Shown here: positions 1 to 22,590 of the stretch, piece by piece
Numbering within the stretch: position 1 is the first letter of the stretch
Layout: each line of letters starts with the position of its first letter
Source: a virus
Taxonomy: Duplodnaviria; Heunggongvirae; Uroviricota; Caudoviricetes
IMG/VR virus record: IMGVR_UViG_3300014970_000006
Coordinates: 1-22,590 of that record
Reading direction: 5' to 3' (one strand)
Length of the DNA: 22,590 nucleotides
Position numbers and translations under genes: made by a program
Notes under the pieces: model-generated
Told to the model about the DNA's origin: nothing
Databases searched by the model: none
Seen by the model: the letters and a program-made list of their open reading frames with translations, nothing else

Positions 1-60
1 TGGTAGAGCAGCGCATTCGTAATGCGAAGGTCGTAGGTTCGACTCCTATTATCGGCACCA
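1..60 (+). tRNA. thrW: 3' portion of tRNA-Thr (anticodon CGU), truncated by the window edge; likely prophage attachment site
   Basis: Anticodon loop TTCGTAA (U33, anticodon CGT, A37); T-arm GGTTCGACTCC; acceptor 3' strand TATCGGC plus CCA ending at 60; integrase gene lies immediately adjacent. Confidence 0.85.
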
Positions 61-104
61 TTTAAATCAATAAGTTACACATCATTAGTACCTTCCTTAT
101 TTTT

Positions 105-1238
105 TTACTGGGACAAATTTGGGACCGATGGGTTCAGGATCGAGTCTATTTGCCGTGCGTGTTCGGTAAGGTGATTAGGTGCAAGGTGAGCATATCGACG
201 AACCATTTCGATAGACTCCCAGCCTCCCATTTCCTGTAACACTGACAACGGGACTCCGGCTTGAACCAGCCAACTTGCCCAGGTGTGTCTCAAGTCGTGA
301 AATCTGAAATCATCAATACCAGCCCGTCTCAGCGCCGCTTTCCAGGCTGTGTTTGCGTCATACCGCATCTTCCTTACTGTTGGCGCTTTCGTTCCGTCTG
401 GTTTGGTACAGCTTTCCTTGTACACAAATACCCAACGGTGATGATTCCCGATTTGTTTTTTCAATACGCGACATGCAGTATCATTCAGCGCAACGCCAAT
501 TGCGCGGTTTGATTTACTCTCTTCCGGGTTTATCCATGCCACCCGGCGCTGCATATCTATTTGTTGCCATTCAAGGTTGATGATGTTCGAGCGTCTTAAA
601 CCTGTTGCCAGTGCAAATTCAACAACAGACTTTAATGGCTCCGGACATTCATCAATCAGCCTTTGTGCTTCATGGGGCTCCAGCCAGCGGATCCGTTTAT
701 TCTTTGGTTGAGGCACTTTAATAATTGGTGCCTTATCCAGCATTTTCCATTCACGCTCTGCGGCTCTTAGTAGGGCCTTTATAAATGAAAGATGCGTAGC
801 CTTCGTTGCAACGGACGCTGGTTTTGGCGTGTATTCTGGAACAGGTTTCCCTTTTTTTCTGCATGCTTCTGCCCTGAGTTTCCAGTTTTCCTCATGACGC
901 CGGTTCGTCATTTTCTGCATTGCTGAATAAATTTTTGATTCAGTAATGTCTCTTAGTTGCATTCCTGCGAAATGTTGAAGCCAGAATCCGATCCGGCTTT
1001 TGTCATCGTCCAGTGATTTTTTATGTGCTTTCTCTTCAAGCCACCTGACACACGCTTCCTCGAACGTTATATCAGGTATTTCACCAAGTTTGCTGACCCG
1101 CCATGCTTCAGCCTTTAGCTTGTCATGGAGTTCTGTCGCCTGCCTTTTGTCCTTTGTTCCAAGAGACTGTTTAAATCTTTTACCGTTCGGCAATGTGAAA
1201 CTGGCGTACCATATTTCACCTCTGCGGAAGAGTGACAT
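105..1238 (-). CDS. Tyrosine recombinase / phage integrase (P4-like family)
   Basis: 377-aa ORF; C-terminal catalytic-domain motifs ([36 protein letters not shown]); GAGGAAAG RBS upstream of ATG at 1238; next to tRNA 3' end. Confidence 0.92.
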
Positions 1239-1465
1239 TTTCTTTCCTCTGTTATGCCATCACCCGCGCTCACCTGGACAGTATGCAGCGGAGACTGAAG
1301 AGCCGCAATGCAGGCTTGTCGTGTTGTGAGGTAAGGAGATTTATTCTTAGTGGGATCTTTGCGTGTTGCCTGAAGACGCCCTGTGCGTATCCAGTTAATG
1401 GCAGTCGGTCTGGATATCTTGAGAAAATGACAGGCCTCATCGAGTGTGAGGCTGTATGGCTCCAT
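1115..1465 (-). CDS. Excisionase-like small HTH protein (AlpA/Xis family)
   Basis: Internal Met start [31 protein letters not shown] resembles AlpA/Xis HTH; sits directly upstream of int; 3' end overlaps int by ~124 nt in another frame, so true extent is uncertain. Confidence 0.4.
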
Positions 1466-1770
1466 TATTTCACCTCTTGCTGTGACATTGTTGAAAAATG
1501 GATACCAGCTCGTTGCTGCCAGACGATCCAACCGAGAGTCATATCCCATGCCATGTATTCGTTATCGCCGTTTTTTGCTCTCCGACGATCTACTAAGTCA
1601 CCGAAACGCTTTTCCATGAATAATTCATAAGCTTCGCGTTCATCTGGTTCTACTTCCAGCGATAGGAGTGCGATTTCATAAGCACGGCGCTCAATATCGT
1701 CTCGCACGTCAAGGCTGCTGATACGCTCTTTAATTTCTTTAATCAGTTCTTTGTCGGTAAAAGTGGTCAT
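1465..1770 (-). CDS. Hypothetical small acidic prophage protein
   Basis: ORF from internal Met (MTTFTDKELIKEIKERISSL...), same strand as xis/int and tightly packed against the xis-like start; no family recognised. Confidence 0.4.
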   Translation of the reverse strand: MTTFTDKELIKEIKERISSLDVRDDIERRAYEIALLSLEVEPDEREAYELFMEKRFGDLVDRRRAKNGDNEYMAWDMTLGWIVWQQRAGIHFSTMSQQEVK

Positions 1771-2533
1771 TATGCTCCAGCCTCCGGTGCTTTTGGCATT
1801 AACGCGTAAGGCGCGTCGCCAGGGTAACCGCAATGCGTCGAATGTTTATCAGCTTAACGTTGCGAAGCTTCAGGCAGCGGCATTTTCTCAACTGTCAGAT
1901 TCTGACCCGTCAAAATCTGACGCATCAAAATCTGACCCGTCAAAATTTGATGCGTCGAAATCTGGCAAAAAAGCGGGTTTTCACCCGTCAGAATCTGGCG
2001 GGGATCCGTCAGTAAAATCAAAACATGATCCGTCAGATAAAAAACCTTCTCGTCCGGACGCTTCGCAACCGGACACGCAGACGGATGAACAGGATTTTTT
2101 AACTCGCCATCCTGATGCGGTTGTATTCAGCCCTAAAAAGCGCCAGTGGGGAACGCAGGATGATTTGACCTGCGCACAGTGGCTCTGGAAAAAAATCATC
2201 GCCCTGTACGAGCAAGCCGCCGAATGTGACGGCGAGGTGGTTCGTCCCAAAGAACCGAACTGGACAGCCTGGGCAAACGAAATTCGCCTGATGTGTGTGC
2301 AGGATGGTCGTACTCACAAACAAATCTGCGAGATGTACAGCCGCGTCAGCCGCGATCCGTTCTGGTGCCGTAACGTGCTCAGCCCGTCGAAGTTGCGGGA
2401 AAAATGGGATGAGCTTTCCCTGCGCTTATCGCCGTCCGTCAGCACGCACACAGAAAAACGCGAAGACCCGTACTTCAAAGCCAGTTACGACAATGTGGAC
2501 TACAGCCAGATCCCGGCGGGATTCAGGGGGTGA
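1751..2533 (+). CDS. Phage replication protein with DnaT-like C-terminal domain; gene contains an iteron array
   Basis: C-terminus ends ...DYSQIPAGFRG, closely resembling the C-terminal end of primosomal protein DnaT (...SQIPPGFRG); N-terminal third is a repetitive translation of 15-bp iterons; true start uncertain. Confidence 0.6.
   Translation: MSVKVVIMLQPPVLLALTRKARRQGNRNASNVYQLNVAKLQAAAFSQLSDSDPSKSDASKSDPSKFDASKSGKKAGFHPSESGGDPSVKSKHDPSDKKPSRPDASQPDTQTDEQDFLTRHPDAVVFSPKKRQWGTQDDLTCAQWLWKKIIALYEQAAECDGEVVRPKEPNWTAWANEIRLMCVQDGRTHKQICEMYSRVSRDPFWCRNVLSPSKLREKWDELSLRLSPSVSTHTEKREDPYFKASYDNVDYSQIPAGFRG
1895..2045 (+). repeat. Iteron-like direct repeat array (~15-bp period, about 7-8 copies) inside the replication gene; candidate origin
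   Basis: Repeated CCGTCA(A/G)AATCTGAC-type units visible at ~1908, 1921, 1936, 1951, 1985, 2006, 2030. Confidence 0.6.
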
Positions 2534-3024
2534 TCATGAGTCTTTTGAATGACGTTCAGAAATTCATTGAAGCCCATCCGGGCTGTTCTTCCGGAGACAT
2601 TGCGGATGCTTTTGCAGGTTACTCACGGCTGCGCGTTCTGCAGTCAGCAAGCAAGTTACGTCAGAGTGGGCGTGTGGCTCACCGTTGTGAAGGAGATACA
2701 CGCAGACATTTCCCGCGCCTGACTGAGAGAGCGCAGGAGCCGGAACCACAACCAGTTCGTGAAACCAGACCTGTGCGCAATTTCTATGTCGGCACTAACG
2801 ATCCCCGGGTGATTTTGTGCCTGACCCGCCAGGCTGAAGAACTGGAGTCCAGGGGCTTATACCGTCGTGCTGCAACGGTGTGGATGGCGGCATTCCGTGA
2901 AAGCCACTCCCAGCCAGAACGAAACAATTTTCTGGCGCGTCGTGAGCAGTGCTTACAGAAAAGCAGCAAGCGCGCTGCATCGGGTGAAGAGTGGTATCTG
3001 TCAGGGAATTACGTGGGGGCGTAA
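2530..3024 (+). CDS. PerC-family transcriptional activator-like protein
   Basis: C-terminal region LESRGLYRRAATVWMAAFRESHSQPERNNFLARREQCL resembles the PerC motif as recalled; ATGA overlap with upstream gene. Confidence 0.45.
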   Translation: MIMSLLNDVQKFIEAHPGCSSGDIADAFAGYSRLRVLQSASKLRQSGRVAHRCEGDTRRHFPRLTERAQEPEPQPVRETRPVRNFYVGTNDPRVILCLTRQAEELESRGLYRRAATVWMAAFRESHSQPERNNFLARREQCLQKSSKRAASGEEWYLSGNYVGA

Positions 3025-3350
3025 TGACGACGTTAACTCAATGCCAGCATCAGGTGCTGGATATGCTGATTTCTTACCAGAAAGAGCGTGGCTTTCCGCC
3101 AACCAATCAGGAGGTGGCAACCATGCTGGGATACCGTTCAGTGAATGCAGCGGTAGAGCATCTTCGTGCACTGGAGAAAAAAGGCGTCATCACGATAAAG
3201 CGTGGCGTGGCCCGGGGGATCACGCTTCATACCACAGTGAAGGACGACGACAGCGAGGCAGCCGGGATTATCCGCGCACTGCTTGCCGGTGAGGAAAACG
3301 CCAGACTGCGTGCAGCCCACTGGTTACATGAGAGGGGCCTGAAAGTATGA
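3024..3350 (+). CDS. LexA N-terminal DNA-binding domain protein, lacking the S24 peptidase domain
   Basis: MTTLTQCQHQVLDMLISYQKERGFPPTNQEVATMLGYRSVNAAVEHLRALEKKGVITI matches the LexA winged-helix domain pattern; only 109 aa; TAATG overlap with upstream gene. Confidence 0.65.
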   Translation: MTTLTQCQHQVLDMLISYQKERGFPPTNQEVATMLGYRSVNAAVEHLRALEKKGVITIKRGVARGITLHTTVKDDDSEAAGIIRALLAGEENARLRAAHWLHERGLKV

Positions 3351-3736
3351 AGCTGATCCTGCCTTTCCCGCCCAGCGTGAACACGTACTGGCGACACCCC
3401 AACAAAGGGGCGTTTGCTGGTAAGAGTCTGATAAGCGCAGCGGGGCGCAAATTCCAGAGCGCGGCATGCGCAGCAATAGTTGAGCAGTTACGTCGTCTGC
3501 CGAAACCAACGTCGGCACCTGCTTCAGTGGAGATCGTGTTGTTTCCTCCGGATAACCGGATCCGCGATCTGGACAACTATAACAAGGCGCTGTTTGACGC
3601 CCTGACCCACGCGGGTGTGTGGGAAGACGACAGACAGGTGAAAAGAATGCTGGTGGAGTGGGGACCGGTTATCCCGGAAGGGAAGGTCGAGATCACTATC
3701 AGTAAGTATGAGAAACCGGCGGGTGCAGCCGCCTGA
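3347..3736 (+). CDS. rusA: RusA-family Holliday junction resolvase
   Basis: 129 aa; LPFPPSVNTYWRH ... RDLDNYNKALFDALTHAGVWEDDRQV matches RusA signature regions; ATGA overlap with upstream gene. Confidence 0.88.
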   Translation: MKLILPFPPSVNTYWRHPNKGAFAGKSLISAAGRKFQSAACAAIVEQLRRLPKPTSAPASVEIVLFPPDNRIRDLDNYNKALFDALTHAGVWEDDRQVKRMLVEWGPVIPEGKVEITISKYEKPAGAAA

Positions 3737-3755
3737 TTAAGAGGAGAAACGAAGT

Positions 3756-4553
3756 ATGAATAATCTGATGGTTATTGATGGTATTGAAGTTCGTCGTGAT
3801 GCTTATGGGCGTTACAGCCTGAACGATCTGCACAGGGCTGCCGGTTCTCTGGATAAGCATAAGCCTGCATTCTGGCTCCGCAATGAGCAAGCTGAACGTT
3901 TAATAAGCGAGTTGCAGATTTGCAACTCGGTCAATATAGAGCCAGTTAACGTTATTCGTGGCGGAAATAACCAGGGGACGTATGTCTGCAAAGAACTGGT
4001 GTATGCCTATGCAATGTGGATCAGCCCGTCATTCCATCTGAAGGTGATCCGTACTTTCGATATGGTAACCAGCACACCGGAAAAATTATCCGGGCAGGCT
4101 GCTGACAAGATGCAGGCTGGCGTGATCCTGCTGGACTTTATGCGCCGGGAATTAAACCTGTCTAACTCATCAGTGCTTGGTGCCTGTCAGAAACTCCAGG
4201 AGGCTGTTGGCTTACCGAATCTGGCACCGCGCTATGCCATTGATGCTCCTGCTGATGCACACGATGGCTCAAGTCGCCCGACACTGTCACTGAGTGCACT
4301 GCTGAAACAGTATGGTATCCGCCTGACGGCTAATCAGGCATATCACCAGATGGTGAAACTGGGGATCGTCGAGCAGCGCGAACGATACAGCCGTACCGCG
4401 ATTAACAACATCAAAAAATTCTGGTCGCTGACAGCGAAAGGTTGCATGTTCGGCAAGAACATCACCAGTCCCGCAAATCCGCGTGAGACGCAGCCGCATT
4501 TCTTCGAATCCCGATTCCCTGAGCTGTTAAAGCTGCTCGATACCGTTCATTGA
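3756..4553 (+). CDS. KilA-N domain protein
   Basis: N-terminal YSLNDLHRAAG...KPAFWLRNEQAERLISEL...GGNNQGTYVCKELVYAYAMWISPSFHLKVIRTF is KilA-N-like; GAGGAG RBS upstream. Confidence 0.8.
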   Translation: MNNLMVIDGIEVRRDAYGRYSLNDLHRAAGSLDKHKPAFWLRNEQAERLISELQICNSVNIEPVNVIRGGNNQGTYVCKELVYAYAMWISPSFHLKVIRTFDMVTSTPEKLSGQAADKMQAGVILLDFMRRELNLSNSSVLGACQKLQEAVGLPNLAPRYAIDAPADAHDGSSRPTLSLSALLKQYGIRLTANQAYHQMVKLGIVEQRERYSRTAINNIKKFWSLTAKGCMFGKNITSPANPRETQPHFFESRFPELLKLLDTVH

Positions 4554-4554
4554 G

Positions 4555-5556
4555 GTGACCGTGAGAGCACTACTGACCCCTGAAATTGCCCCGTGTATGG
4601 GGATCGTATTGTTCAGGCCAGGTTCAGAGCTGATGCCCCTGTTTATGCAGGGGCGTGTCCTGCTGGAGCCTGAGCCGGAACGTTATTCATCTTTCGCCAG
4701 TGGTGCCGTTCCGGCGGCATCACAACCGCTGGCGGATGATCCTGCCGTTCGGGCCGTGTTCCGCAATGAGGCAGTGATCCGTCGTGCTGGTGGCGTGGAA
4801 TGTCTTGAAAGCTGGTTACTTCGTGAAAAAGGCTGCCAGTGGCCTCATTCCGACTGGCACAGCGAGAACATGACCACAATGCGGCACGCGCCGGGCGCAA
4901 TCCGTCTGTGCTGGCACTGCGATAACCAGTTGCGCGATCAGTTCACGGAACGGCTGGAATCAATGGCAACGGATAACTGTGCCCGCTGGGTGTTATCTGT
5001 TGTGCGCCGTGATCTCGGTTTTGATGATAGTCACGTTGTGACAATGCCGGAACTGTGCTGGTGGCTGGTTCGTAATGACCTGGCGGATGCCTTACCGGAA
5101 AGTGCAGCCCGTAAGGCACTGAGATTACCGAAGCCTGTTGTGCCGTCTGTTACCCGGGAAAGTGACCTTGTGCCTTCGGTTCCTGCCACCAGCATCATCC
5201 AGGATAAAGCGAAAAAGGTGCTGGCGCTGAAAGTGGATCCGGAGTCGCCGGAGTCTTTTATGTTACGCCCAAAACGTCGCCGCTGGGTTAATGAAAAGTA
5301 CACGCGCTGGGTTAAGACACAGCCGTGTGCATGTTGTGGAAAGCCTGCTGATGATCCCCACCACCTGACAGGTCACGGTCAGGGTGGAATGGGAACAAAA
5401 GCGCATGACCTCTTTGTGTTGCCTTTGTGCAGAAAGCATCACGACGAGCTGCATGCGGATACCGTGGCATTTGAAGAGATGTATGGCTCCCAGCTGGAGC
5501 TGATATTTCGTTTTATCGATCGTGCGCTGGCGATCGGCGTAATTGCGACAGCTTAA
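4555..5556 (+). CDS. DUF968-like (YdfU-like) prophage protein with C-terminal Cys/His cluster
   Basis: C-terminal CACCGKPADDPHHL...LCRKHHDELH suggests a zinc-binding, HNH-like fold; sits directly upstream of the Q-like gene, as ydfU does relative to the Q-like gene in the Qin prophage; start codon uncertain. Confidence 0.55.
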   Translation: MTVRALLTPEIAPCMGIVLFRPGSELMPLFMQGRVLLEPEPERYSSFASGAVPAASQPLADDPAVRAVFRNEAVIRRAGGVECLESWLLREKGCQWPHSDWHSENMTTMRHAPGAIRLCWHCDNQLRDQFTERLESMATDNCARWVLSVVRRDLGFDDSHVVTMPELCWWLVRNDLADALPESAARKALRLPKPVVPSVTRESDLVPSVPATSIIQDKAKKVLALKVDPESPESFMLRPKRRRWVNEKYTRWVKTQPCACCGKPADDPHHLTGHGQGGMGTKAHDLFVLPLCRKHHDELHADTVAFEEMYGSQLELIFRFIDRALAIGVIATA

Positions 5557-6267
5557 GTGTATGGAGCGCTGAGAAGTATGAATCAACAAGACTTGAATTT
5601 TGTCAGAATAGAACTACGTCGTGCGCTGTTTGACTTCTCTGGGGGGACAAAAGGGCAGCTTGAGGCTTTCACTGAACACCCACCAGCAGACAAAAATGCC
5701 ACTCCACGCCGTGGAATTCATCTTGTCGAACTCGAAGGTGATAAGGGACCACGCTTTGTTAACTCGCTTTCCGCGCCATTGTACGTGCAAGAAACACGTA
5801 GCCGCCCCAGGCCAATGCCGCCGATAAAAGATGTAGAATTTGAGTCCGCGCCGTGGCGTAGGGCAGTGTCCGCGCTTAGTGGATACCAGCAGGCTTGGTT
5901 GCGGTACTGTTACGGTTTTGACCTTAACTATACGCACCAGGTGATGATGTGTGAATACGTCTGGAAGGCTTATCAGAAATGCTTGGGTAAAAACTCACTT
6001 CAGGAGCGCGTAGTAAAAAAACTAATAGGCCTAGTATGGCTTGCAGGACAGGAAATTGCTGCAACCCGAAACAATGAAACCTATAAAGACTACGCTGGTG
6101 CGGCGCTGGCCCGTATGGTTAGCGTTGACCGTTCGACATGGTTGCGCGTCTATTCAGGCCACTGGGCTGGGTTAAAGGCCGCTTTTACCCAGCTTGATGA
6201 GTCTGCGCTGGCCATGGCTCTTGAATACTATGAGGATGAAGAAGCTCTCAAAGTGGGAGAAATATGA
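5557..6267 (+). CDS. Putative late-gene antiterminator (Q-like)
   Basis: Called mainly by position: immediately upstream of a promoter plus short-transcript terminator unit and the lysis cassette; no catalytic motif identified. Confidence 0.45.
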   Translation: MYGALRSMNQQDLNFVRIELRRALFDFSGGTKGQLEAFTEHPPADKNATPRRGIHLVELEGDKGPRFVNSLSAPLYVQETRSRPRPMPPIKDVEFESAPWRRAVSALSGYQQAWLRYCYGFDLNYTHQVMMCEYVWKAYQKCLGKNSLQERVVKKLIGLVWLAGQEIAATRNNETYKDYAGAALARMVSVDRSTWLRVYSGHWAGLKAAFTQLDESALAMALEYYEDEEALKVGEI

Positions 6268-6297
6268 CGTAAATTTCACTATCTCCTTCAAACGCGC

Positions 6298-6326
6298 TTG
6301 CAAAATACAACAAAATAAGCCATATT
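6298..6326 (+). promoter_or_regulatory. Candidate late promoter (PR'-like)
   Basis: TTGCAA, 17-nt spacer, CATATT; about 50 nt upstream of a strong intrinsic terminator. Confidence 0.3.
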
Positions 6327-6360
6327 GGAAGCATGTTTGATATGTTGCCAAAGTTTTATA

Positions 6361-6387
6361 AACCCGCCGACGAGCGGGTTTTTTGAT
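6361..6387 (+). terminator. Intrinsic terminator (tR'-like) ending a short leader transcript
   Basis: CCCGCCGACGAGCGGG hairpin followed by TTTTTT. Confidence 0.8.
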
Positions 6388-6460
6388 ATGCGACATAACC
6401 TATAACATTTTTTATAAAATAAAATATAATTGCTTTACCATTATCCTGTGAGTTGAGCAA

Positions 6461-7246
6461 ATGTATATATTTGAATTGACCAAACCTGGCAACTGGCTTG
6501 AAAGTGAAGACAAAGAGTGGTCTTGGAAAATAGAACGGCTTTTGGACCATCTTGAATTTGCATTTTATGAGGCTAATGTTGCATTAAATTTATTTATGCA
6601 GCAGCAAAACAATCAAATAGAACAACAAGGGGTTTCGCAATTGCAATGGGAAAAAGAAATGCAAGAACGAAGAACCATCGAAACACTAGTTCGTGAGGAG
6701 TTAGGTTTATCCCCTTTTGAGAATCCTGAAAACATACAATTTGAGGTGGACGCGAGGTTTAAACGAGAAAAGTGGAGTTCTGGTGAAATTCCACGTAGCC
6801 ACAAACATTGTGTGATTTTTATTTATGCAAAATCTTTTCTTTATTCTCTTGATACTATTGATAAATTTATAAAGGTTATTTCGAATGAACCTTATGCTCC
6901 TGAGTCGATAAAAGCCCTACACGATCAGATAGGTAAAGATTTTCCTGATCTCAGAGGGGTTAGGAATTCAACTCAACACCTCGAAGATAGGGCTCGAGGG
7001 CTTGGCGCAGGGAGAGAACCGAAGCCTTTGAATCTCCAGCCTATAAGTAATACCTTCATAAATGCACCGCAAGGTGCTTTGATATTAAATAATCTGAATG
7101 GCACCAAATTCGGGTCAACTATGTCTGATGGTCACTATGGTGAAGTGGACATTTCACCTGAATCGTTATCAAAAATGCAAAGTATTGTTCAGGGCGTTCT
7201 TGACTCGTTTAAGTGGGTTGGTAATCAGCAACACTTACCAAGTTAA
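6461..7246 (+). CDS. Moron-encoded 261-aa protein with HEPN-type RNxxxH motif; candidate abortive-infection or toxin RNase
   Basis: AT-rich ORF between Q and the lysis genes; TATAAT at 6425-6430 upstream; strong terminator downstream; motif RNSTQH in ...DLRGVRNSTQHLEDR... Confidence 0.65.
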   Translation: MYIFELTKPGNWLESEDKEWSWKIERLLDHLEFAFYEANVALNLFMQQQNNQIEQQGVSQLQWEKEMQERRTIETLVREELGLSPFENPENIQFEVDARFKREKWSSGEIPRSHKHCVIFIYAKSFLYSLDTIDKFIKVISNEPYAPESIKALHDQIGKDFPDLRGVRNSTQHLEDRARGLGAGREPKPLNLQPISNTFINAPQGALILNNLNGTKFGSTMSDGHYGEVDISPESLSKMQSIVQGVLDSFKWVGNQQHLPS

Positions 7247-7267
7247 CTAAACTTAATTATTCATATT

Positions 7268-7294
7268 AAGGCTGCCATATGGCGGCCTTTTTAT
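7268..7294 (+). terminator. Intrinsic terminator after the first moron
   Basis: AAGGCTGCC-ATAT-GGCGGCCTT hairpin followed by TTTTATT. Confidence 0.8.
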
Positions 7295-7339
7295 TCCCTT
7301 CACTTTTGAGAGGATTCACAGCAATTAAGAGGGGGCTAA

Positions 7340-7726
7340 ATGTCCGATCCGATTTCCGGCACAGGGTTAGCTGCTGGAGTCCTGACAGGCGCTAGTGTTT
7401 ATGGACTGCTGACCGGAACTGATTACGGTGTTGTATTTGGCGCATTTGCAGGGGCTGTATTCTACATCGCAACAGCAGCAGATCTGAGTTTATCGCGTCG
7501 ACTGGCATATTTTATCGTGTCGTATATTGCCGGAATCCTTTGCTCTGGGTTGGTTGGCTCCAAGCTGGCAAACTTGACCGGATACAGTGATAAACCTCTG
7601 GATGCTATTGGTGCCGTAATCGTCTCTGCTTTAGCCGTTAAAATCCTGACGTTTCTGAATAACCAGGATATCGGTTCGCTGGTGGCGCTTATAACGCGCC
7701 GGGGAGGTTCAGGTGGAGCTAAATGA
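7340..7726 (+). CDS. Putative holin (multi-transmembrane small membrane protein)
   Basis: 128 aa, Gly/Ala-rich hydrophobic segments, charged C-terminus; first gene of the lysis cassette upstream of the endolysin. Confidence 0.6.
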   Translation: MSDPISGTGLAAGVLTGASVYGLLTGTDYGVVFGAFAGAVFYIATAADLSLSRRLAYFIVSYIAGILCSGLVGSKLANLTGYSDKPLDAIGAVIVSALAVKILTFLNNQDIGSLVALITRRGGSGGAK

Positions 7727-7994
7727 CCCGACAGCAACTATAAATGCGCTGTTATGTGCTTGTGTTGTTATTACTCTGATGTTTTATCGTCGTGGTGATT
7801 CGCGGCATCGTCCTTGGGTTTCACGTTTAGCCTGGCTGATTACTGTTACATACAGTGCTGTTCCGTTGGCCTATCTCTGTGGGATTTATCCCCATTCCTC
7901 ATGGCCCATTATCGTGGCGAATACTATTTTTCTTTCCGTGCTGGTGGCCGTCAGAGGCAACGTTGCACGTCTGGTTGATCATCTGAGGCACTAA
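7713..7994 (+). CDS. Small membrane protein of the lysis cassette (second holin or antiholin-like)
   Basis: 93 aa with two or three hydrophobic helices; overlaps neighbours at both ends. Confidence 0.5.
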   Translation: MELNDPTATINALLCACVVITLMFYRRGDSRHRPWVSRLAWLITVTYSAVPLAYLCGIYPHSSWPIIVANTIFLSVLVAVRGNVARLVDHLRH

Positions 7995-8608
7995 TGAACC
8001 AACAATTATTTCAAAAGGCGGCTGGTATTAGCGCCGGGCTGGCTGCGCGCTGGTTTCCGCACATTGATGCGGCGATGAAGGAATTCGGCATTACAGCACC
8101 AGCGGATCAGGCAATGTTTATCGCTCAGGTAGGCCATGAGTCGATGGGGTTTAGCGCCGTAGTTGAAAATTTTAACTACACACCATCTGCGCTGGTGGCG
8201 TCGTTCGGAAAGAGGATTACACAGCAGCAGGCTGATGCCCTTGGCAGAACATCCGGACATGCAGCTCGTCAGGATGCTATTGCCAATCTTGTGTATAGCA
8301 ACCGACTGGGTAACAAAGCACCAGGTGATGGCTGGAAATATCGTGGTAGAGGATTAATTCAAATCACTGGCCTCCATAATTATCGCATCTGTGGCGCGGC
8401 GCTGAAGTTAGATCTGGTGACTTCACCTGAACAACTGGAACAGGAGCTACAGGCCGCGCGCTCAGCTGCATGGTTCTACACCTCTAAAGGTTGCATGGTC
8501 TACGGTACCGATATTAATCGTGTTACGCGCATCATTAACGGCGGTCTGAACGGTATTGAGGATCGTAAGGTTCGATACAACAAGGCGCGGGCGGCGCTGC
8601 TGGTATGA
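7994..8608 (+). CDS. Endolysin, glycoside hydrolase family 19 (chitinase-like lysozyme)
   Basis: 204 aa; FIAQVGHESMGF ... WKYRGRGLIQITGLHNY ... INGGLNGIEDR are typical GH19 endolysin segments. Confidence 0.85.
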   Translation: MNQQLFQKAAGISAGLAARWFPHIDAAMKEFGITAPADQAMFIAQVGHESMGFSAVVENFNYTPSALVASFGKRITQQQADALGRTSGHAARQDAIANLVYSNRLGNKAPGDGWKYRGRGLIQITGLHNYRICGAALKLDLVTSPEQLEQELQAARSAAWFYTSKGCMVYGTDINRVTRIINGGLNGIEDRKVRYNKARAALLV

Positions 8609-8997
8609 AGATGAGTTATTGGGCGCTCATTTTAACGTTTATTGCTTGTATTGCTGGTGGTCTTGTTTGGTCAGCGAATCACTATCATGGAAAGTTTCTG
8701 GAGGAGCAGAAGCGTGCTGACGCTGCGGAACAGCGAGCTGATTCTACTGAGGCTATCACCGCGAATGTTCTGCGTACTATGGCAATAACGAACATCATTC
8801 AGGAGGCGAATCAATATGCAAAACAGCAGATCGCACTGGAGTCACAGAGAACCCAGGAAGATATCAAAGTGGCTGTTGCGGATGATGATTGTGCTTCACG
8901 TCCTGTGCCTGCTGCCGCTGCTGACCGGTTGCGGAAGTACGCGAACAGTTTACGTGAGCATTCCGAAGACTCCACTACCAGTCAGCTTGACTTCTGA
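8605..8997 (+). CDS. Rz-like i-spanin
   Basis: N-terminal transmembrane helix, charged coiled-coil periplasmic domain, directly after the endolysin. Confidence 0.7.
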   Translation: MKMSYWALILTFIACIAGGLVWSANHYHGKFLEEQKRADAAEQRADSTEAITANVLRTMAITNIIQEANQYAKQQIALESQRTQEDIKVAVADDDCASRPVPAAAADRLRKYANSLREHSEDSTTSQLDF

Positions 8998-9130
8998 TAC
9001 ACCTGTACCGTTTATACCCAACCCACTGACGTATGGTGCAAGTCTTGATTTGAATGTAAGTTTGTTATCCGCGTTGGCTCAATGTAATAGGGATAAGTCT
9101 GATATCAGAATCATTGATAATCAAAATTGA
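8882..9130 (+). CDS. Rz1-like o-spanin lipoprotein, overlapping the 3' end of Rz in the +1 frame
   Basis: Signal peptide with lipobox LLTGC, Pro-rich mature region; starts inside Rz and extends past its stop. Confidence 0.65.
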   Translation: MMIVLHVLCLLPLLTGCGSTRTVYVSIPKTPLPVSLTSDTPVPFIPNPLTYGASLDLNVSLLSALAQCNRDKSDIRIIDNQN

Positions 9131-9333
9131 TGTATATTTTTATCGTCATGTAGATAACGAACAAGGTATTCCTCTGATACGTTTCGTTGAATACAGGTCA
9201 TGGGTAGGCATTGCAATATCGCTTCGAAATTATCTGTGATAATGCTCTTAATTTTGAATGTATGTATTTGGGAAAAGAGATAAAGTAATAGTCTAATTAA
9301 TGGAGATATCCACAAAACACAAGAGGGACTATT

Positions 9334-9840
9334 ATGCGACCAGATCAATTTTTCTATCCAGATACTTTTACCTTTAATTCATCCACCTATTATGGTCAAC
9401 GTGACTCATCTAAAGGTCGATTGTATATTCTTATTGAAAGTGACTTATGTCCATTTAATATCGGCGATATCATTGTGCAAAAAATGGTCGACAGGGAAAG
9501 ACTATTTGAAGTGCTTGATTACGAGGTACAAATTAGTCTCGAGGCTGGTTGCCCTGGCTACTCACATTTGGCGGTATTGATAGTGAAGGCATTGGATGTA
9601 AAAGAGAAGCCGAAGCAGATTACGACCCATTTGACGTTTAACGGTGCTATTAATGCTGGTGGTGATTTTCAAGCCGGTAATGACAATTCGATCACAAAGA
9701 ATATAACCATTCAACAACTACATGATGCTATAGAGCATTGCAATGATCCAGAGGTTAAAAGCCTTTGGCAAAAGCTATTGGAAAATCCGACGTTTGCTTC
9801 AATTGCTTCAATATTGGCAAAAAGTGCTTTAGGACAGTAA
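9334..9840 (+). CDS. Moron-encoded 168-aa protein of unknown function
   Basis: AT-rich ORF between the lysis cassette and HNH/terminase; AT-rich 200-bp upstream region; terminator immediately downstream. Confidence 0.6.
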   Translation: MRPDQFFYPDTFTFNSSTYYGQRDSSKGRLYILIESDLCPFNIGDIIVQKMVDRERLFEVLDYEVQISLEAGCPGYSHLAVLIVKALDVKEKPKQITTHLTFNGAINAGGDFQAGNDNSITKNITIQQLHDAIEHCNDPEVKSLWQKLLENPTFASIASILAKSALGQ

Positions 9841-9848
9841 TTCATCAA

Positions 9849-9871
9849 GCCCCATTCAATATGGGGTTTTT
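9849..9871 (+). terminator. Intrinsic terminator after the second moron
   Basis: CCCCAT-TCAAT-ATGGGG hairpin followed by TTTTT. Confidence 0.75.
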
Positions 9872-9897
9872 ATGCTTATTACAAAGAGTTTTCTTCA

Positions 9898-10248
9898 ATG
9901 CCACCACGAACTCCAAAAGCCTGCCGTGTTCGCGGGTGCCGCCGTACCACCACTGACCCGTCAGGTTATTGCGAAAGCCACAAAAGCGAAGGCTGGAAGC
10001 AATACAAGCCAGGACAATCCCGTCATCAGCGCGGCTACGGTTCGAAGTGGGACGTTATCCGCGCGCGTGTGCTGAAACGTGACAAAGGTTTATGTCAGTT
10101 ATGTCTGCGCGCTGGTGTGGTGCGTGAGGCGAAAACTGTTGACCACATCATCCCTAAAGCGCATGGCGGCACTGATGCCGACTGTAATCTGCAGAGTCTG
10201 TGCTGGCCGTGTCATAAGGCGAAGACGGCCCGTGAACGGATTAAGTAA
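9898..10248 (+). CDS. HNH endonuclease (terminase-associated, HK97-like arrangement)
   Basis: CRVRGC...C..H, DHIIPKAHGG, CNLQSLCWPCH motifs; sits immediately upstream of the small terminase. Confidence 0.9.
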   Translation: MPPRTPKACRVRGCRRTTTDPSGYCESHKSEGWKQYKPGQSRHQRGYGSKWDVIRARVLKRDKGLCQLCLRAGVVREAKTVDHIIPKAHGGTDADCNLQSLCWPCHKAKTARERIK

Positions 10249-10373
10249 GAACCAGTTCCCACTGCCAGAGGGGAGGGGCGGGTCAAATCCCTGTGACCTG
10301 ACGTCTTCCGGACTGCCCGCCCCATCGTTTTTTTATACCCGCGAAAAATGAAATTTAACCAGGAGTGCCGCAT

Positions 10374-10868
10374 ATGGCTGGAACGGCGGGGCGTTCCGGG
10401 CGTCGCCCCAAGCCAACGGCGCGCAAGGCGCTGGCCGGAAACCCCGGCAAGCGAGCCCTGAATAAAGATGAACCTGTTTTTACGCCCATCAAAGGTGTTG
10501 AGCCACCGGAGTGGTTCGCAGAAGAAAATCTCCCTCTCGCCACGATCATGTGGCAACTGACAACCAAAGAACTCTGCGGTCAGGGCCTGTTGTGCGTGAC
10601 TGACCTCGCGGTGCTTGAGCGGTGGTGCGTGGCCTATGAGTTCTGGCGACGTGCCGTGAAAAATATTGCCATACAGGGCAACACCATCACCGGTGCAATG
10701 GGCGGCAGGGTCAAAAATCCGGAGCTGACCGCCAAAAAAGAACAGGAGTCCGAGATGAGCAGCACGGGGGCAATGCTCGGACTCGACCCCAGCAGCCGCC
10801 AGCGTCTGATTGGCCTGGCGGGGCAGAAGAAAGCCACTAACCCGTTTCTGAAAATCATCGAGTCATGA
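10374..10868 (+). CDS. Terminase small subunit (P27/HK97-like)
   Basis: Basic N-terminus ([15 protein letters not shown]), size and position before the large terminase; AGGAG RBS 8 nt upstream of ATG at 10374. Confidence 0.8.
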
Positions 10869-11671
10869 GCCGGAAATCTTACCCCAACGTAAATGCTGCC
10901 AATCAGTATGCCCGTGATGTTGTGCGCGGAAAGATTGTGGCCTGCCAGTTTGTGATTCAGGCCTGCCAGCGCCATCTTGATGACCTGATGGCGGAAAAAA
11001 GTAAGTCGTTTCGTTACCGCTTCGACAAGGACCTGGCTGAACGGGCTGCCAAATTTATTCAGCTGTTGCCGCACACCAAGGGGGAGTGGGCATTCAAGAG
11101 GATGCCCATCACGCTGGAGCCGTGGCAGCTCTTTGTGATCTGCTGTGCGTTTGGCTGGGTCAATAAAGGCTCCCGGCTGCGCCGCTTCCGGGAGGTGTAT
11201 ACCGAAATCCCCCGTAAGAACGGCAAATCGGCAATCTCTGCCGGTGTTGCCCTGTATTGTTTTGCCTGTGATAACGAGTTTGGCGCGGAAGTGTATTCCG
11301 GTGCCACGACAGAGAAACAGGCGTGGGAAGTCTTTCGCCCGGCGCGACTGATGTGTAAACGCACACCCATGCTGACGGAAGCGTTCGGGATTGAGGTTAA
11401 CGCCTCAAACATGAACCGTCCGGAGGATGGCGCGCGGTTTGAACCGCTGATCGGTAACCCCGGTGATGGTTCATCACCCCACTGTGCCGTGGTGGATGAA
11501 TATCACGAGCACGCCACCGATGCGCTTTATACCACGATGCTTACCGGGATGGGCGCGCGACGTCAGCCACTGATGTGGGCCATCACCACCGCCGGGTACA
11601 ACATTGAGGGGCCGTGCTACGACAAGCGGCGGGAAGTTATCGAGATGCTCAACGGTTCGGTATGTTTCTGA
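10865..11671 (+). pseudogene. Terminase large subunit, N-terminal ATPase domain only (3'-truncated by deletion)
   Basis: Walker A-like [10 protein letters not shown] and Walker B-like [10 protein letters not shown] present; ORF stops after 268 aa with no nuclease domain; a Mu N-like reading frame follows. Confidence 0.8.
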
Positions 11672-11675
11672 TGCG

Positions 11676-12461
11676 ATGAAAGTGGTGGATTCTGCCGTAT
11701 CGGATGCCGCCAGGCTGTTGCAGGGGGATATCTCGGTACTTCTGCCGCCGCCATCGTCAGGCAAAAATTTCGTTGAGCAGGTGCAGAAAATGTGGCGTAC
11801 CGGGAAACGCCTTTATGGTAACGCCAGCGACCTGGTCACCATGATCAAAACGCTTTCCGGTGTCAGCCTCGGCAGCGATCTGCAACCGCGCGGCGTCTGG
11901 AAAACGGACAGTAAAACCACCGCCACGGCGACGCAGCAGCGTAACGTGGTTGCCAGCACCCTTCGTACGACCGCAATCAGCGAAGCGGCGTATGCCGTCA
12001 CCCGATTGCCTGCGCCAACAACTTCCGCGGTGATGCAGAATTCCGCAGTGGGGCAGGCAACAACACCCGCGCAGAGCACTGGCTGGCCTTCCATCACGCA
12101 TCCGGCACTGAACAATGCACCGGCGGTGAAAAACACGGTTGACCTGCCGACGTGGGAAGAACTGACTGACATTCGCGACACACTGAATACGGCAATTGAT
12201 AAGGAGTTGTCCCGTACAACCAGCGATGCGCTGTTTCTGGCGCTGCGCCGGGTGAAAGCAGATCTGAATGCGGATATCAACACGCGCCTTGAACAGTCTG
12301 CACGGATCATTCAGCGCACACCGGATGAGGTTTTACCCGCGCTGGTGCTGGCGGCGACCTGGTTTGATAACGCGGCGCGTGACGCGGACATTATCCGGCG
12401 TAATGCCATTACGCATCCCGGCTTTGTGCCGGTGATCCCTCTGAAGGTGCCAGTGCAATGA
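11676..12461 (+). pseudogene. Mu gpN-like (DNA circulation protein) C-terminal fragment
   Basis: Directly precedes a Mu-like baseplate block in Mu gene order; too short for a full-length N; starts at the deletion junction. Confidence 0.55.
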
Positions 12462-13537
12462 ACGACAATGTCACGCTACGGGTAAATGGCCGGGAGTGGA
12501 ATGGCTGGACATCGGTGCGCATCGGTGCCGGTATTGAACGGCTGGCGCGGGATTTCAGTGTGGAGATCACCCGCCAGTGGCCGGGAGATGAGGGTATCAC
12601 CACGCTTCAGCCGCGCATTAAAAACGGTTCAAAAGTGGAGGTGCTGATTGGTGATGAGCTGGTGATCACCGGCTGGGGGGAGGCGACGCCCGTTCGTTAC
12701 GATGCCCGTTCGGTCAGCACCGGTATTGCCGGACGCAGTCTGACCGCTGACCTGATTGACTGTGCAGCCGAACCGACACAGTTTAATGGACGATCGCTGG
12801 TACAGATTGCGCAGGCGCTTGCTGCGCCTTTCGGCATTGAGGTGGTGAACAACGGTGCGCCGTCGGGTGTTATTCCTGATGTCCAGCCTGATCACGGTGA
12901 AACGGTGATTGAGGTAATCAACAAAATACTCGGTCAGCAGCAGGCACTGGCTTACGACGACCCGCACGGCAGGCTGGTGATTGGCGGTATTGGCTCAACG
13001 CGGGCACATACTGCGCTGGTACTCGGGGAAAACATCCTTTCCTGCGATACGGAGAAGAGTATCCGGGAGCGGTTTTCTGTTTACCAGGTGGCGGGGCAGC
13101 GTGCCGGAAACGACGATGATTTCGGTGAGGCCACCACCACCGCGCTGCGGGCCCGCACAGAGGACGCATTTATTGCCCGTTACCGTCCGATGTATATCAG
13201 GCAGACAGGGCAGGCTACGGGGGCAGGCTGTATTGCCCGTGCGGACTTTGAAGCCCGACAACGGGCGGCGCGGACGGATGAAACCACCTATGTGGTGCAG
13301 GGCTGGCGACAGGGTAACGGTACGCTGTGGCAGCCCAACCAGCGGGTGATTGTCTTTGATCCGGTCTGTGGTTTCGACAATACCGAACTGCTTGTTTCGG
13401 AAGTCACGTTTACTCAGGACCAGAACGGCACCCTGACGGAAATCCGTGTCGGCCCACCTGATGCTTATCTGCCTGAACCCGAAGCCCCCAGCGCGCGGAA
13501 AAAGAAAAAAGCCAGAGTACAGGAGGACCCGTTCTGA
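12458..13537 (+). CDS. Baseplate hub protein (Mu gp44 / P2 gpD family)
   Basis: 359 aa; position and order within the Mu-like baseplate module; ATGA overlaps. Confidence 0.7.
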   Translation: MNDNVTLRVNGREWNGWTSVRIGAGIERLARDFSVEITRQWPGDEGITTLQPRIKNGSKVEVLIGDELVITGWGEATPVRYDARSVSTGIAGRSLTADLIDCAAEPTQFNGRSLVQIAQALAAPFGIEVVNNGAPSGVIPDVQPDHGETVIEVINKILGQQQALAYDDPHGRLVIGGIGSTRAHTALVLGENILSCDTEKSIRERFSVYQVAGQRAGNDDDFGEATTTALRARTEDAFIARYRPMYIRQTGQATGAGCIARADFEARQRAARTDETTYVVQGWRQGNGTLWQPNQRVIVFDPVCGFDNTELLVSEVTFTQDQNGTLTEIRVGPPDAYLPEPEAPSARKKKKARVQEDPF

Positions 13538-14085
13538 TGAGGACGATTGAAGCCATGCAGCGACAACTCCTCGGCCTGATTGGGCGGGCCGTGGTGAAAA
13601 GCATCAGTGCCGCCACGAAATGTCAGACCGTGGATGTGTCCCTGATTGCCGGTGAACCCAAAGCCGGGGTTGAACATCTTGAACCCTACGGTTTTACCTC
13701 AAGGGCAAACAGCGGTGCGGAAGCGGTGGTGTTGTTTCCGGATGGCGACCGTTCTCATGCGGTGGTTGTTACGGTGTCGGACCGGCGCTACCGCCTGAAA
13801 GGGCTGCAGACGGGTGAGGTGGCTGTCTATGACGATCAGGGGCAGTCCGTGACGCTGACCCGGGAGGGGATCGTGGTGGACGGTGCAGGTAAAACGATCA
13901 CGTTTCGCAATTCACCTAAAGCGCGTTTTGAAATGGACCTGGAAGTGACCGGACAGGTGAAAGACCTGTGCGACTCCGGCGGCACCACCATGTCAGCGAT
14001 GCGGCTTGCCTATAACGGCCATCGTCACAGAGAGAACGGTCAGGGCAGTAACACCGACAAACCGGATAAAGCGATGGAGGCATGA
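13537..14085 (+). CDS. Baseplate spike / assembly protein V-like (Mu gp45)
   Basis: 182 aa; gene order and size. Confidence 0.7.
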   Translation: MRTIEAMQRQLLGLIGRAVVKSISAATKCQTVDVSLIAGEPKAGVEHLEPYGFTSRANSGAEAVVLFPDGDRSHAVVVTVSDRRYRLKGLQTGEVAVYDDQGQSVTLTREGIVVDGAGKTITFRNSPKARFEMDLEVTGQVKDLCDSGGTTMSAMRLAYNGHRHRENGQGSNTDKPDKAMEA

Positions 14086-14510
14086 TGGAACTGTGGCTGA
14101 CGGTGAACGGTAAACGCACCTGCGCCAGCGCACCGCTGGATCCGCTGACCCGCGCCGTGGTGATTTCCCTGTTCACCTGGCGGCGGGCGGAGCCTGATGA
14201 TAATGCCGACGTCCCGATGGGATGGTGGGGGGATACCTGGCCTGCGGTACAGAATGACCGTTACGGCTCCCGACTGTGGCTGCTTCAGCGCAGCAAACTG
14301 ACCAATCAGCTGGTGCAGACGGTAAGGGGGTATATCCGCGAATGCCTGCAATGGATGACTGATGACGGCGTGGTGTCCCGTATTGATCTGGATATCCGCC
14401 GCACCGGGATTAATGAACTGGGTAACAGTATCACTCTCTGGCGTCGTGACGGACCGGTAATGATTTCTTTTGATGATCTGTGGAGTGCGATAACGCATGG
14501 CGGACAGTGA
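14082..14510 (+). CDS. Mu gp46-like baseplate protein (P2 gpW-like)
   Basis: 142 aa; gene order and size. Confidence 0.65.
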   Translation: MMELWLTVNGKRTCASAPLDPLTRAVVISLFTWRRAEPDDNADVPMGWWGDTWPAVQNDRYGSRLWLLQRSKLTNQLVQTVRGYIRECLQWMTDDGVVSRIDLDIRRTGINELGNSITLWRRDGPVMISFDDLWSAITHGGQ

Positions 14511-15555
14511 ATTTCAGCGCCCGACGCTGGCAGAAAATATCAGTATGCTCCGTAACGATTTATTCGCCAGGCTGGACGTCAGCGACACGCTCCGGCGCAT
14601 GGATGAAGACGTGCGGGCAAAGGTGTATGCGGCGGCGCTGCATACGGTTTACGGTTACATCGATTATCTGGCAATGAACATGCTGCCTGACCTGTGCGAT
14701 GAGTCCTGGCTGGCGCGACATGCTGCGATGAAACGGTGTCCGCGCAAGGGGGCCACGGCTGCCAGCGGGTATATGCGCTGGGAAGGTGTCAGCGATGGCC
14801 TGAAGGTGACTGCCGGGAGTGTTATTCAGCGCGATGACCTGGTTCAGTACACGGCAACTGCCGATGCAACCAGCTCCGGTGGTGTCCTGCGCGTGCCGAT
14901 CGCCTGCTCAAGTGCAGGTGCGGTCGGTAACGCTGACGACGGTACGGCATTAATCCTGGTCACGCCGGTGAATGGTCTGCCGTCTTCCGGTGTGGCTGAC
15001 ACCCTGACAGGCGGATTTGATACTGAAGAGCTGGAAACGTGGCGCGCCCGCGTCATTGAGCGGTATTACTGGACGCCTCAGGGCGGGGCTGACGGGGACT
15101 ATGTCGTCTGGGCTAAAGAAGTGCCCGGCATTACCCGCGCATGGACATACCGTCACTGGATGGGAACGGGAACTGTCGGTGTGATGATTGCCAGCAGTGA
15201 CCTGATTAATCCCATTCCGGAAGAATCAACGGAAACGGCGGCAAGACAACATATTGAGCCACTGGCCCCGGTGGCAGGCTCTGATTTGTATGTGTTCAGG
15301 CCGGTGGCACATACGGTGGATTTTCATATCCGTGTGACGCCGGACACACCGGAAATACGGGCTGCCATCACCGCGGAGTTGCGTTCGTTCCTGCTGCGTG
15401 ATGGTTATCCGCAGGGAGAACTGAAGGTATCGCGTATCAGTGAGGCGATTTCCGGTGCGAACGGGGAATACAGCCATCAGTTGCTTGCACCGGCAGACAA
15501 TATCTCCATTGCAAAAAATGAACTGGCGGTTCTGGGGACGATTTCATGGACGTGA
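14497..15555 (+). CDS. Baseplate J-like wedge protein (Mu gp47)
   Basis: 352 aa; gene order and size. Confidence 0.8.
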
Positions 15556-16130
15556 CAAACGATGATTACATCCGTCTGTTGTCGGCACTGCTGCCGCCCG
15601 GTCCGGCGTGGTCAGCCAGCGATCCGGCGATTGCAGGTGCGGCACCGTCATTAACCCGTGTTCATCAGCGTGCGGATGCCCTGATGCGGGAGCTGGATCC
15701 GCGCACCACCACTGAACTGATAAACCGCTGGGAGCGTCTGTGCGGTCTGCCGGATGAATGTATTCCCGCAGGGACACAGACCCTTCGCCAGCGTCAGCAA
15801 CGGCTGGATGCGAAGGTTAATCTGGCGGGCGGCATCAATGAGGATTTTTATCTTGCACAGCTTGCTGCCCTGGGCAGACCAGACGCCACTATCACGCGAT
15901 ACGATAAAAGCACGTTCACCTGCTCATCGGCCTGTACTGACGCAGTGAATGCGCCGGAATGGCGGTATTACTGGCAGGTCAACATGCCAGCCGCCACCAA
16001 CACCACCTGGATGACATGTGGCGATCCCTGTGATTCCGCACTGCGTATCTGGGGCGACACCGTTGTCGAGTGCGTGCTTAACAAACTCTGCCCGTCGCAT
16101 ACCTACGTAATTTTTAAATATCCGGAGTAA
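15546..16130 (+). CDS. Mu gp48 / P2 gpI-like tail protein
   Basis: 194 aa; gene order and size. Confidence 0.7.
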
Positions 16131-16133
16131 TCC

Positions 16134-16883
16134 ATGCATCGTATAGACACGAAAACCGCGCAGAAGGATAAGTTCGGCGCGGGTAAGAACGGTTTTACCC
16201 GTGGTAACCCCCAGACCGGCACACCTGCCACCGATCTGGATGATGACTACTTTGACATGTTGCAGGAGGAGCTTTGCAGCGTTGTGGAGGCATCCGGTGC
16301 CAGCCTGGAGAAGGGGCGGCACGACCAGCTGCTTACCGCGCTTCGTGCGCTGCTGTTAAGCCGCAAGAATCCGTTTGGTGATATCAAATCGGATGGCACG
16401 GTGAAAACGGCTCTCGAAAACCTTGGTTTGGGAGAAGGCTCTGCATTACCTGTTGGTGTCCCTGTTCCGTGGCCTTCAGCCACTCCGCCAACAGGCTGGC
16501 TGAAATGCAATGGTGCGGCTTTTTCTGCTGAAGAATACCCGGAACTGGCAAAAGTTTACCCGACAAATAAATTGCCTGATTTACGTGGTGAGTTTATTCG
16601 CGGCTGGGATGACGGAAGAGGAATTGATACTAACCGTAGCTTGCTTTCATCACAGGGCGATGCCATTCGAAATATAATTGGTGCATTAGTGGATGTCAGG
16701 TTTAATACCTATCCTTCTGATTCTGGTGCTTTTACAACCAGCGTCATCGGAGATGCTTCATCTGATTCAATTAAAGGTGGTTATGCAAAGCGAGTAACAT
16801 TTGATGCTTCCAGAGTTGTTCCAACTGCAAACGAAAACCGTCCGCGTAATATTGCATTTAACTATATCGTGAGGGCAGCCTGA
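16134..16883 (+). CDS. Tail fibre protein: constant N-terminus fused to the currently expressed variable C-terminus
   Basis: Tail-collar-like segment [23 protein letters not shown]...[19 protein letters not shown]; the crossover site lies inside the gene at 16416-16437. Confidence 0.8.
16416..16437. repeat. Left hix/gix-like crossover site of the invertible segment
   Basis: GAAAACC-TT-GGTTTGGGAGAAG; inverted copy at 18220-18241. Confidence 0.75.
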
Positions 16884-17485
16884 TGCATAAAGCAATATTA
16901 AATAGTGAGCTTATTGCAACAAAGGCAGGGGATGTTACCGTTTATAACTACGATGGTGAAACACGGGAATATATTTCCACGTCAACTGAATATCTTGCTG
17001 TTGGTGTCGGTATTCCGGCATGTTCCTGTCTTGATGCACCTGGCATACATAAGGTTGGTTATGCAATCTGTCGTTCTGTGAATTTAAATTCATGGGAATA
17101 TGTGCCAGATCATCGCGGTGAAATCGTCTATAGCACCGAAACAGGAGAATCGAAAGAAATCACAGCTCCGGGTGATTATCCTGAAAATACAACCACTATC
17201 GCCCCGTTAACGCCATACGATGAATGGAATGGTGAGAAATGGGTGACAGATACCGAGGCACAGCACGGCGCAGCAGTAGATGCAGCAGAAGCACAGCGCC
17301 CGTTGCTGATTGATACTGCAATGGCCTCCATCAGTCTGATTCAACTGAAATTACAGGCCGGACGGAAGCTGACGCAGGCAGAAACAATCCGCCTTAACGC
17401 TGTGCTGGATTACATTGACGCGGTGACGGCAACAGATACCAGCACAGCGCCGGACGTCATCTGGCCTGAACTGCCGGAGGCGTAG
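16883..17485 (+). CDS. Tail fibre assembly protein (Tfa), active orientation
   Basis: 200 aa; C-terminal ...LDYIDAVTATDTSTAPDVIWPELP typical of Tfa chaperones. Confidence 0.8.
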   Translation: MHKAILNSELIATKAGDVTVYNYDGETREYISTSTEYLAVGVGIPACSCLDAPGIHKVGYAICRSVNLNSWEYVPDHRGEIVYSTETGESKEITAPGDYPENTTTIAPLTPYDEWNGEKWVTDTEAQHGAAVDAAEAQRPLLIDTAMASISLIQLKLQAGRKLTQAETIRLNAVLDYIDAVTATDTSTAPDVIWPELPEA

Positions 17486-17900
17486 GCCATTCAATATCTG
17501 GCGCACCGGAAGTATCGACCAGTTCCAGTGCGTCCAGATAATCCAGCCACAAATTATATTGCGCCAGTTCCTCACCTTTCAGACGACCAATTGATGCTTT
17601 ACCTGGCCATTGTTTACTGTTGATGTATTCGTTGGCCTGGTTAATCAATTGCTGCTTTTTAGTTTCGGCTGATGCAATTTGTTCTTCACGTGTTGGTGGA
17701 GGAATATCTGCCCATGCAGGCAGCCCATCCTCTCCGACACATCTGTATTTTCCTTCTGGTGGTGTATCATAGAAATATTCCCTGAAAATTACTTCGTCTA
17801 TATCAACACCTTTTTCTTCAGGCCATTCACCTTTTTCAACATAAAGAGACTGAAGTTCGTAAGGATATGCCAGGTTGTTTACGTACAGATATTTCATCAT
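17457..17900 (-). CDS. Alternative tail fibre assembly protein (Tfa'), inverted orientation
   Basis: 147 aa; C-terminal ...LDYLDALELVDTSGAPDIEWPTPP parallels the Tfa C-terminus. Confidence 0.75.
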   Translation of the reverse strand: MMKYLYVNNLAYPYELQSLYVEKGEWPEEKGVDIDEVIFREYFYDTPPEGKYRCVGEDGLPAWADIPPPTREEQIASAETKKQQLINQANEYINSKQWPGKASIGRLKGEELAQYNLWLDYLDALELVDTSGAPDIEWPTPPAVQAR

Positions 17901-18220
17901 TACCAGCCCTTAGCGAAAAACGCACCACCTTCAAGACCATAATTGCAGTGAGCTATGAAGCCGGTAGTGCTCCAATTGGTCGCCCCCCACATATTCCCGC
18001 CCCCGAAACCACCATCGCACACAATTACAATGCCCGGTGTCTGTGTAAATGGAATCGGGAATGAAACATTGGCGGATACAGGCCCGTGTTCACCAGGAAA
18101 ACTAATTCGTCCCCACTGTTCAATTGAACCATCTGGCATTTTTCGCCAGCCTGAACCTGATGCATATGATGACATATCAGGTATCTGATTTTCCCCTGTT
18201 CCCACATTTCGTTTTGCCGC
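17900..18220 (-). CDS. Alternative tail fibre variable C-terminal segment, promoterless until inversion
   Basis: Reading frame runs through the right crossover site; Gly-rich fibre-tip-like sequence; no independent start expected. Confidence 0.6.
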
Positions 18221-18241
18221 TTCTCCCAAACCAACGTTTAT
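18220..18241. repeat. Right hix/gix-like crossover site
   Basis: Reverse complement reads AAACGTTGGTTTGGGAGAAG, matching the left site over about 20 nt. Confidence 0.75.
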
Positions 18242-18300
18242 GAAAATGCAGAAATAACGAGCAAATGGCATCATTCCTGCTTTTGTCAGGGAGATCTACC

Positions 18301-18855
18301 ATGCTTATTGGCTATGTACGTGTGTCAACAAATGACCAGAACACAGATCTACAACGTAATGCGCTGAACTGTGCAGGATGCGAGCTGATTTTTGAAGACA
18401 AGATAAGCGGTACAAAGTCCGAAAGGCCGGGACTGAAAAAACTGCTCAGGACATTATCGGCAGGTGACACTCTGGTTGTCTGGAAGCTGGATCGGCTAGG
18501 GCGTAGTATGCGGCATCTGGTCATTCTGGTTGAGGAGTTGCGCGAACGTGGCGTTAATTTTCGCAGCCTGACGGATGCTATTGATACCAGCACACCGATG
18601 GGGCGTTTTTTCTTTCATGTGATGGGTGCCCTGGCTGAAATGGAACGAGAACTGATTGTTGAACGAACAAAAGCTGGACTGGAAGCTGCTCGCGCACAGG
18701 GACGAATTGGTGGACGTCGTCCCAAACTTACACCAGAACAATGGGCGCAGGCCGGGCGATTAATTGCATCAGGCGTTCCTCGCCAGAAGGTGGCGATCAT
18801 CTATGATGTTGGTATATCGACACTGTATAAGAAGTTTCCGGTCGGAGATAAATGA
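18301..18855 (+). CDS. pin: Serine DNA invertase (Pin/Gin/Hin/Cin family)
   Basis: MLIGYVRVSTNDQNTDLQRNAL... with catalytic Ser and C-terminal HTH (GRIGGRRPKLT...); AGGGAG RBS upstream of ATG at 18301; adjacent to the invertible segment. Confidence 0.93.
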   Translation: MLIGYVRVSTNDQNTDLQRNALNCAGCELIFEDKISGTKSERPGLKKLLRTLSAGDTLVVWKLDRLGRSMRHLVILVEELRERGVNFRSLTDAIDTSTPMGRFFFHVMGALAEMERELIVERTKAGLEAARAQGRIGGRRPKLTPEQWAQAGRLIASGVPRQKVAIIYDVGISTLYKKFPVGDK

Positions 18856-18895
18856 AACCGTAGCACGTCGTATGCAAGATCGTGCTGCGGTTTAT
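18856..18895 (+). repeat. Hairpin repeat copy 1
   Basis: CCGTAGCACGTCGTATGCAAGATCGTGCTGCGG: stem GCACG/CGTGC with 13-nt loop; near-identical direct copy at 19873-19912. Confidence 0.6.
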
Positions 18896-18912
18896 GCTTA
18901 TCACTTAAAGAC

Positions 18913-19782
<870 letters not shown>

Positions 19783-19872
19783 CTAATTCTTTGAATTTAC
19801 ATAGTAAAAAAAGATACTTTTCCTCATAGTGTGAGCTAATTTTATGTTTCGTTTGATGATCGGACCGGTCTC

Positions 19873-19912
19873 AAAAACCGCAGGCACGTTGTATGCAAGA
19901 ACGTGCTGTGGC
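19873..19912 (+). repeat. Hairpin repeat copy 2
   Basis: CCGCAGGCACGTTGTATGCAAGAACGTGCTGTGG; direct repeat of copy 1 with about 4 differences. Confidence 0.6.
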
Positions 19913-20067
19913 TGGCTGGGGAACTTCCAATAGTGCGAATATTAAATGATGTCCAGCCGTTACCGTTTTTACGTGTTTATTAGTGAACAAACCACTCGTC
20001 AGCAGACTCCTAGGTATGAACAAAAGTTTTAGCTGAAACTCTATCTGTGGTGCGCGTAACAGAAGTG

Positions 20068-20098
20068 TAATAAAAGGCCCTAGAAAAGGGCCTAAGAT
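20068..20098 (-). terminator. Intrinsic terminator after the small ORF
   Basis: On the minus strand: AGGCCCT-TTTCT-AGGGCCT hairpin followed by TTTATT. Confidence 0.65.
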
Positions 20099-20107
20099 TA
20101 GCAAAGA

Positions 20108-20251
20108 TTATCCTCGATACTTAGAGGCAGGAATTTTGATAGGAAAGGCTGCCAAGCCTTTTTGACGAGCAAAGATCCGTTTACCTTTGACCGTAATAAA
20201 AGGACGGTAAATTGTGATGTATTCCTCAGATACAGCTTTTTCAATGGTCAT
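20108..20251 (-). CDS. Small basic 47-aa ORF downstream of ImmA (below the ORF-track size cut-off)
   Basis: Hand-translated: MTIEKAVSEEYITIYRPFITVKGKRIFARQKGLAAFPIKIPASKYRG; ATG at 20251, TAA at 20108-20110, terminator immediately after. Confidence 0.35.
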   Translation of the reverse strand: MTIEKAVSEEYITIYRPFITVKGKRIFARQKGLAAFPIKIPASKYRG

Positions 20252-20277
20252 ATCGTGTTACCTGTAAAGTTTCGCTG

Positions 20278-20378
20278 TTGACAAAACCTAAGGTAAGCGT
20301 ATACTCACAACCGCCAAGTTTTTCGTATTTGCTTACGATAGGAGAAGCCAGCGACAGCGGTTCGCTGGCTTTTTCGTT
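20278..20378 (+). ncRNA. Candidate small RNA unit: near-consensus promoter plus terminator, convergent with the ImmA/small-ORF transcript
   Basis: TTGACA, 16-17-nt spacer, TATACT at 20278-20306; hairpin AGCCAGCG-ACAGCGGTT-CGCTGGCT plus TTTTT at 20346-20375; no ORF in between. Confidence 0.3.
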
Positions 20379-20910
20379 ATCTTTTTGCATTTTTTCTCAT
20401 CCAGGTTTCAGCCGCTTGTTGACTGACACCAAATGTTTTGCTTATATCTTCAACAGTCATTGTGGGCAAAACTAGTCTTGAGTCAATTAAGAAGTGGCTT
20501 GCAAAAACATCTGCTTGCCATTCGCTGTCTTCATAGATTTTATGCCCTCCACTAGTCTTATTACGTGCATAGATACTTTGATTGCGATGCATGACTAAAT
20601 GACCAAGTTCATGCGCAACAGTGAATCTCGCATGGTTCTCACCATTGCACACTGCATCGTAAACAGATCGCTGTAAAACAATTTTGTTCTTATCTGGATA
20701 AGTCACTGCATAGCGTTTGGGCAGTTCATGATCTTCAACAATTTCTAGCTCAATGCTTTCTGAGGCCATAAGACCTTCTAGTAATACATCCAGTCTCAGA
20801 TATGTGTGATTTGATATCTGAAGAACGTCTCTCAGACGATGAGCGTATGATTTAATCATGCTGGTGCTGAGAGGTGAAACGCGATGGCCAAGTTCTCGTT
20901 TCGCAATCAT
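20377..20910 (-). CDS. ImmA/IrrE-family zinc metallopeptidase
   Basis: HEXXH motif in FTVAHELGHLVMH; 177 aa; directly downstream of and nearly overlapping an XRE HTH gene. Confidence 0.85.
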   Translation of the reverse strand: MIAKRELGHRVSPLSTSMIKSYAHRLRDVLQISNHTYLRLDVLLEGLMASESIELEIVEDHELPKRYAVTYPDKNKIVLQRSVYDAVCNGENHARFTVAHELGHLVMHRNQSIYARNKTSGGHKIYEDSEWQADVFASHFLIDSRLVLPTMTVEDISKTFGVSQQAAETWMRKNAKR

Positions 20911-20913
20911 TAT

Positions 20914-21264
20914 TCAGTCCTTTAACATTTTATTAAGCTTATCGAGTTGCTCTGGACTCAGGTCCTTAAATTTACGAGCAAAAACAAGCATTAGTTCTTT
21001 GTTCTGCTCATTTGCATCCGACATATCAACCTTAATGGACGGTTGAGAAATCTCTGCCTGTTTCTTGAGATTGATGATGTCTTGTCCGCTAAGCTCAAAA
21101 GTTGTTGCAATCGTATTTACTAATGAGTCCGGTATAGCTCTTTTGCCTAATTCAATGGCGGATAAGTAAGCCGAACTAACGCCTAACAGATCAGCCATAT
21201 TTTTGAGCACCATACCCCGGTCTATTCTCATTTTTCTGAGAGTCTTACCAAAGCTAGTTACCAT
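20914..21264 (-). CDS. XRE-family helix-turn-helix transcriptional regulator
   Basis: LRKMRIDRGMVLKNMADLLGVSSAYLSAIELGKRAIP is a Cro/C1-type HTH; GGAGG RBS upstream of ATG at 21264. Confidence 0.85.
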   Translation of the reverse strand: MVTSFGKTLRKMRIDRGMVLKNMADLLGVSSAYLSAIELGKRAIPDSLVNTIATTFELSGQDIINLKKQAEISQPSIKVDMSDANEQNKELMLVFARKFKDLSPEQLDKLNKMLKD

Positions 21265-21546
21265 GTTGCGCCTCCTACAATCCATGCTCACTTATACTAA
21301 AAACCAAACTCAAGATCAACAAAAATTGTAGAATTTTTTAATCTCAGCGTGTGATGACAATCTACATAAAATCATGAAATGGTGCAAGGCGTAACTTAAA
21401 AAATACCACATGTAGTGTCAATTTTATGTGCTGTATGGATATATGGGGTTGGTAAACTTTTGCTCTTTTGTGCTCCTCAGCTATATGGTTGTTTGATTTT
21501 TGAACATCTTGTGGAACATAAATTGGGTTTATGCTTTTCCCTTTCG

Positions 21547-21574
21547 GTGACAACATGTTTATAGGATGTATAAT
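21547..21574 (+). promoter_or_regulatory. Sigma70-like promoter for the Bro-N gene
   Basis: GTGACA, 16-nt spacer, TATAAT; AAGGAGG Shine-Dalgarno 7 nt before the GTG start. Confidence 0.5.
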
Positions 21575-21597
21575 CCATAAAAAAAGGAGGGGATGGC

Positions 21598-22359
21598 GTG
21601 CAAAAGAATTTGTTACAATTATGCTACGAAGGAGAGTGTGGAGAAAATTATATCCGTAGCATGAATGAAAAAGGGCAGATTTTTGTTTCACTTTCAGATG
21701 TGCTAAGAACGCTTTCTGCTGAGAACAGAAAACTGGATGGAAAGACTTCTCAAAGCTTGCTCACTGTAATAAGAGCGGTAATAAAAACTTTAGATCCAGA
21801 TGAGTTTAGGAATGTTTCTCTTGTCGTGGATGGTGAAACTATCTCTGAGGTATTTCTTACTGAACCAGGTCTATATAGAGTACTTGCTCAGGATACTACT
21901 GCTGCGGGGAAAAAATTCCAACGCTGGCTTTTTCATCAGGTCCTTCCGTCTATTCGTGAATTTGGTGTATATCCTCCGCCACCTAAACAAGAACGTTCAG
22001 AACTGAGTGCTTTTGCTAACAGTCTGCAGCAGACGGTTCAAGCATTGGTAATGGAAATAGAAAAACGTGAAGAGTTAGAAAGTAGAGTAAACCAAGTTGA
22101 ACTAAAAGTTAACTCGTTAGAAAGTTTAAGAGATTTGTCTCAGTTCAGAAGTGTTCCTCAACGATTGATGGAGTTAGGTTTGGATACCTATTCAGTTGAG
22201 GAACTTTGGCAATGGTGTGAAAAATTGCGTAGTGAACGTGGAGCAGAAAGAATTAAGTGCCCCTCCGGATTGAATATAAATTCTTGCTATCCATTAGCTT
22301 TGGTTGATGAAGCTATCGCTATATACCAGAAAGTAGTTGAGGCAAGAACACGTCAGTGA
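21598..22359 (+). CDS. Bro-N domain protein (antirepressor-like) with coiled-coil C-terminus
   Basis: VFLTEPGLYRVLAQDTTAAGKKFQRWLFHQVLPSIREFGVY is a Bro-N signature; GTG start with strong SD. Confidence 0.8.
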   Translation: MQKNLLQLCYEGECGENYIRSMNEKGQIFVSLSDVLRTLSAENRKLDGKTSQSLLTVIRAVIKTLDPDEFRNVSLVVDGETISEVFLTEPGLYRVLAQDTTAAGKKFQRWLFHQVLPSIREFGVYPPPPKQERSELSAFANSLQQTVQALVMEIEKREELESRVNQVELKVNSLESLRDLSQFRSVPQRLMELGLDTYSVEELWQWCEKLRSERGAERIKCPSGLNINSCYPLALVDEAIAIYQKVVEARTRQ

Positions 22360-22376
22360 GCTTGAGGGAAAAAAAC

Positions 22377-22404
22377 AAAAAAGCCCGCATAAGCGGGCTT
22401 TTTT
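22377..22404. terminator. Bidirectional intrinsic terminator between the Bro-N gene and ssrA
   Basis: A-run, GCCCGCATAAGCGGGC hairpin, T-run. Confidence 0.8.
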
Positions 22405-22529
22405 GTCACTCGGGAGCCGCGGCTCCTTTGCGTATCCTTTTTTGTCTCCTCACCGTCTGGTCGGTGTCCTGCTGAGACTGCTAACTTCCTGTTTTTATTG
22501 GTGTTGTCCTTACACCGTCCAATCATGAT

Positions 22530-22590
22530 TGGTGGAGCTGGCGGGAGTTGAACCCGCGTCCGAAATTCCTACATCCTCGGTACTACATGC
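22530..22590 (-). ncRNA. ssrA: tmRNA 3' end (tRNA-like domain), truncated by the window edge
   Basis: Reverse complement reads ...GTAGGAATTTCGGACGCGGGTTCAACTCCCGCCAGCTCCACCA, the tmRNA 3' terminus. Confidence 0.85.

What the first reader, a model, noticed from the sequence alone, without database searches (positions are those of the whole stretch)
6388..7294. Moron between Q and the lysis cassette encodes a 261-aa protein with a HEPN-type RNxxxH motif
The segment is AT-rich and self-contained: it sits between the tR'-like terminator and its own strong terminator, with a TATAAT element upstream. This is the slot where lambdoid phages carry lysogenic-conversion or defence cargo (stx in Stx phages, csp genes in Qin). 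The protein contains RNSTQH, the canonical R-[NQH]-x3-H form of the HEPN RNase motif, and I recognise no characterised family. A HEPN RNase expressed from a prophage moron would be a candidate abortive-infection or toxin effector. No partner gene is visible, so it would be single-gene or use an unseen partner.
Basis: partly seen in the sequence, partly recalled or inferred. Interest (0 to 1): 0.72.

Follow-up and report, generated by a model that had tools for sequence, protein, structure and literature searches.

The report
Single-gene HEPN-like prophage cargo gene
A self-contained gene inserted between the late-gene activator Q and the lysis genes of a defective E. coli prophage encodes a member of a large, unnamed protein family that also travels as a one-gene integron cassette and as the only cargo of a tiny plasmid, and that most likely is a stand-alone RNA-cutting anti-phage protein, although this has not been tested experimentally.

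Summary
ORF 6461-7246 (261 aa) carries RNSTQH at residues 168-173 in an AT-rich insert (about 6385-7267/7294). The insert lies between a tR'-like terminator and a second terminator and has its own TATAAT promoter. The motif alone is weak evidence (6% of shuffles), but R168 and H173 are each kept in 59 of 61 divergent homologues, with N or D after the R. The family is large (970 clusters at 50% identity), about 260 aa, always a single architecture, with no Pfam, NCBIfam or PADLOC model. It needs no partner. It recurs as a moron behind three Q types, as a one-gene integron cassette in at least five lineages, and as the only cargo of a 4.2-kb plasmid. It also sits next to DRT9, CBASS and type I R-M genes. 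HEPN membership is only partly shown. The motif, an upstream D131-x3-K135 and a coevolution-derived four-helix layout match the published HEPN definition. No profile search links it to a HEPN family, and fold searches return only generic helical bundles. Best reading: a new stand-alone HEPN-like defence or abortive-infection RNase family (confidence about 0.45). It is a new member of a known kind and a good experimental candidate.

The parts
5557..6267 (+). Q antiterminator gene (context; left flank of the cargo slot)
   Evidence: Pfam PF06323 3.2e-37, PHROG 304
6298..6326 (+). Tentative late promoter pR' (TTGCAA-17-CATATT) upstream of the tR'-like terminator
   Evidence: Read from the sequence. 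It is below the threshold of the promoter scan. An analogous TTGCAA-16-TATATT lies upstream in L049. Inference only.
6360..6387 (+). tR'-like intrinsic terminator (8-bp G+C-rich stem, loop 6, T tract); left edge of the insert
   Evidence: Q-side homology with other prophages ends at about 6384. An equivalent terminator is present in 14 of 20 related morons.
6402..6430 (+). Own sigma-70-like promoter ATAACA-17-TATAAT, about 30 nt upstream of the ATG
   Evidence: 10 of 12 matches. A promoter-like site with a -10 of at least 5/6 lies in the upstream spacer in 17 of 20 divergent morons, with an exact TATAAT in 14.
6461..7246 (+). CDS, 261 aa, cytoplasmic (no TM segment or signal peptide, pI 5.35); member of an unnamed family (PHROG 5322; WP_000275196.1)
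   Evidence: dN/dS is 0.09-0.22. AF2 model has pLDDT 89.3 and pTM 0.83.
6851..6865 (+). D131-x3-K135 in helix 112-141: candidate second acidic active-site element (equivalent of HEPN Ex3[KR])
   Evidence: D131 is kept in 56 of 61 and K/R135 in 56 of 61. Coevolution puts this helix antiparallel to the motif helix with D131 opposite R168/N169. Criterion from PMC3710099.
6962..6997 (+). R168-N-S-T-Q-H173-L-E175-D176-R177-A-R179: conserved catalytic-looking cluster containing the Rx4H motif
   Evidence: Invariant in A1. In A2: R 59/61, N38/D22, H 59/61, E 55, D 54, R 58.
7106..7150 (+). Beta hairpin, residues about 216-230 (invariant or near-invariant T220, G224), predicted to pack on the motif helix; candidate lid or sensor
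   Evidence: DSSP strands 216-220 and 226-230. DCA ladder 215-230, 218-226, 221-227, and contacts 167-229, 171-217, 167-221.
7268..7297 (+). Intrinsic terminator (9-bp stem, loop 4, T tract) closing the cassette; shared with some prophages carrying other cargo
   Evidence: a terminator about 20 nt after the stop codon in 18 of 20 related morons.
7340..8997 (+). Lysis cassette (two holins, GH19 endolysin, Rz spanin); right flank of the slot

Best explanation
The segment is a horizontally mobile one-gene cargo unit (a moron). In the lysogen it is probably transcribed from its own sigma-70 promoter and insulated by terminators on both sides. After induction, Q-modified RNA polymerase would read through it into the lysis genes. 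Its product is a soluble 30-kDa protein of a large uncharacterised family that works without any partner gene. The most likely function is a stand-alone anti-phage (abortive-infection type) effector with a HEPN-type metal-independent RNase site. That site would be R168-[N/D]169-x3-H173 at the end of the third core helix, helped by D131 on the neighbouring helix. A beta module built from the N-terminus and residues about 190-261 packs on that site and is proposed to keep the enzyme silent until an infection cue is sensed. Shown here: the anatomy, family-wide conservation, autonomy and mobility, purifying selection, and the helix packing from coevolution. Inferred: RNase chemistry, gating by the beta module, expression pattern, and anti-phage role.
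Confidence: 0.45

Rival explanations
1. It is a conflict or defence effector, but not an RNase. The conserved R168/H173/E175/D176/R177/D131 cluster would bind or process something else (a nucleotide, a phage protein, DNA) on a helical-bundle scaffold that only resembles HEPN by convergence.
For: Same mobility and context evidence as the main explanation. No profile link to HEPN. Fold hits are generic bundles. The extra invariant E-D-R-x-R after the His is not part of the HEPN signature. The protein is acidic.
Against: R-[N/D]-x3-H plus an upstream acidic residue on the adjacent helix, in the order predicted for HEPN, would be a notable coincidence.
Confidence: 0.2
2. It serves the phage and not the lysogen: a late-expressed accessory gene (host takeover, counter-defence, or competition with other mobile elements) that is read through from pR' under Q control, as stx is.
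For: It lies downstream of Q and the tR'-like terminator, so it would be transcribed at high level after induction. In 49 IMG/VR contigs it is prophage-borne.
Against: Its own conserved promoter and flanking terminators indicate Q-independent expression. The family is common outside phages: integron cassettes, small plasmids, defence islands and lone chromosomal insertions. It is absent from all 50,697 deposited phage genomes. The host prophage here is defective (truncated TerL, no head genes), yet the gene is kept at 99.8% nucleotide identity or more in 25 genomes.
Confidence: 0.12
3. It is the toxin of a toxin-antitoxin or addiction module whose antitoxin was not seen (a small overlapping ORF, an antisense RNA or a cis-acting RNA, as described for some AbiF-type HEPN genes).
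For: HEPN toxins often have antitoxins, such as HepT/MntA. An RNA-based regulation of a phage AbiF system is reported (PMC12373285, title and abstract). It is the only cargo of a small plasmid and lies near TA genes on other small plasmids.
Against: No conserved neighbour. The integron cassette holds only about 20 nt upstream and the attC directly downstream. No Rfam hit at or near any family's gathering score, only sub-threshold leader-like hits on the two terminators. Promoter-like sites on the minus strand are no more frequent than in shuffles.
Confidence: 0.08
4. It is ordinary non-conflict cargo (a regulator, a stress or metabolic accessory protein) that happens to carry a conserved R/H cluster.
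For: Many loci have only housekeeping neighbours, for example the Chromobacterium locus between PTS/amylase genes and regulators. All databases call it hypothetical.
Against: Recurrent capture by four different kinds of mobile cargo platform, low GC relative to hosts, and repeated adjacency to known defence genes are typical of conflict genes. There is no DNA-binding or metabolic domain signal.
Confidence: 0.1

Closest known systems
[quoted passage not shown]
   Same: A single protein of about 200-350 aa, all-alpha catalytic core, R-[N/D/H]-x3-5-H motif with an upstream acidic-x3-K element (seen directly in MAE_28990 family alignment A5). Carried on prophages, plasmids and integron cassettes, and no obligatory protein partner.
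   Different: No detectable sequence-profile relationship to any of them. An extra alpha2-alpha3 hairpin between core helices 1 and 2. A beta module formed by the N-terminus and residues about 190-261, inserted between the motif and the last core helix. An invariant E-D-R-x-R directly after the His. No phenotype known.
[quoted passage not shown]
[quoted passage not shown]
   Different: HepT needs the adjacent MNT nucleotidyltransferase antitoxin. No such neighbour exists at any of about 100 loci.
Csx1/Csm6 HEPN domains
   Same: [quoted passage not shown] The query family also has beta structure right after the motif that coevolves with the motif helix.
   Different: No CARF domain, no CRISPR association, no sequence similarity.
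Lambdoid morons of the Q-to-lysis slot (stx in Stx phages; cargo slot downstream of pR'/tR')
   Same: Same position, flanking terminators, foreign base composition, exchangeable cargo.
   Different: The cargo is a cytoplasmic protein of unknown function, not a secreted toxin. It has its own conserved promoter.

Membership tests
HEPN superfamily (definition of Anantharaman et al. 2013, PMC3710099) | Conserved Rx4-6H motif | tested here: met
   R168 is kept in 59 of 61 and H173 in 59 of 61 members down to 30% identity, with a spacing of 4.
HEPN superfamily (definition of Anantharaman et al. 2013, PMC3710099) | Residue after the R is polar, mostly N, D or H | tested here: met
   Position 169 is N in 38 and D in 22 of 61.
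HEPN superfamily (definition of Anantharaman et al. 2013, PMC3710099) | Second conserved acidic residue upstream in helix-2, typically Ex3[KR], lying next to the motif | tested here: inconclusive
   D131 (56/61)-x3-K/R135 (56/61) lies in helix 112-141. It is D, not E. Proximity to R168/N169 is inferred from 7 register-consistent DCA pairs (p 9e-4) that are individually below the null maximum. Coordinates could not be inspected.
HEPN superfamily (definition of Anantharaman et al. 2013, PMC3710099) | [quoted passage not shown] | tested here: inconclusive
HEPN superfamily (definition of Anantharaman et al. 2013, PMC3710099) | Sequence-profile link to an established HEPN family (Pfam clan KNTase_C) | tested here: not met
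   No Pfam hit for the query or for 61 members at E up to 10. hhalign gives 1.5% against AbiV and 0.2% against MAE_28990. The control between the two true HEPN families also gives 0.2%, so the hhalign part has no power. A full HHpred run against all HEPN profiles was not possible.
HEPN superfamily (definition of Anantharaman et al. 2013, PMC3710099) | Metal-independent endoribonuclease activity that depends on R and H | not testable with these tools
   Needs biochemistry.
Known anti-phage defence systems (PADLOC-DB 2.0) | Match to a model of a known or candidate defence protein | tested here: not met
   0 families at E up to 10.
Anti-phage defence gene (operational definition) | Co-location with known defence genes or defence islands | tested here: inconclusive
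   DRT9, a CBASS cyclase, an NsnB/AriA-like ATPase, Shedu SduA and SAVED-HNH effectors occur among 130 immediate neighbours. There is also a type I R-M / RES island and an AbiV cassette nearby. Many loci have only housekeeping neighbours. No formal background rate was computed.
Anti-phage defence gene (operational definition) | Protects cells or populations from phage | not testable with these tools
   Needs phage-challenge experiments. The accession is not found in any held paper or in the held DefensePredictor supplements. Key screens (Brenes and Laub 2025; Darracq, Kieffer and Getz 2025) could not be read or matched by sequence.
Prophage moron | Discrete insert absent from related prophages, with foreign composition | tested here: met
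   Flank homology stops at about 6384 and resumes at 7267-7307. Other cargo occupies the same slot. GC is 0.36-0.39 against about 0.50.
Prophage moron | Own promoter and terminator | tested here: met
   Consensus-level signals, conserved in most of 20 divergent copies. Actual transcription was not tested.
Integron gene cassette (for the family, not for the window copy) | Single ORF bounded by attC recombination sites within a cassette array | tested here: met
   L108 has 14 VCR-type repeats, with the gene between copies at 7861-7982 and 8790-8926. L006, L007 and L108 have both flanks above the 99% level of the shuffled null. L008, L010, L011 and L014 share one cassette behind different upstream attC sites. 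L012 has GCCCAAC...GTTGGGC. The window copy has no attC.
Two-gene toxin-antitoxin module | Conserved adjacent partner gene or RNA | tested here: not met

The most novel reading that the evidence does not exclude
The family is a previously uncatalogued class of partner-less immune sensor-effector. A HEPN-like RNase site is capped by a built-in beta-hairpin module that acts as the infection sensor or lid. The unit is compact enough (about 0.8-0.9 kb) to be trafficked interchangeably by lambdoid prophage morons, integron cassettes, minimal plasmids and defence islands across Proteobacteria.
Probability: 0.35. Interest if true: 0.62.

Novelty: new member of a known kind. Interest (0 to 1): 0.5.

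Why it matters
If confirmed, this would add a large, widespread family to the catalogue of single-gene anti-phage RNases. The family has 970 clusters at 50% identity, spans beta-, gamma- and deltaproteobacterial lineages and beyond, and is currently unannotated. It would also give a clean example of one defence gene moving between four different cargo platforms: the prophage Q-lysis slot, integron cassettes, minimal plasmids and defence islands. The same gene is a one-gene cassette and the only cargo of a 4.2-kb plasmid, which makes it a very tractable test case for how a HEPN nuclease can be kept harmless without an antitoxin. It also marks the Q-to-holin slot of CPS-53/lambdoid E. coli prophages as a cargo hotspot worth mining. 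If it turns out not to be a nuclease or not defensive, the family still deserves a name and a Pfam entry.

Tried and rejected
- Pfam, NCBIfam and PADLOC scans of the query gave no hit. A Pfam scan of 61 divergent members gave only scattered single chance hits.
- Foldseek against PDB and BFVD gave nothing significant. AFDB50 was unavailable.
- hhalign against AbiV and MAE_28990 HEPN families was negative, but the HEPN-versus-HEPN control was equally negative, so the test is uninformative. AbiV is also an atypical HEPN according to PMC3710099.
- The partial homologue L056 (Solirubrobacterales) looked like a possible domain-level variant. It is a frameshifted pseudogene remnant.
- The Rfam scan for an RNA partner gave only sub-threshold leader-like hits on the two terminators.
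- The first attC scan with strict RYYYAAC/GTTRRRY cores missed the VCR- and Idiomarina-type sites. It was replaced by a relaxed core with an arm-complementarity score and a shuffled null.
- Literature: no paper in the library mentions WP_000275196. It is not in the stored DefensePredictor supplements, some of which are truncated. The Tai system paper concerns a different locus.
- No match was found in the 50,697 deposited phage genomes, by DNA or by protein.

Full report
**1. The observation**

The window holds an ATG-initiated ORF at 6461-7246 (+), 261 aa. Its translation contains G-V-R-N-S-T-Q-H-L-E-D-R, with R168 at 6962-6964 and H173 at 6977-6979. GC drops to 0.36-0.39 across 6201-7200 against about 0.50 on both sides.

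The upstream gene (5557-6267) is a Q antiterminator (PF06323, 3.2e-37). Downstream come two holins, a GH19 endolysin and an Rz spanin. A terminator hairpin with a T tract lies at 6360-6381. A sigma-70-like promoter ATAACA-17-TATAAT lies at 6402-6430. A second terminator lies at 7268-7289.

The one caveat concerns the motif. R-[NDHQ]-x3-H occurs in 6.4% of shuffles of this protein and in 8.5-12.6% of unrelated ORFs from the fetched loci. In a single sequence it is therefore not beyond chance.

**2. It is a discrete, exchangeable insert**

A search of 5,426 complete E. coli genomes with 5700-7900 shows where flank homology stops. Q-side homology (for example the Nissle 1917 prophage) ends at window position about 6384. 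Holin-side homology resumes at 7267/7268, 7294 or 7307.

In those prophages the slot holds other cargo:
- In Nissle 1917, an SDH-family Clp-fold serine proteinase and a DNA methyltransferase.
- In other strains, unrelated 198-aa or 85-aa hypothetical proteins.

The hairpin at 7268-7289 is shared with some of these prophages, so it may belong to the slot and not to the gene. The exact insert is present in full length at 99.8% identity or more in 25 genomes. A further 29 of the 5,426 genomes match only part of the query. RefSeq calls the product hypothetical (WP_000275196.1).

The surrounding element is a defective mosaic prophage. In order it carries an integrase, an O-like replication gene, KilA-N, DUF968, Q, the moron, the lysis genes, a second AT-rich orphan ORF, HNH, TerS, a TerL reduced to its ATPase domain, Mu-type baseplate genes, an invertible tail-fibre segment with an invertase, and then an AT-rich arm.

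**3. The family**

The word-indexed search found 416 homologues, all about 261 aa, none with a Pfam domain, and all named hypothetical where named at all. The closest are enterobacterial. Members from Limnobacter, Chromobacterium, Acinetobacter, Vibrio and Desulfuromonadales are still 51-55% identical. The exhaustive profile search found 970 clusters at 50% identity, 435 of them below 1e-30, again with one architecture.

The only library hit is PHROG 5322, of unknown function. There is no Pfam, NCBIfam or PADLOC hit.

dN/dS is 0.22 between close alleles and about 0.1 between distant ones. The gene's GC is below that of its flanks in 84 of 93 loci, by 9 points on average. The protein has no hydrophobic segment and a pI of 5.35.

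**4. The gene works alone and is highly mobile**

*Prophages.* In enterobacterial prophages the gene always lies between Q and the lysis genes. The Q belongs to three different clusters and the lysis cassette to three types. In 20 such copies, whose proteins share as little as 37-60% identity, the layout is largely conserved:
- a terminator about 100 nt upstream in 14;
- a promoter-like site with a -10 of at least 5/6 in the upstream spacer in 17 (an exact TATAAT in 14);
- a terminator about 20 nt after the stop codon in 18.

*No partner.* Outside the enterics no neighbour recurs. The most frequent Pfam family among 130 immediate neighbours is seen twice, and intergenic distances are large.

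*Integron cassettes.* In Vibrio parahaemolyticus the gene lies in an array of 14 VCR-type repeats and is bounded by copies at 7861-7982 and 8790-8926. It is therefore a one-gene integron cassette. With a relaxed attC detector and a shuffled null, both flanks are significant in L006, L007 and L108. Four Idiomarinaceae loci carry the identical cassette (5' end GTTATGCTCTTAGGAGTATATGCA|ATG, same downstream attC) behind four different upstream attC sites. L024 and L009 show the same structure, and L012 (Neisseriaceae) has classic GCCCAAC...GTTGGGC cores. The cassette leaves about 20 nt upstream and nothing downstream for any partner.

*Plasmids.* Nine plasmids carry the gene. On the 4,168-bp Psychrobacter plasmid pA53P1 it is the only gene besides rep, a relaxase and mobC.

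*Other checks.* Rfam finds no RNA element. No deposited phage genome carries the gene.

**5. Defence context**

Among immediate neighbours at non-enteric loci are:
- DRT9 (2e-222, L007, itself a cassette);
- a CBASS cyclase (3.5e-168, L022);
- an NsnB/HEC-03/AriA-type ATPase (L098);
- Shedu SduA and SAVED-HNH effectors.

In a Desulfuromonadales MAG the gene lies between a ParS/RES toxin-antitoxin pair, an AAA_21 ATPase and a type I R-M system. The Vibrio array also holds an AbiV cassette.

Recent work reports that integron cassettes are rich in anti-phage systems (abstract of 10.1101/2024.07.02.601686; 10.64898/2026.03.17.712381). On the other hand, many loci are lone insertions among housekeeping genes, and I did not compute a formal background rate. 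The context is suggestive, not proof.

**6. Is it HEPN?**

The criteria were taken from Anantharaman et al. 2013 (PMC3710099).

(a) *The Rx4-6H motif.* Met. R168 and H173 are each kept in 59 of 61 members down to 30% identity.

(b) *A polar residue (N, D or H) after the R.* Met, with N in 38 and D in 22.

(c) *A second acidic residue upstream in helix-2, typically Ex3[KR].* D131 (56/61)-x3-K/R135 (56/61) in helix 112-141 is a good candidate. A bona fide MAE_28990 HEPN family shows the same pair of elements, E85-x3-K89 and R206-N-x3-H211.

- Fifteen pairs exceed the maximum of a column-shuffled null, including beta-ladder pairs, a5-a7, a1-a4 and a4-a7.
- In the top 80 pairs, a1 x a4 has 12 pairs (p 1.5e-4, antiparallel).
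- In the top 80 pairs, a4 x motif helix has 7 pairs (p 9e-4, i+j of 299-318). This places D131 opposite R168/N169 and K135 opposite E175.
- a5 x a7 is antiparallel (p 0.01).
- The a2-a3 hairpin contacts none of the core helices.

The core is therefore a1 / a4 / a5-a6 / a7. The acidic residue is in the second core helix, and the motif is at the end of the third core helix, followed by a long loop. This matches the canonical description. The hairpin 216-230 (T220, G224) coevolves with the motif helix (167-229, 171-217, 167-221), which recalls the beta hairpin after the motif in Csx1.

(f) *Sequence profiles.* Not met. No HEPN or Abi model is hit by any of 61 members. hhalign gives 1.5% against AbiV and 0.2% against MAE_28990. 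The control between these two true HEPN families also gives 0.2%, so that test cannot discriminate.

Overall, the defining sequence features are met and the topology is consistent by an independent method. Homology itself is not demonstrated.

**7. Mechanism proposed**

*Shown:* a one-gene, horizontally mobile cargo unit under purifying selection, encoding a cytoplasmic protein. Its conserved polar residues (D131, R168, H173, E175, D176, R177, T220) concentrate on two packed helices and an adjacent hairpin.

*Inferred:*
- The gene is transcribed in the lysogen from its own promoter and insulated by the terminators. After induction it is read through by Q-modified polymerase.
- The protein is a HEPN-type metal-independent RNase.
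- Since it has no antitoxin, it must be held inactive, plausibly by the beta module that covers the site, until a phage cue releases it. It would then cleave RNA and abort the infection.

Confidence in this whole chain is about 0.45. Confidence that it is some kind of conflict or defence effector is about 0.65.

**8. Rivals**

- A non-RNase conflict effector on a convergent bundle (0.2).
- A phage-benefit late gene (0.12). Arguments against: its own promoter, its abundance outside phages, and its retention in a defective prophage.
- A toxin with an unseen RNA or embedded antitoxin (0.08). Argument against: the minimal cassette.
- Ordinary cargo (0.1).

**9. Novelty and verdict**

Single-protein HEPN abortive-infection and defence genes on prophages, plasmids and integrons are a known kind. 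This family is not in Pfam, NCBIfam or PADLOC 2.0. It is not mentioned by accession in any held paper, nor in the stored DefensePredictor supplements. I could not read several recent screens, so prior experimental testing cannot be excluded.

I rate it a new member of a known kind, with interest 0.5. It is not surprising in principle. It is, however, a large, clean, unannotated family with unusually strong evidence of autonomy, and it is easy to test.

Noticed in passing
window 9334-9840 (+): A second AT-rich (GC 0.35-0.40) orphan ORF of 168 aa lies between the Rz spanin and the HNH/TerS genes. It has no Pfam hit and matches PHROG 5789 (unknown function, 1.5e-77). It looks like another moron-type cargo gene.
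   Followed up: partly
window 10865-12461: The large terminase is reduced to its ATPase domain (268 aa). It is followed by an unassigned ORF and then directly by Mu-type baseplate genes (gp44/P, gp45, gp46, J, gp48). No portal, capsid, sheath or tube genes are present, so the prophage is a deletion derivative and probably defective.
   Followed up: partly
window 16134-18855: A tail-fibre gene with a collar domain and a tail-fibre assembly gene on the + strand are followed by an inverted second set on the - strand (17457-18274) and a Resolvase/HTH_7 invertase (18265-18855). This is an invertible host-range segment of the Gin/Pin/Cin type.
   Followed up: partly
window 18913-22359: An AT-rich arm (GC about 0.40) carries a 274-aa LEM-3-like GIY-YIG protein (PHROG 5356, unknown function) on the - strand, an M78/IrrE-type metallopeptidase with an adjacent HTH regulator (20377-21291, -), and a Bro-N protein (21598-22359). 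This may be further accessory or regulatory cargo at the prophage end.
   Followed up: no
L111 (E. coli Nissle 1917, NZ_CP007799.1 2062529-2069213): In the Nissle 1917 prophage with a 92%-identical Q gene, the region downstream of Q holds two small hypothetical genes, an SDH-family Clp-fold serine proteinase and a DNA methyltransferase. So the slot is a multi-gene cargo hotspot there.
   Followed up: no
L007 275-1897 and flanking repeats: In Photobacterium sanctipauli a full-length DRT9 reverse transcriptase (2e-222) sits directly upstream of the homologue. The VCR-type attC between the two genes fits DRT9 being an integron cassette as well, but its own upstream boundary was not examined.
   Followed up: partly
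L114 (Psychrobacter plasmid pA53P1, NZ_MN657115.1, 4168 bp): This minimal mobilisable plasmid has the homologue as its only non-backbone gene. Small Acinetobacter and Proteus plasmids carry it next to RelE/ParE and YafQ/DinJ toxin-antitoxin pairs.
   Followed up: partly
query residues 140-207 versus PDB 4r77 (choline kinase LicA) residues 145-212: There is a 68-residue similarity (profile E 0.0035) that includes VRN....LE.R...LG..R and a D-L-x-P..N..I..PQG.L.L stretch resembling a kinase catalytic loop. The key positions are not conserved in the family, so it is judged to be chance, but it is unusually long for a chance match.
   Followed up: yes
query residues 1-16 and 190-261: The invariant P9-G10 and the N-terminal strands coevolve with the C-terminal strands and with helix 233-248 (pairs 14-251, 8-259, 4-236, 6-244). 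The helical core is therefore an insertion within a split beta module.
   Followed up: partly
L056 6001-6677 (Solirubrobacterales MAG): A frameshifted remnant of the gene (residues about 161-260 only) shows that the family reached Actinobacteria and has decayed there.
   Followed up: yes

What the first reader, a model, noticed from the sequence alone, without database searches (positions are those of the whole stretch)
9131..9875. Second moron between Rz/Rz1 and the HNH-terminase block: 168-aa unknown protein
An AT-rich, promoter-like 200-bp region, a single ORF and a clean intrinsic terminator are inserted exactly at the lysis/packaging boundary, another recognised moron slot (bor occupies it in lambda). 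The protein has no signal peptide or transmembrane helix that I can see and no motif I recognise. Composition contrasts with the flanking genes. Candidate lysogenic-conversion or anti-phage gene.
Basis: partly seen in the sequence, partly recalled or inferred. Interest (0 to 1): 0.55.

Follow-up and report, generated by a model that had tools for sequence, protein, structure and literature searches.

The report
Prophage moron with RHIM-like protein
A small self-contained gene cassette dropped between the lysis and DNA-packaging genes of a defective E. coli prophage encodes a rare, uncharacterised two-part protein; its most conserved stretch resembles the short motifs that switch on cell-death proteins in animals, fungi and bacteria, which makes it a plausible but untested anti-phage gene.

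Summary
A 168-aa ORF (9334-9840, +) has a Shine-Dalgarno site, a low-GC leader (GC 0.33) and an intrinsic terminator (9847-9869). It fills exactly the interval between the Rz1 stop (9130) and the HNH start (9898).

It behaves as a moron. The cassette occurs in 29 of 5426 complete E. coli genomes, while the adjoining HNH/TerS block occurs in about 1100. Nine sampled relatives carry six other cargos (iss, DUF2441, various hypotheticals), one gene-less 292-bp spacer and one empty site. Homologues (48-72% identity) sit as isolated, low-GC, terminator-ended genes in five other phage backbones.

The protein belongs to PHROG 5789 (function unknown) and has no Pfam, NCBIfam, PADLOC or PDB hit. It is modular:
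- a confident N-terminal beta-barrel that other family members replace with a zinc ribbon or other N-terminal regions;
- a linker that AlphaFold cannot place, holding the only invariant family residues (phi-Q-phi-G-x-x-N);
- two amphipathic helices and a small-residue hydrophobic C-terminal tail.

The linker motif is RHIM-like only below threshold. My best guess (about 0.35) is a single-gene phage-exclusion or abortive-infection effector that oligomerises through the motif and attacks the membrane. Function is untested.

The parts
9131..9333 (+). Cargo leader: AT-rich non-coding region (GC 0.33) with a candidate extended -10 (TGTGATAAT, 9235-9243) and a Shine-Dalgarno GAGG at 9323-9326
   Evidence: No consensus sigma-70 promoter on the + strand. 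Similarity to related prophages is lost just after the Rz1 stop at 9130.
9334..9840 (+). 168-aa ORF, member of PHROG 5789 (unknown function), RefSeq WP_001247186.1-like
   Evidence: (E 1.5e-77). Under purifying selection: pN 0.26-0.27 against pS 0.83-0.87 versus 62%-identical homologues.
9334..9603 (+). N-terminal domain (aa 1-90): six-strand small beta-barrel, pLDDT about 80-93. This is the variable module of the family. The window copy carries a private P33L change.
   Evidence: models; generic barrel matches only; replaced by other domains in relatives; 54% against 68% pairwise identity; P33L.
9622..9705 (+). Linker (aa 97-124) that AlphaFold cannot place (pLDDT below 50). It contains the conserved motif G-D-F-Q-A-G-N-D-N (core aa 109-118 = 9658-9687). 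Q113, G115 and N118 are the family's invariant or near-invariant residues. RHIM-like below threshold.
   Evidence: conservation; low pLDDT; Pfam RHIM hits in relatives, 14-18.5 bits against a cutoff of 20; family HMM against RIPK3/RIPK1.
9706..9837 (+). C-terminal module (aa 125-168): amphipathic helices 126-134 and 139-150, then a small-residue hydrophobic helix 152-166 ending the protein
   Evidence: helices; hydrophobicity and hydrophobic moment; the tail is the hydrophobic maximum in most relatives; the module also exists as a stand-alone 81-aa ORF.
9847..9874 (+). Intrinsic terminator (stem-loop 9847-9869 plus T-run) belonging to the cargo, 24 nt before the HNH ATG at 9898
   Evidence: Lies within the part of the interval not alignable with related prophages. 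Homologues in three other backbones (L007, L015, L017) also end in a hairpin plus T-run.
8816..9130 (+). Left boundary gene: Rz1-like LysC lipoprotein embedded in and extending past Rz (8605-8997)
   Evidence: PF23793 LysC, E 3.7e-15.
9898..10248 (+). Right boundary gene: HNH endonuclease that opens the packaging block (TerS 10365-10868, truncated TerL 10865-11671)
   Evidence: Alignment identity with relatives begins exactly at this ATG.

Best explanation
Shown: 9131-9897 is a moron, a self-contained accessory cassette of leader, one gene and a terminator. It occupies the exchangeable slot between the spanin genes and the HNH/terminase block of an e14/SfV-like lambdoid prophage with a Mu-like tail, and this prophage is itself defective. 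Shown: its product is a real, conserved, phage-borne, modular protein. It has a variable N-terminal globular domain. Next comes a roughly 30-residue segment that is unstructured in the monomer but carries the family's invariant phi-Q-phi-G-x-x-N motif. The protein ends in two amphipathic helices and a small-residue hydrophobic C-terminal helix.

Inferred mechanism, my commitment: the protein is a single-gene phage-exclusion (abortive-infection type) effector expressed from the prophage. The N-terminal barrel is the sensing or targeting module and binds some product of an infecting phage. Engagement frees the RHIM-like motif to drive homo-oligomerisation by beta-sheet stacking. That clusters the C-terminal amphipathic and glycine-zipper-like helices so that they insert into and permeabilise the inner membrane, which stops the infection. 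This resembles HET-S, Bell or Bab effectors in logic, but with sensor and effector in one chain and the membrane helix at the C-terminus. None of the functional steps has been tested. The confidence given (0.35) is for the inferred mechanism; the moron status on its own I put at about 0.9.
For: Moron status:
- The cassette is in 29 of 5426 genomes, against about 1100 that carry the flanking block.
- Nine sampled relatives show six other cargos, one empty site and one gene-less site.
- Similarity breaks at the Rz1 stop and the HNH ATG.
- The cassette has its own terminator and low GC.
- Homologues are isolated genes, often on the opposite strand, in other backbones: Serratia between an SLT-domain gene and a primase; a podovirus-like contig between a 490-aa gene adjoining the small-terminase gene (probably large terminase) and the portal gene; a 106-kb Klebsiella phage; and after the lysis genes of three other lambdoid types.
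- ORF GC stays at 0.39-0.43 in all these contexts.
- All 17 IMG/VR loci are viral contigs.

Real gene: pN/pS is about 0.3.

Modularity: relatives keep the motif and C-module behind a zinc ribbon (P0045; individual Pfam hits sub-threshold), unrelated N-terminal regions with no Pfam assignment (P0052, P0050, P0055; P0052's only hit is DUF2513 at E 0.21) or N-terminal extensions. One metagenomic locus has two adjacent genes with different N-domains and the same motif and C-module. An 81-aa ORF consists of the module alone, beside ParE, Fic and ArdA genes.

The N-domain evolves faster than the rest: 54% against 68-69% pairwise identity.

Motif:
- The only invariant or near-invariant residues across 60 sequences are Q113, G115, N118, D138, K142 and N151.
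- The motif segment stays at pLDDT below 50 even with a 60-sequence alignment.
- Among 24,736 Pfam models, the one hit by most family members is RHIM PF12721, always on this motif: 4 of 35 members, best E 0.0015, 18.5 bits. Next is the 23-residue HET-S-named model PF17108.
- The family motif HMM scores PDB-verified human RIPK3 and mouse RIPK1 RHIMs at 13.2 and 14.9 bits. It aligns Q-x-G-x-x-N onto VQVG/IQIG...N, and only 2 of 5000 composition-preserving shuffles reach those scores.

Tail: it is the hydrophobic maximum in most members, uncharged and rich in G/A/S.

Precedent: a prophage-borne amyloid-switched membrane effector, Bab/Agp, gives abortive infection in E. coli (10.1101/2024.11.07.622273). 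RHIM, PP and BASS3 motifs share G-phi-Q-phi-G (10.1101/2020.01.06.895854).
Against: - There is no functional data of any kind.
- There is no hit to any PADLOC defence model.
- The window protein itself gives no Pfam RHIM hit even at E 10. Its tetrad is F-Q-A-G, which is not the canonical (I/V)-Q-(I/V/L/C)-G.
- All RHIM hits in relatives are below the gathering score.
- A PDB-wide search with the motif profile finds nothing at E up to 10, and the best PDB hit of the whole C-module is an insignificant CsrA match.
- An 11-residue resemblance can be convergent or accidental.
- In this E. coli/Serratia subfamily the tail is only weakly hydrophobic (mean KD 0.59-0.94) and here contains a Lys, so membrane insertion is doubtful for this copy.
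- Four of the contexts place the gene directly after the lysis cassette (and the window), which also fits a role in the phage's own late functions.
- No convincing promoter was found, so expression in the lysogen is not established.
- The window copy has a private P33L change at a conserved proline.
Confidence: 0.35

Rival explanations
1. Non-lethal superinfection exclusion: the C-terminal helix anchors the protein to the cytoplasmic face of the inner membrane, and the N-terminal barrel blocks DNA entry or an early step of incoming phages. This would work as other moron-encoded membrane proteins do (HK97 gp15-type, from my own knowledge), without oligomerisation-driven killing.
For: Moron anatomy and phage-only distribution. 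A C-terminal hydrophobic tail in the family. A variable N-domain, as expected for a specificity module.
Against: It does not explain why the strongest conservation lies in an unstructured N/Q/G-rich motif rather than in the barrel. The tail is short (about 16 residues) and weakly hydrophobic in this copy. The module exists alone, without any N-domain.
Confidence: 0.15
2. Accessory factor for the phage's own late programme (lysis timing or envelope disruption, or head-neck assembly). It would be transcribed with the late operon by Q-mediated read-through rather than in the lysogen.
Confidence: 0.13
3. Lysogenic-conversion factor aimed at the bacterium's environment (host colonisation, stress or serum resistance) rather than at phages, like bor/iss in the same slot.
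For: iss occupies the same slot in a related prophage. The gene is retained in a defective prophage. Many carriers are human or animal isolates.
Against: The protein has no signal peptide or lipobox and is predicted to be cytoplasmic or membrane-associated (sequence), so it is not surface-exposed like Bor/Iss. Relatives occur in environmental metagenomes and in several genera, in mobile-element contexts with toxin-antitoxin and anti-restriction genes. That pattern points to conflict with mobile elements rather than with an animal host.
Confidence: 0.12
4. Counter-defence decoy: a phage protein whose RHIM-like motif co-assembles with and poisons host amyloid-type immune signalling (Bab/Agp-like or NLR/BASS-like). 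This would be analogous to herpesvirus RHIM proteins that block necroptosis.
For: The sub-threshold RHIM-like motif. The gene is always phage-borne. Viral RHIM decoys are established in animal viruses (PMC7375649, PMC8883498). Amyloid-switched defence exists in E. coli prophage hotspots (10.1101/2024.11.07.622273).
Against: A decoy needs neither a conserved C-terminal hydrophobic helix nor interchangeable N-domains. No partner carrying a matching motif was found in the window. Moron anatomy and survival in a dead prophage suggest benefit to the lysogen.
Confidence: 0.08
5. Chance ORF or decaying pseudogene with no function.
For: The window copy has a private P33L substitution and lies in a deleted prophage.
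Against: Full-length homologues of 165-171 aa at 48-72% identity occur in several genera and phage types. pN is far below pS. There is a strong PHROG profile match and a confident fold for the N-domain.
Confidence: 0.02

Closest known systems
Morons of lambdoid phages (bor of lambda, iss, HK97/HK022 morons)
   Same: A single gene with its own terminator and deviant base composition, inserted between two conserved late-gene blocks. It is present in some and absent from other closely related phages. The slot after Rz/Rz1 is the one that holds iss in a related prophage.
   Different: The cargo is unrelated to Bor/Iss: no lipoprotein signal and no Pfam hit. A promoter of its own is not demonstrated.
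Bab/Agp amyloid-signalling abortive-infection system of E. coli (10.1101/2024.11.07.622273); Bell/BASS and fungal HET-S/HELLP effectors (10.1101/2020.01.06.895854)
   Same: A small prophage-borne protein that combines a short N/Q/G-rich motif, unstructured in the monomer, with a helical region bearing a terminal hydrophobic helix. The motif contains the phi-Q-phi-G core that RHIM, PP and BASS3 share. Relatives score just under the Pfam RHIM threshold.
   Different: The order is inverted: motif first, hydrophobic helix at the C-terminus. An extra variable N-terminal globular domain sits in the same chain. No adjacent partner gene carries the motif. There is no detectable sequence or fold similarity to Bell, HeLo or Bab domains. 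Amyloid formation is untested. The window protein's tetrad is FQAG.
RHIM (PF12721) of RIPK1, RIPK3, ZBP1, TRIF and viral M45/ICP6/ORF20
   Same: The core phi-Q-phi-G followed by N two or three residues later. The family HMM aligns to VQVGDNN of RIPK3 and IQIGNHN of RIPK1 better than to 4998 of 5000 shuffles. Pfam RHIM hits three identified relatives (of the four counted) at 14.1-18.5 bits; for scale, RIPK3 against RIPK1 also gives 18.5 bits.
   Different: All hits are below the gathering score of 20. There is none for the window protein and none in a PDB-wide search. The similarity spans about 11 residues, so common descent cannot be claimed.
PHROG 5789
   Same: Full-length match, E 1.5e-77, profile positions 1-167 of 168.
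   Different: The PHROG carries no functional annotation, so membership names the family but explains nothing.
Phage head-closure/stopper proteins (SPP1 gp16-like; SF1141, PDB 2kz4) and PilZ barrels
   Different: Identity is 6-15%. PilZ and FMN-binding barrels score equally. Foldseek shows no significant hit. BLASTP against the phage family's own head-closure protein gives no meaningful alignment. The PilZ c-di-GMP motifs RxxxR and (D/N)xSxxG are absent from the sequence.

Membership tests
Moron (phage accessory cassette) | Present in some, absent from other closely related phages at the same locus | tested here: met
   29 of 5426 genomes carry it, against about 1100 with the flanking HNH-TerS block. 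Six other cargos, one empty site and one gene-less site in nine sampled relatives.
Moron (phage accessory cassette) | Own transcription terminator downstream | tested here: met
   Hairpin 9847-9869 plus T-run, -13.3 kcal/mol. It lies in the region not shared with relatives.
Moron (phage accessory cassette) | Own promoter upstream | tested here: inconclusive
   No consensus sigma-70 site on the + strand in 9131-9333. Only an extended -10 candidate, TGTGATAAT, at 9235-9243.
Moron (phage accessory cassette) | Base composition differs from neighbouring phage genes | tested here: met
   GC 0.33 (leader) and 0.39 (ORF) against 0.51 and 0.57 in the flanks. ORF GC is 0.39-0.43 in all six contexts examined; it is below both flanks in the window, L013, L015, L016 and L017, and in L007 the contrast is smaller (0.40 vs 0.45/0.48) and the 300-bp leader is not AT-rich (0.51).
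Moron (phage accessory cassette) | Expressed from the repressed prophage | not testable with these tools
   Needs transcriptomics of a lysogen.
PHROG 5789 | Significant full-length match to the family profile | tested here: met
   E 1.5e-77, 260 bits, residues 1-168 on profile positions 1-167 of 168.
RHIM (Pfam PF12721) | Score at or above the gathering threshold (20 bits) | tested here: not met
   Window protein: no hit at E up to 10. Relatives P0033, P0050 and P0049 score 18.5, 17.3 and 14.1 bits.
RHIM / PP / BASS3 amyloid motifs | Central G-phi-Q-phi-G signature (10.1101/2020.01.06.895854) | tested here: inconclusive
   The window has G-G-D-F-Q-A-G-N-D-N, and the family consensus is G-x-x-V-Q-V-G-N-x-N. 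The phi-Q-phi-G core is present, but the upstream G is offset by one or two residues. The family HMM against RIPK3/RIPK1 has an empirical p of about 4e-4, yet nothing is found PDB-wide.
Amyloid signalling pairs (Bell/NLR, Bab/Agp) | The same motif at the end of two proteins encoded by adjacent genes | tested here: not met
   There is only one occurrence of the motif in the six-frame translation of the window. In metagenomic locus L009 two adjacent genes do share it, but they share the entire C-module and so are paralogues.
Amyloid signalling pairs (Bell/NLR, Bab/Agp) | The motif forms amyloid fibrils or transmissible foci | not testable with these tools
   The only indirect observation is that the segment stays at pLDDT below 50 in both AlphaFold models.
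Known anti-phage defence systems (PADLOC-DB v2) | Match to a model of a known or candidate defence protein | tested here: not met
   No hit at E up to 1.
Bor/Iss lipoproteins | Lipoprotein signal peptide with lipobox, and sequence similarity to Bor/Iss | tested here: not met
   The N-terminus MRPDQFFYPDTF has no hydrophobic signal and no lipobox Cys. No Pfam or NCBIfam hit.
PilZ domain | RxxxR and (D/N)xSxxG c-di-GMP-binding motifs | tested here: not met
Phage head-closure / stopper proteins | Sequence-family membership and position within the head-tail joining module | tested here: not met

The most novel reading that the evidence does not exclude
PHROG 5789 and its wider family (37 cluster representatives at 50% identity) would be a new class of phage-borne, single-chain, amyloid-switched effector. 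In this reading a RHIM-like phi-Q-phi-G-N-x-N motif links interchangeable sensor domains to a C-terminal glycine-zipper membrane helix. It would be an 'all-in-one', topologically inverted counterpart of HET-S, Bell or Bab, carried by temperate phages of enterobacteria as a moron. Alternatively, it could be the first bacteriophage counterpart of the herpesvirus RHIM decoys.
Probability: 0.18. Interest if true: 0.85.

Novelty: new member of a known kind. Interest (0 to 1): 0.52.

Why it matters
The Rz1-to-HNH junction of this very common E. coli prophage family (about one genome in five carries the packaging block) is shown here to be an exchangeable cargo slot with an identifiable empty site. 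That makes it a convenient place to mine and compare accessory genes. The cargo in this window belongs to a rare family with no characterised member. Its architecture is a swappable N-domain, an invariant motif that is unstructured in the monomer and RHIM-like below threshold, and a terminal hydrophobic helix. This gives a concrete, cheap hypothesis to test: point mutants at Q113, G115 and N118, tail deletion, phage challenge and GFP-foci assays. If the hypothesis holds, amyloid-type switching in bacterial immunity would extend from the two-gene Bab/Agp and Bell/NLR systems to a one-gene, phage-encoded format. It would also strengthen the case that RHIM-like cores recur across animals, fungi, bacteria and their viruses.

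Tried and rejected
- Pfam, NCBIfam and PADLOC scans of the window protein gave no hits.
- phmmer against PDB sequences gave only noise, best E 0.11.
- The head-closure mimic idea was checked by BLASTP against the prophage family's own head-closure protein, with no meaningful similarity.
- hmmsearch of the C-module profile against PDB gave CsrA as best hit at E 0.2, treated as chance. The motif-only profile found nothing at E up to 10.
- A search for a partner carrying the motif in all six frames of the window found none.
- I could not obtain the Bab sequence to compare BASS11 directly. The residues quoted in the preprint do not fit this motif in register.
- The profile search with the C-module in the 5.8-billion-protein set returned only short proteins, so it did not reveal further domain fusions.
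- The search for related loci with the broad alignment failed for lack of conserved words. With the close alignment it found nothing in the GTDB species representatives and 17 viral contigs.
- tblastn of the C-module against phages and plasmids was largely masked by the low-complexity filter, giving 2 and 4 records.
- Rfam and repeat searches around the cassette found nothing relevant.
- A literature search for the accession, the PHROG number and the carrying phage found no functional study.
Full report
**1. The observation**

The window holds a 168-aa ORF at 9334-9840 on the + strand. A GAGG lies 7 nt upstream of its ATG. A terminator-like hairpin with a T-run follows at 9847-9869 (9 pairs, 4 G-C), folding at -13.3 kcal/mol. 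GC drops to 0.32-0.41 over 9100-9850, compared with about 0.5 upstream and 0.53-0.60 downstream.

- two holins, a GH19 endolysin, and a DUF2570-type Rz (8605-8997) with an embedded LysC/Rz1 (8816-9130);
- then HNH (9898-10248), a P27-type small terminase and the large terminase.

The promoter is the one element I could not confirm. The consensus scan finds no + strand site in the 203-bp leader and no excess over shuffles. The best candidate is an extended -10, TGTGATAAT at 9235-9243, without a usable -35. No Rfam family and no flanking repeats are present.

**2. It is a moron**

The 800-bp cassette occurs at 98.8-99.6% identity in 29 of 5426 complete E. coli genomes. It also occurs in one deposited phage, vB_EcoM-689R6. 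The HNH-TerS block immediately to its right occurs in about 1100 genomes.

I sampled nine prophages that share that block. The interval between the spanin genes and HNH contains:
- a 145-aa hypothetical;
- a pair of minus-strand genes of 189 and 111 aa (seen twice);
- a DUF2441 protein;
- iss;
- a 229-aa hypothetical;
- a 74-aa gene plus a minus-strand 146-aa gene;
- a gene-less 292-bp spacer;
- in strain BY68, nothing at all, with Rz1 ending 26 bp before HNH.

Alignments show that similarity to the relatives begins exactly at the HNH ATG and is lost just after the Rz1 stop. The whole of 9131-9897, including leader and terminator, is therefore the exchanged unit.

More distant homologues (48-72% identity) are again isolated genes, in six contexts:
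- after the lysis cassettes of three other lambdoid backbones that use different holin, endolysin and terminase types;
- on the opposite strand between an SLT-domain gene and a primase in Serratia;
- between a 490-aa gene adjoining the small-terminase gene (probably large terminase) and the portal gene of a podovirus-like contig;
- on the opposite strand to its neighbours in a 106-kb Klebsiella phage.

Across the window and the five metagenome/assembly loci analysed (L007, L013, L015-L017; the Klebsiella phage locus was not included) the ORF keeps GC 0.39-0.43, below both flanks in five of the six; the contrast is weak in the Serratia locus L007. In four of the six loci examined, the window included, it ends in a hairpin with a T-run. 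All 17 IMG/VR matches are viral contigs, and no GTDB species-representative genome carries the gene.

That condition is not met.

**3. The gene is real**

Against 62%-identical homologues, non-synonymous differences (pN 0.26-0.27) are far fewer than synonymous ones, which are saturated (pS 0.83-0.87). Among near-identical copies, synonymous changes are generally at least as numerous as non-synonymous ones.

**4. What the protein is**

It matches PHROG 5789, of unknown function, over its full length (E 1.5e-77). It matches nothing in Pfam, NCBIfam, PADLOC or PDB sequences. The family is small: 22 clusters at 90% identity among 5.8 billion proteins, and 37 representatives at 50% identity among 1.84 billion.

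Two AlphaFold models, built with 20-sequence and 60-sequence alignments, agree:
- residues 1-90 form a confident six-strand beta-barrel (pLDDT about 80-93);
- residues 93-119 cannot be placed (pLDDT below 50);
- residues 126-166 form three helices (pLDDT about 65-77).

**5. The informative feature is the family's modularity**

Across 35-60 aligned relatives the N-terminal part is replaceable. P0045 has a zinc ribbon (sub-threshold Pfam hits), P0052, P0050 and P0055 have unrelated N-terminal regions with no Pfam assignment, and P0027, P0030, P0040 and P0057 have N-terminal extensions.

The C-terminal 70 residues are kept, with the consensus N-I-G-S-x-x-G-x-x-V-Q-V-G-N-x-N-x-Q-x-x-N-I-T ... D-P-E-A-K-S-L-L ... 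N-x-T-V-A-x-I-x-G-A-G-x-x-x-L-L. G115 is the only invariant residue; Q113, N118, D138, K142 and N151 are conserved in at least 90% of sequences. Three of these six lie in the segment AlphaFold cannot fold.

Other points:
- Within the close subfamily the barrel evolves faster than the rest: 54% against 68-69% pairwise identity.
- One metagenomic locus carries two adjacent genes with different N-domains and the same motif and C-module.
- At least one 81-aa ORF consists of the module alone, next to ParE, Fic and ArdA genes.
- The extreme C-terminus is the hydrophobic maximum in most members (mean Kyte-Doolittle 1.5-2.0 over 15 residues), uncharged and rich in Gly/Ala/Ser.
- In the E. coli/Serratia subfamily, which includes the window protein, the tail is weaker (0.59-0.94) and here contains a Lys.

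**6. RHIM-likeness**

On reading the consensus I suspected a resemblance to the RIP homotypic interaction motif, and I tested it three ways.

- Test 1. I scanned all 35 representatives against Pfam at a permissive threshold. RHIM (PF12721) was the family hit by most members: 4 members, best E 0.0015, 18.5 bits against a gathering score of 20. Next was the 23-residue HET-S-named model PF17108 (E 0.009). The three RHIM hits and the one PF17108 hit that I located residue by residue all fall on the conserved motif.
- Test 2. I confirmed from PDB entries that my recalled RIPK3 RHIM sequence is exact, and I obtained a mouse RIPK1 RHIM. RIPK3 against RIPK1 scores only 18.5 bits, so genuine RHIMs are no more similar to each other than the Pfam model is to these phage proteins. 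A profile of the phage-family motif scores RIPK3 at 13.2 bits and RIPK1 at 14.9 bits. It aligns Q-x-G-x-x-N onto VQVGDNN and IQIGNHN, and only 2 of 5000 composition-preserving shuffles do as well.
- Test 3. The same profile searched against all PDB sequences returns nothing at E up to 10. The whole-module profile returns only an insignificant CsrA match.

The window protein itself gives no RHIM hit, and its tetrad is F-Q-A-G. My conclusion is that the family motif is RHIM-like in pattern at a level that is suggestive but below every formal threshold. Membership of RHIM is not established, least of all for this copy.

**7. Mechanism**

RHIM, PP and BASS3 motifs share a G-phi-Q-phi-G core and act as amyloid switches for membrane-targeting cell-death domains (10.1101/2020.01.06.895854). 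An E. coli prophage-hotspot system, Bab/Agp, uses such a switch for abortive infection (10.1101/2024.11.07.622273).

The protein here combines three things:
- an interchangeable globular domain;
- an invariant motif that is unstructured in the monomer;
- amphipathic helices ending in a small-residue hydrophobic helix.

The most economical reading is a one-chain sensor-switch-effector. The barrel binds a phage product, the motif drives homo-oligomerisation, and the clustered C-terminal helices damage the inner membrane.

This is inference. It differs from the known systems in topology, because the motif precedes the helical part and the hydrophobic helix is C-terminal. It also has no partner gene, since only one motif occurs in the window, and it has an extra domain. 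I put it at about 0.35.

The rivals are:
- non-lethal exclusion by a membrane-anchored protein (0.15);
- a role in the phage's own late programme, suggested by the recurrent post-lysis position (0.13);
- lysogenic conversion unrelated to phages (0.12);
- a decoy of host amyloid signalling (0.08);
- a non-functional ORF (0.02).

**8. Context**

The window's prophage is defective. Compared with the intact relative in strain elppa4, it has lost about 11.1 kb, from the middle of the large terminase gene to the DNA-circularisation gene. The cassette has nevertheless been kept, although this copy carries a private P33L change at a proline that all 12 other copies compared retain.

**9. Verdict**

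The finding is a genuine, well-delimited moron in a demonstrably exchangeable slot. Its cargo is a rare, uncharacterised phage protein family with an unusual modular build and a sub-threshold RHIM-like motif. It is a new member of a known kind (phage morons) and offers a testable, potentially more novel, reading. Function is unproven.

Noticed in passing
window 10865-12461 (junction near 11647-11662): The prophage is defective. Window 3018-11662 is collinear with the intact prophage of E. coli elppa4 (L002 8401-17058), then jumps to L002 28136. About 11.1 kb is missing: the C-terminal half of TerL, the portal, protease, capsid, connector, sheath and tube genes, the tape measure, and the start of the DNA-circularisation gene.
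   Followed up: yes
window 9430-9432 (codon 33 of the 168-aa ORF): The window copy has Leu33, where all 12 other E. coli/IMG-VR copies compared have Pro. Pro is also the family consensus (I-P) at this position in the barrel. This may be a slightly damaged allele.
   Followed up: partly
window 6461-7246 (+): Another isolated ORF (261 aa, PHROG 5322, unknown function; no Pfam, NCBIfam or PADLOC hit) lies between the Q antiterminator gene and the holin genes. Related prophages hold other genes in that slot: a KAP NTPase, an ATP-binding protein and a methyltransferase remnant.
   Followed up: partly
L023 (E. coli BY68) 2474-2501; L022 (RM9245) 2208-2501: These are empty or gene-less versions of the Rz1-to-HNH slot. 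BY68 has only 26 bp between Rz1 and HNH, which defines the unoccupied site.
   Followed up: yes
L009 4517-5998 (JGI metagenome contig Ga0633706_0000222): A family member that appears frameshifted (extra N-terminal domain plus barrel, then the module) is followed 6 bp later by a 214-aa gene. That gene has an unrelated helical N-domain and the same motif and C-terminal module, so the two are tandem paralogues sharing the motif. HicAB genes are nearby.
   Followed up: partly
L025 3145-3858 (ENA metagenome scaffold): A stand-alone 81-aa version of the motif and C-terminal module is followed 25 bp later by a 147-aa helical protein. The context contains ParE, HTH, Fic and ArdA genes, suggesting a mobile-element conflict island.
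   Followed up: no
window 7340-7994: Two different holin-family genes lie in tandem (Phage_holin_8, 128 aa, then Phage_holin_3_7, 93 aa) ahead of a GH19 endolysin. Most sampled relatives that share the packaging block instead use a lambda-family holin with a GH24 lysozyme, so the lysis cassette is itself mosaic.
   Followed up: no
L004 and L019, 1345-2350 in L019 coordinates: The same two-gene minus-strand cargo (189 aa plus 111 aa hypotheticals) occupies the slot in two unrelated strains, from the Czech Republic and Japan. It is a second recurrent cassette worth examining.
   Followed up: no

What the first reader, a model, noticed from the sequence alone, without database searches (positions are those of the whole stretch)
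10865..12461. Deletion junction fuses a truncated large terminase to a Mu-like gpN fragment; no head genes, so the prophage is defective
The large terminase reading frame contains the ATPase motifs but stops after 268 aa, and the next frame is a C-terminal fragment of a Mu N-like protein followed by a complete Mu-like baseplate and fibre module. Portal, protease, capsid, tail sheath, tube and tape-measure genes are all missing. The element therefore cannot form particles, yet retains intact-looking lysis, baseplate, fibre and invertase genes (e14-like architecture), suggesting retention for cargo or host benefit.
Basis: partly seen in the sequence, partly recalled or inferred. Interest (0 to 1): 0.45.

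Follow-up and report, generated by a model that had tools for sequence, protein, structure and literature searches.

The report
Deletion-crippled SfV/e14-type prophage remnant
This is an ordinary decaying E. coli prophage of the SfV/e14 family: an 11-kb deletion removed its head and tail-shaft genes and a second deletion removed its repressor switch, so it is a well-known kind of viral fossil, not a new system.

Summary
ORF 10865-11671 encodes residues 1-266 of an HK97-type large terminase, which is the ATPase domain only. It then adds Cys-Phe and stops. Four bases after that stop, at the ATG at 11676, begin the last 261 codons of a Mu gp43/N-like tail-tube initiator, followed by a complete Mu-like baseplate, fibre and Pin module.

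Alignment to intact relatives places the junction at 11659-11662, a 4-bp GGTA microhomology. The deletion is 11,091 bp and removed ymfR, portal, protease, capsid, connectors, sheath, tube, chaperone, tape measure and the gpN N-terminal domain. No nuclease domain or head gene is present in any frame.

The junction is real. The identical truncated protein and gene neighbourhood occur in contigs from five other sequencing runs, by two assembly pipelines. It is rare and young: it is absent from 5,426 complete E. coli genomes, and the copies are about 99.97% identical.

A second deletion of 4.36 kb (junction 1799-1801) removed the repressor/cro region.

K-12 e14 belongs to the same family but has different deletions.

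Adaptive retention is not shown. The element does carry a near-identical copy of the CMoRE/PD-T4-3 restriction enzyme, and its Pin segment has inverted since the deletion. Interest is low.

The parts
1..57 (+). 3' part of tRNA-Thr (thrW), cut off by the contig end; attL side of the prophage
   Evidence: Rfam tRNA, 40.2 bits, model positions 16-71. Window 1-110 is 99% identical to thrW next to proA in SC476.
105..1238 (-). Tyrosine integrase, intact
   Evidence: Pfam Phage_integrase, E=3e-48. Annotated as an integrase in SC476.
1115..1549 (-). HTH_17 protein, possibly an excisionase (role inferred)
   Evidence: Pfam HTH_17, E=3e-8. SC476 annotates it only as a helix-turn-helix domain-containing protein.
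1799..1801 (.). Junction of deletion 1 (TTA microhomology). 4,364 bp are missing relative to SC476: yfdR, ECs1072-family gene, ymfK repressor, ymfT cro-like gene, ymfL, DUF4222 and the N-terminal 69 aa of the O-like HTH protein.
   Evidence: Alignments; SC476 annotation. The same junction is in the independent contig L004. It is absent from complete genomes.
1772..2533 (+). N-terminally truncated O-like (HTH) replication protein
   Evidence: 253 aa here against 313 aa in SC476. Homology starts at window 1799.
5578..6267 (+). Late antiterminator Q
   Evidence: Pfam Phage_antiter_Q, E=3e-37.
7340..9130 (+). Lysis cassette: two holins, GH19 endolysin, Rz/Rz1-like spanins
   Evidence: Pfam Phage_holin_8, Phage_holin_3_7, Glyco_hydro_19 and LysC. 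DUF2570 is the precomputed hit on the 130-aa gene.
9898..10248 (+). HNH endonuclease next to the terminase genes
   Evidence: Pfam HNH, E=5e-15.
10374..10868 (+). Small terminase subunit (P27 family), intact
   Evidence: Pfam Terminase_4, E=4e-20. 100% identical to SC476 TerS over 164 aa.
10865..11671 (+). Truncated large terminase: residues 1-266 (ATPase domain) plus Cys-Phe, then stop. The nuclease domain is deleted.
   Evidence: 100% DNA identity to the intact ET5 terminase up to base 11662.
11659..11662 (.). Junction of deletion 2 (GGTA microhomology). 11,091 bp are missing relative to SC476.
   Evidence: SC476 GGTA copies lie at L003 17535-17538 and 28626-28629.
11676..12461 (+). C-terminal 261 codons of the Mu gp43/N-like tail-tube initiator ('DNA circularization protein'). 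The tube-like N-terminal domain is deleted.
   Evidence: tblastn matches gpN 177-442 at 95.9% identity. The full protein has DNA_circ_N at residues 7-93 and matches PDB 9KI1. Domain roles are from PMC11915804.
12458..16130 (+). Complete Mu-like baseplate genes: homologues of gp44/P hub, gp45 spike, gp46, gp47/J and gp48
   Evidence: Pfam hits. About 98% DNA identity to SfV, SfI, SfII and SfIV.
16134..17485 (+). Tail fibre (constant N-terminus plus variable C-terminus) and its assembly chaperone, in the expressed orientation
   Evidence: Pfam Collar and Caudo_TAP.
17457..18274 (-). Alternative fibre C-terminal cassette and its chaperone, in the silent orientation
   Evidence: Pfam Caudo_TAP and Gp53-like_C.
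16418..16437 (.). Left inverted repeat (crossover site) of the Pin-invertible segment
   Evidence: 20-nt inverted repeat, 95% complementary to 18220-18239. L004 continues from here into the opposite orientation. L005 and L008 align only up to this position, 13-15 nt short of their contig ends.
18220..18239 (.). Right inverted repeat of the invertible segment
18301..18855 (+). Pin-type serine invertase
   Evidence: Pfam Resolvase plus HTH_7. Annotated pinE in SC476.
18913..19686 (-). Cargo: GIY-YIG type IV restriction enzyme CMoRE / PD-T4-3
   Evidence: PADLOC PD-T4-3, E=3e-140. About 98% identical to PDB 9U75. Function is from PMC12923530.
20377..22359 (.). Right-arm cargo: ImmA/IrrE metallopeptidase and XRE-type HTH protein (both -), BRO-N protein (+)
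   Evidence: Pfam hits; PADLOC CapP/CapH-like hits.
22530..22590 (-). 3' end of the tmRNA gene ssrA, cut off by the contig end
   Evidence: Rfam tmRNA, 62.6 bits. The BRO-N-ssrA adjacency is present in 32 complete genomes.

Best explanation
The window is a whole 22.6-kb contig. It carries a temperate phage of the SfV/SfI/e14 lineage (lambdoid early genes, HK97-type head and packaging genes, Mu-type contractile tail) integrated at thrW. The prophage has been disabled by two RecA-independent, microhomology-mediated deletions.

Deletion 2 joined terminase codon 266 to gpN codon 177 at a 4-bp GGTA. It removed 11.09 kb: the terminase nuclease domain, ymfR, portal, protease, capsid, connectors, tail terminator, sheath, tube, chaperone, tape measure and the tube-like domain of the tube initiator.

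Deletion 1 used a 3-bp TTA. It removed 4.36 kb containing the CI-like repressor, cro, presumably the early promoters that lie between them, and the N-terminus of the replication initiator.

The element therefore cannot replicate from its own origin, package DNA or build heads or tails.

Inferred: with the early promoter region gone, Q and the late operon are probably silent. That operon holds the lysis genes, TerS, the terminase fragment, the gpN fragment, the baseplate and the fibre. Silence would explain why an intact lysis cassette without a repressor is tolerated. Genes with their own promoters can still act, for example pin and the CMoRE/PD-T4-3 restriction gene.

The surviving genes look intact because the deletions are recent. 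No retention by selection has been demonstrated.
For: Deletion 2:
- The junction was mapped against two intact relatives, with both flanks at 97-100% identity.
- Only TerS, TerL 1-266, gpN 177-442 and gpP are detectable by six-frame search.
- PDB matches are to HK97 TerL and Mu gp43.

It is real, not an artefact:
- The exact 268-aa product, with the 261-aa gene beginning 4 nt after its stop, is on contigs from ERR526021 (both the ENA MEGAHIT assembly ERZ918777 and the Logan assembly), SRR11280855, SRR11280951, ERR1512428 and ERR13319223.
- These contigs are 99.94-99.99% identical to the window.

Deletion 1. It is also present in L004.

Family:
- 98% DNA identity to the SfV, SfI, SfII and SfIV tail modules.
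- SfI/SfV integrate at thrW and share morphogenesis genes with e14 (PMC3636060).
- K-12 e14 aligns to the window's terminase, baseplate J, fibre and pin regions but has different junctions.

Rarity and recency.

Pin activity: opposite orientation in L004; L005 and L008 stop matching the window at the inverted repeat.

Decay by deletion is common in this family: CT02 and loci L020-L022 carry other, independent junctions.
Against: - Nothing here measures transcription, so silence of the late operon is inference only.
- All supporting copies are short-read assemblies. No complete genome carries either junction.
- The contig runs from thrW to the ssrA 3' end on the opposite strand, and no thrW attR repeat was found. 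The right boundary and the chromosomal context are unresolved.
- A co-resident intact SfV-like phage could complement the missing functions in trans.
Confidence: 0.9

Rival explanations
1. Assembly artefact: the junction is a chimeric join or a collapsed assembly, and the real locus is intact.
For: - The window is a short-read contig.
- Its two ends lie in genes (thrW and ssrA) that are about 2.5 Mb apart in K-12 by my recollection, which was not checked here. At least one mis-join or rearrangement somewhere is therefore conceivable.
Against: - The junction shares only 4 bp of homology, far below any assembler k-mer.
- The identical junction product and neighbourhood were recovered from five other sequencing runs with two different pipelines (MEGAHIT k127 and Logan).
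Confidence: 0.02
2. Frameshift or sequencing error in an otherwise complete terminase.
For: None found.
Against: - tblastn of the 577-aa terminase finds only residues 1-266 in the whole window, in any frame.
- DNA to the right of 11662 is 96-99.5% identical to the gpN gene of relatives.
Confidence: 0.005
3. Domesticated remnant: the deletion products or the retained modules are kept by selection. Candidate selected functions:
- the ATPase-only terminase plus TerS/HNH interfering with packaging by related phages;
- the baseplate and fibre genes serving as a recombination reservoir;
- the Pin and CMoRE cargo benefiting the host.
For: - All retained genes are full length.
- The CMoRE/PD-T4-3 copy is about 98% identical to a characterised anti-T-even restriction enzyme. 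It occupies the slot that holds mcrA in e14.
- Pin inversion has occurred since the deletion.
- Both truncations fall at domain boundaries.
- Cryptic prophages are reported to benefit E. coli (abstract of PMC3105296, listed).
Against: - The lineage is rare and nearly clonal, so there has been no time for purifying selection to be visible.
- The terminase and gpN fragments match no PADLOC defence model.
- The early promoter region that would drive the late operon is deleted.
- Benefit from CMoRE would explain keeping that one gene, not the structural genes.
Confidence: 0.06
4. Natural satellite-like architecture rather than decay: an element that lacks head genes by design and hijacks a helper SfV-like phage.
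For: It keeps the HNH-TerS packaging genes, an integrase and the tail-tip and host-range genes.
Against: - Both junctions cut through genes at non-homologous points and leave truncated ORFs.
- The replication initiator is truncated and the regulatory switch is gone.
- The flanks are 97-100% identical to full-size phages, so the loss is recent rather than an evolved design.
- No conserved family shares these junctions.
Confidence: 0.015

Closest known systems
Cryptic prophage e14 of E. coli K-12 (ymfN/aaaE, ymfR, beeE, jayE, ymfQ, stfP, tfaP, tfaE, stfE, pinE, mcrA)
   Same: - Same phage lineage: 90-97% DNA identity in part of the terminase, in baseplate J/gp48 and in the fibre cassettes, and 92% in pin.
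- Same style of decay: one deletion in the early region and one in the morphogenesis region.
- A Pin-invertible fibre segment is retained.
- A type IV restriction gene sits just downstream of pin.
   Different: - e14 is inserted in icd, not thrW.
- e14 keeps the repressor and cro genes and terminase residues 200-577. It lacks the lysis genes, TerS, gpN and gp44-46.
- Its morphogenesis deletion runs from portal to baseplate J, not from terminase to gpN.
- Its cargo is McrA instead of CMoRE.
Shigella/E. coli temperate myophages SfV, SfI, SfII and SfIV (functional, 37-41 kb)
   Same: - Tail and baseplate module about 98% identical.
- thrW integration next to proA, and morphogenesis genes shared with e14 (PMC3636060).
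   Different: - These phages are complete and inducible.
- The window lacks 11.1 kb of head and tail genes and the immunity region.
- The window carries no gtr serotype-conversion genes.
Near-intact E. coli prophage of isolate SC476 (NZ_LR778151.1) at thrW
   Same: Colinear with the window at 97-99.6% identity over 96% of its length, including the integrase, late genes, baseplate, Pin, CMoRE and the BRO-N arm.
   Different: - It has the 4.36-kb and 11.09-kb segments that the window lacks.
- Its right arm continues into a retron Ec48 region, not into ssrA.
- Its capsid gene is annotated as frameshifted.
Prophage remnant of E. coli CT02 (NZ_CP081698.1)
   Same: It is the only complete genome in which a terminase fragment abuts a gpN fragment, and RefSeq annotates both as partial pseudogenes.
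   Different: - It is an independent event: terminase nt 1491 is joined to gpN nt 508 at a 2-bp AA microhomology.
- It keeps an XRE-family repressor region.
- Its terminase part is only about 95-98% identical to the window's (94.8% over 10134-11661; 97.6% over 10302-11661).

Membership tests
SfV/e14-lineage prophage (lambdoid early genes, HK97-type head/packaging, Mu-type tail) | P27-type TerS plus HK97-type TerL, followed in relatives by HK97-type head genes and a Mu-type tail | tested here: met
   - Pfam Terminase_4 and TerL_ATPase.
- The relative's TerL matches HK97 TerL (6Z6D).
- Synteny with SC476 and ET5.
- 96-98% DNA identity to phage records.
SfV/e14-lineage prophage (lambdoid early genes, HK97-type head/packaging, Mu-type tail) | Mu-like baseplate gene order gp43-gp48, followed by a fibre, Tfa and a Pin/Gin-type invertible segment | tested here: met
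   Pfam hits and the 20-nt inverted repeats.
SfV/e14-lineage prophage (lambdoid early genes, HK97-type head/packaging, Mu-type tail) | Integration at a tRNA gene with flanking att repeats | tested here: inconclusive
   - A thrW fragment plus integrase lie at the left end.
- No thrW repeat was found at the right end. The contig ends in ssrA instead.
Defective (cryptic) prophage | Absence or truncation of genes essential for particle formation | tested here: met
   - Six-frame search finds no portal, protease, capsid, sheath, tube or tape-measure gene.
- TerL lacks its nuclease domain.
Defective (cryptic) prophage | Failure to produce phage on induction | not testable with these tools
   Requires a mitomycin C or UV induction experiment.
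Functional large terminase (TerL) | Both the ATPase domain (PF03354) and the nuclease domain (PF20441) | tested here: not met
   Only PF03354 (residues 86-256) is present. PF20441 (268-558 in the relative) is deleted.
Mu gp43/N tail-tube initiator ('DNA circularization protein') | N-terminal tube-like beta-barrel domain (PF07157 region) | tested here: not met
   - The window fragment has no Pfam hit.
- The full-length relative has PF07157 at residues 7-93, and the window retains only residues 177-442.
Mu gp43/N tail-tube initiator ('DNA circularization protein') | C-terminal helix-rich, wedge-binding domain homologous to Mu gp43 | tested here: met
   - The relative aligns to 9KI1 chain residues 26-486, including the C-terminal block that the window retains.
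- Domain description is from PMC11915804.
Microhomology-mediated (illegitimate) deletion | Short direct repeat at both breakpoints of the parent, with one copy left at the junction | tested here: met
   - GGTA is present at both sites in SC476 and ET5 and once in the window.
- TTA behaves the same way for deletion 1.
Microhomology-mediated (illegitimate) deletion | No IS element, att site or invertase crossover site at the junction | tested here: met
   - The junction is base-for-base terminase DNA followed by gpN DNA, with nothing inserted.
- No Chi site lies within 300 bp of either breakpoint.
e14 itself | Insertion in icd, and the e14 junctions (oweE/aaaE, beeE/jayE) | tested here: not met
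   The window is at thrW and has different junctions.

The most novel reading that the evidence does not exclude
Either of two readings is not excluded.

(a) The retained packaging block acts as a dominant-negative packaging inhibitor against superinfecting SfV-like phages. That block is HNH, TerS and an ATPase-only terminase cut exactly at the domain boundary. On this reading the remnant is a selected defence element, not debris.

(b) The 5' half of gpN is a genuine deletion hotspot in this phage family. Five independent alleles end there. Two pairs of right endpoints lie only 2 bp and 19 bp apart despite different left endpoints. One of those pairs flanks a 15-bp palindrome.
Probability: 0.04. 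Interest if true: 0.5.

Novelty: new member of a known kind. Interest (0 to 1): 0.12.

Why it matters
It matters little beyond annotation.

The two ORFs should be annotated as pseudogene fragments. RefSeq already does this for the analogous CT02 locus. The element should be scored as a defective prophage, not as a viral genome.

It is a clean, datable example of prophage decay by microhomology-mediated deletion in the SfV/e14 lineage. It adds one allele to a series of independent decay states: e14, CT02 and loci L020-L022.

The only items of practical interest are the cargo gene CMoRE/PD-T4-3, which restricts hmC-containing DNA such as that of T4 (PMC12923530), and the still-switching Pin segment.

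Tried and rejected
1. Nuclease domain or head genes in another frame. Six-frame tblastn found none.

2. Junction in other collections.
- 0 of 5,426 complete E. coli genomes carry it. Only CT02 has the two gene fragments adjacent, at a different junction.
- There were no exact matches in GTDB representative genomes or JGI metagenome contigs.

3. A gpN fragment (P0019) that starts at 'GYVSD', almost exactly at the junction, and begins contigs in 808 index blocks. I first suspected a widespread hidden deletion allele.
- I rejected this. A T/G polymorphism lies immediately 5' of GGGTAT in relatives. It would create a de Bruijn-graph bubble, so contigs would start there. This is an inference.
- The start is also one base off what the window's junction would give.

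4. Chi involvement. One perfect Chi lies 16 bp from the L022 left breakpoint, but none lies within 300 bp of any other breakpoint. Dropped.

5. Hairpin hotspot. The 15-bp palindrome CCAGCATAATGCTGG lies between the CT02 and window right endpoints.
- It folds at -5.9 kcal/mol (z=-3.0) in the ET5 version and at -3.0 kcal/mol (z=-0.3) in the SC476 version.
- With so few alleles, found through a biased route, this stays a curiosity.

6. PADLOC scan of the TerL and gpN fragments gave no defence-family match.

7. The first attempt at two literature look-ups failed on term length and was repeated.
Full report
**What is in the sequence**

The 268-aa product matches only the terminase ATPase domain (PF03354, residues 86-256, E=6e-27). 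The 285-aa product matches no Pfam family.

Downstream lies a complete Mu-type baseplate set:
- GpP/gp44-like hub, 12458-13537
- gp45, 13537-14085
- gp46, 14082-14510
- Baseplate_J, 14497-15555
- gp48, 15546-16130

A collar-domain fibre and a fibre chaperone follow. After them come an inverted second chaperone and an alternative fibre C-terminus, then a resolvase-type invertase.

Upstream lie Q, two holins, a GH19 endolysin, the spanins, an HNH endonuclease and a P27-type small terminase.

**Mapping the junction**

A megablast of 10300-12700 against 5,426 complete E. coli genomes hit 1,462 genomes. Almost all matched either the left 1,363 bases or the right part, as separate places.

Two relatives have the genes the window lacks:
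- ET5 (L002) has a full 577-aa terminase followed by ymfR, portal, HK97-type protease and capsid, connectors, sheath, tube, chaperone, tape measure, a 442-aa 'DNA circularization protein' and the same baseplate.
- SC476 (L003) has the same set and is colinear with 96% of the window at about 98% identity.

Pairwise alignment gives these coordinates:
- The window follows the terminase gene up to base 11662 (100% identical to ET5).
- It follows the gpN gene from base 11659.
- The four shared bases are GGTA, present once at each site in the intact relatives.
- In SC476 coordinates the two GGTA copies are at 17535-17538 and 28626-28629, so 11,091 bp are missing.

A six-frame search of the window with all 18 SC476 packaging and morphogenesis proteins from TerS through gpP returned four hits only:
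- TerS 1-164 (100%)
- TerL 1-266 (99.6%)
- gpN 177-442 (95.9%)
- gpP 1-359

That test is negative.

The full-length terminase has its ATPase domain at 86-256 and its nuclease domain at 268-558. The cut falls at the domain boundary.

The two gene fragments are in different frames, so no chimeric protein is made. The terminase frame adds Cys-Phe and stops at 11669-11671. Gene callers start the gpN remnant at the ATG at 11676, giving 261 aa.

**Identity of the two truncated genes**

The relative's terminase matches the solved HK97 large terminase (6Z6D, E=5e-25).

The relative's gpN matches the solved phage Mu 'DNA circularization protein N' (9KI1, E=6e-15) over nearly its whole length.

According to the Mu cryo-EM study (PMC11915804), gp43/N is the tail-tube initiator. 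It has an N-terminal tube-like beta-barrel domain, a flexible loop and a C-terminal helix-rich, LysM-containing domain that contacts the baseplate wedges.

The window keeps only the C-terminal part. PF07157 lies at residues 7-93 of the full protein.

**Is the junction real?**

Yes. The exact 268-aa product exists only if this junction exists. It is encoded on contigs from the ENA assembly ERZ918777 of run ERR526021 (human gut) and from Logan assemblies of ERR526021, SRR11280855, SRR11280951, ERR1512428 and ERR13319223.

In every one, the 261-aa gene and the same neighbours follow. The contigs are 99.94-99.99% identical to the window.

A 4-bp overlap cannot cause a k-mer mis-join.

The cluster look-up shows that the window is itself a whole 22,590-bp contig held by JGI/IMG.

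**How common and how old**

The junction is absent from:
- all 5,426 complete E. coli genomes
- one-genome-per-species GTDB contigs
- JGI metagenome contigs

The independent copies differ from the window at 1-4 positions each. Several of these lie near contig ends, and one is private to the window.

The lineage is therefore rare and essentially clonal.

Relative to SC476, the window jumps from L003 3301 to 7663 at window 1799-1801, with TTA microhomology.

The missing 4,364 bp contain:
- yfdR
- the LexA/S24-type repressor ymfK
- the cro-like ymfT
- ymfL
- a DUF4222 gene
- the first 69 codons of the O-like helix-turn-helix protein

The ENA contig L004 has the same junction. No complete genome does. 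Three complete genomes carry a different deletion in the same region.

The element has therefore lost its lysogeny switch, and its replication initiator is truncated.

I infer, without expression data, that Q and the late operon are no longer transcribed. That would explain why an intact lysis cassette without a repressor is tolerated.

**Family and comparison with e14**

The baseplate module is about 98% identical to the functional Shigella/E. coli myophages SfV, SfI, SfII and SfIV.

SfI and SfV integrate at thrW next to proA. Their packaging and morphogenesis genes are organised as in e14 (PMC3636060).

The window starts inside thrW (Rfam tRNA; 99% identical to the SC476 thrW region), with the integrase adjacent.

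K-12 e14 aligns to the window in five regions:
- terminase bases 11462-11661 (e14 aaaE starts there and keeps the C-terminal 378 codons)
- baseplate J from 14768 onward
- ymfQ
- the fibre cassettes
- pin

e14 thus has its own pair of deletions: O-like gene to terminase, and portal to baseplate J. It sits in icd, keeps the repressor and lacks the lysis genes.

'e14-like' is right as to family and mode of decay. It is not right gene for gene.

**Other decay alleles**

CT02 is the only complete genome in which a terminase fragment abuts a gpN fragment. RefSeq annotates both as partial pseudogenes.

Its junction is different. Terminase nt 1491 is joined to gpN nt 508 at a 2-bp microhomology.

Looking up a 306-aa gpN remnant from the same protein cluster gave three more independent alleles:

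| Locus | Left breakpoint | gpN breakpoint | Microhomology |
|---|---|---|---|
| L020 | O-like gene | nt 253 | not determined |
| L021 | sheath nt 723 | nt 385 | GGTG |
| L022 | sheath nt 988 | nt 387 | TGC |

Decay of this prophage family by short-homology deletions is therefore commonplace. The window is one more instance.

**Retention for benefit?**

Three observations speak for some activity:

1. The gene after pin (18913-19686, minus strand) is a full-length match to the PADLOC model PD-T4-3 (E=3e-140). It is about 98% identical to the crystallised E. coli O157:H7 enzyme (9U75). That enzyme has been characterised as CMoRE, a type IV restriction endonuclease that degrades 5hmC- and glucosyl-hmC-modified DNA, including T4 genomic DNA (PMC12923530). 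It occupies the slot that holds mcrA in e14.

2. The fibre segment is bounded by 20-nt inverted repeats at 16418-16437 and 18220-18239. It is in the opposite orientation in L004. Two further contigs stop matching the window at base 16437, 13-15 nt short of their own ends. Inversion has therefore occurred since the deletion, so the invertase has been active in this lineage.

3. All retained genes have the lengths of their intact counterparts.

None of this shows selection for the structural genes. With a clonal, rare lineage, recency is sufficient explanation.

**Unresolved context**

The last 61 bases (22530-22590, minus strand) are the 3' end of ssrA.

In 32 complete genomes the same BRO-N gene abuts the real ssrA, as the arm of ssrA-integrated prophages of another tail type.

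In SC476, only 28 bases of ssrA follow BRO-N before a retron Ec48 region.

No thrW repeat occurs at the window's right end.

Two explanations remain open. The carrier chromosome may have an inversion between prophages at thrW and ssrA. Alternatively, the contig left a shared 3.6-kb cargo module by the wrong branch. This does not affect the finding.

**Verdict**

The feature is an ordinary, recent, microhomology-mediated deletion in a well-known prophage family.

Confidence in this explanation is 0.9. Novelty: a new member of a known kind. Interest: 0.12.

Noticed in passing
window 18913-19686 (-): The cargo gene directly after pin is a full-length, roughly 98% identical copy of CMoRE/PD-T4-3. 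That enzyme is a characterised GIY-YIG type IV restriction endonuclease against hmC/ghmC phage DNA. It sits in the slot occupied by mcrA in K-12 e14.
   Followed up: yes
window 1799-1801: A second deletion of 4,364 bp relative to SC476, at a TTA microhomology. It removes the repressor (ymfK), cro (ymfT), ymfL, yfdR and the N-terminus of the O-like replication protein. The same junction is in the independent contig L004. It is absent from complete genomes.
   Followed up: yes
window 16418-16437 and 18220-18239; L004 14744-14875: The Pin-invertible fibre segment is in the opposite orientation in another sample of the same deletion lineage. Two further contigs stop matching the window at the inverted repeat. 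Inversion has therefore occurred since the deletion, inside this defective prophage.
   Followed up: partly
window 22530-22590 (-), with window 1-57 (+): The contig begins in thrW and ends in the 3' end of ssrA on the opposite strand. No thrW attR repeat is present. This suggests either a chromosomal inversion between prophages at thrW and ssrA, or a contig that left a shared 3.6-kb cargo module by the wrong branch.
   Followed up: partly
L001 about 14050-14070; L021 and L022 about 5980; L020 about 5846; SC476 gpN nt 253-527: Five independent deletion alleles of this prophage family end in the 5' half of gpN. Two pairs of right endpoints nearly coincide (nt 385/387 and nt 508/527) despite different left endpoints. 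The second pair flanks the palindrome CCAGCATAATGCTGG. The sample was ascertained through gpN fragments, so this may be bias. There is no Chi association.
   Followed up: partly
window 20377-21291 (-) and 21598-22359 (+): An ImmA/IrrE metallopeptidase plus XRE-HTH pair (weak CapP/CapH-like PADLOC hits) lies next to a BRO-N protein. This is a regulator-like module in the right arm, shared with ssrA-integrated prophages. Its target is unknown.
   Followed up: no
L003 40021-41201 (SC476, beyond the window's homology): In the intact relative, the prophage right arm is followed by retron Ec48 effector and reverse transcriptase genes. In the window this position is replaced by ssrA sequence.
   Followed up: no
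window 12678: All six other contigs of the lineage have T where the window has G (gpP Gly74Val). This is either a private variant or an error in the window contig.
   Followed up: no

What the first reader, a model, noticed from the sequence alone, without database searches (positions are those of the whole stretch)
20108..21264. XRE-HTH / ImmA-type metallopeptidase / 47-aa ORF operon: candidate damage-responsive switch controlling neighbouring cargo
An HTH regulator immediately followed by a HEXXH ImmA/IrrE-type peptidase is the architecture of ImmR/ImmA and of CapH/CapP-type regulators that gate mobile-element induction or defence operons. A third small basic ORF (47 aa, not in the ORF track) and a terminator follow on the same strand, and the GIY-YIG gene lies further downstream in the same orientation. 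The function of the small ORF and the target of the regulator pair are unknown.
Basis: partly seen in the sequence, partly recalled or inferred. Interest (0 to 1): 0.6.

Follow-up and report, generated by a model that had tools for sequence, protein, structure and literature searches.

The report
Protease-gated repressor, antisense RNA, small protein
The repressor/protease gene pair is real, and it belongs to a widespread, apparently undescribed phage and plasmid cassette that also contains a predicted antisense small RNA and a conserved 47-residue protein, which is probably the cassette's true output rather than the neighbouring defence nuclease.

Summary
On the minus strand lie an XRE/CapH-like repressor gene (21264..20914), a short ImmA-type HEXXH peptidase gene (20910..20377), a 47-aa ORF (20251..20108) and a terminator (20093..20075).

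- The GIY-YIG gene is PD-T4-3, a known single-gene defence system. It occurs in 972 of 5426 E. coli genomes, against 34 for the pair, in its own hairpin-flanked cassette.
- Bro-N is linked only within the enterobacterial clade.

Across 84 related loci (ImmA identity 100% to 29%) the conserved unit has four parts: XRE, ImmA, a 120-200 nt gap, and a 36-52 aa basic beta-strand protein. The small ORF is under strong purifying selection (20 synonymous against 3 non-synonymous codon changes). Its family has 727 clusters at 50% identity and no Pfam, PDB or fold match.

The gap, annotated by PGAP as a 49-aa ORF, is non-coding. It carries a near-consensus antisense promoter and terminator, predicting a ~75-nt cis-antisense RNA. 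The same layout recurs in many independent groups.

Best model: a LexA-independent, protease-gated switch whose small-protein output is thresholded by antisense RNA. It is built like tisB/istR-1 or P22 arc-sar-ant. What the small protein does remains unknown.

The parts
20914..21264 (-). XRE/CapH-like repressor gene (116 aa): N-terminal HTH plus a helical C-terminal domain carrying a conserved F-A-R-[KR] motif
   Evidence: Pfam HTH_19/HTH_31/HTH_3. PADLOC capH 1.2e-10 over residues 3-115. A 114-128 aa XRE ORF precedes ImmA in almost every related locus.
20377..20910 (-). Short ImmA-type M78 metallopeptidase gene (177 aa). HELGH at residues 100-104 and an invariant HKIYEDSEWQAD at 123-134. No GAF domain.
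   Evidence: Pfam Peptidase_M78 2.8e-11. PADLOC capP 5e-15, covering profile positions 31-146 of 242 only. Alignment A1. PDB CapP 7t5t matches the catalytic core only.
20278..20305 (+). Predicted sigma-70 promoter of the antisense RNA: -35 TTGACA (20278-20283), 16-nt spacer, -10 TATACT (20300-20305)
   Evidence: 11 of 12 consensus matches. Both hexamers are invariant while the spacer varies in relatives with 78-88% ImmA identity. Equivalent antisense promoters occur in 9 of 24 independent groups, against 0.75 expected.
20312..20386 (+). Predicted ~75-nt cis-antisense small RNA: stem-loop 1 (UCGUA...UACGA), then a terminator hairpin (20341-20375) and a U-run. It is complementary to the ImmA-to-small-ORF spacer of the operon mRNA.
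   Evidence: Terminator scan. MFE -26.8 kcal/mol, z=-4.1. Stems conserved and loops variable. Spacer core 93.5-99% identical, against 78-81% for the adjacent coding DNA. The extended stem uses G-U pairs that form only on this strand.
20241..20390 (-). 49-aa ORF annotated by PGAP (WP_001519526.1); probably not a gene. It overlies the antisense RNA locus.
   Evidence: Frameshifted or absent in L019-L022 although the nucleotides are conserved. No ORF in the equivalent gap of distant relatives. No family hit.
20108..20251 (-). 47-aa basic small-protein gene, the conserved third protein component, with an AGGT Shine-Dalgarno at 20260-20263
   Evidence: Profile hits occur only at this position. 20 synonymous against 3 non-synonymous codon changes versus L019. 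727 family clusters. AF2 pLDDT 84.8, four beta strands. No Pfam, NCBIfam, PDB or fold match.
20075..20093 (-). Intrinsic terminator-like hairpin that ends the operon
   Evidence: A terminator lies 6-28 nt after the small-ORF stop in 12 of 24 independent groups.
21265..21415 (-). Operon control region. Predicted P_xre has -35 TTGATC (21319..21314) and -10 TATAAG (21296..21291), with SD GGAGG (21275..21271). TGTAG/CTACA motifs repeat at 21275-79, 21327-32, 21361-66 and 21411-15 and are candidate operators.
   Evidence: This is the only stretch upstream of XRE conserved among relatives that have different upstream neighbours. The motif positions were read from the sequence. Binding is inferred, not shown.
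21598..22359 (+). Bro-N / Ant-like gene, divergent from the operon. Linked within the enterobacterial clade but not part of the family-wide core.
   Evidence: Pfam Bro-N. PHROG anti-repressor Ant 4e-17. Found in 36 E. coli genomes against 34 for the operon. 78% identical, in the same place, in phage LLS.

Best explanation
The locus is a self-contained four-part cassette carried as accessory cargo by temperate phages and some plasmids. Here it lies at the ssrA-proximal end of a prophage.

Shown by comparison:
- The conserved unit is XRE repressor, short ImmA peptidase, a 120-200 nt spacer and a 36-52 aa basic beta-strand protein, usually followed by a terminator.
- The spacer carries a conserved antisense promoter and terminator, that is, a cis-antisense RNA gene.
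- The small ORF is under protein-level purifying selection.

Inferred mechanism:
1. XRE binds the TGTAG repeats and represses its own promoter.
2. A stress signal, by analogy DNA damage or phage infection, makes ImmA cleave XRE in its C-terminal oligomerisation domain, as ImmA cleaves ImmR and CapP cleaves CapH.
3. Transcription of xre-immA then reads through the spacer into the small ORF.
4. The antisense RNA, made constitutively, pairs with the spacer of that mRNA. The small ORF's Shine-Dalgarno also lies in a hairpin. So the small protein is made only when operon transcription exceeds the antisense pool.
5. The small protein is the output, most likely a nucleic-acid-binding effector that arrests growth or blocks an infecting phage.

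In design this is a portable, LexA-independent counterpart of the SOS-controlled type I toxin loci tisB/istR-1 and symE/symR. PD-T4-3 next door is an independent defence cassette.
For: Architecture:
- 64 of 84 loci have the small ORF at E<0.001, only at the expected place.
- Starting instead from small-protein hits, an HTH gene plus a Peptidase_M78 gene lies immediately upstream in 3 of 4 cases.
- An XRE gene precedes ImmA in almost every locus.

Coding of the small ORF:
- Nucleotide differences by codon position are 3:2:20, with 20 synonymous against 3 non-synonymous codon changes.

Antisense RNA:
- The promoter matches 11 of 12 consensus positions and is followed by a terminator.
- The hexamers and stems are invariant while the spacer and loops vary; 1-nt indels break the annotated 49-aa frame.
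- The spacer core is more conserved than the flanking genes.
- Across 24 independent groups, antisense promoters occur in 9 against 0.75+-0.79 expected, and antisense terminators in 14 against 2.1+-1.3. Sense-strand counts are 1 and 3.
- The predicted RNA folds with z=-4.1.
- A second group shows conserved hairpins with G-U pairs specific to the antisense strand and 4 compensatory pairs.

Self-containment:
- Neighbours vary.
- Upstream conservation ends about 150 nt before the XRE start.
- A terminator follows the small ORF.

Accessory rather than master switch:
- The cultured phage LLS carries the cassette next to attP yet has its own CI/Cro elsewhere.

Defence or stress context:
- The same slot holds an RM system or other cargo in other prophages.
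- Neighbours elsewhere include RM, HicB, Panacea, UmuDC-like, RecA and DinI genes.
- The cassette also occurs on Acinetobacter plasmids.

Other:
- No LexA box lies in 18000-22590.
- The small ORF's Shine-Dalgarno is sequestered in the predicted sense-strand fold.
- CapH/CapP and ImmR/ImmA cleavage logic is documented in bioRxiv 10.1101/2022.04.27.489752.
Against: - There are no expression data. The antisense RNA, XRE cleavage and operator binding are all predictions.
- ImmA here lacks the GAF domain through which CapP senses ssDNA, so the signal is unknown.
- The small protein is not hydrophobic, unlike most type I toxins, and nothing shows it to be toxic.
- The antisense RNA does not overlap the small ORF's Shine-Dalgarno or start codon; it ends about 60 nt upstream. 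Its mode of action is therefore uncertain.
- About a third of the independent groups show neither a clear promoter nor a clear terminator with my simple scans. These are mostly high-GC or non-enterobacterial hosts.
- An orphan small ORF without XRE/ImmA exists in Vibrio parahaemolyticus.
- The fold gave no structural match, so the nucleic-acid-binding claim rests on charge and shape alone.
Confidence: 0.5

Rival explanations
1. Prophage-induction input. After XRE cleavage, the small protein (and/or the Bro-N/Ant-like protein) acts as an antirepressor that inactivates the phage's main CI repressor. The antisense RNA limits antirepressor synthesis, as sar RNA limits Ant in the P22 arc-sar-ant region, or as in the TF-smORF modules of linear plasmid-like phages.
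For: - The gene order repressor, antisense RNA, effector mirrors P22 immI (established knowledge; review PMC5415839).
- Small phage proteins of about 50-60 aa with no homologs are proven antirepressors (bioRxiv 10.1101/2022.09.16.508337).
- The Bro-N gene hits PHROG anti-repressor Ant families and is linked in the enterobacterial clade.
- Most loci are in phages or prophages.
Against: - The cassette sits in unrelated phage backbones at varied positions: Mu-like, lambdoid, next to portal, lysis, integrase or Mor genes.
- It also occurs on plasmids and in a non-phage island. That fits poorly with a protein that must recognise one cognate repressor.
- Known TF-smORF modules are divergent and activator-driven, and they lack both a peptidase and an antisense RNA.
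Confidence: 0.2
2. The small protein is not the output but a cofactor or feedback element of the switch. It could be an adaptor that delivers a nucleic-acid signal to the GAF-less ImmA, or an inhibitor of XRE or ImmA. The real regulated targets would then be Bro-N or genes acting in trans.
For: - ImmA lacks the ssDNA-sensing GAF domain of CapP/IrrE.
- The small protein is basic and always co-inherited with ImmA.
- CapH/CapP targets are always divergent from the regulator pair, as Bro-N is here.
Against: - A sensor subunit would be expected to be present before induction. Instead it is placed distal to a read-through barrier and opposed by an antisense RNA.
- No divergent gene is conserved across the family; the upstream neighbour is co-oriented in about half of the loci.
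- The Bro-N promoter lacks the candidate operator motif.
Confidence: 0.13
3. A classical Xre-COG2856 toxin-antitoxin-like selfish pair, in which the peptidase is the harmful component and XRE the antidote. The small ORF would be incidental.
For: Makarova et al. 2009 predicted Xre-COG2856 as a TA-like mobile module, often with a third component (PMC2701414). The cassette is mobile and also plasmid-borne.
Against: - The small ORF and the spacer are conserved as strongly as the pair itself and occur at only one position.
- The third components Makarova et al. predicted were PIN or RelE, not this protein.
- ImmA-family peptidases with known function cleave their partner repressor.
Confidence: 0.07
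4. The conserved spacer is a DNA- or mRNA-level element rather than an antisense RNA gene. It could be a partial terminator or attenuator together with a protein-binding site that controls read-through into the small ORF.
For: The hairpin next to the ImmA stop could also form in the sense transcript, and a few groups have bidirectional terminators. The sense RNA folds better than shuffles, z=-2.8.
Against: - The U-run and the G-U-extended stem exist only on the antisense strand.
- Two invariant hexamers at 16-17 nt spacing, matching TTGACA/TATAAT, recur on the antisense strand in independent groups far above chance. Almost none occur on the sense strand.
Confidence: 0.08

Closest known systems
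ImmR/ImmA of Bacillus ICEBs1 and phage phi105
   Same: An XRE-type HTH repressor gene is immediately followed by a short (~170 aa) COG2856/M78 HEXXH peptidase without a GAF domain, on a mobile element. The presumed logic is that the protease cleaves the repressor under stress.
   Different: ImmR is the element's master immunity repressor. Here the cassette is accessory; phage LLS has a separate CI/Cro. No conserved small ORF or antisense RNA has been described for ImmR/ImmA. Sequence similarity is limited to the domain families.
CapH/CapP regulators of CBASS and other defence operons (also DdrO/IrrE of Deinococcus)
   Same: XRE matches the capH profile over its whole length, including the C-terminal domain. 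The peptidase core matches capP, and CapP is the nearest solved structure. The pair lies in a defence-rich hotspot, and a divergent gene (Bro-N) is present in this clade.
   Different: The window's ImmA lacks the GAF domain and the cysteine switch. The family-wide conserved partner is co-directional and downstream (the small ORF), not a divergent operon. An antisense RNA layer is added.
SOS-controlled type I toxin-antitoxin loci (tisB/istR-1, symE/symR, dinQ/agrB)
   Same: A cleavable repressor controls a small-protein gene, and a constitutive antisense RNA made from its own sigma-70 promoter just upstream of, and divergent from, the small ORF buffers basal expression. As with IstR-1, pairing lies upstream of a structured ribosome-binding site.
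   Different: The repressor is a cassette-encoded XRE with its own protease rather than host LexA/RecA. The small protein is a basic beta-strand protein with no similarity to those toxins. Neither toxicity nor RNA pairing has been tested.
Phage P22 immI (arc - sar RNA - ant) and P1 c4/icd/ant
   Same: A repressor gene, an antisense RNA encoded in the intercistronic spacer, and a downstream effector gene lie in one operon of a temperate phage, outside the main immunity region.
   Different: The proteins are unrelated. sar covers the ant ribosome-binding site, whereas this RNA ends about 60 nt upstream of the start codon. A peptidase is present here.
TF-smORF induction modules of linear plasmid-like phages (Silpe et al.)
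   Same: A phage-encoded XRE-type regulator is paired with an unannotated ~50-aa protein of no known family that acts as the output.
   Different: Those are divergent activator-smORF pairs without a peptidase or an antisense RNA. Their smORFs are poorly conserved, whereas this small protein forms a large family.
PD-T4-3 (single-gene GIY-YIG defence system)
   Same: The downstream GIY-YIG gene is a member (PADLOC E=2.7e-140).
   Different: It is not part of the cassette. It has an independent distribution, its own flanking repeats and its own upstream region.

Membership tests
ImmR/ImmA-type module | XRE/cI-type HTH repressor gene adjacent to and co-transcribed with a COG2856/M78 HEXXH peptidase gene | tested here: met
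   Pfam HTH_3/19/31 and Peptidase_M78. The genes are 3 nt apart on the same strand. The pair is conserved in all related loci.
ImmR/ImmA-type module | The repressor is the master immunity regulator of the host element (controls excision or lytic genes) | tested here: not met
   Phage LLS carries the cassette beside attP but has separate CI/Cro genes. The cassette's position and neighbours vary among phages and plasmids.
ImmR/ImmA-type module | The peptidase cleaves the repressor in response to a signal | not testable with these tools
   This needs biochemistry. A conserved F-A-R-[KR] motif in the XRE C-terminal helix resembles the CapH cleavage context F82|R83, but that is an analogy only.
CapH/CapP | CapH: HTH plus a C-terminal helical oligomerisation domain | tested here: met
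   PADLOC capH 1.2e-10, protein residues 3-115 on profile positions 5-96 of 103.
CapH/CapP | CapP: M78 peptidase plus central HTH plus a C-terminal GAF domain (the ssDNA sensor) | tested here: not met
   The protein is 177 aa. The capP profile is matched only at positions 31-146 of 242. PDB CapP 7t5t (291 aa) aligns only at residues 84-144.
CapH/CapP | Cysteine-switch loop (present in about one third of CapP proteins) | tested here: not met
   The position aligned with CapP Cys113 is Ala115, which is invariant in the subfamily.
CapH/CapP | The pair lies upstream of, and divergent from, the regulated defence operon | tested here: inconclusive
   A divergent Bro-N gene is present here and in phage LLS. 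It is not a known defence operon, and no divergent gene is conserved family-wide.
Type I toxin-antitoxin (tisB/istR-1-like) | A cis-encoded antisense RNA with its own promoter and terminator, complementary to the small-protein mRNA | tested here: inconclusive
   The prediction is strong in silico. No transcript data are available.
Type I toxin-antitoxin (tisB/istR-1-like) | The small protein is toxic when expressed without the RNA | not testable with these tools
   The only hint is one E. coli genome with an IS3 inserted between the spacer and the intact small ORF.
Type I toxin-antitoxin (tisB/istR-1-like) | A small hydrophobic membrane peptide (typical, but not universal) | tested here: not met
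   The 47-aa protein has a net charge of about +7 and is predicted to be all-beta and soluble.
PD-T4-3 | Single GIY-YIG protein matching the PD-T4-3 profile | tested here: met
   PADLOC PDLC04031 E=2.7e-140 over the full length; Pfam LEM-3_GIY-YIG. This applies to 18913-19686, not to the operon.
Ribosomal protein L36 (a label JGI gives to two family members) | Match to the L36 family or to solved L36 chains | tested here: not met
   No Pfam hit to Ribosomal_L36 among 28 members at E<=10. No PDB L36 hit with the profile.

The most novel reading that the evidence does not exclude
This is a previously unrecognised, widespread four-component stress-triggered effector cassette of phages and plasmids. 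A self-contained repressor/protease sensor, independent of LexA and RecA, drives a new family of ~40-50 aa beta-strand proteins, with expression gated by a dedicated cis-antisense RNA. The small protein would be a new kind of nucleic-acid-targeting toxin or anti-phage effector. The cassette would then be a portable 'private SOS-controlled type I toxin-antitoxin / abortive-infection' system.
Probability: 0.35. Interest if true: 0.8.

Novelty: new variant of a known kind. Interest (0 to 1): 0.62.

Why it matters
XRE plus ImmA/IrrE pairs are among the commonest regulator pairs on mobile elements, yet what they control is usually unknown.

This work identifies a large subfamily, marked by HKIYEDSEWQAD, whose conserved output is a mostly unannotated small protein behind a predicted antisense RNA. 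That has three consequences.

- It gives a concrete, testable target for these regulators.
- It adds a new small-protein family: 727 clusters at 50% identity, with no Pfam, PDB or fold match.
- It corrects an annotation error: the 49-aa 'hypothetical protein' is probably an RNA locus.

If the small protein proves to be a toxin, a defence effector or an antirepressor, the cassette would be a compact stress-inducible switch that works without LexA. It would be useful both for understanding prophage-host conflict and as a synthetic-biology part. A cultured K-12 phage, LLS, carries the cassette, so experiments are straightforward.

Tried and rejected
- Co-regulation of the GIY-YIG gene. Rejected on distribution (972 against 34 genomes), on cassette boundaries and flanking hairpin repeats, and on published stand-alone activity.
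- The 49-aa ORF as a fourth protein. Rejected: it is frameshifted in close relatives despite conserved nucleotides, and absent in distant ones.
- Known RNA families in the spacer. Rfam shows nothing above noise.
- LexA control. No CTGT-N8-ACAG site with one mismatch or fewer lies in 18000-22590. The CTGTATGG...GGGG site I noticed by eye near 21432 does not fit.
- A constant neighbouring gene as target. Pfam on 61 upstream and 68 downstream neighbours shows no common partner.
- A single-sequence search with the 47-aa protein found only 5 close relatives. The family appeared only with a profile.
- One Python statistics run timed out and was redone with mononucleotide shuffles.
Full report
**1. 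What is in the window**

The feature lies on the minus strand.
- The XRE gene runs 21264..20914 (116 aa; Pfam HTH_19, HTH_31 and HTH_3).
- Three bases later the ImmA/IrrE-type gene runs 20910..20377 (177 aa, HELGH at residues 100-104; Peptidase_M78 at 2.8e-11).
- NCBI annotation then places two small ORFs, one of 49 aa (20390..20241) and one of 47 aa (20251..20108).
- A terminator-like hairpin follows at 20093..20075.
- The GIY-YIG gene (19686..18913) is in the same orientation.
- A Bro-N gene (21598..22359) is divergent.
- The window ends in the 3' end of ssrA, as alignment to annotated genomes shows.

**2. Genomic setting**

The block 18855-22590 is 99.8% identical to E. coli C3, where it follows lambda-like tail-fibre genes. 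In the window it follows a Pin/Fin-type invertase instead.

The cultured lambdoid phage LLS infects K-12 and has its attP in a tmRNA fragment. Its gene order is the same: invertase, two small genes, ImmA, XRE, one small gene, a Bro-N gene (78% identical to the window's), then attP.

LLS has its own CI/Cro elsewhere (Genome Res 2025, PMC12315714). The XRE/ImmA pair is therefore accessory cargo in the region between the tail fibres and attP. It is not the master lysis-lysogeny switch.

**3. The GIY-YIG gene is not a target**

- The gene is PD-T4-3 (PADLOC E=2.7e-140). [quoted passage not shown]
- It occurs in 972 of 5426 complete E. coli genomes. The operon occurs in 34 and Bro-N in 36.
- Its cassette (18855-19896, including about 150-200 bp upstream of the gene) is shared with prophages in which the next slot holds an AraC gene or a type II RM system.
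- The cassette is flanked by a 28-nt hairpin-forming direct repeat at 18863-18890 and 19884-19911.
- In LLS the corresponding slot holds a DinI-like gene.

**4. The conserved unit**

Searches with the ImmA protein recovered 4 genomic loci and 80 viral-contig loci. These span ImmA identity from 100% down to 29%. The subfamily is marked by an invariant HKIYEDSEWQAD after the HEXXH motif.

An XRE gene of 114-128 aa precedes ImmA in almost every locus.

At 120-250 nt after the ImmA stop, on the same strand, lies a 36-52 aa basic ORF. Its core looks like vvIYRPFITkkGKRIYAxxxGxkAFxIxI. Variants include forms flanked by cysteine pairs.

- A profile built from 17 seed ORFs was run against all 15,440 stop-to-stop frames of these loci. 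It hit 64 loci at E<0.001, or 69 counting weaker hits. Every one of those hits was at that position.
- Nothing scored below E=0.01 anywhere else.
- Six of the non-hit loci carry a Cys-rich ORF of a different sequence type at the same place.

Starting from the small protein instead gave the same picture. Three of four family members looked up have an HTH gene and a Peptidase_M78 gene immediately upstream. The fourth, in a Vibrio parahaemolyticus island with AbiH and KAP NTPase genes, is an orphan.

Neighbouring genes on both sides are otherwise variable. Sequence conservation upstream of XRE stops about 150 nt before its start codon. A terminator follows the small ORF in 12 of 24 independent groups. 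The cassette also occurs on 16 Acinetobacter plasmids.

**5. The 47-aa ORF encodes a protein**

- Against relatives with 78-88% ImmA identity, nucleotide differences fall 3:2:20 by codon position. There are 20 synonymous and 3 non-synonymous codon changes in 38 codons.
- A profile search of 1.84 billion representative proteins finds 727 clusters at E<=0.001. Nearly all are stand-alone proteins of 37-60 aa.
- There is no Pfam, NCBIfam, PHROG, PADLOC or PDB sequence match.
- The AlphaFold2 model is confident (pLDDT 84.8). It shows a four-strand beta meander with one short helix.

**6. The 49-aa ORF is an RNA locus**

In the same relatives the spacer core is 93.5-99% identical. The small ORF next to it is only 78-81% identical. 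Single-base indels destroy the 49-aa reading frame.

The invariant blocks, read on the plus strand, are:
- TTGACA at 20278-20283;
- TATACT at 20300-20305, after a variable 16-nt spacer;
- a hairpin at 20341-20375 with conserved stems and variable loops, followed by a U-run.

This predicts a transcript of about 75 nt (about 20312-20386). It folds with z=-4.1. It is fully complementary to the ImmA-to-small-ORF spacer of the operon mRNA.

I clustered the spacers into 24 sequence-independent groups.

| Feature | Antisense strand (of 24 representatives) | Expected from shuffles | Sense strand |
|---|---|---|---|
| Promoter, at least 10 of 12 matches | 9 | 0.75+-0.79 (maximum 3) | 1 |
| Terminator | 14 | 2.1+-1.3 (maximum 6) | 3 |

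The -35 hexamer always lies about 29-65 nt from the small-ORF start codon, and the terminator lies next to the ImmA stop.

In a second group the antisense strand shows conserved hairpins. Several of their G-U pairs could not form on the sense strand, and four pairs are compensatory.

Rfam has no matching family. My literature searches found no description of this arrangement.

**7. Control region**

The conserved 150 nt upstream of XRE contain:
- a plausible promoter, with -35 TTGATC at 21319..21314 and -10 TATAAG at 21296..21291;
- a GGAGG Shine-Dalgarno;
- repeated TGTAG/CTACA motifs at 21275-79, 21327-32, 21361-66 and 21411-15.

These motifs are candidate XRE operators; that is an inference. 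No LexA box is present.

The Bro-N promoter (21547-21574) lies outside the conserved block and has no such motif.

**8. Relation to known regulators**

XRE matches the capH profile end to end. ImmA matches only the catalytic core of capP and of the solved CapP structure.
- ImmA lacks the GAF domain that senses ssDNA in CapP.
- It has Ala at the cysteine-switch position.
- In architecture it is therefore a short ImmA-type enzyme.

CapH/CapP pairs are always divergent from their target operon. Here the family-wide partner is downstream and co-directional.

**9. Mechanism proposed**

Shown:
- the four-part conserved architecture;
- coding constraint on the small ORF;
- nucleotide-level and strand-specific constraint on the spacer.

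Inferred:
- XRE represses its own promoter.
- A stress signal lets ImmA cleave XRE.
- Read-through transcription then reaches the small ORF. Its Shine-Dalgarno is sequestered in a predicted hairpin.
- The constitutive antisense RNA sets a threshold, by pairing and RNase III cleavage, by blocking an upstream standby site, or by promoter interference.
- The small basic protein is the output.

The design matches the SOS-controlled type I loci tisB/istR-1 and symE/symR, and the P22 arc-sar-ant operon (established knowledge).

I favour a generic effector, meaning growth arrest or defence, over a cognate antirepressor, for three reasons.
- The cassette moves among unrelated phage backbones, plasmids and an island.
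- It sits in a slot that other prophages fill with defence genes.
- Its neighbours elsewhere are often defence, TA or SOS genes.

This preference is modest. No data here show what the small protein does.

**10. Verdict**

- The real interest lies in the conserved antisense RNA plus small-protein output. As far as I could find, this is an undescribed variant of the ImmR/ImmA-CapH/CapP theme.

Noticed in passing
window 18863-18890 and 19884-19911: A 28-nt hairpin-forming direct repeat (GCACGTyGTATGCAAGAwCGTGCTGyGG, 89% identical) brackets the PD-T4-3 cassette. Similar sequence marks cargo boundaries in other E. coli prophages (L003, L004). It may be a terminator reused as a recombination or cassette-exchange junction.
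   Followed up: partly
window 18913-19686 (-): The GIY-YIG gene is the known single-gene defence system PD-T4-3. It is present in 972 of 5426 complete E. coli genomes, usually right after prophage tail-fibre or invertase genes.
   Followed up: yes
window 22520-22590 (-) and 22374-22407: The window ends in the 3' end of ssrA (tmRNA), the attachment site of this prophage. A perfect 14-bp bidirectional terminator hairpin lies just after Bro-N. ARAGORN does not call the truncated tmRNA.
   Followed up: partly
window 18265-18855 (+) and 17457-18274: A Pin/Fin-type serine invertase lies next to oppositely oriented tail-fibre and tail-fibre-assembly ORFs, that is, an invertible host-range segment as in Mu, P1 and phage LLS.
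   Followed up: no
L094 3501-3653 (Vibrio parahaemolyticus MVKN01000004.1): An orphan member of the small-protein family has no XRE/ImmA upstream. It sits in an island with AbiH, KAP NTPase and TrbL genes. About 255 nt upstream there is an antisense terminator-like hairpin, and a near-LexA-box with N9 spacing (CTGT-N9-ACAG).
   Followed up: partly
L101 1270-2601 (E. coli LZSFT34) and E. coli EC02 (hit H53): An IS3-family element is inserted exactly between the spacer and the intact 47-aa ORF in LZSFT34. A ~1.3-kb insertion, inferred from BLAST piece boundaries and coordinates, interrupts XRE in EC02. LZSFT34 also has a retron Ec48 system beyond Bro-N.
   Followed up: partly
L090 about 5700-5860 (Acinetobacter plasmid pAS80-1): The small ORF on this plasmid has one extra T in a T-run. 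This shifts the frame at the C-terminus (AWAFF... instead of AWAFLVPCAT*). It could be a sequencing error, decay or phase variation. The cassette lies beside a ThiF/E1-like operon.
   Followed up: no
proteins P0029 and P0047: JGI labels two members of the small-protein family 'ribosomal protein L36'. Neither Pfam nor the PDB supports this; the resemblance is limited to a CRxxIxRNG-like turn.
   Followed up: yes
L091 6667-6807 (Escherichia phage LLS, PQ299149): The deposited LLS annotation leaves out the small ORF (MGITNTNEEYITIYRPFITVKGKRIFAHQRGLTAFPIKIPVSKYRG) between genes 26 and 27. Its gene 25, labelled 'virulence protein', is DinI-like.
   Followed up: yes
L092 14178-15772 (E. coli C7 prophage): A P22 immI-like Arc/Arc/Ant module is inserted among the tail genes of the lambdoid prophage that carries the identical cassette in strain C7.
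   Followed up: no

What the first reader, a model, noticed from the sequence alone, without database searches (positions are those of the whole stretch)
20278..20378. Near-consensus promoter followed about 45 nt later by an intrinsic terminator, convergent with the ImmA/small-ORF transcript
TTGACA-N16/17-TATACT followed by a GC-rich hairpin and T-run, on the strand opposite the flanking genes and with no ORF, looks like a dedicated short RNA gene of roughly 65 nt. It would be antisense to the ImmA 3' end and the leader of the 47-aa ORF, an arrangement reminiscent of antisense-RNA control of small toxic or regulatory ORFs.
Basis: seen in the sequence. Interest (0 to 1): 0.5.

Follow-up and report, generated by a model that had tools for sequence, protein, structure and literature searches.

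The report
Conserved antisense RNA gating a small prophage gene
A short non-coding RNA gene sits backwards between a protease gene and a tiny protein gene in an E. coli prophage. The same backwards promoter-and-terminator arrangement recurs in many unrelated bacteria and phages, so it probably acts as a safety catch on the tiny gene.

Summary
On the + strand, TTGACA (20278-83), a 16-nt spacer and TATACT (20300-05) are followed by a 14-bp GC-rich hairpin (20341-75) with a U-run. This predicts a ~65-nt RNA with no ORF and no Rfam match. The pairing of an 11/12 promoter with a strong terminator occurs once in the window and in 0 of 200 random windows.

The RNA lies in the 125-nt gap between immA (20377-20910, -) and a conserved 47-aa ORF (20108-20251, -). 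Both belong to an XRE-ImmA-small ORF operon in the accessory region of an ssrA-integrated prophage. In relatives, the promoter and RNA are 82-100% identical, while the flanking coding DNA is 41-79% identical.

The ImmA belongs to a subfamily marked by the motif HKIYEDSEWQA, with 445 relatives in IMG/VR. Among 32 gap lineages with unrelated sequence:
- 20 carry an antisense sigma-70 promoter, against 3 with a sense promoter, and its position is fixed.
- 21 carry an antisense terminator, against 3 with a sense terminator.

Best explanation: a constitutive cis-antisense RNA represses the small ORF until the operon is derepressed. No transcript was observed. The mechanism is inferred. The small protein's function is unknown.

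The parts
20278..20305 (+). Promoter of the antisense RNA: -35 TTGACA (20278-83), 16-nt spacer, -10 TATACT (20300-05).
   Evidence: 11/12 match. Both hexamers are invariant in all close relatives while the spacer varies. Segment identity is 82-100%.
20310..20376 (+). Predicted ~65-nt antisense RNA. The start site is inferred at 20309-20313. It has a 5' single-stranded tail ACCGCCAAGUUUU (20310-22), a small hairpin (20323-38) and a terminator hairpin (20341-75) with a U-run.
   Evidence: Fold at -26.8 kcal/mol, z -4.5. No Rfam match. 82-99% identical in relatives. Covariance model R1 finds homologs in LLS and in the L018/L096 lineage, with compensatory stem changes.
20341..20375 (+). Intrinsic terminator of the antisense RNA. 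It works in one direction only and abuts the immA stop codon.
   Evidence: The U-run is on the + strand only. Differences between relatives fall in the loop.
20377..20910 (-). immA: an ImmA/IrrE (Peptidase_M78) metallopeptidase of the subfamily with the invariant motif HKIYEDSEWQA[DN]. It resembles CapP.
   Evidence: Pfam PF06114, 2.8e-11. PADLOC capP, 5e-15. Motif.
20914..21264 (-). XRE-family HTH repressor gene, the first gene of the operon. It resembles CapH.
   Evidence: Pfam HTH_19/HTH_3. PADLOC capH, 1.2e-10. RefSeq annotation.
20108..20251 (-). 47-aa small protein gene, the last gene of the operon and the presumed target of the antisense RNA. SD AGGUAA lies at 20258-20263.
   Evidence: Conserved as a protein in close and distant relatives. 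The family has 890 clusters and no annotation. AF2 predicts a four-strand beta core, pLDDT 79.5.
20287..20342 (-). Predicted hairpin in the sense leader. The 5' arm CCUAUCGUAAGC is the complement of 20331-42 and is covered by the antisense RNA. The 3' arm GCUUACCUUAGG is the complement of the promoter spacer at 20287-98 and contains UUACCU, which is complementary to the SD AGGUAA.
   Evidence: (z -2.95 for the window; mean z -2.5 over 35 loci).
20075..20093 (-). Intrinsic terminator that ends the XRE-immA-small ORF operon.
   Evidence: It is conserved with compensatory stem changes in relatives.
21598..22359 (+). Divergently transcribed BRO-N (antirepressor-like) gene. It may be a second output of the XRE/ImmA switch.
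   Evidence: Pfam Bro-N. PHROG anti-repressor Ant. BRO-N genes recur next to the module in Veillonella and Acinetobacter.

Best explanation
The finding is a real small-RNA gene. It makes a constitutive ~65-nt cis-antisense RNA from a near-consensus sigma-70 promoter, inside the intercistronic leader between immA and a 47-aa ORF.

The three protein genes form an operon: an XRE repressor, an ImmA/CapP-like metalloprotease and the small ORF. The operon sits in the accessory region of an ssrA-integrated prophage.

Proposed working, all of it inferred:
1. In the resting lysogen, XRE keeps the operon nearly off.
2. The abundant antisense RNA pairs with the leader of any read-through transcript. RNA polymerase at its strong convergent promoter also sits 7-80 nt upstream of the small ORF. 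Together these stop the small protein from being made.
3. Pairing covers the 5' arm of a leader hairpin. This frees the 3' arm, which can then base-pair with the small ORF's Shine-Dalgarno sequence. RNase III cleavage of the duplex may add to the effect.
4. When a signal makes ImmA cleave XRE, sense transcription outruns the antisense RNA and the small protein is produced. By analogy with CapP, ImmA and IrrE, the signal would be DNA damage or phage infection.

The RNA therefore sets a threshold on the distal output of a protease-controlled switch. IstR-1, SymR and AgrB do the same for SOS-controlled small toxins, and sar RNA does the same for P22 ant.
For: Shown directly by sequence:
- Promoter, terminator and fold. 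The combination is beyond chance.

Shown by comparison:
- Promoter and RNA are 82-100% identical, while the neighbouring coding DNA is 41-79% identical.
- The hexamers are invariant while the spacer varies, and hairpin changes fall in the loops.
- The ImmA subfamily (445 relatives in IMG/VR) is nearly always followed by a homologous small ORF, 109-217 nt downstream.
- Among 32 gap clusters with unrelated sequence, 20 have an antisense promoter of >=9/12, against 3 with a sense promoter. In 15 of those 20 the -35 hexamer begins 18-38 nt upstream of the start codon.
- 21 clusters have an antisense-oriented terminator, against 3 sense-oriented.
- The same layout occurs in Acinetobacter and Burkholderia genomes.
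- Model R1 detects a homolog with compensatory stem changes where ImmA is only 46% identical.

For the structural switch:
- The promoter spacer is complementary to the RNA body at about +17 to +35 in most lineages, although the sequences differ. Mean z is -2.5, and 21 of 35 loci have z < -2.
- Masking the part of the leader covered by the antisense RNA lowers the SD unpaired probability from 0.385 to 0.274. A control with the middle segment shuffled goes from 0.417 to 0.423 (Wilcoxon p = 1.6e-5).
- In the masked state, the lowest-energy folds pair the spacer complement with the SD in the window and in several independent lineages.

For the protein switch:
- ImmA matches capP and XRE matches capH.
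- Few gaps have a sense promoter, which implies the small ORF is transcribed by read-through.
Against: - No RNA-seq, Northern or 5'-end data were available, so expression is inferred.
- The RNA does not overlap the SD or the start codon, so it cannot block the RBS directly.
- For the window's own full-length leader, the partition-function test shows no change in SD accessibility (0.50 against 0.51). Only the truncated leader shows the anti-SD pairing.
- The 35 loci in the switch test are not phylogenetically independent.
- About a third of lineages, mostly GC-rich ones, show no recognisable sigma-70 antisense promoter.
- The U-runs of some antisense terminators lie in the Lys-rich 3' ends of immA. 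This could inflate the terminator asymmetry.
Confidence: 0.62

Rival explanations
1. The RNA acts mainly in trans, in the manner of an Hfq-type sRNA. Its conserved single-stranded 5' tail ACCGCCAAG would be a seed for host or phage mRNAs, and its position opposite the small ORF leader would be secondary.
For: - The layout is typical of trans-acting sRNAs: a 5' single-stranded seed, a small hairpin and a Rho-independent terminator.
- The 5' tail is invariant in the close family.
- CGCCAA(G) recurs at the 5' end in lineages L099, L100 and L018/L096, where the rest of the RNA has diverged.
Against: - Complements of the seed occur no more often than chance in the window or in the whole LLS genome.
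- The RNA always co-occurs with immA and the small ORF, and was never found alone.
- In more distant lineages the RNA sequence is unrelated, yet the slot and orientation persist. That fits a cis role.
- The host genome could not be scanned.
Confidence: 0.12
2. The conserved block is a cis-acting element of the sense strand, either a structured leader or a protein operator for XRE. Under this reading the promoter-like hexamers and the terminator do not produce a functional RNA.
For: - The inverted repeat between the spacer and the downstream segment can form only in the sense transcript or in DNA.
- The sense leader folds better than shuffles, z -2.8.
Against: - Hexamers that stay invariant around a variable spacer are the signature of a promoter.
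- The strand asymmetry of promoter-like sites (20 against 3) and terminators (21 against 3) across unrelated lineages is hard to explain without antisense transcription.
- The repeat arms are about 40 nt apart centre to centre, which is unlike an HTH operator.
- No k-mer of 8 nt or more is shared with the xre-bro control region.
- A sense-leader structure is compatible with the antisense RNA model and is part of it.
Confidence: 0.1
3. The promoter match is fortuitous. The hairpin is only a terminator or stabiliser for neighbouring transcripts, or the region encodes the 49-aa ORF annotated by RefSeq at 20241-20390 (-).
For: - RefSeq/PGAP annotates a 49-aa hypothetical protein over exactly this stretch.
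- Promoter-like hits at >=9/12 are at chance frequency in this region.
Against: - The 49-aa frame is broken by a 1-nt deletion in LLS, L013 and L014 and by other indels in L015. It matches no protein family.
- On the - strand the hairpin has no U-run.
- An 11/12 promoter with a terminator was never seen in 200 random windows.
- The arrangement is deeply conserved.
Confidence: 0.05

Closest known systems
sar RNA of phage P22 (immI region: arc - sar - ant)
   Same: - It is a ~69-nt antisense RNA made from its own promoter inside an operon.
- It is convergent with operon transcription and lies between a regulator gene and the distal gene.
- It ends at an intrinsic terminator and keeps the distal gene (ant) off when operon transcription is low.
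- It also sits in a secondary regulatory region of a temperate enterobacterial phage.
(From my own knowledge of Liao et al. and Wu et al. 1987.)
   Different: - sar covers the ant ribosome-binding site. This RNA ends its complementarity about 45 nt upstream of the SD.
- No similarity was found to any Rfam family.
- The partner genes here are XRE/ImmA and a 47-aa protein, not Arc/Mnt and Ant.
SOS-controlled type I toxin-antitoxin pairs (tisB/IstR-1, symE/SymR, dinQ/AgrB)
   Same: - A small ORF sits under a stress-cleaved repressor.
- A constitutively made small RNA stops leaky expression and sets a threshold.
- IstR-1 also pairs far upstream of the tisB RBS (at a standby site) rather than on the RBS.
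(From my own knowledge.)
   Different: - The sensor here is an XRE/ImmA pair, not LexA/RecA.
- The small protein is basic, beta-rich and has no transmembrane segment.
- Its toxicity is untested.
- The RNA here is a true cis-antisense RNA located between two cistrons of an operon.
Antisense-RNA-driven structural switches in plasmid replication control (pT181 RNAI/II, pIP501 RNAIII, pAMbeta1)
   Same: An antisense RNA binds the 5' arm of a leader helix. This frees the 3' arm to form an alternative downstream helix that shuts off the downstream gene. That is the logic proposed here.
   Different: - In those systems the alternative helix is a transcription terminator. Here it is predicted to sequester the SD.
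- The context is a prophage accessory operon, not a replicon.
- The switch here is predicted in silico only.
CapH/CapP, ImmR/ImmA and DdrO/IrrE repressor-protease switches
   Same: An XRE repressor and an M78 metallopeptidase are encoded side by side. PADLOC capP matches at 5e-15 and capH at 1.2e-10. In these systems the protease cleaves the repressor on a DNA-damage signal (bioRxiv 10.1101/2022.04.27.489752; PMC6868357).
   Different: - None of those systems is described with an embedded antisense RNA or with this small ORF.
- This ImmA belongs to a distinct subfamily (HKIYEDSEWQA) that always carries the small ORF downstream.
- Cleavage of this XRE by this ImmA is untested.
OOP RNA of phage lambda
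   Same: It is a short (77-nt) constitutive antisense RNA with its own strong promoter and terminator. It is convergent with an early operon and acts through RNase III on the duplex. (From my own knowledge.)
   Different: - OOP overlaps the 3' end of the cII coding sequence. This RNA lies wholly in an intercistronic leader.
- There is no sequence relation.

Membership tests
Any described RNA family (Rfam 15) | Score at or above the family's gathering threshold against its covariance model | tested here: not met
   The window gives only tmRNA and a tRNA-like end fragment at gathering thresholds. The sensitive search of 19700-20700 gives only sub-threshold chance hits, the best at 17.6 bits against a gathering score of 50.
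cis-encoded antisense sRNA | Own promoter and terminator on the strand opposite a transcribed gene or leader | tested here: met
   for the window. Searches show the same arrangement across 32 lineages.
cis-encoded antisense sRNA | The RNA is made in the cell and pairs with the sense transcript | not testable with these tools
   No transcriptome data could be reached. Complementarity is perfect by construction.
Type I toxin-antitoxin system | A small protein (<60 aa) encoded opposite or next to an antisense RNA | tested here: met
   The 47-aa ORF is conserved as a protein. The antisense RNA lies in its leader.
Type I toxin-antitoxin system | The protein is toxic, typically a hydrophobic membrane peptide | tested here: not met
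   The sequence is basic and has no hydrophobic stretch. AF2 predicts a four-strand beta core. Toxicity itself cannot be tested here.
Type I toxin-antitoxin system | The RNA represses translation or stability of the toxin mRNA | tested here: inconclusive
   SD sequestration on masking is supported in silico across loci (p = 1.6e-5). It is not supported for the window's own full-length leader (0.50 against 0.51).
P22 sar-type antisense control | The antisense RNA covers the RBS of the distal gene | tested here: not met
   The inferred start site at ~20310 is 59 nt upstream of the AUG (20251). The SD at 20258-63 lies outside the RNA.
CapH/CapP-like (ImmR/ImmA-like) repressor-protease module | Adjacent XRE HTH gene and M78/COG2856 peptidase gene with an HExxH motif | tested here: met
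   Pfam HTH_19 and Peptidase_M78. PADLOC capH and capP. HELGH is present in the ImmA sequence.
CapH/CapP-like (ImmR/ImmA-like) repressor-protease module | The protease cleaves the repressor on a signal and derepresses the target genes | not testable with these tools
   This needs biochemistry or genetics.

The most novel reading that the evidence does not exclude
The RNA is one member of a widespread, undescribed four-part module:
- an XRE (CapH-like) repressor;
- an ImmA (CapP-like) protease of the HKIYEDSEWQA subfamily;
- a constitutive antisense RNA that works through a three-part leader switch (anti-anti-SD, anti-SD, SD);
- a ~45-aa beta-protein effector of unknown fold and function.

The module occurs in prophage accessory regions and islands of Proteobacteria, Negativicutes and many uncultured phages, often beside defence genes or BRO-N genes. 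It would be a protease-triggered, RNA-thresholded release of a new small effector. That effector might be an abortive-infection toxin, an antirepressor or a DNA binder.
Probability: 0.35. Interest if true: 0.75.

Novelty: new variant of a known kind. Interest (0 to 1): 0.6.

Why it matters
Repressor-protease pairs of the XRE/ImmA (CapH/CapP, ImmR/ImmA, DdrO/IrrE) type are now recognised as general damage or infection sensors. They switch on mobile elements and anti-phage defence systems.

In one large subfamily, the output appears to be a tiny uncharacterised protein (890 sequence clusters). Its expression is guarded by an embedded antisense RNA. If so, this identifies three things:
- a new and testable small-protein effector;
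- a new family of phage-encoded regulatory RNAs that annotation pipelines miss, and in E. coli mis-annotate as a 49-aa protein;
- a natural protease-plus-RNA threshold circuit.

The module lies next to a validated defence gene (PD-T4-3) in a prophage hotspot. This makes it a candidate regulator of prophage-host or phage-phage conflict, or a participant in it.

Tried and rejected
- **Rfam**, at gathering and permissive thresholds: no family.
- **Genome-contig scan** with TATACTCANNACCGCCAAG: 37 hits scattered over unrelated phyla, about what chance predicts for 17 fixed bases in 596 Gb. None was enterobacterial, so the scan was uninformative.
- **Phage and plasmid collections**: only phage LLS carries the RNA, and no plasmid does.
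- **Trans target**: complements of the 5' tail are no more frequent than chance in the window or in LLS.
- **XRE operator shared with the xre-bro control region**: no shared 8-mers.
- **The 49-aa RefSeq ORF** was rejected because its frame is broken in relatives.
- **Small-protein function**:
  - No match in Pfam, PHROGs, NCBIfam or PADLOC.
  - One member gave a weak Arm-DNA-bind_4 hit (E 0.03), which I did not rely on.
  - The afdb50 library was unavailable.
- **The search for related loci with the small-protein alignment** failed because there was no conserved 7-mer.
- **Terminator (attenuator) reading of the sense-leader hairpin**: rejected as a general mechanism. A U-run follows it only in the window's family, and the loop is about 30 nt.
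- **Literature**: searches on ImmA with antisense RNA, COG2856 with small protein, and CapH/CapP with antisense found no description of this arrangement. The LLS paper does not discuss these genes.

Full report
**Observation**

On the + strand, TTGACA (20278-83), a 16-nt spacer and TATACT (20300-05) match the sigma-70 consensus at 11 of 12 positions. A 14-bp, GC-rich hairpin follows at 20341-75. It closes through GGCUUUUUC and is followed by GUUAUCUUUUU.

The predicted RNA runs from about 20310 to 20376. It folds at -26.8 kcal/mol (z -4.5) into three parts: a 13-nt single-stranded 5' tail (ACCGCCAAGUUUU), a 5-bp hairpin and the terminator.

On the - strand the hairpin has no U-run, so it terminates + strand transcription only. 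Weak promoter-like matches are at chance level in this region. An 11/12 promoter followed by a strong terminator is not. It occurs once in the window, at this site, and in none of 200 Markov-random windows. No Rfam family matches.

**Context**

The window ends in the 3' end of ssrA (tmRNA, 22530-90). It carries tail genes, an invertible tail-fibre segment and a DNA invertase, so it is a prophage integrated at ssrA.

The finding lies in the accessory region between the tail fibres and the attachment site. On the - strand an operon reads:
- XRE HTH gene (20914-21264);
- ImmA/Peptidase_M78 gene (20377-20910);
- a 125-nt gap;
- a 47-aa ORF (20108-20251);
- an intrinsic terminator (20093-20075).

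A BRO-N gene is transcribed divergently (21598-22359).

The RNA gene fills the gap. Its terminator abuts the immA stop codon. Its -35 hexamer begins 27 nt upstream of the small ORF's AUG. Its inferred start site is about 59 nt upstream of that AUG. It is therefore antisense to the intercistronic leader only, not to the RBS and hardly to immA.

The element is present in 34 of 5,426 complete E. coli genomes and in the lambdoid phage LLS. In LLS it lies in the b-region next to attP, far from the phage's own cI/cro genes (PMC12315714). It is therefore an accessory module, not the primary immunity region.

**Is it a gene?**

Seven distinct relatives were compared, with ImmA 78-88% identical.

| Segment | Identity to the window |
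|---|---|
| Promoter | 82-100% |
| RNA body | 82-99% |
| Small ORF | 41-75% |
| immA 3' end | 52-79% |

- Both hexamers are invariant while the spacer changes.
- Changes in the two hairpins fall in the loops.
- RefSeq annotates a 49-aa ORF over the same stretch. Single-base indels break its frame in relatives, so it is not coding.
- The 47-aa ORF is conserved as a protein even where the DNA has diverged strongly.

**Deep conservation of the arrangement**

The ImmA carries an invariant motif, HKIYEDSEWQA[DN]. A scan of IMG/VR found 445 relatives.

In 66 of the 80 best loci, a homolog of the small protein lies 109-217 nt downstream of immA. The gaps of these 66 loci fall into 32 clusters with no detectable nucleotide similarity to each other.

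| Feature in the gap (32 clusters) | Antisense strand | Sense strand |
|---|---|---|
| Sigma-70-like promoter, >=9/12 | 20 | 3 |
| Terminator-like hairpin | 21 | 3 |

In 15 of the 20 clusters with an antisense promoter, the -35 hexamer begins 18-38 nt upstream of the small ORF's start codon.

The same layout is seen in Acinetobacter and Burkholderia chromosomes. The three-gene order with a 189-nt gap also occurs in Veillonella, though I did not scan that gap for the RNA.

A covariance model of the E. coli RNA detects a homolog at the expected place and strand in a lineage whose ImmA is only 46% identical. Its terminator stem shows G-C to A-U compensatory changes.

The slot, the strand and the geometry are conserved far beyond sequence conservation. 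This is the strongest argument that an antisense transcript is a functional part of the module. One caveat applies. Some antisense U-runs coincide with Lys codons at the 3' end of immA. Several terminators, however, lie 30-50 nt into the gap.

**How it may work**

Few gaps contain a sense promoter. The small ORF is therefore probably transcribed by read-through from the xre promoter.

The antisense promoter is stronger on paper (11/12) than the candidate xre promoter (9/12). Its polymerase footprint covers the DNA just upstream of the small ORF, so transcriptional interference is plausible. This step is inferred.

A second, unexpected regularity appeared. In most lineages the promoter's spacer is complementary to the RNA body at about +17 to +35, although the sequences differ between lineages. 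Mean z is -2.5, and 21 of 35 loci have z < -2. The spacer is not part of the antisense RNA, so this helix can form only in the sense leader.

The 5' arm of that helix is covered by the antisense RNA. Its 3' arm lies just upstream of the SD. In the window the 3' arm contains UUACCU, which is complementary to the SD AGGUAA.

I tested this by masking the part of the leader that the antisense RNA covers.
- The mean unpaired probability of the SD fell from 0.385 to 0.274 across 35 loci.
- When the middle segment was shuffled, it stayed flat (0.417 to 0.423). Wilcoxon p = 1.6e-5.
- In the masked state, the lowest-energy folds pair the spacer complement with the SD in the window and in several independent lineages.

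This suggests a three-part switch of anti-anti-SD, anti-SD and SD, flipped by the antisense RNA. The support is moderate for three reasons:
- The window's own full-length leader shows no change (0.50 against 0.51).
- The loci are not independent.
- Nothing was measured experimentally.

RNase III cleavage of the duplex, or blockage of a ribosome standby site as with IstR-1/tisB, are equally conventional possibilities.

**The protein parts**

ImmA matches PADLOC capP (5e-15) and XRE matches capH (1.2e-10). By analogy with CapH/CapP, ImmR/ImmA and DdrO/IrrE, the protease would cleave the repressor on DNA damage or infection. This rests on established knowledge of those families and was not tested here.

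The small protein has 890 clusters at E <= 1e-3 among 1.84 billion representatives. It has no annotation anywhere. It is basic and non-hydrophobic. AF2 predicts a four-strand beta core (pLDDT 79.5), and no solved structure matches it. Its function is open: it could be a toxin, an antirepressor or a DNA binder.

Genes downstream of the module vary between hosts. In the E. coli family the operon ends at a conserved terminator right after the small ORF.

**Comparison and novelty**

The kind of element is well known: a short constitutive cis-antisense RNA guarding a small or dangerous gene. Examples are P22 sar, lambda OOP, IstR-1/tisB, SymR/symE and the plasmid attenuation RNAs.

This RNA is not a member of any described RNA family. 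It does not cover the RBS as sar does. Its partner protein lacks the hydrophobic character of type I toxins.

I found no description of an antisense RNA embedded in XRE/ImmA modules, nor of this small-protein family. I rate it a new variant of a known kind. It carries a moderately interesting extra: it exposes a widespread, unannotated four-part module.

**Verdict**

- Confidence that this is a functional antisense RNA that represses the small ORF is about 0.6.
- Confidence in the specific SD-sequestration switch is about 0.3.

Noticed in passing
window 18913-19686 (-): This GIY-YIG (LEM-3-like) gene matches the validated single-gene anti-T-even defence system PD-T4-3 over its full length (PADLOC 2.7e-140; PHROG 5356). 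It lies on the same strand about 400 nt downstream of the XRE-ImmA-small ORF operon, beyond a terminator and a dinI remnant. Whether the module regulates it is unknown.
   Followed up: partly
window 20108-20251 (-); relatives in L079-L168: The 47-aa protein belongs to a large uncharacterised family: 890 clusters at 50% identity, 32-90 aa, with core [YF]x[IV]..[FY].T.KGKR[IVL][FY]A..G..AF.[IF].V. The family is almost always found 110-220 nt downstream of an HKIYEDSEWQA-type ImmA, in Proteobacteria, Veillonella and many uncultured phages. It has no Pfam, PHROG, NCBIfam or PADLOC model and no structural match.
   Followed up: partly
window 20241-20390 (-): RefSeq/PGAP annotates a 49-aa hypothetical protein (WP_001519526) here. 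The frame is broken by indels in close relatives, and the stretch coincides with the antisense RNA gene. The annotation is probably spurious.
   Followed up: yes
window 19873-20064: This stretch is 80-92% identical to the dinI genes of many lambdoid and Stx phages. No intact dinI ORF is present, and only a C-terminal ...ADEWFVH* reading is visible on the - strand. It looks like a dinI remnant between the module and PD-T4-3.
   Followed up: partly
window 16418-16437 and 18220-18239; invertase gene 18265-18855 (+): A 20-nt inverted repeat, 95% complementary (AAACCTTGGTTTGGGAGAAG), flanks a ~1.8-kb segment that holds oppositely oriented tail-fibre C-terminus and assembly ORFs. A Gin/Cin/Pin-type serine invertase gene lies next to it. 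This is a host-range switching cassette like the one annotated in phage LLS.
   Followed up: partly
window 22530-22590 (-) and 1-57 (+): The 3' end of ssrA (tmRNA) is cut off by the window end, which marks the prophage attachment site. Rfam also reports a 5'-truncated tRNA-like match at the other end of the window (40 bits), but ARAGORN finds no tRNA.
   Followed up: partly
window 21598-22359 (+); L168 10-528; L159 8081-8890: A BRO-N (antirepressor-like) gene is transcribed divergently from the XRE gene. BRO-N genes recur beside or near the same module in Veillonella and Acinetobacter. This suggests a second output of the XRE/ImmA switch.
   Followed up: no
window 21321-21338: A perfect 7-bp palindrome, AAAAATT-GTAG-AATTTTT, overlaps the predicted -10 of the xre promoter. 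It is a candidate XRE operator. It is not repeated near the antisense RNA gene.
   Followed up: no
L165/L166 3108-4001 (Vibrio parahaemolyticus): Here the small-protein gene has about 900 nt upstream with no called genes, rather than an annotated XRE-ImmA pair. The regulators may be degraded or simply uncalled. I did not examine this.
   Followed up: no
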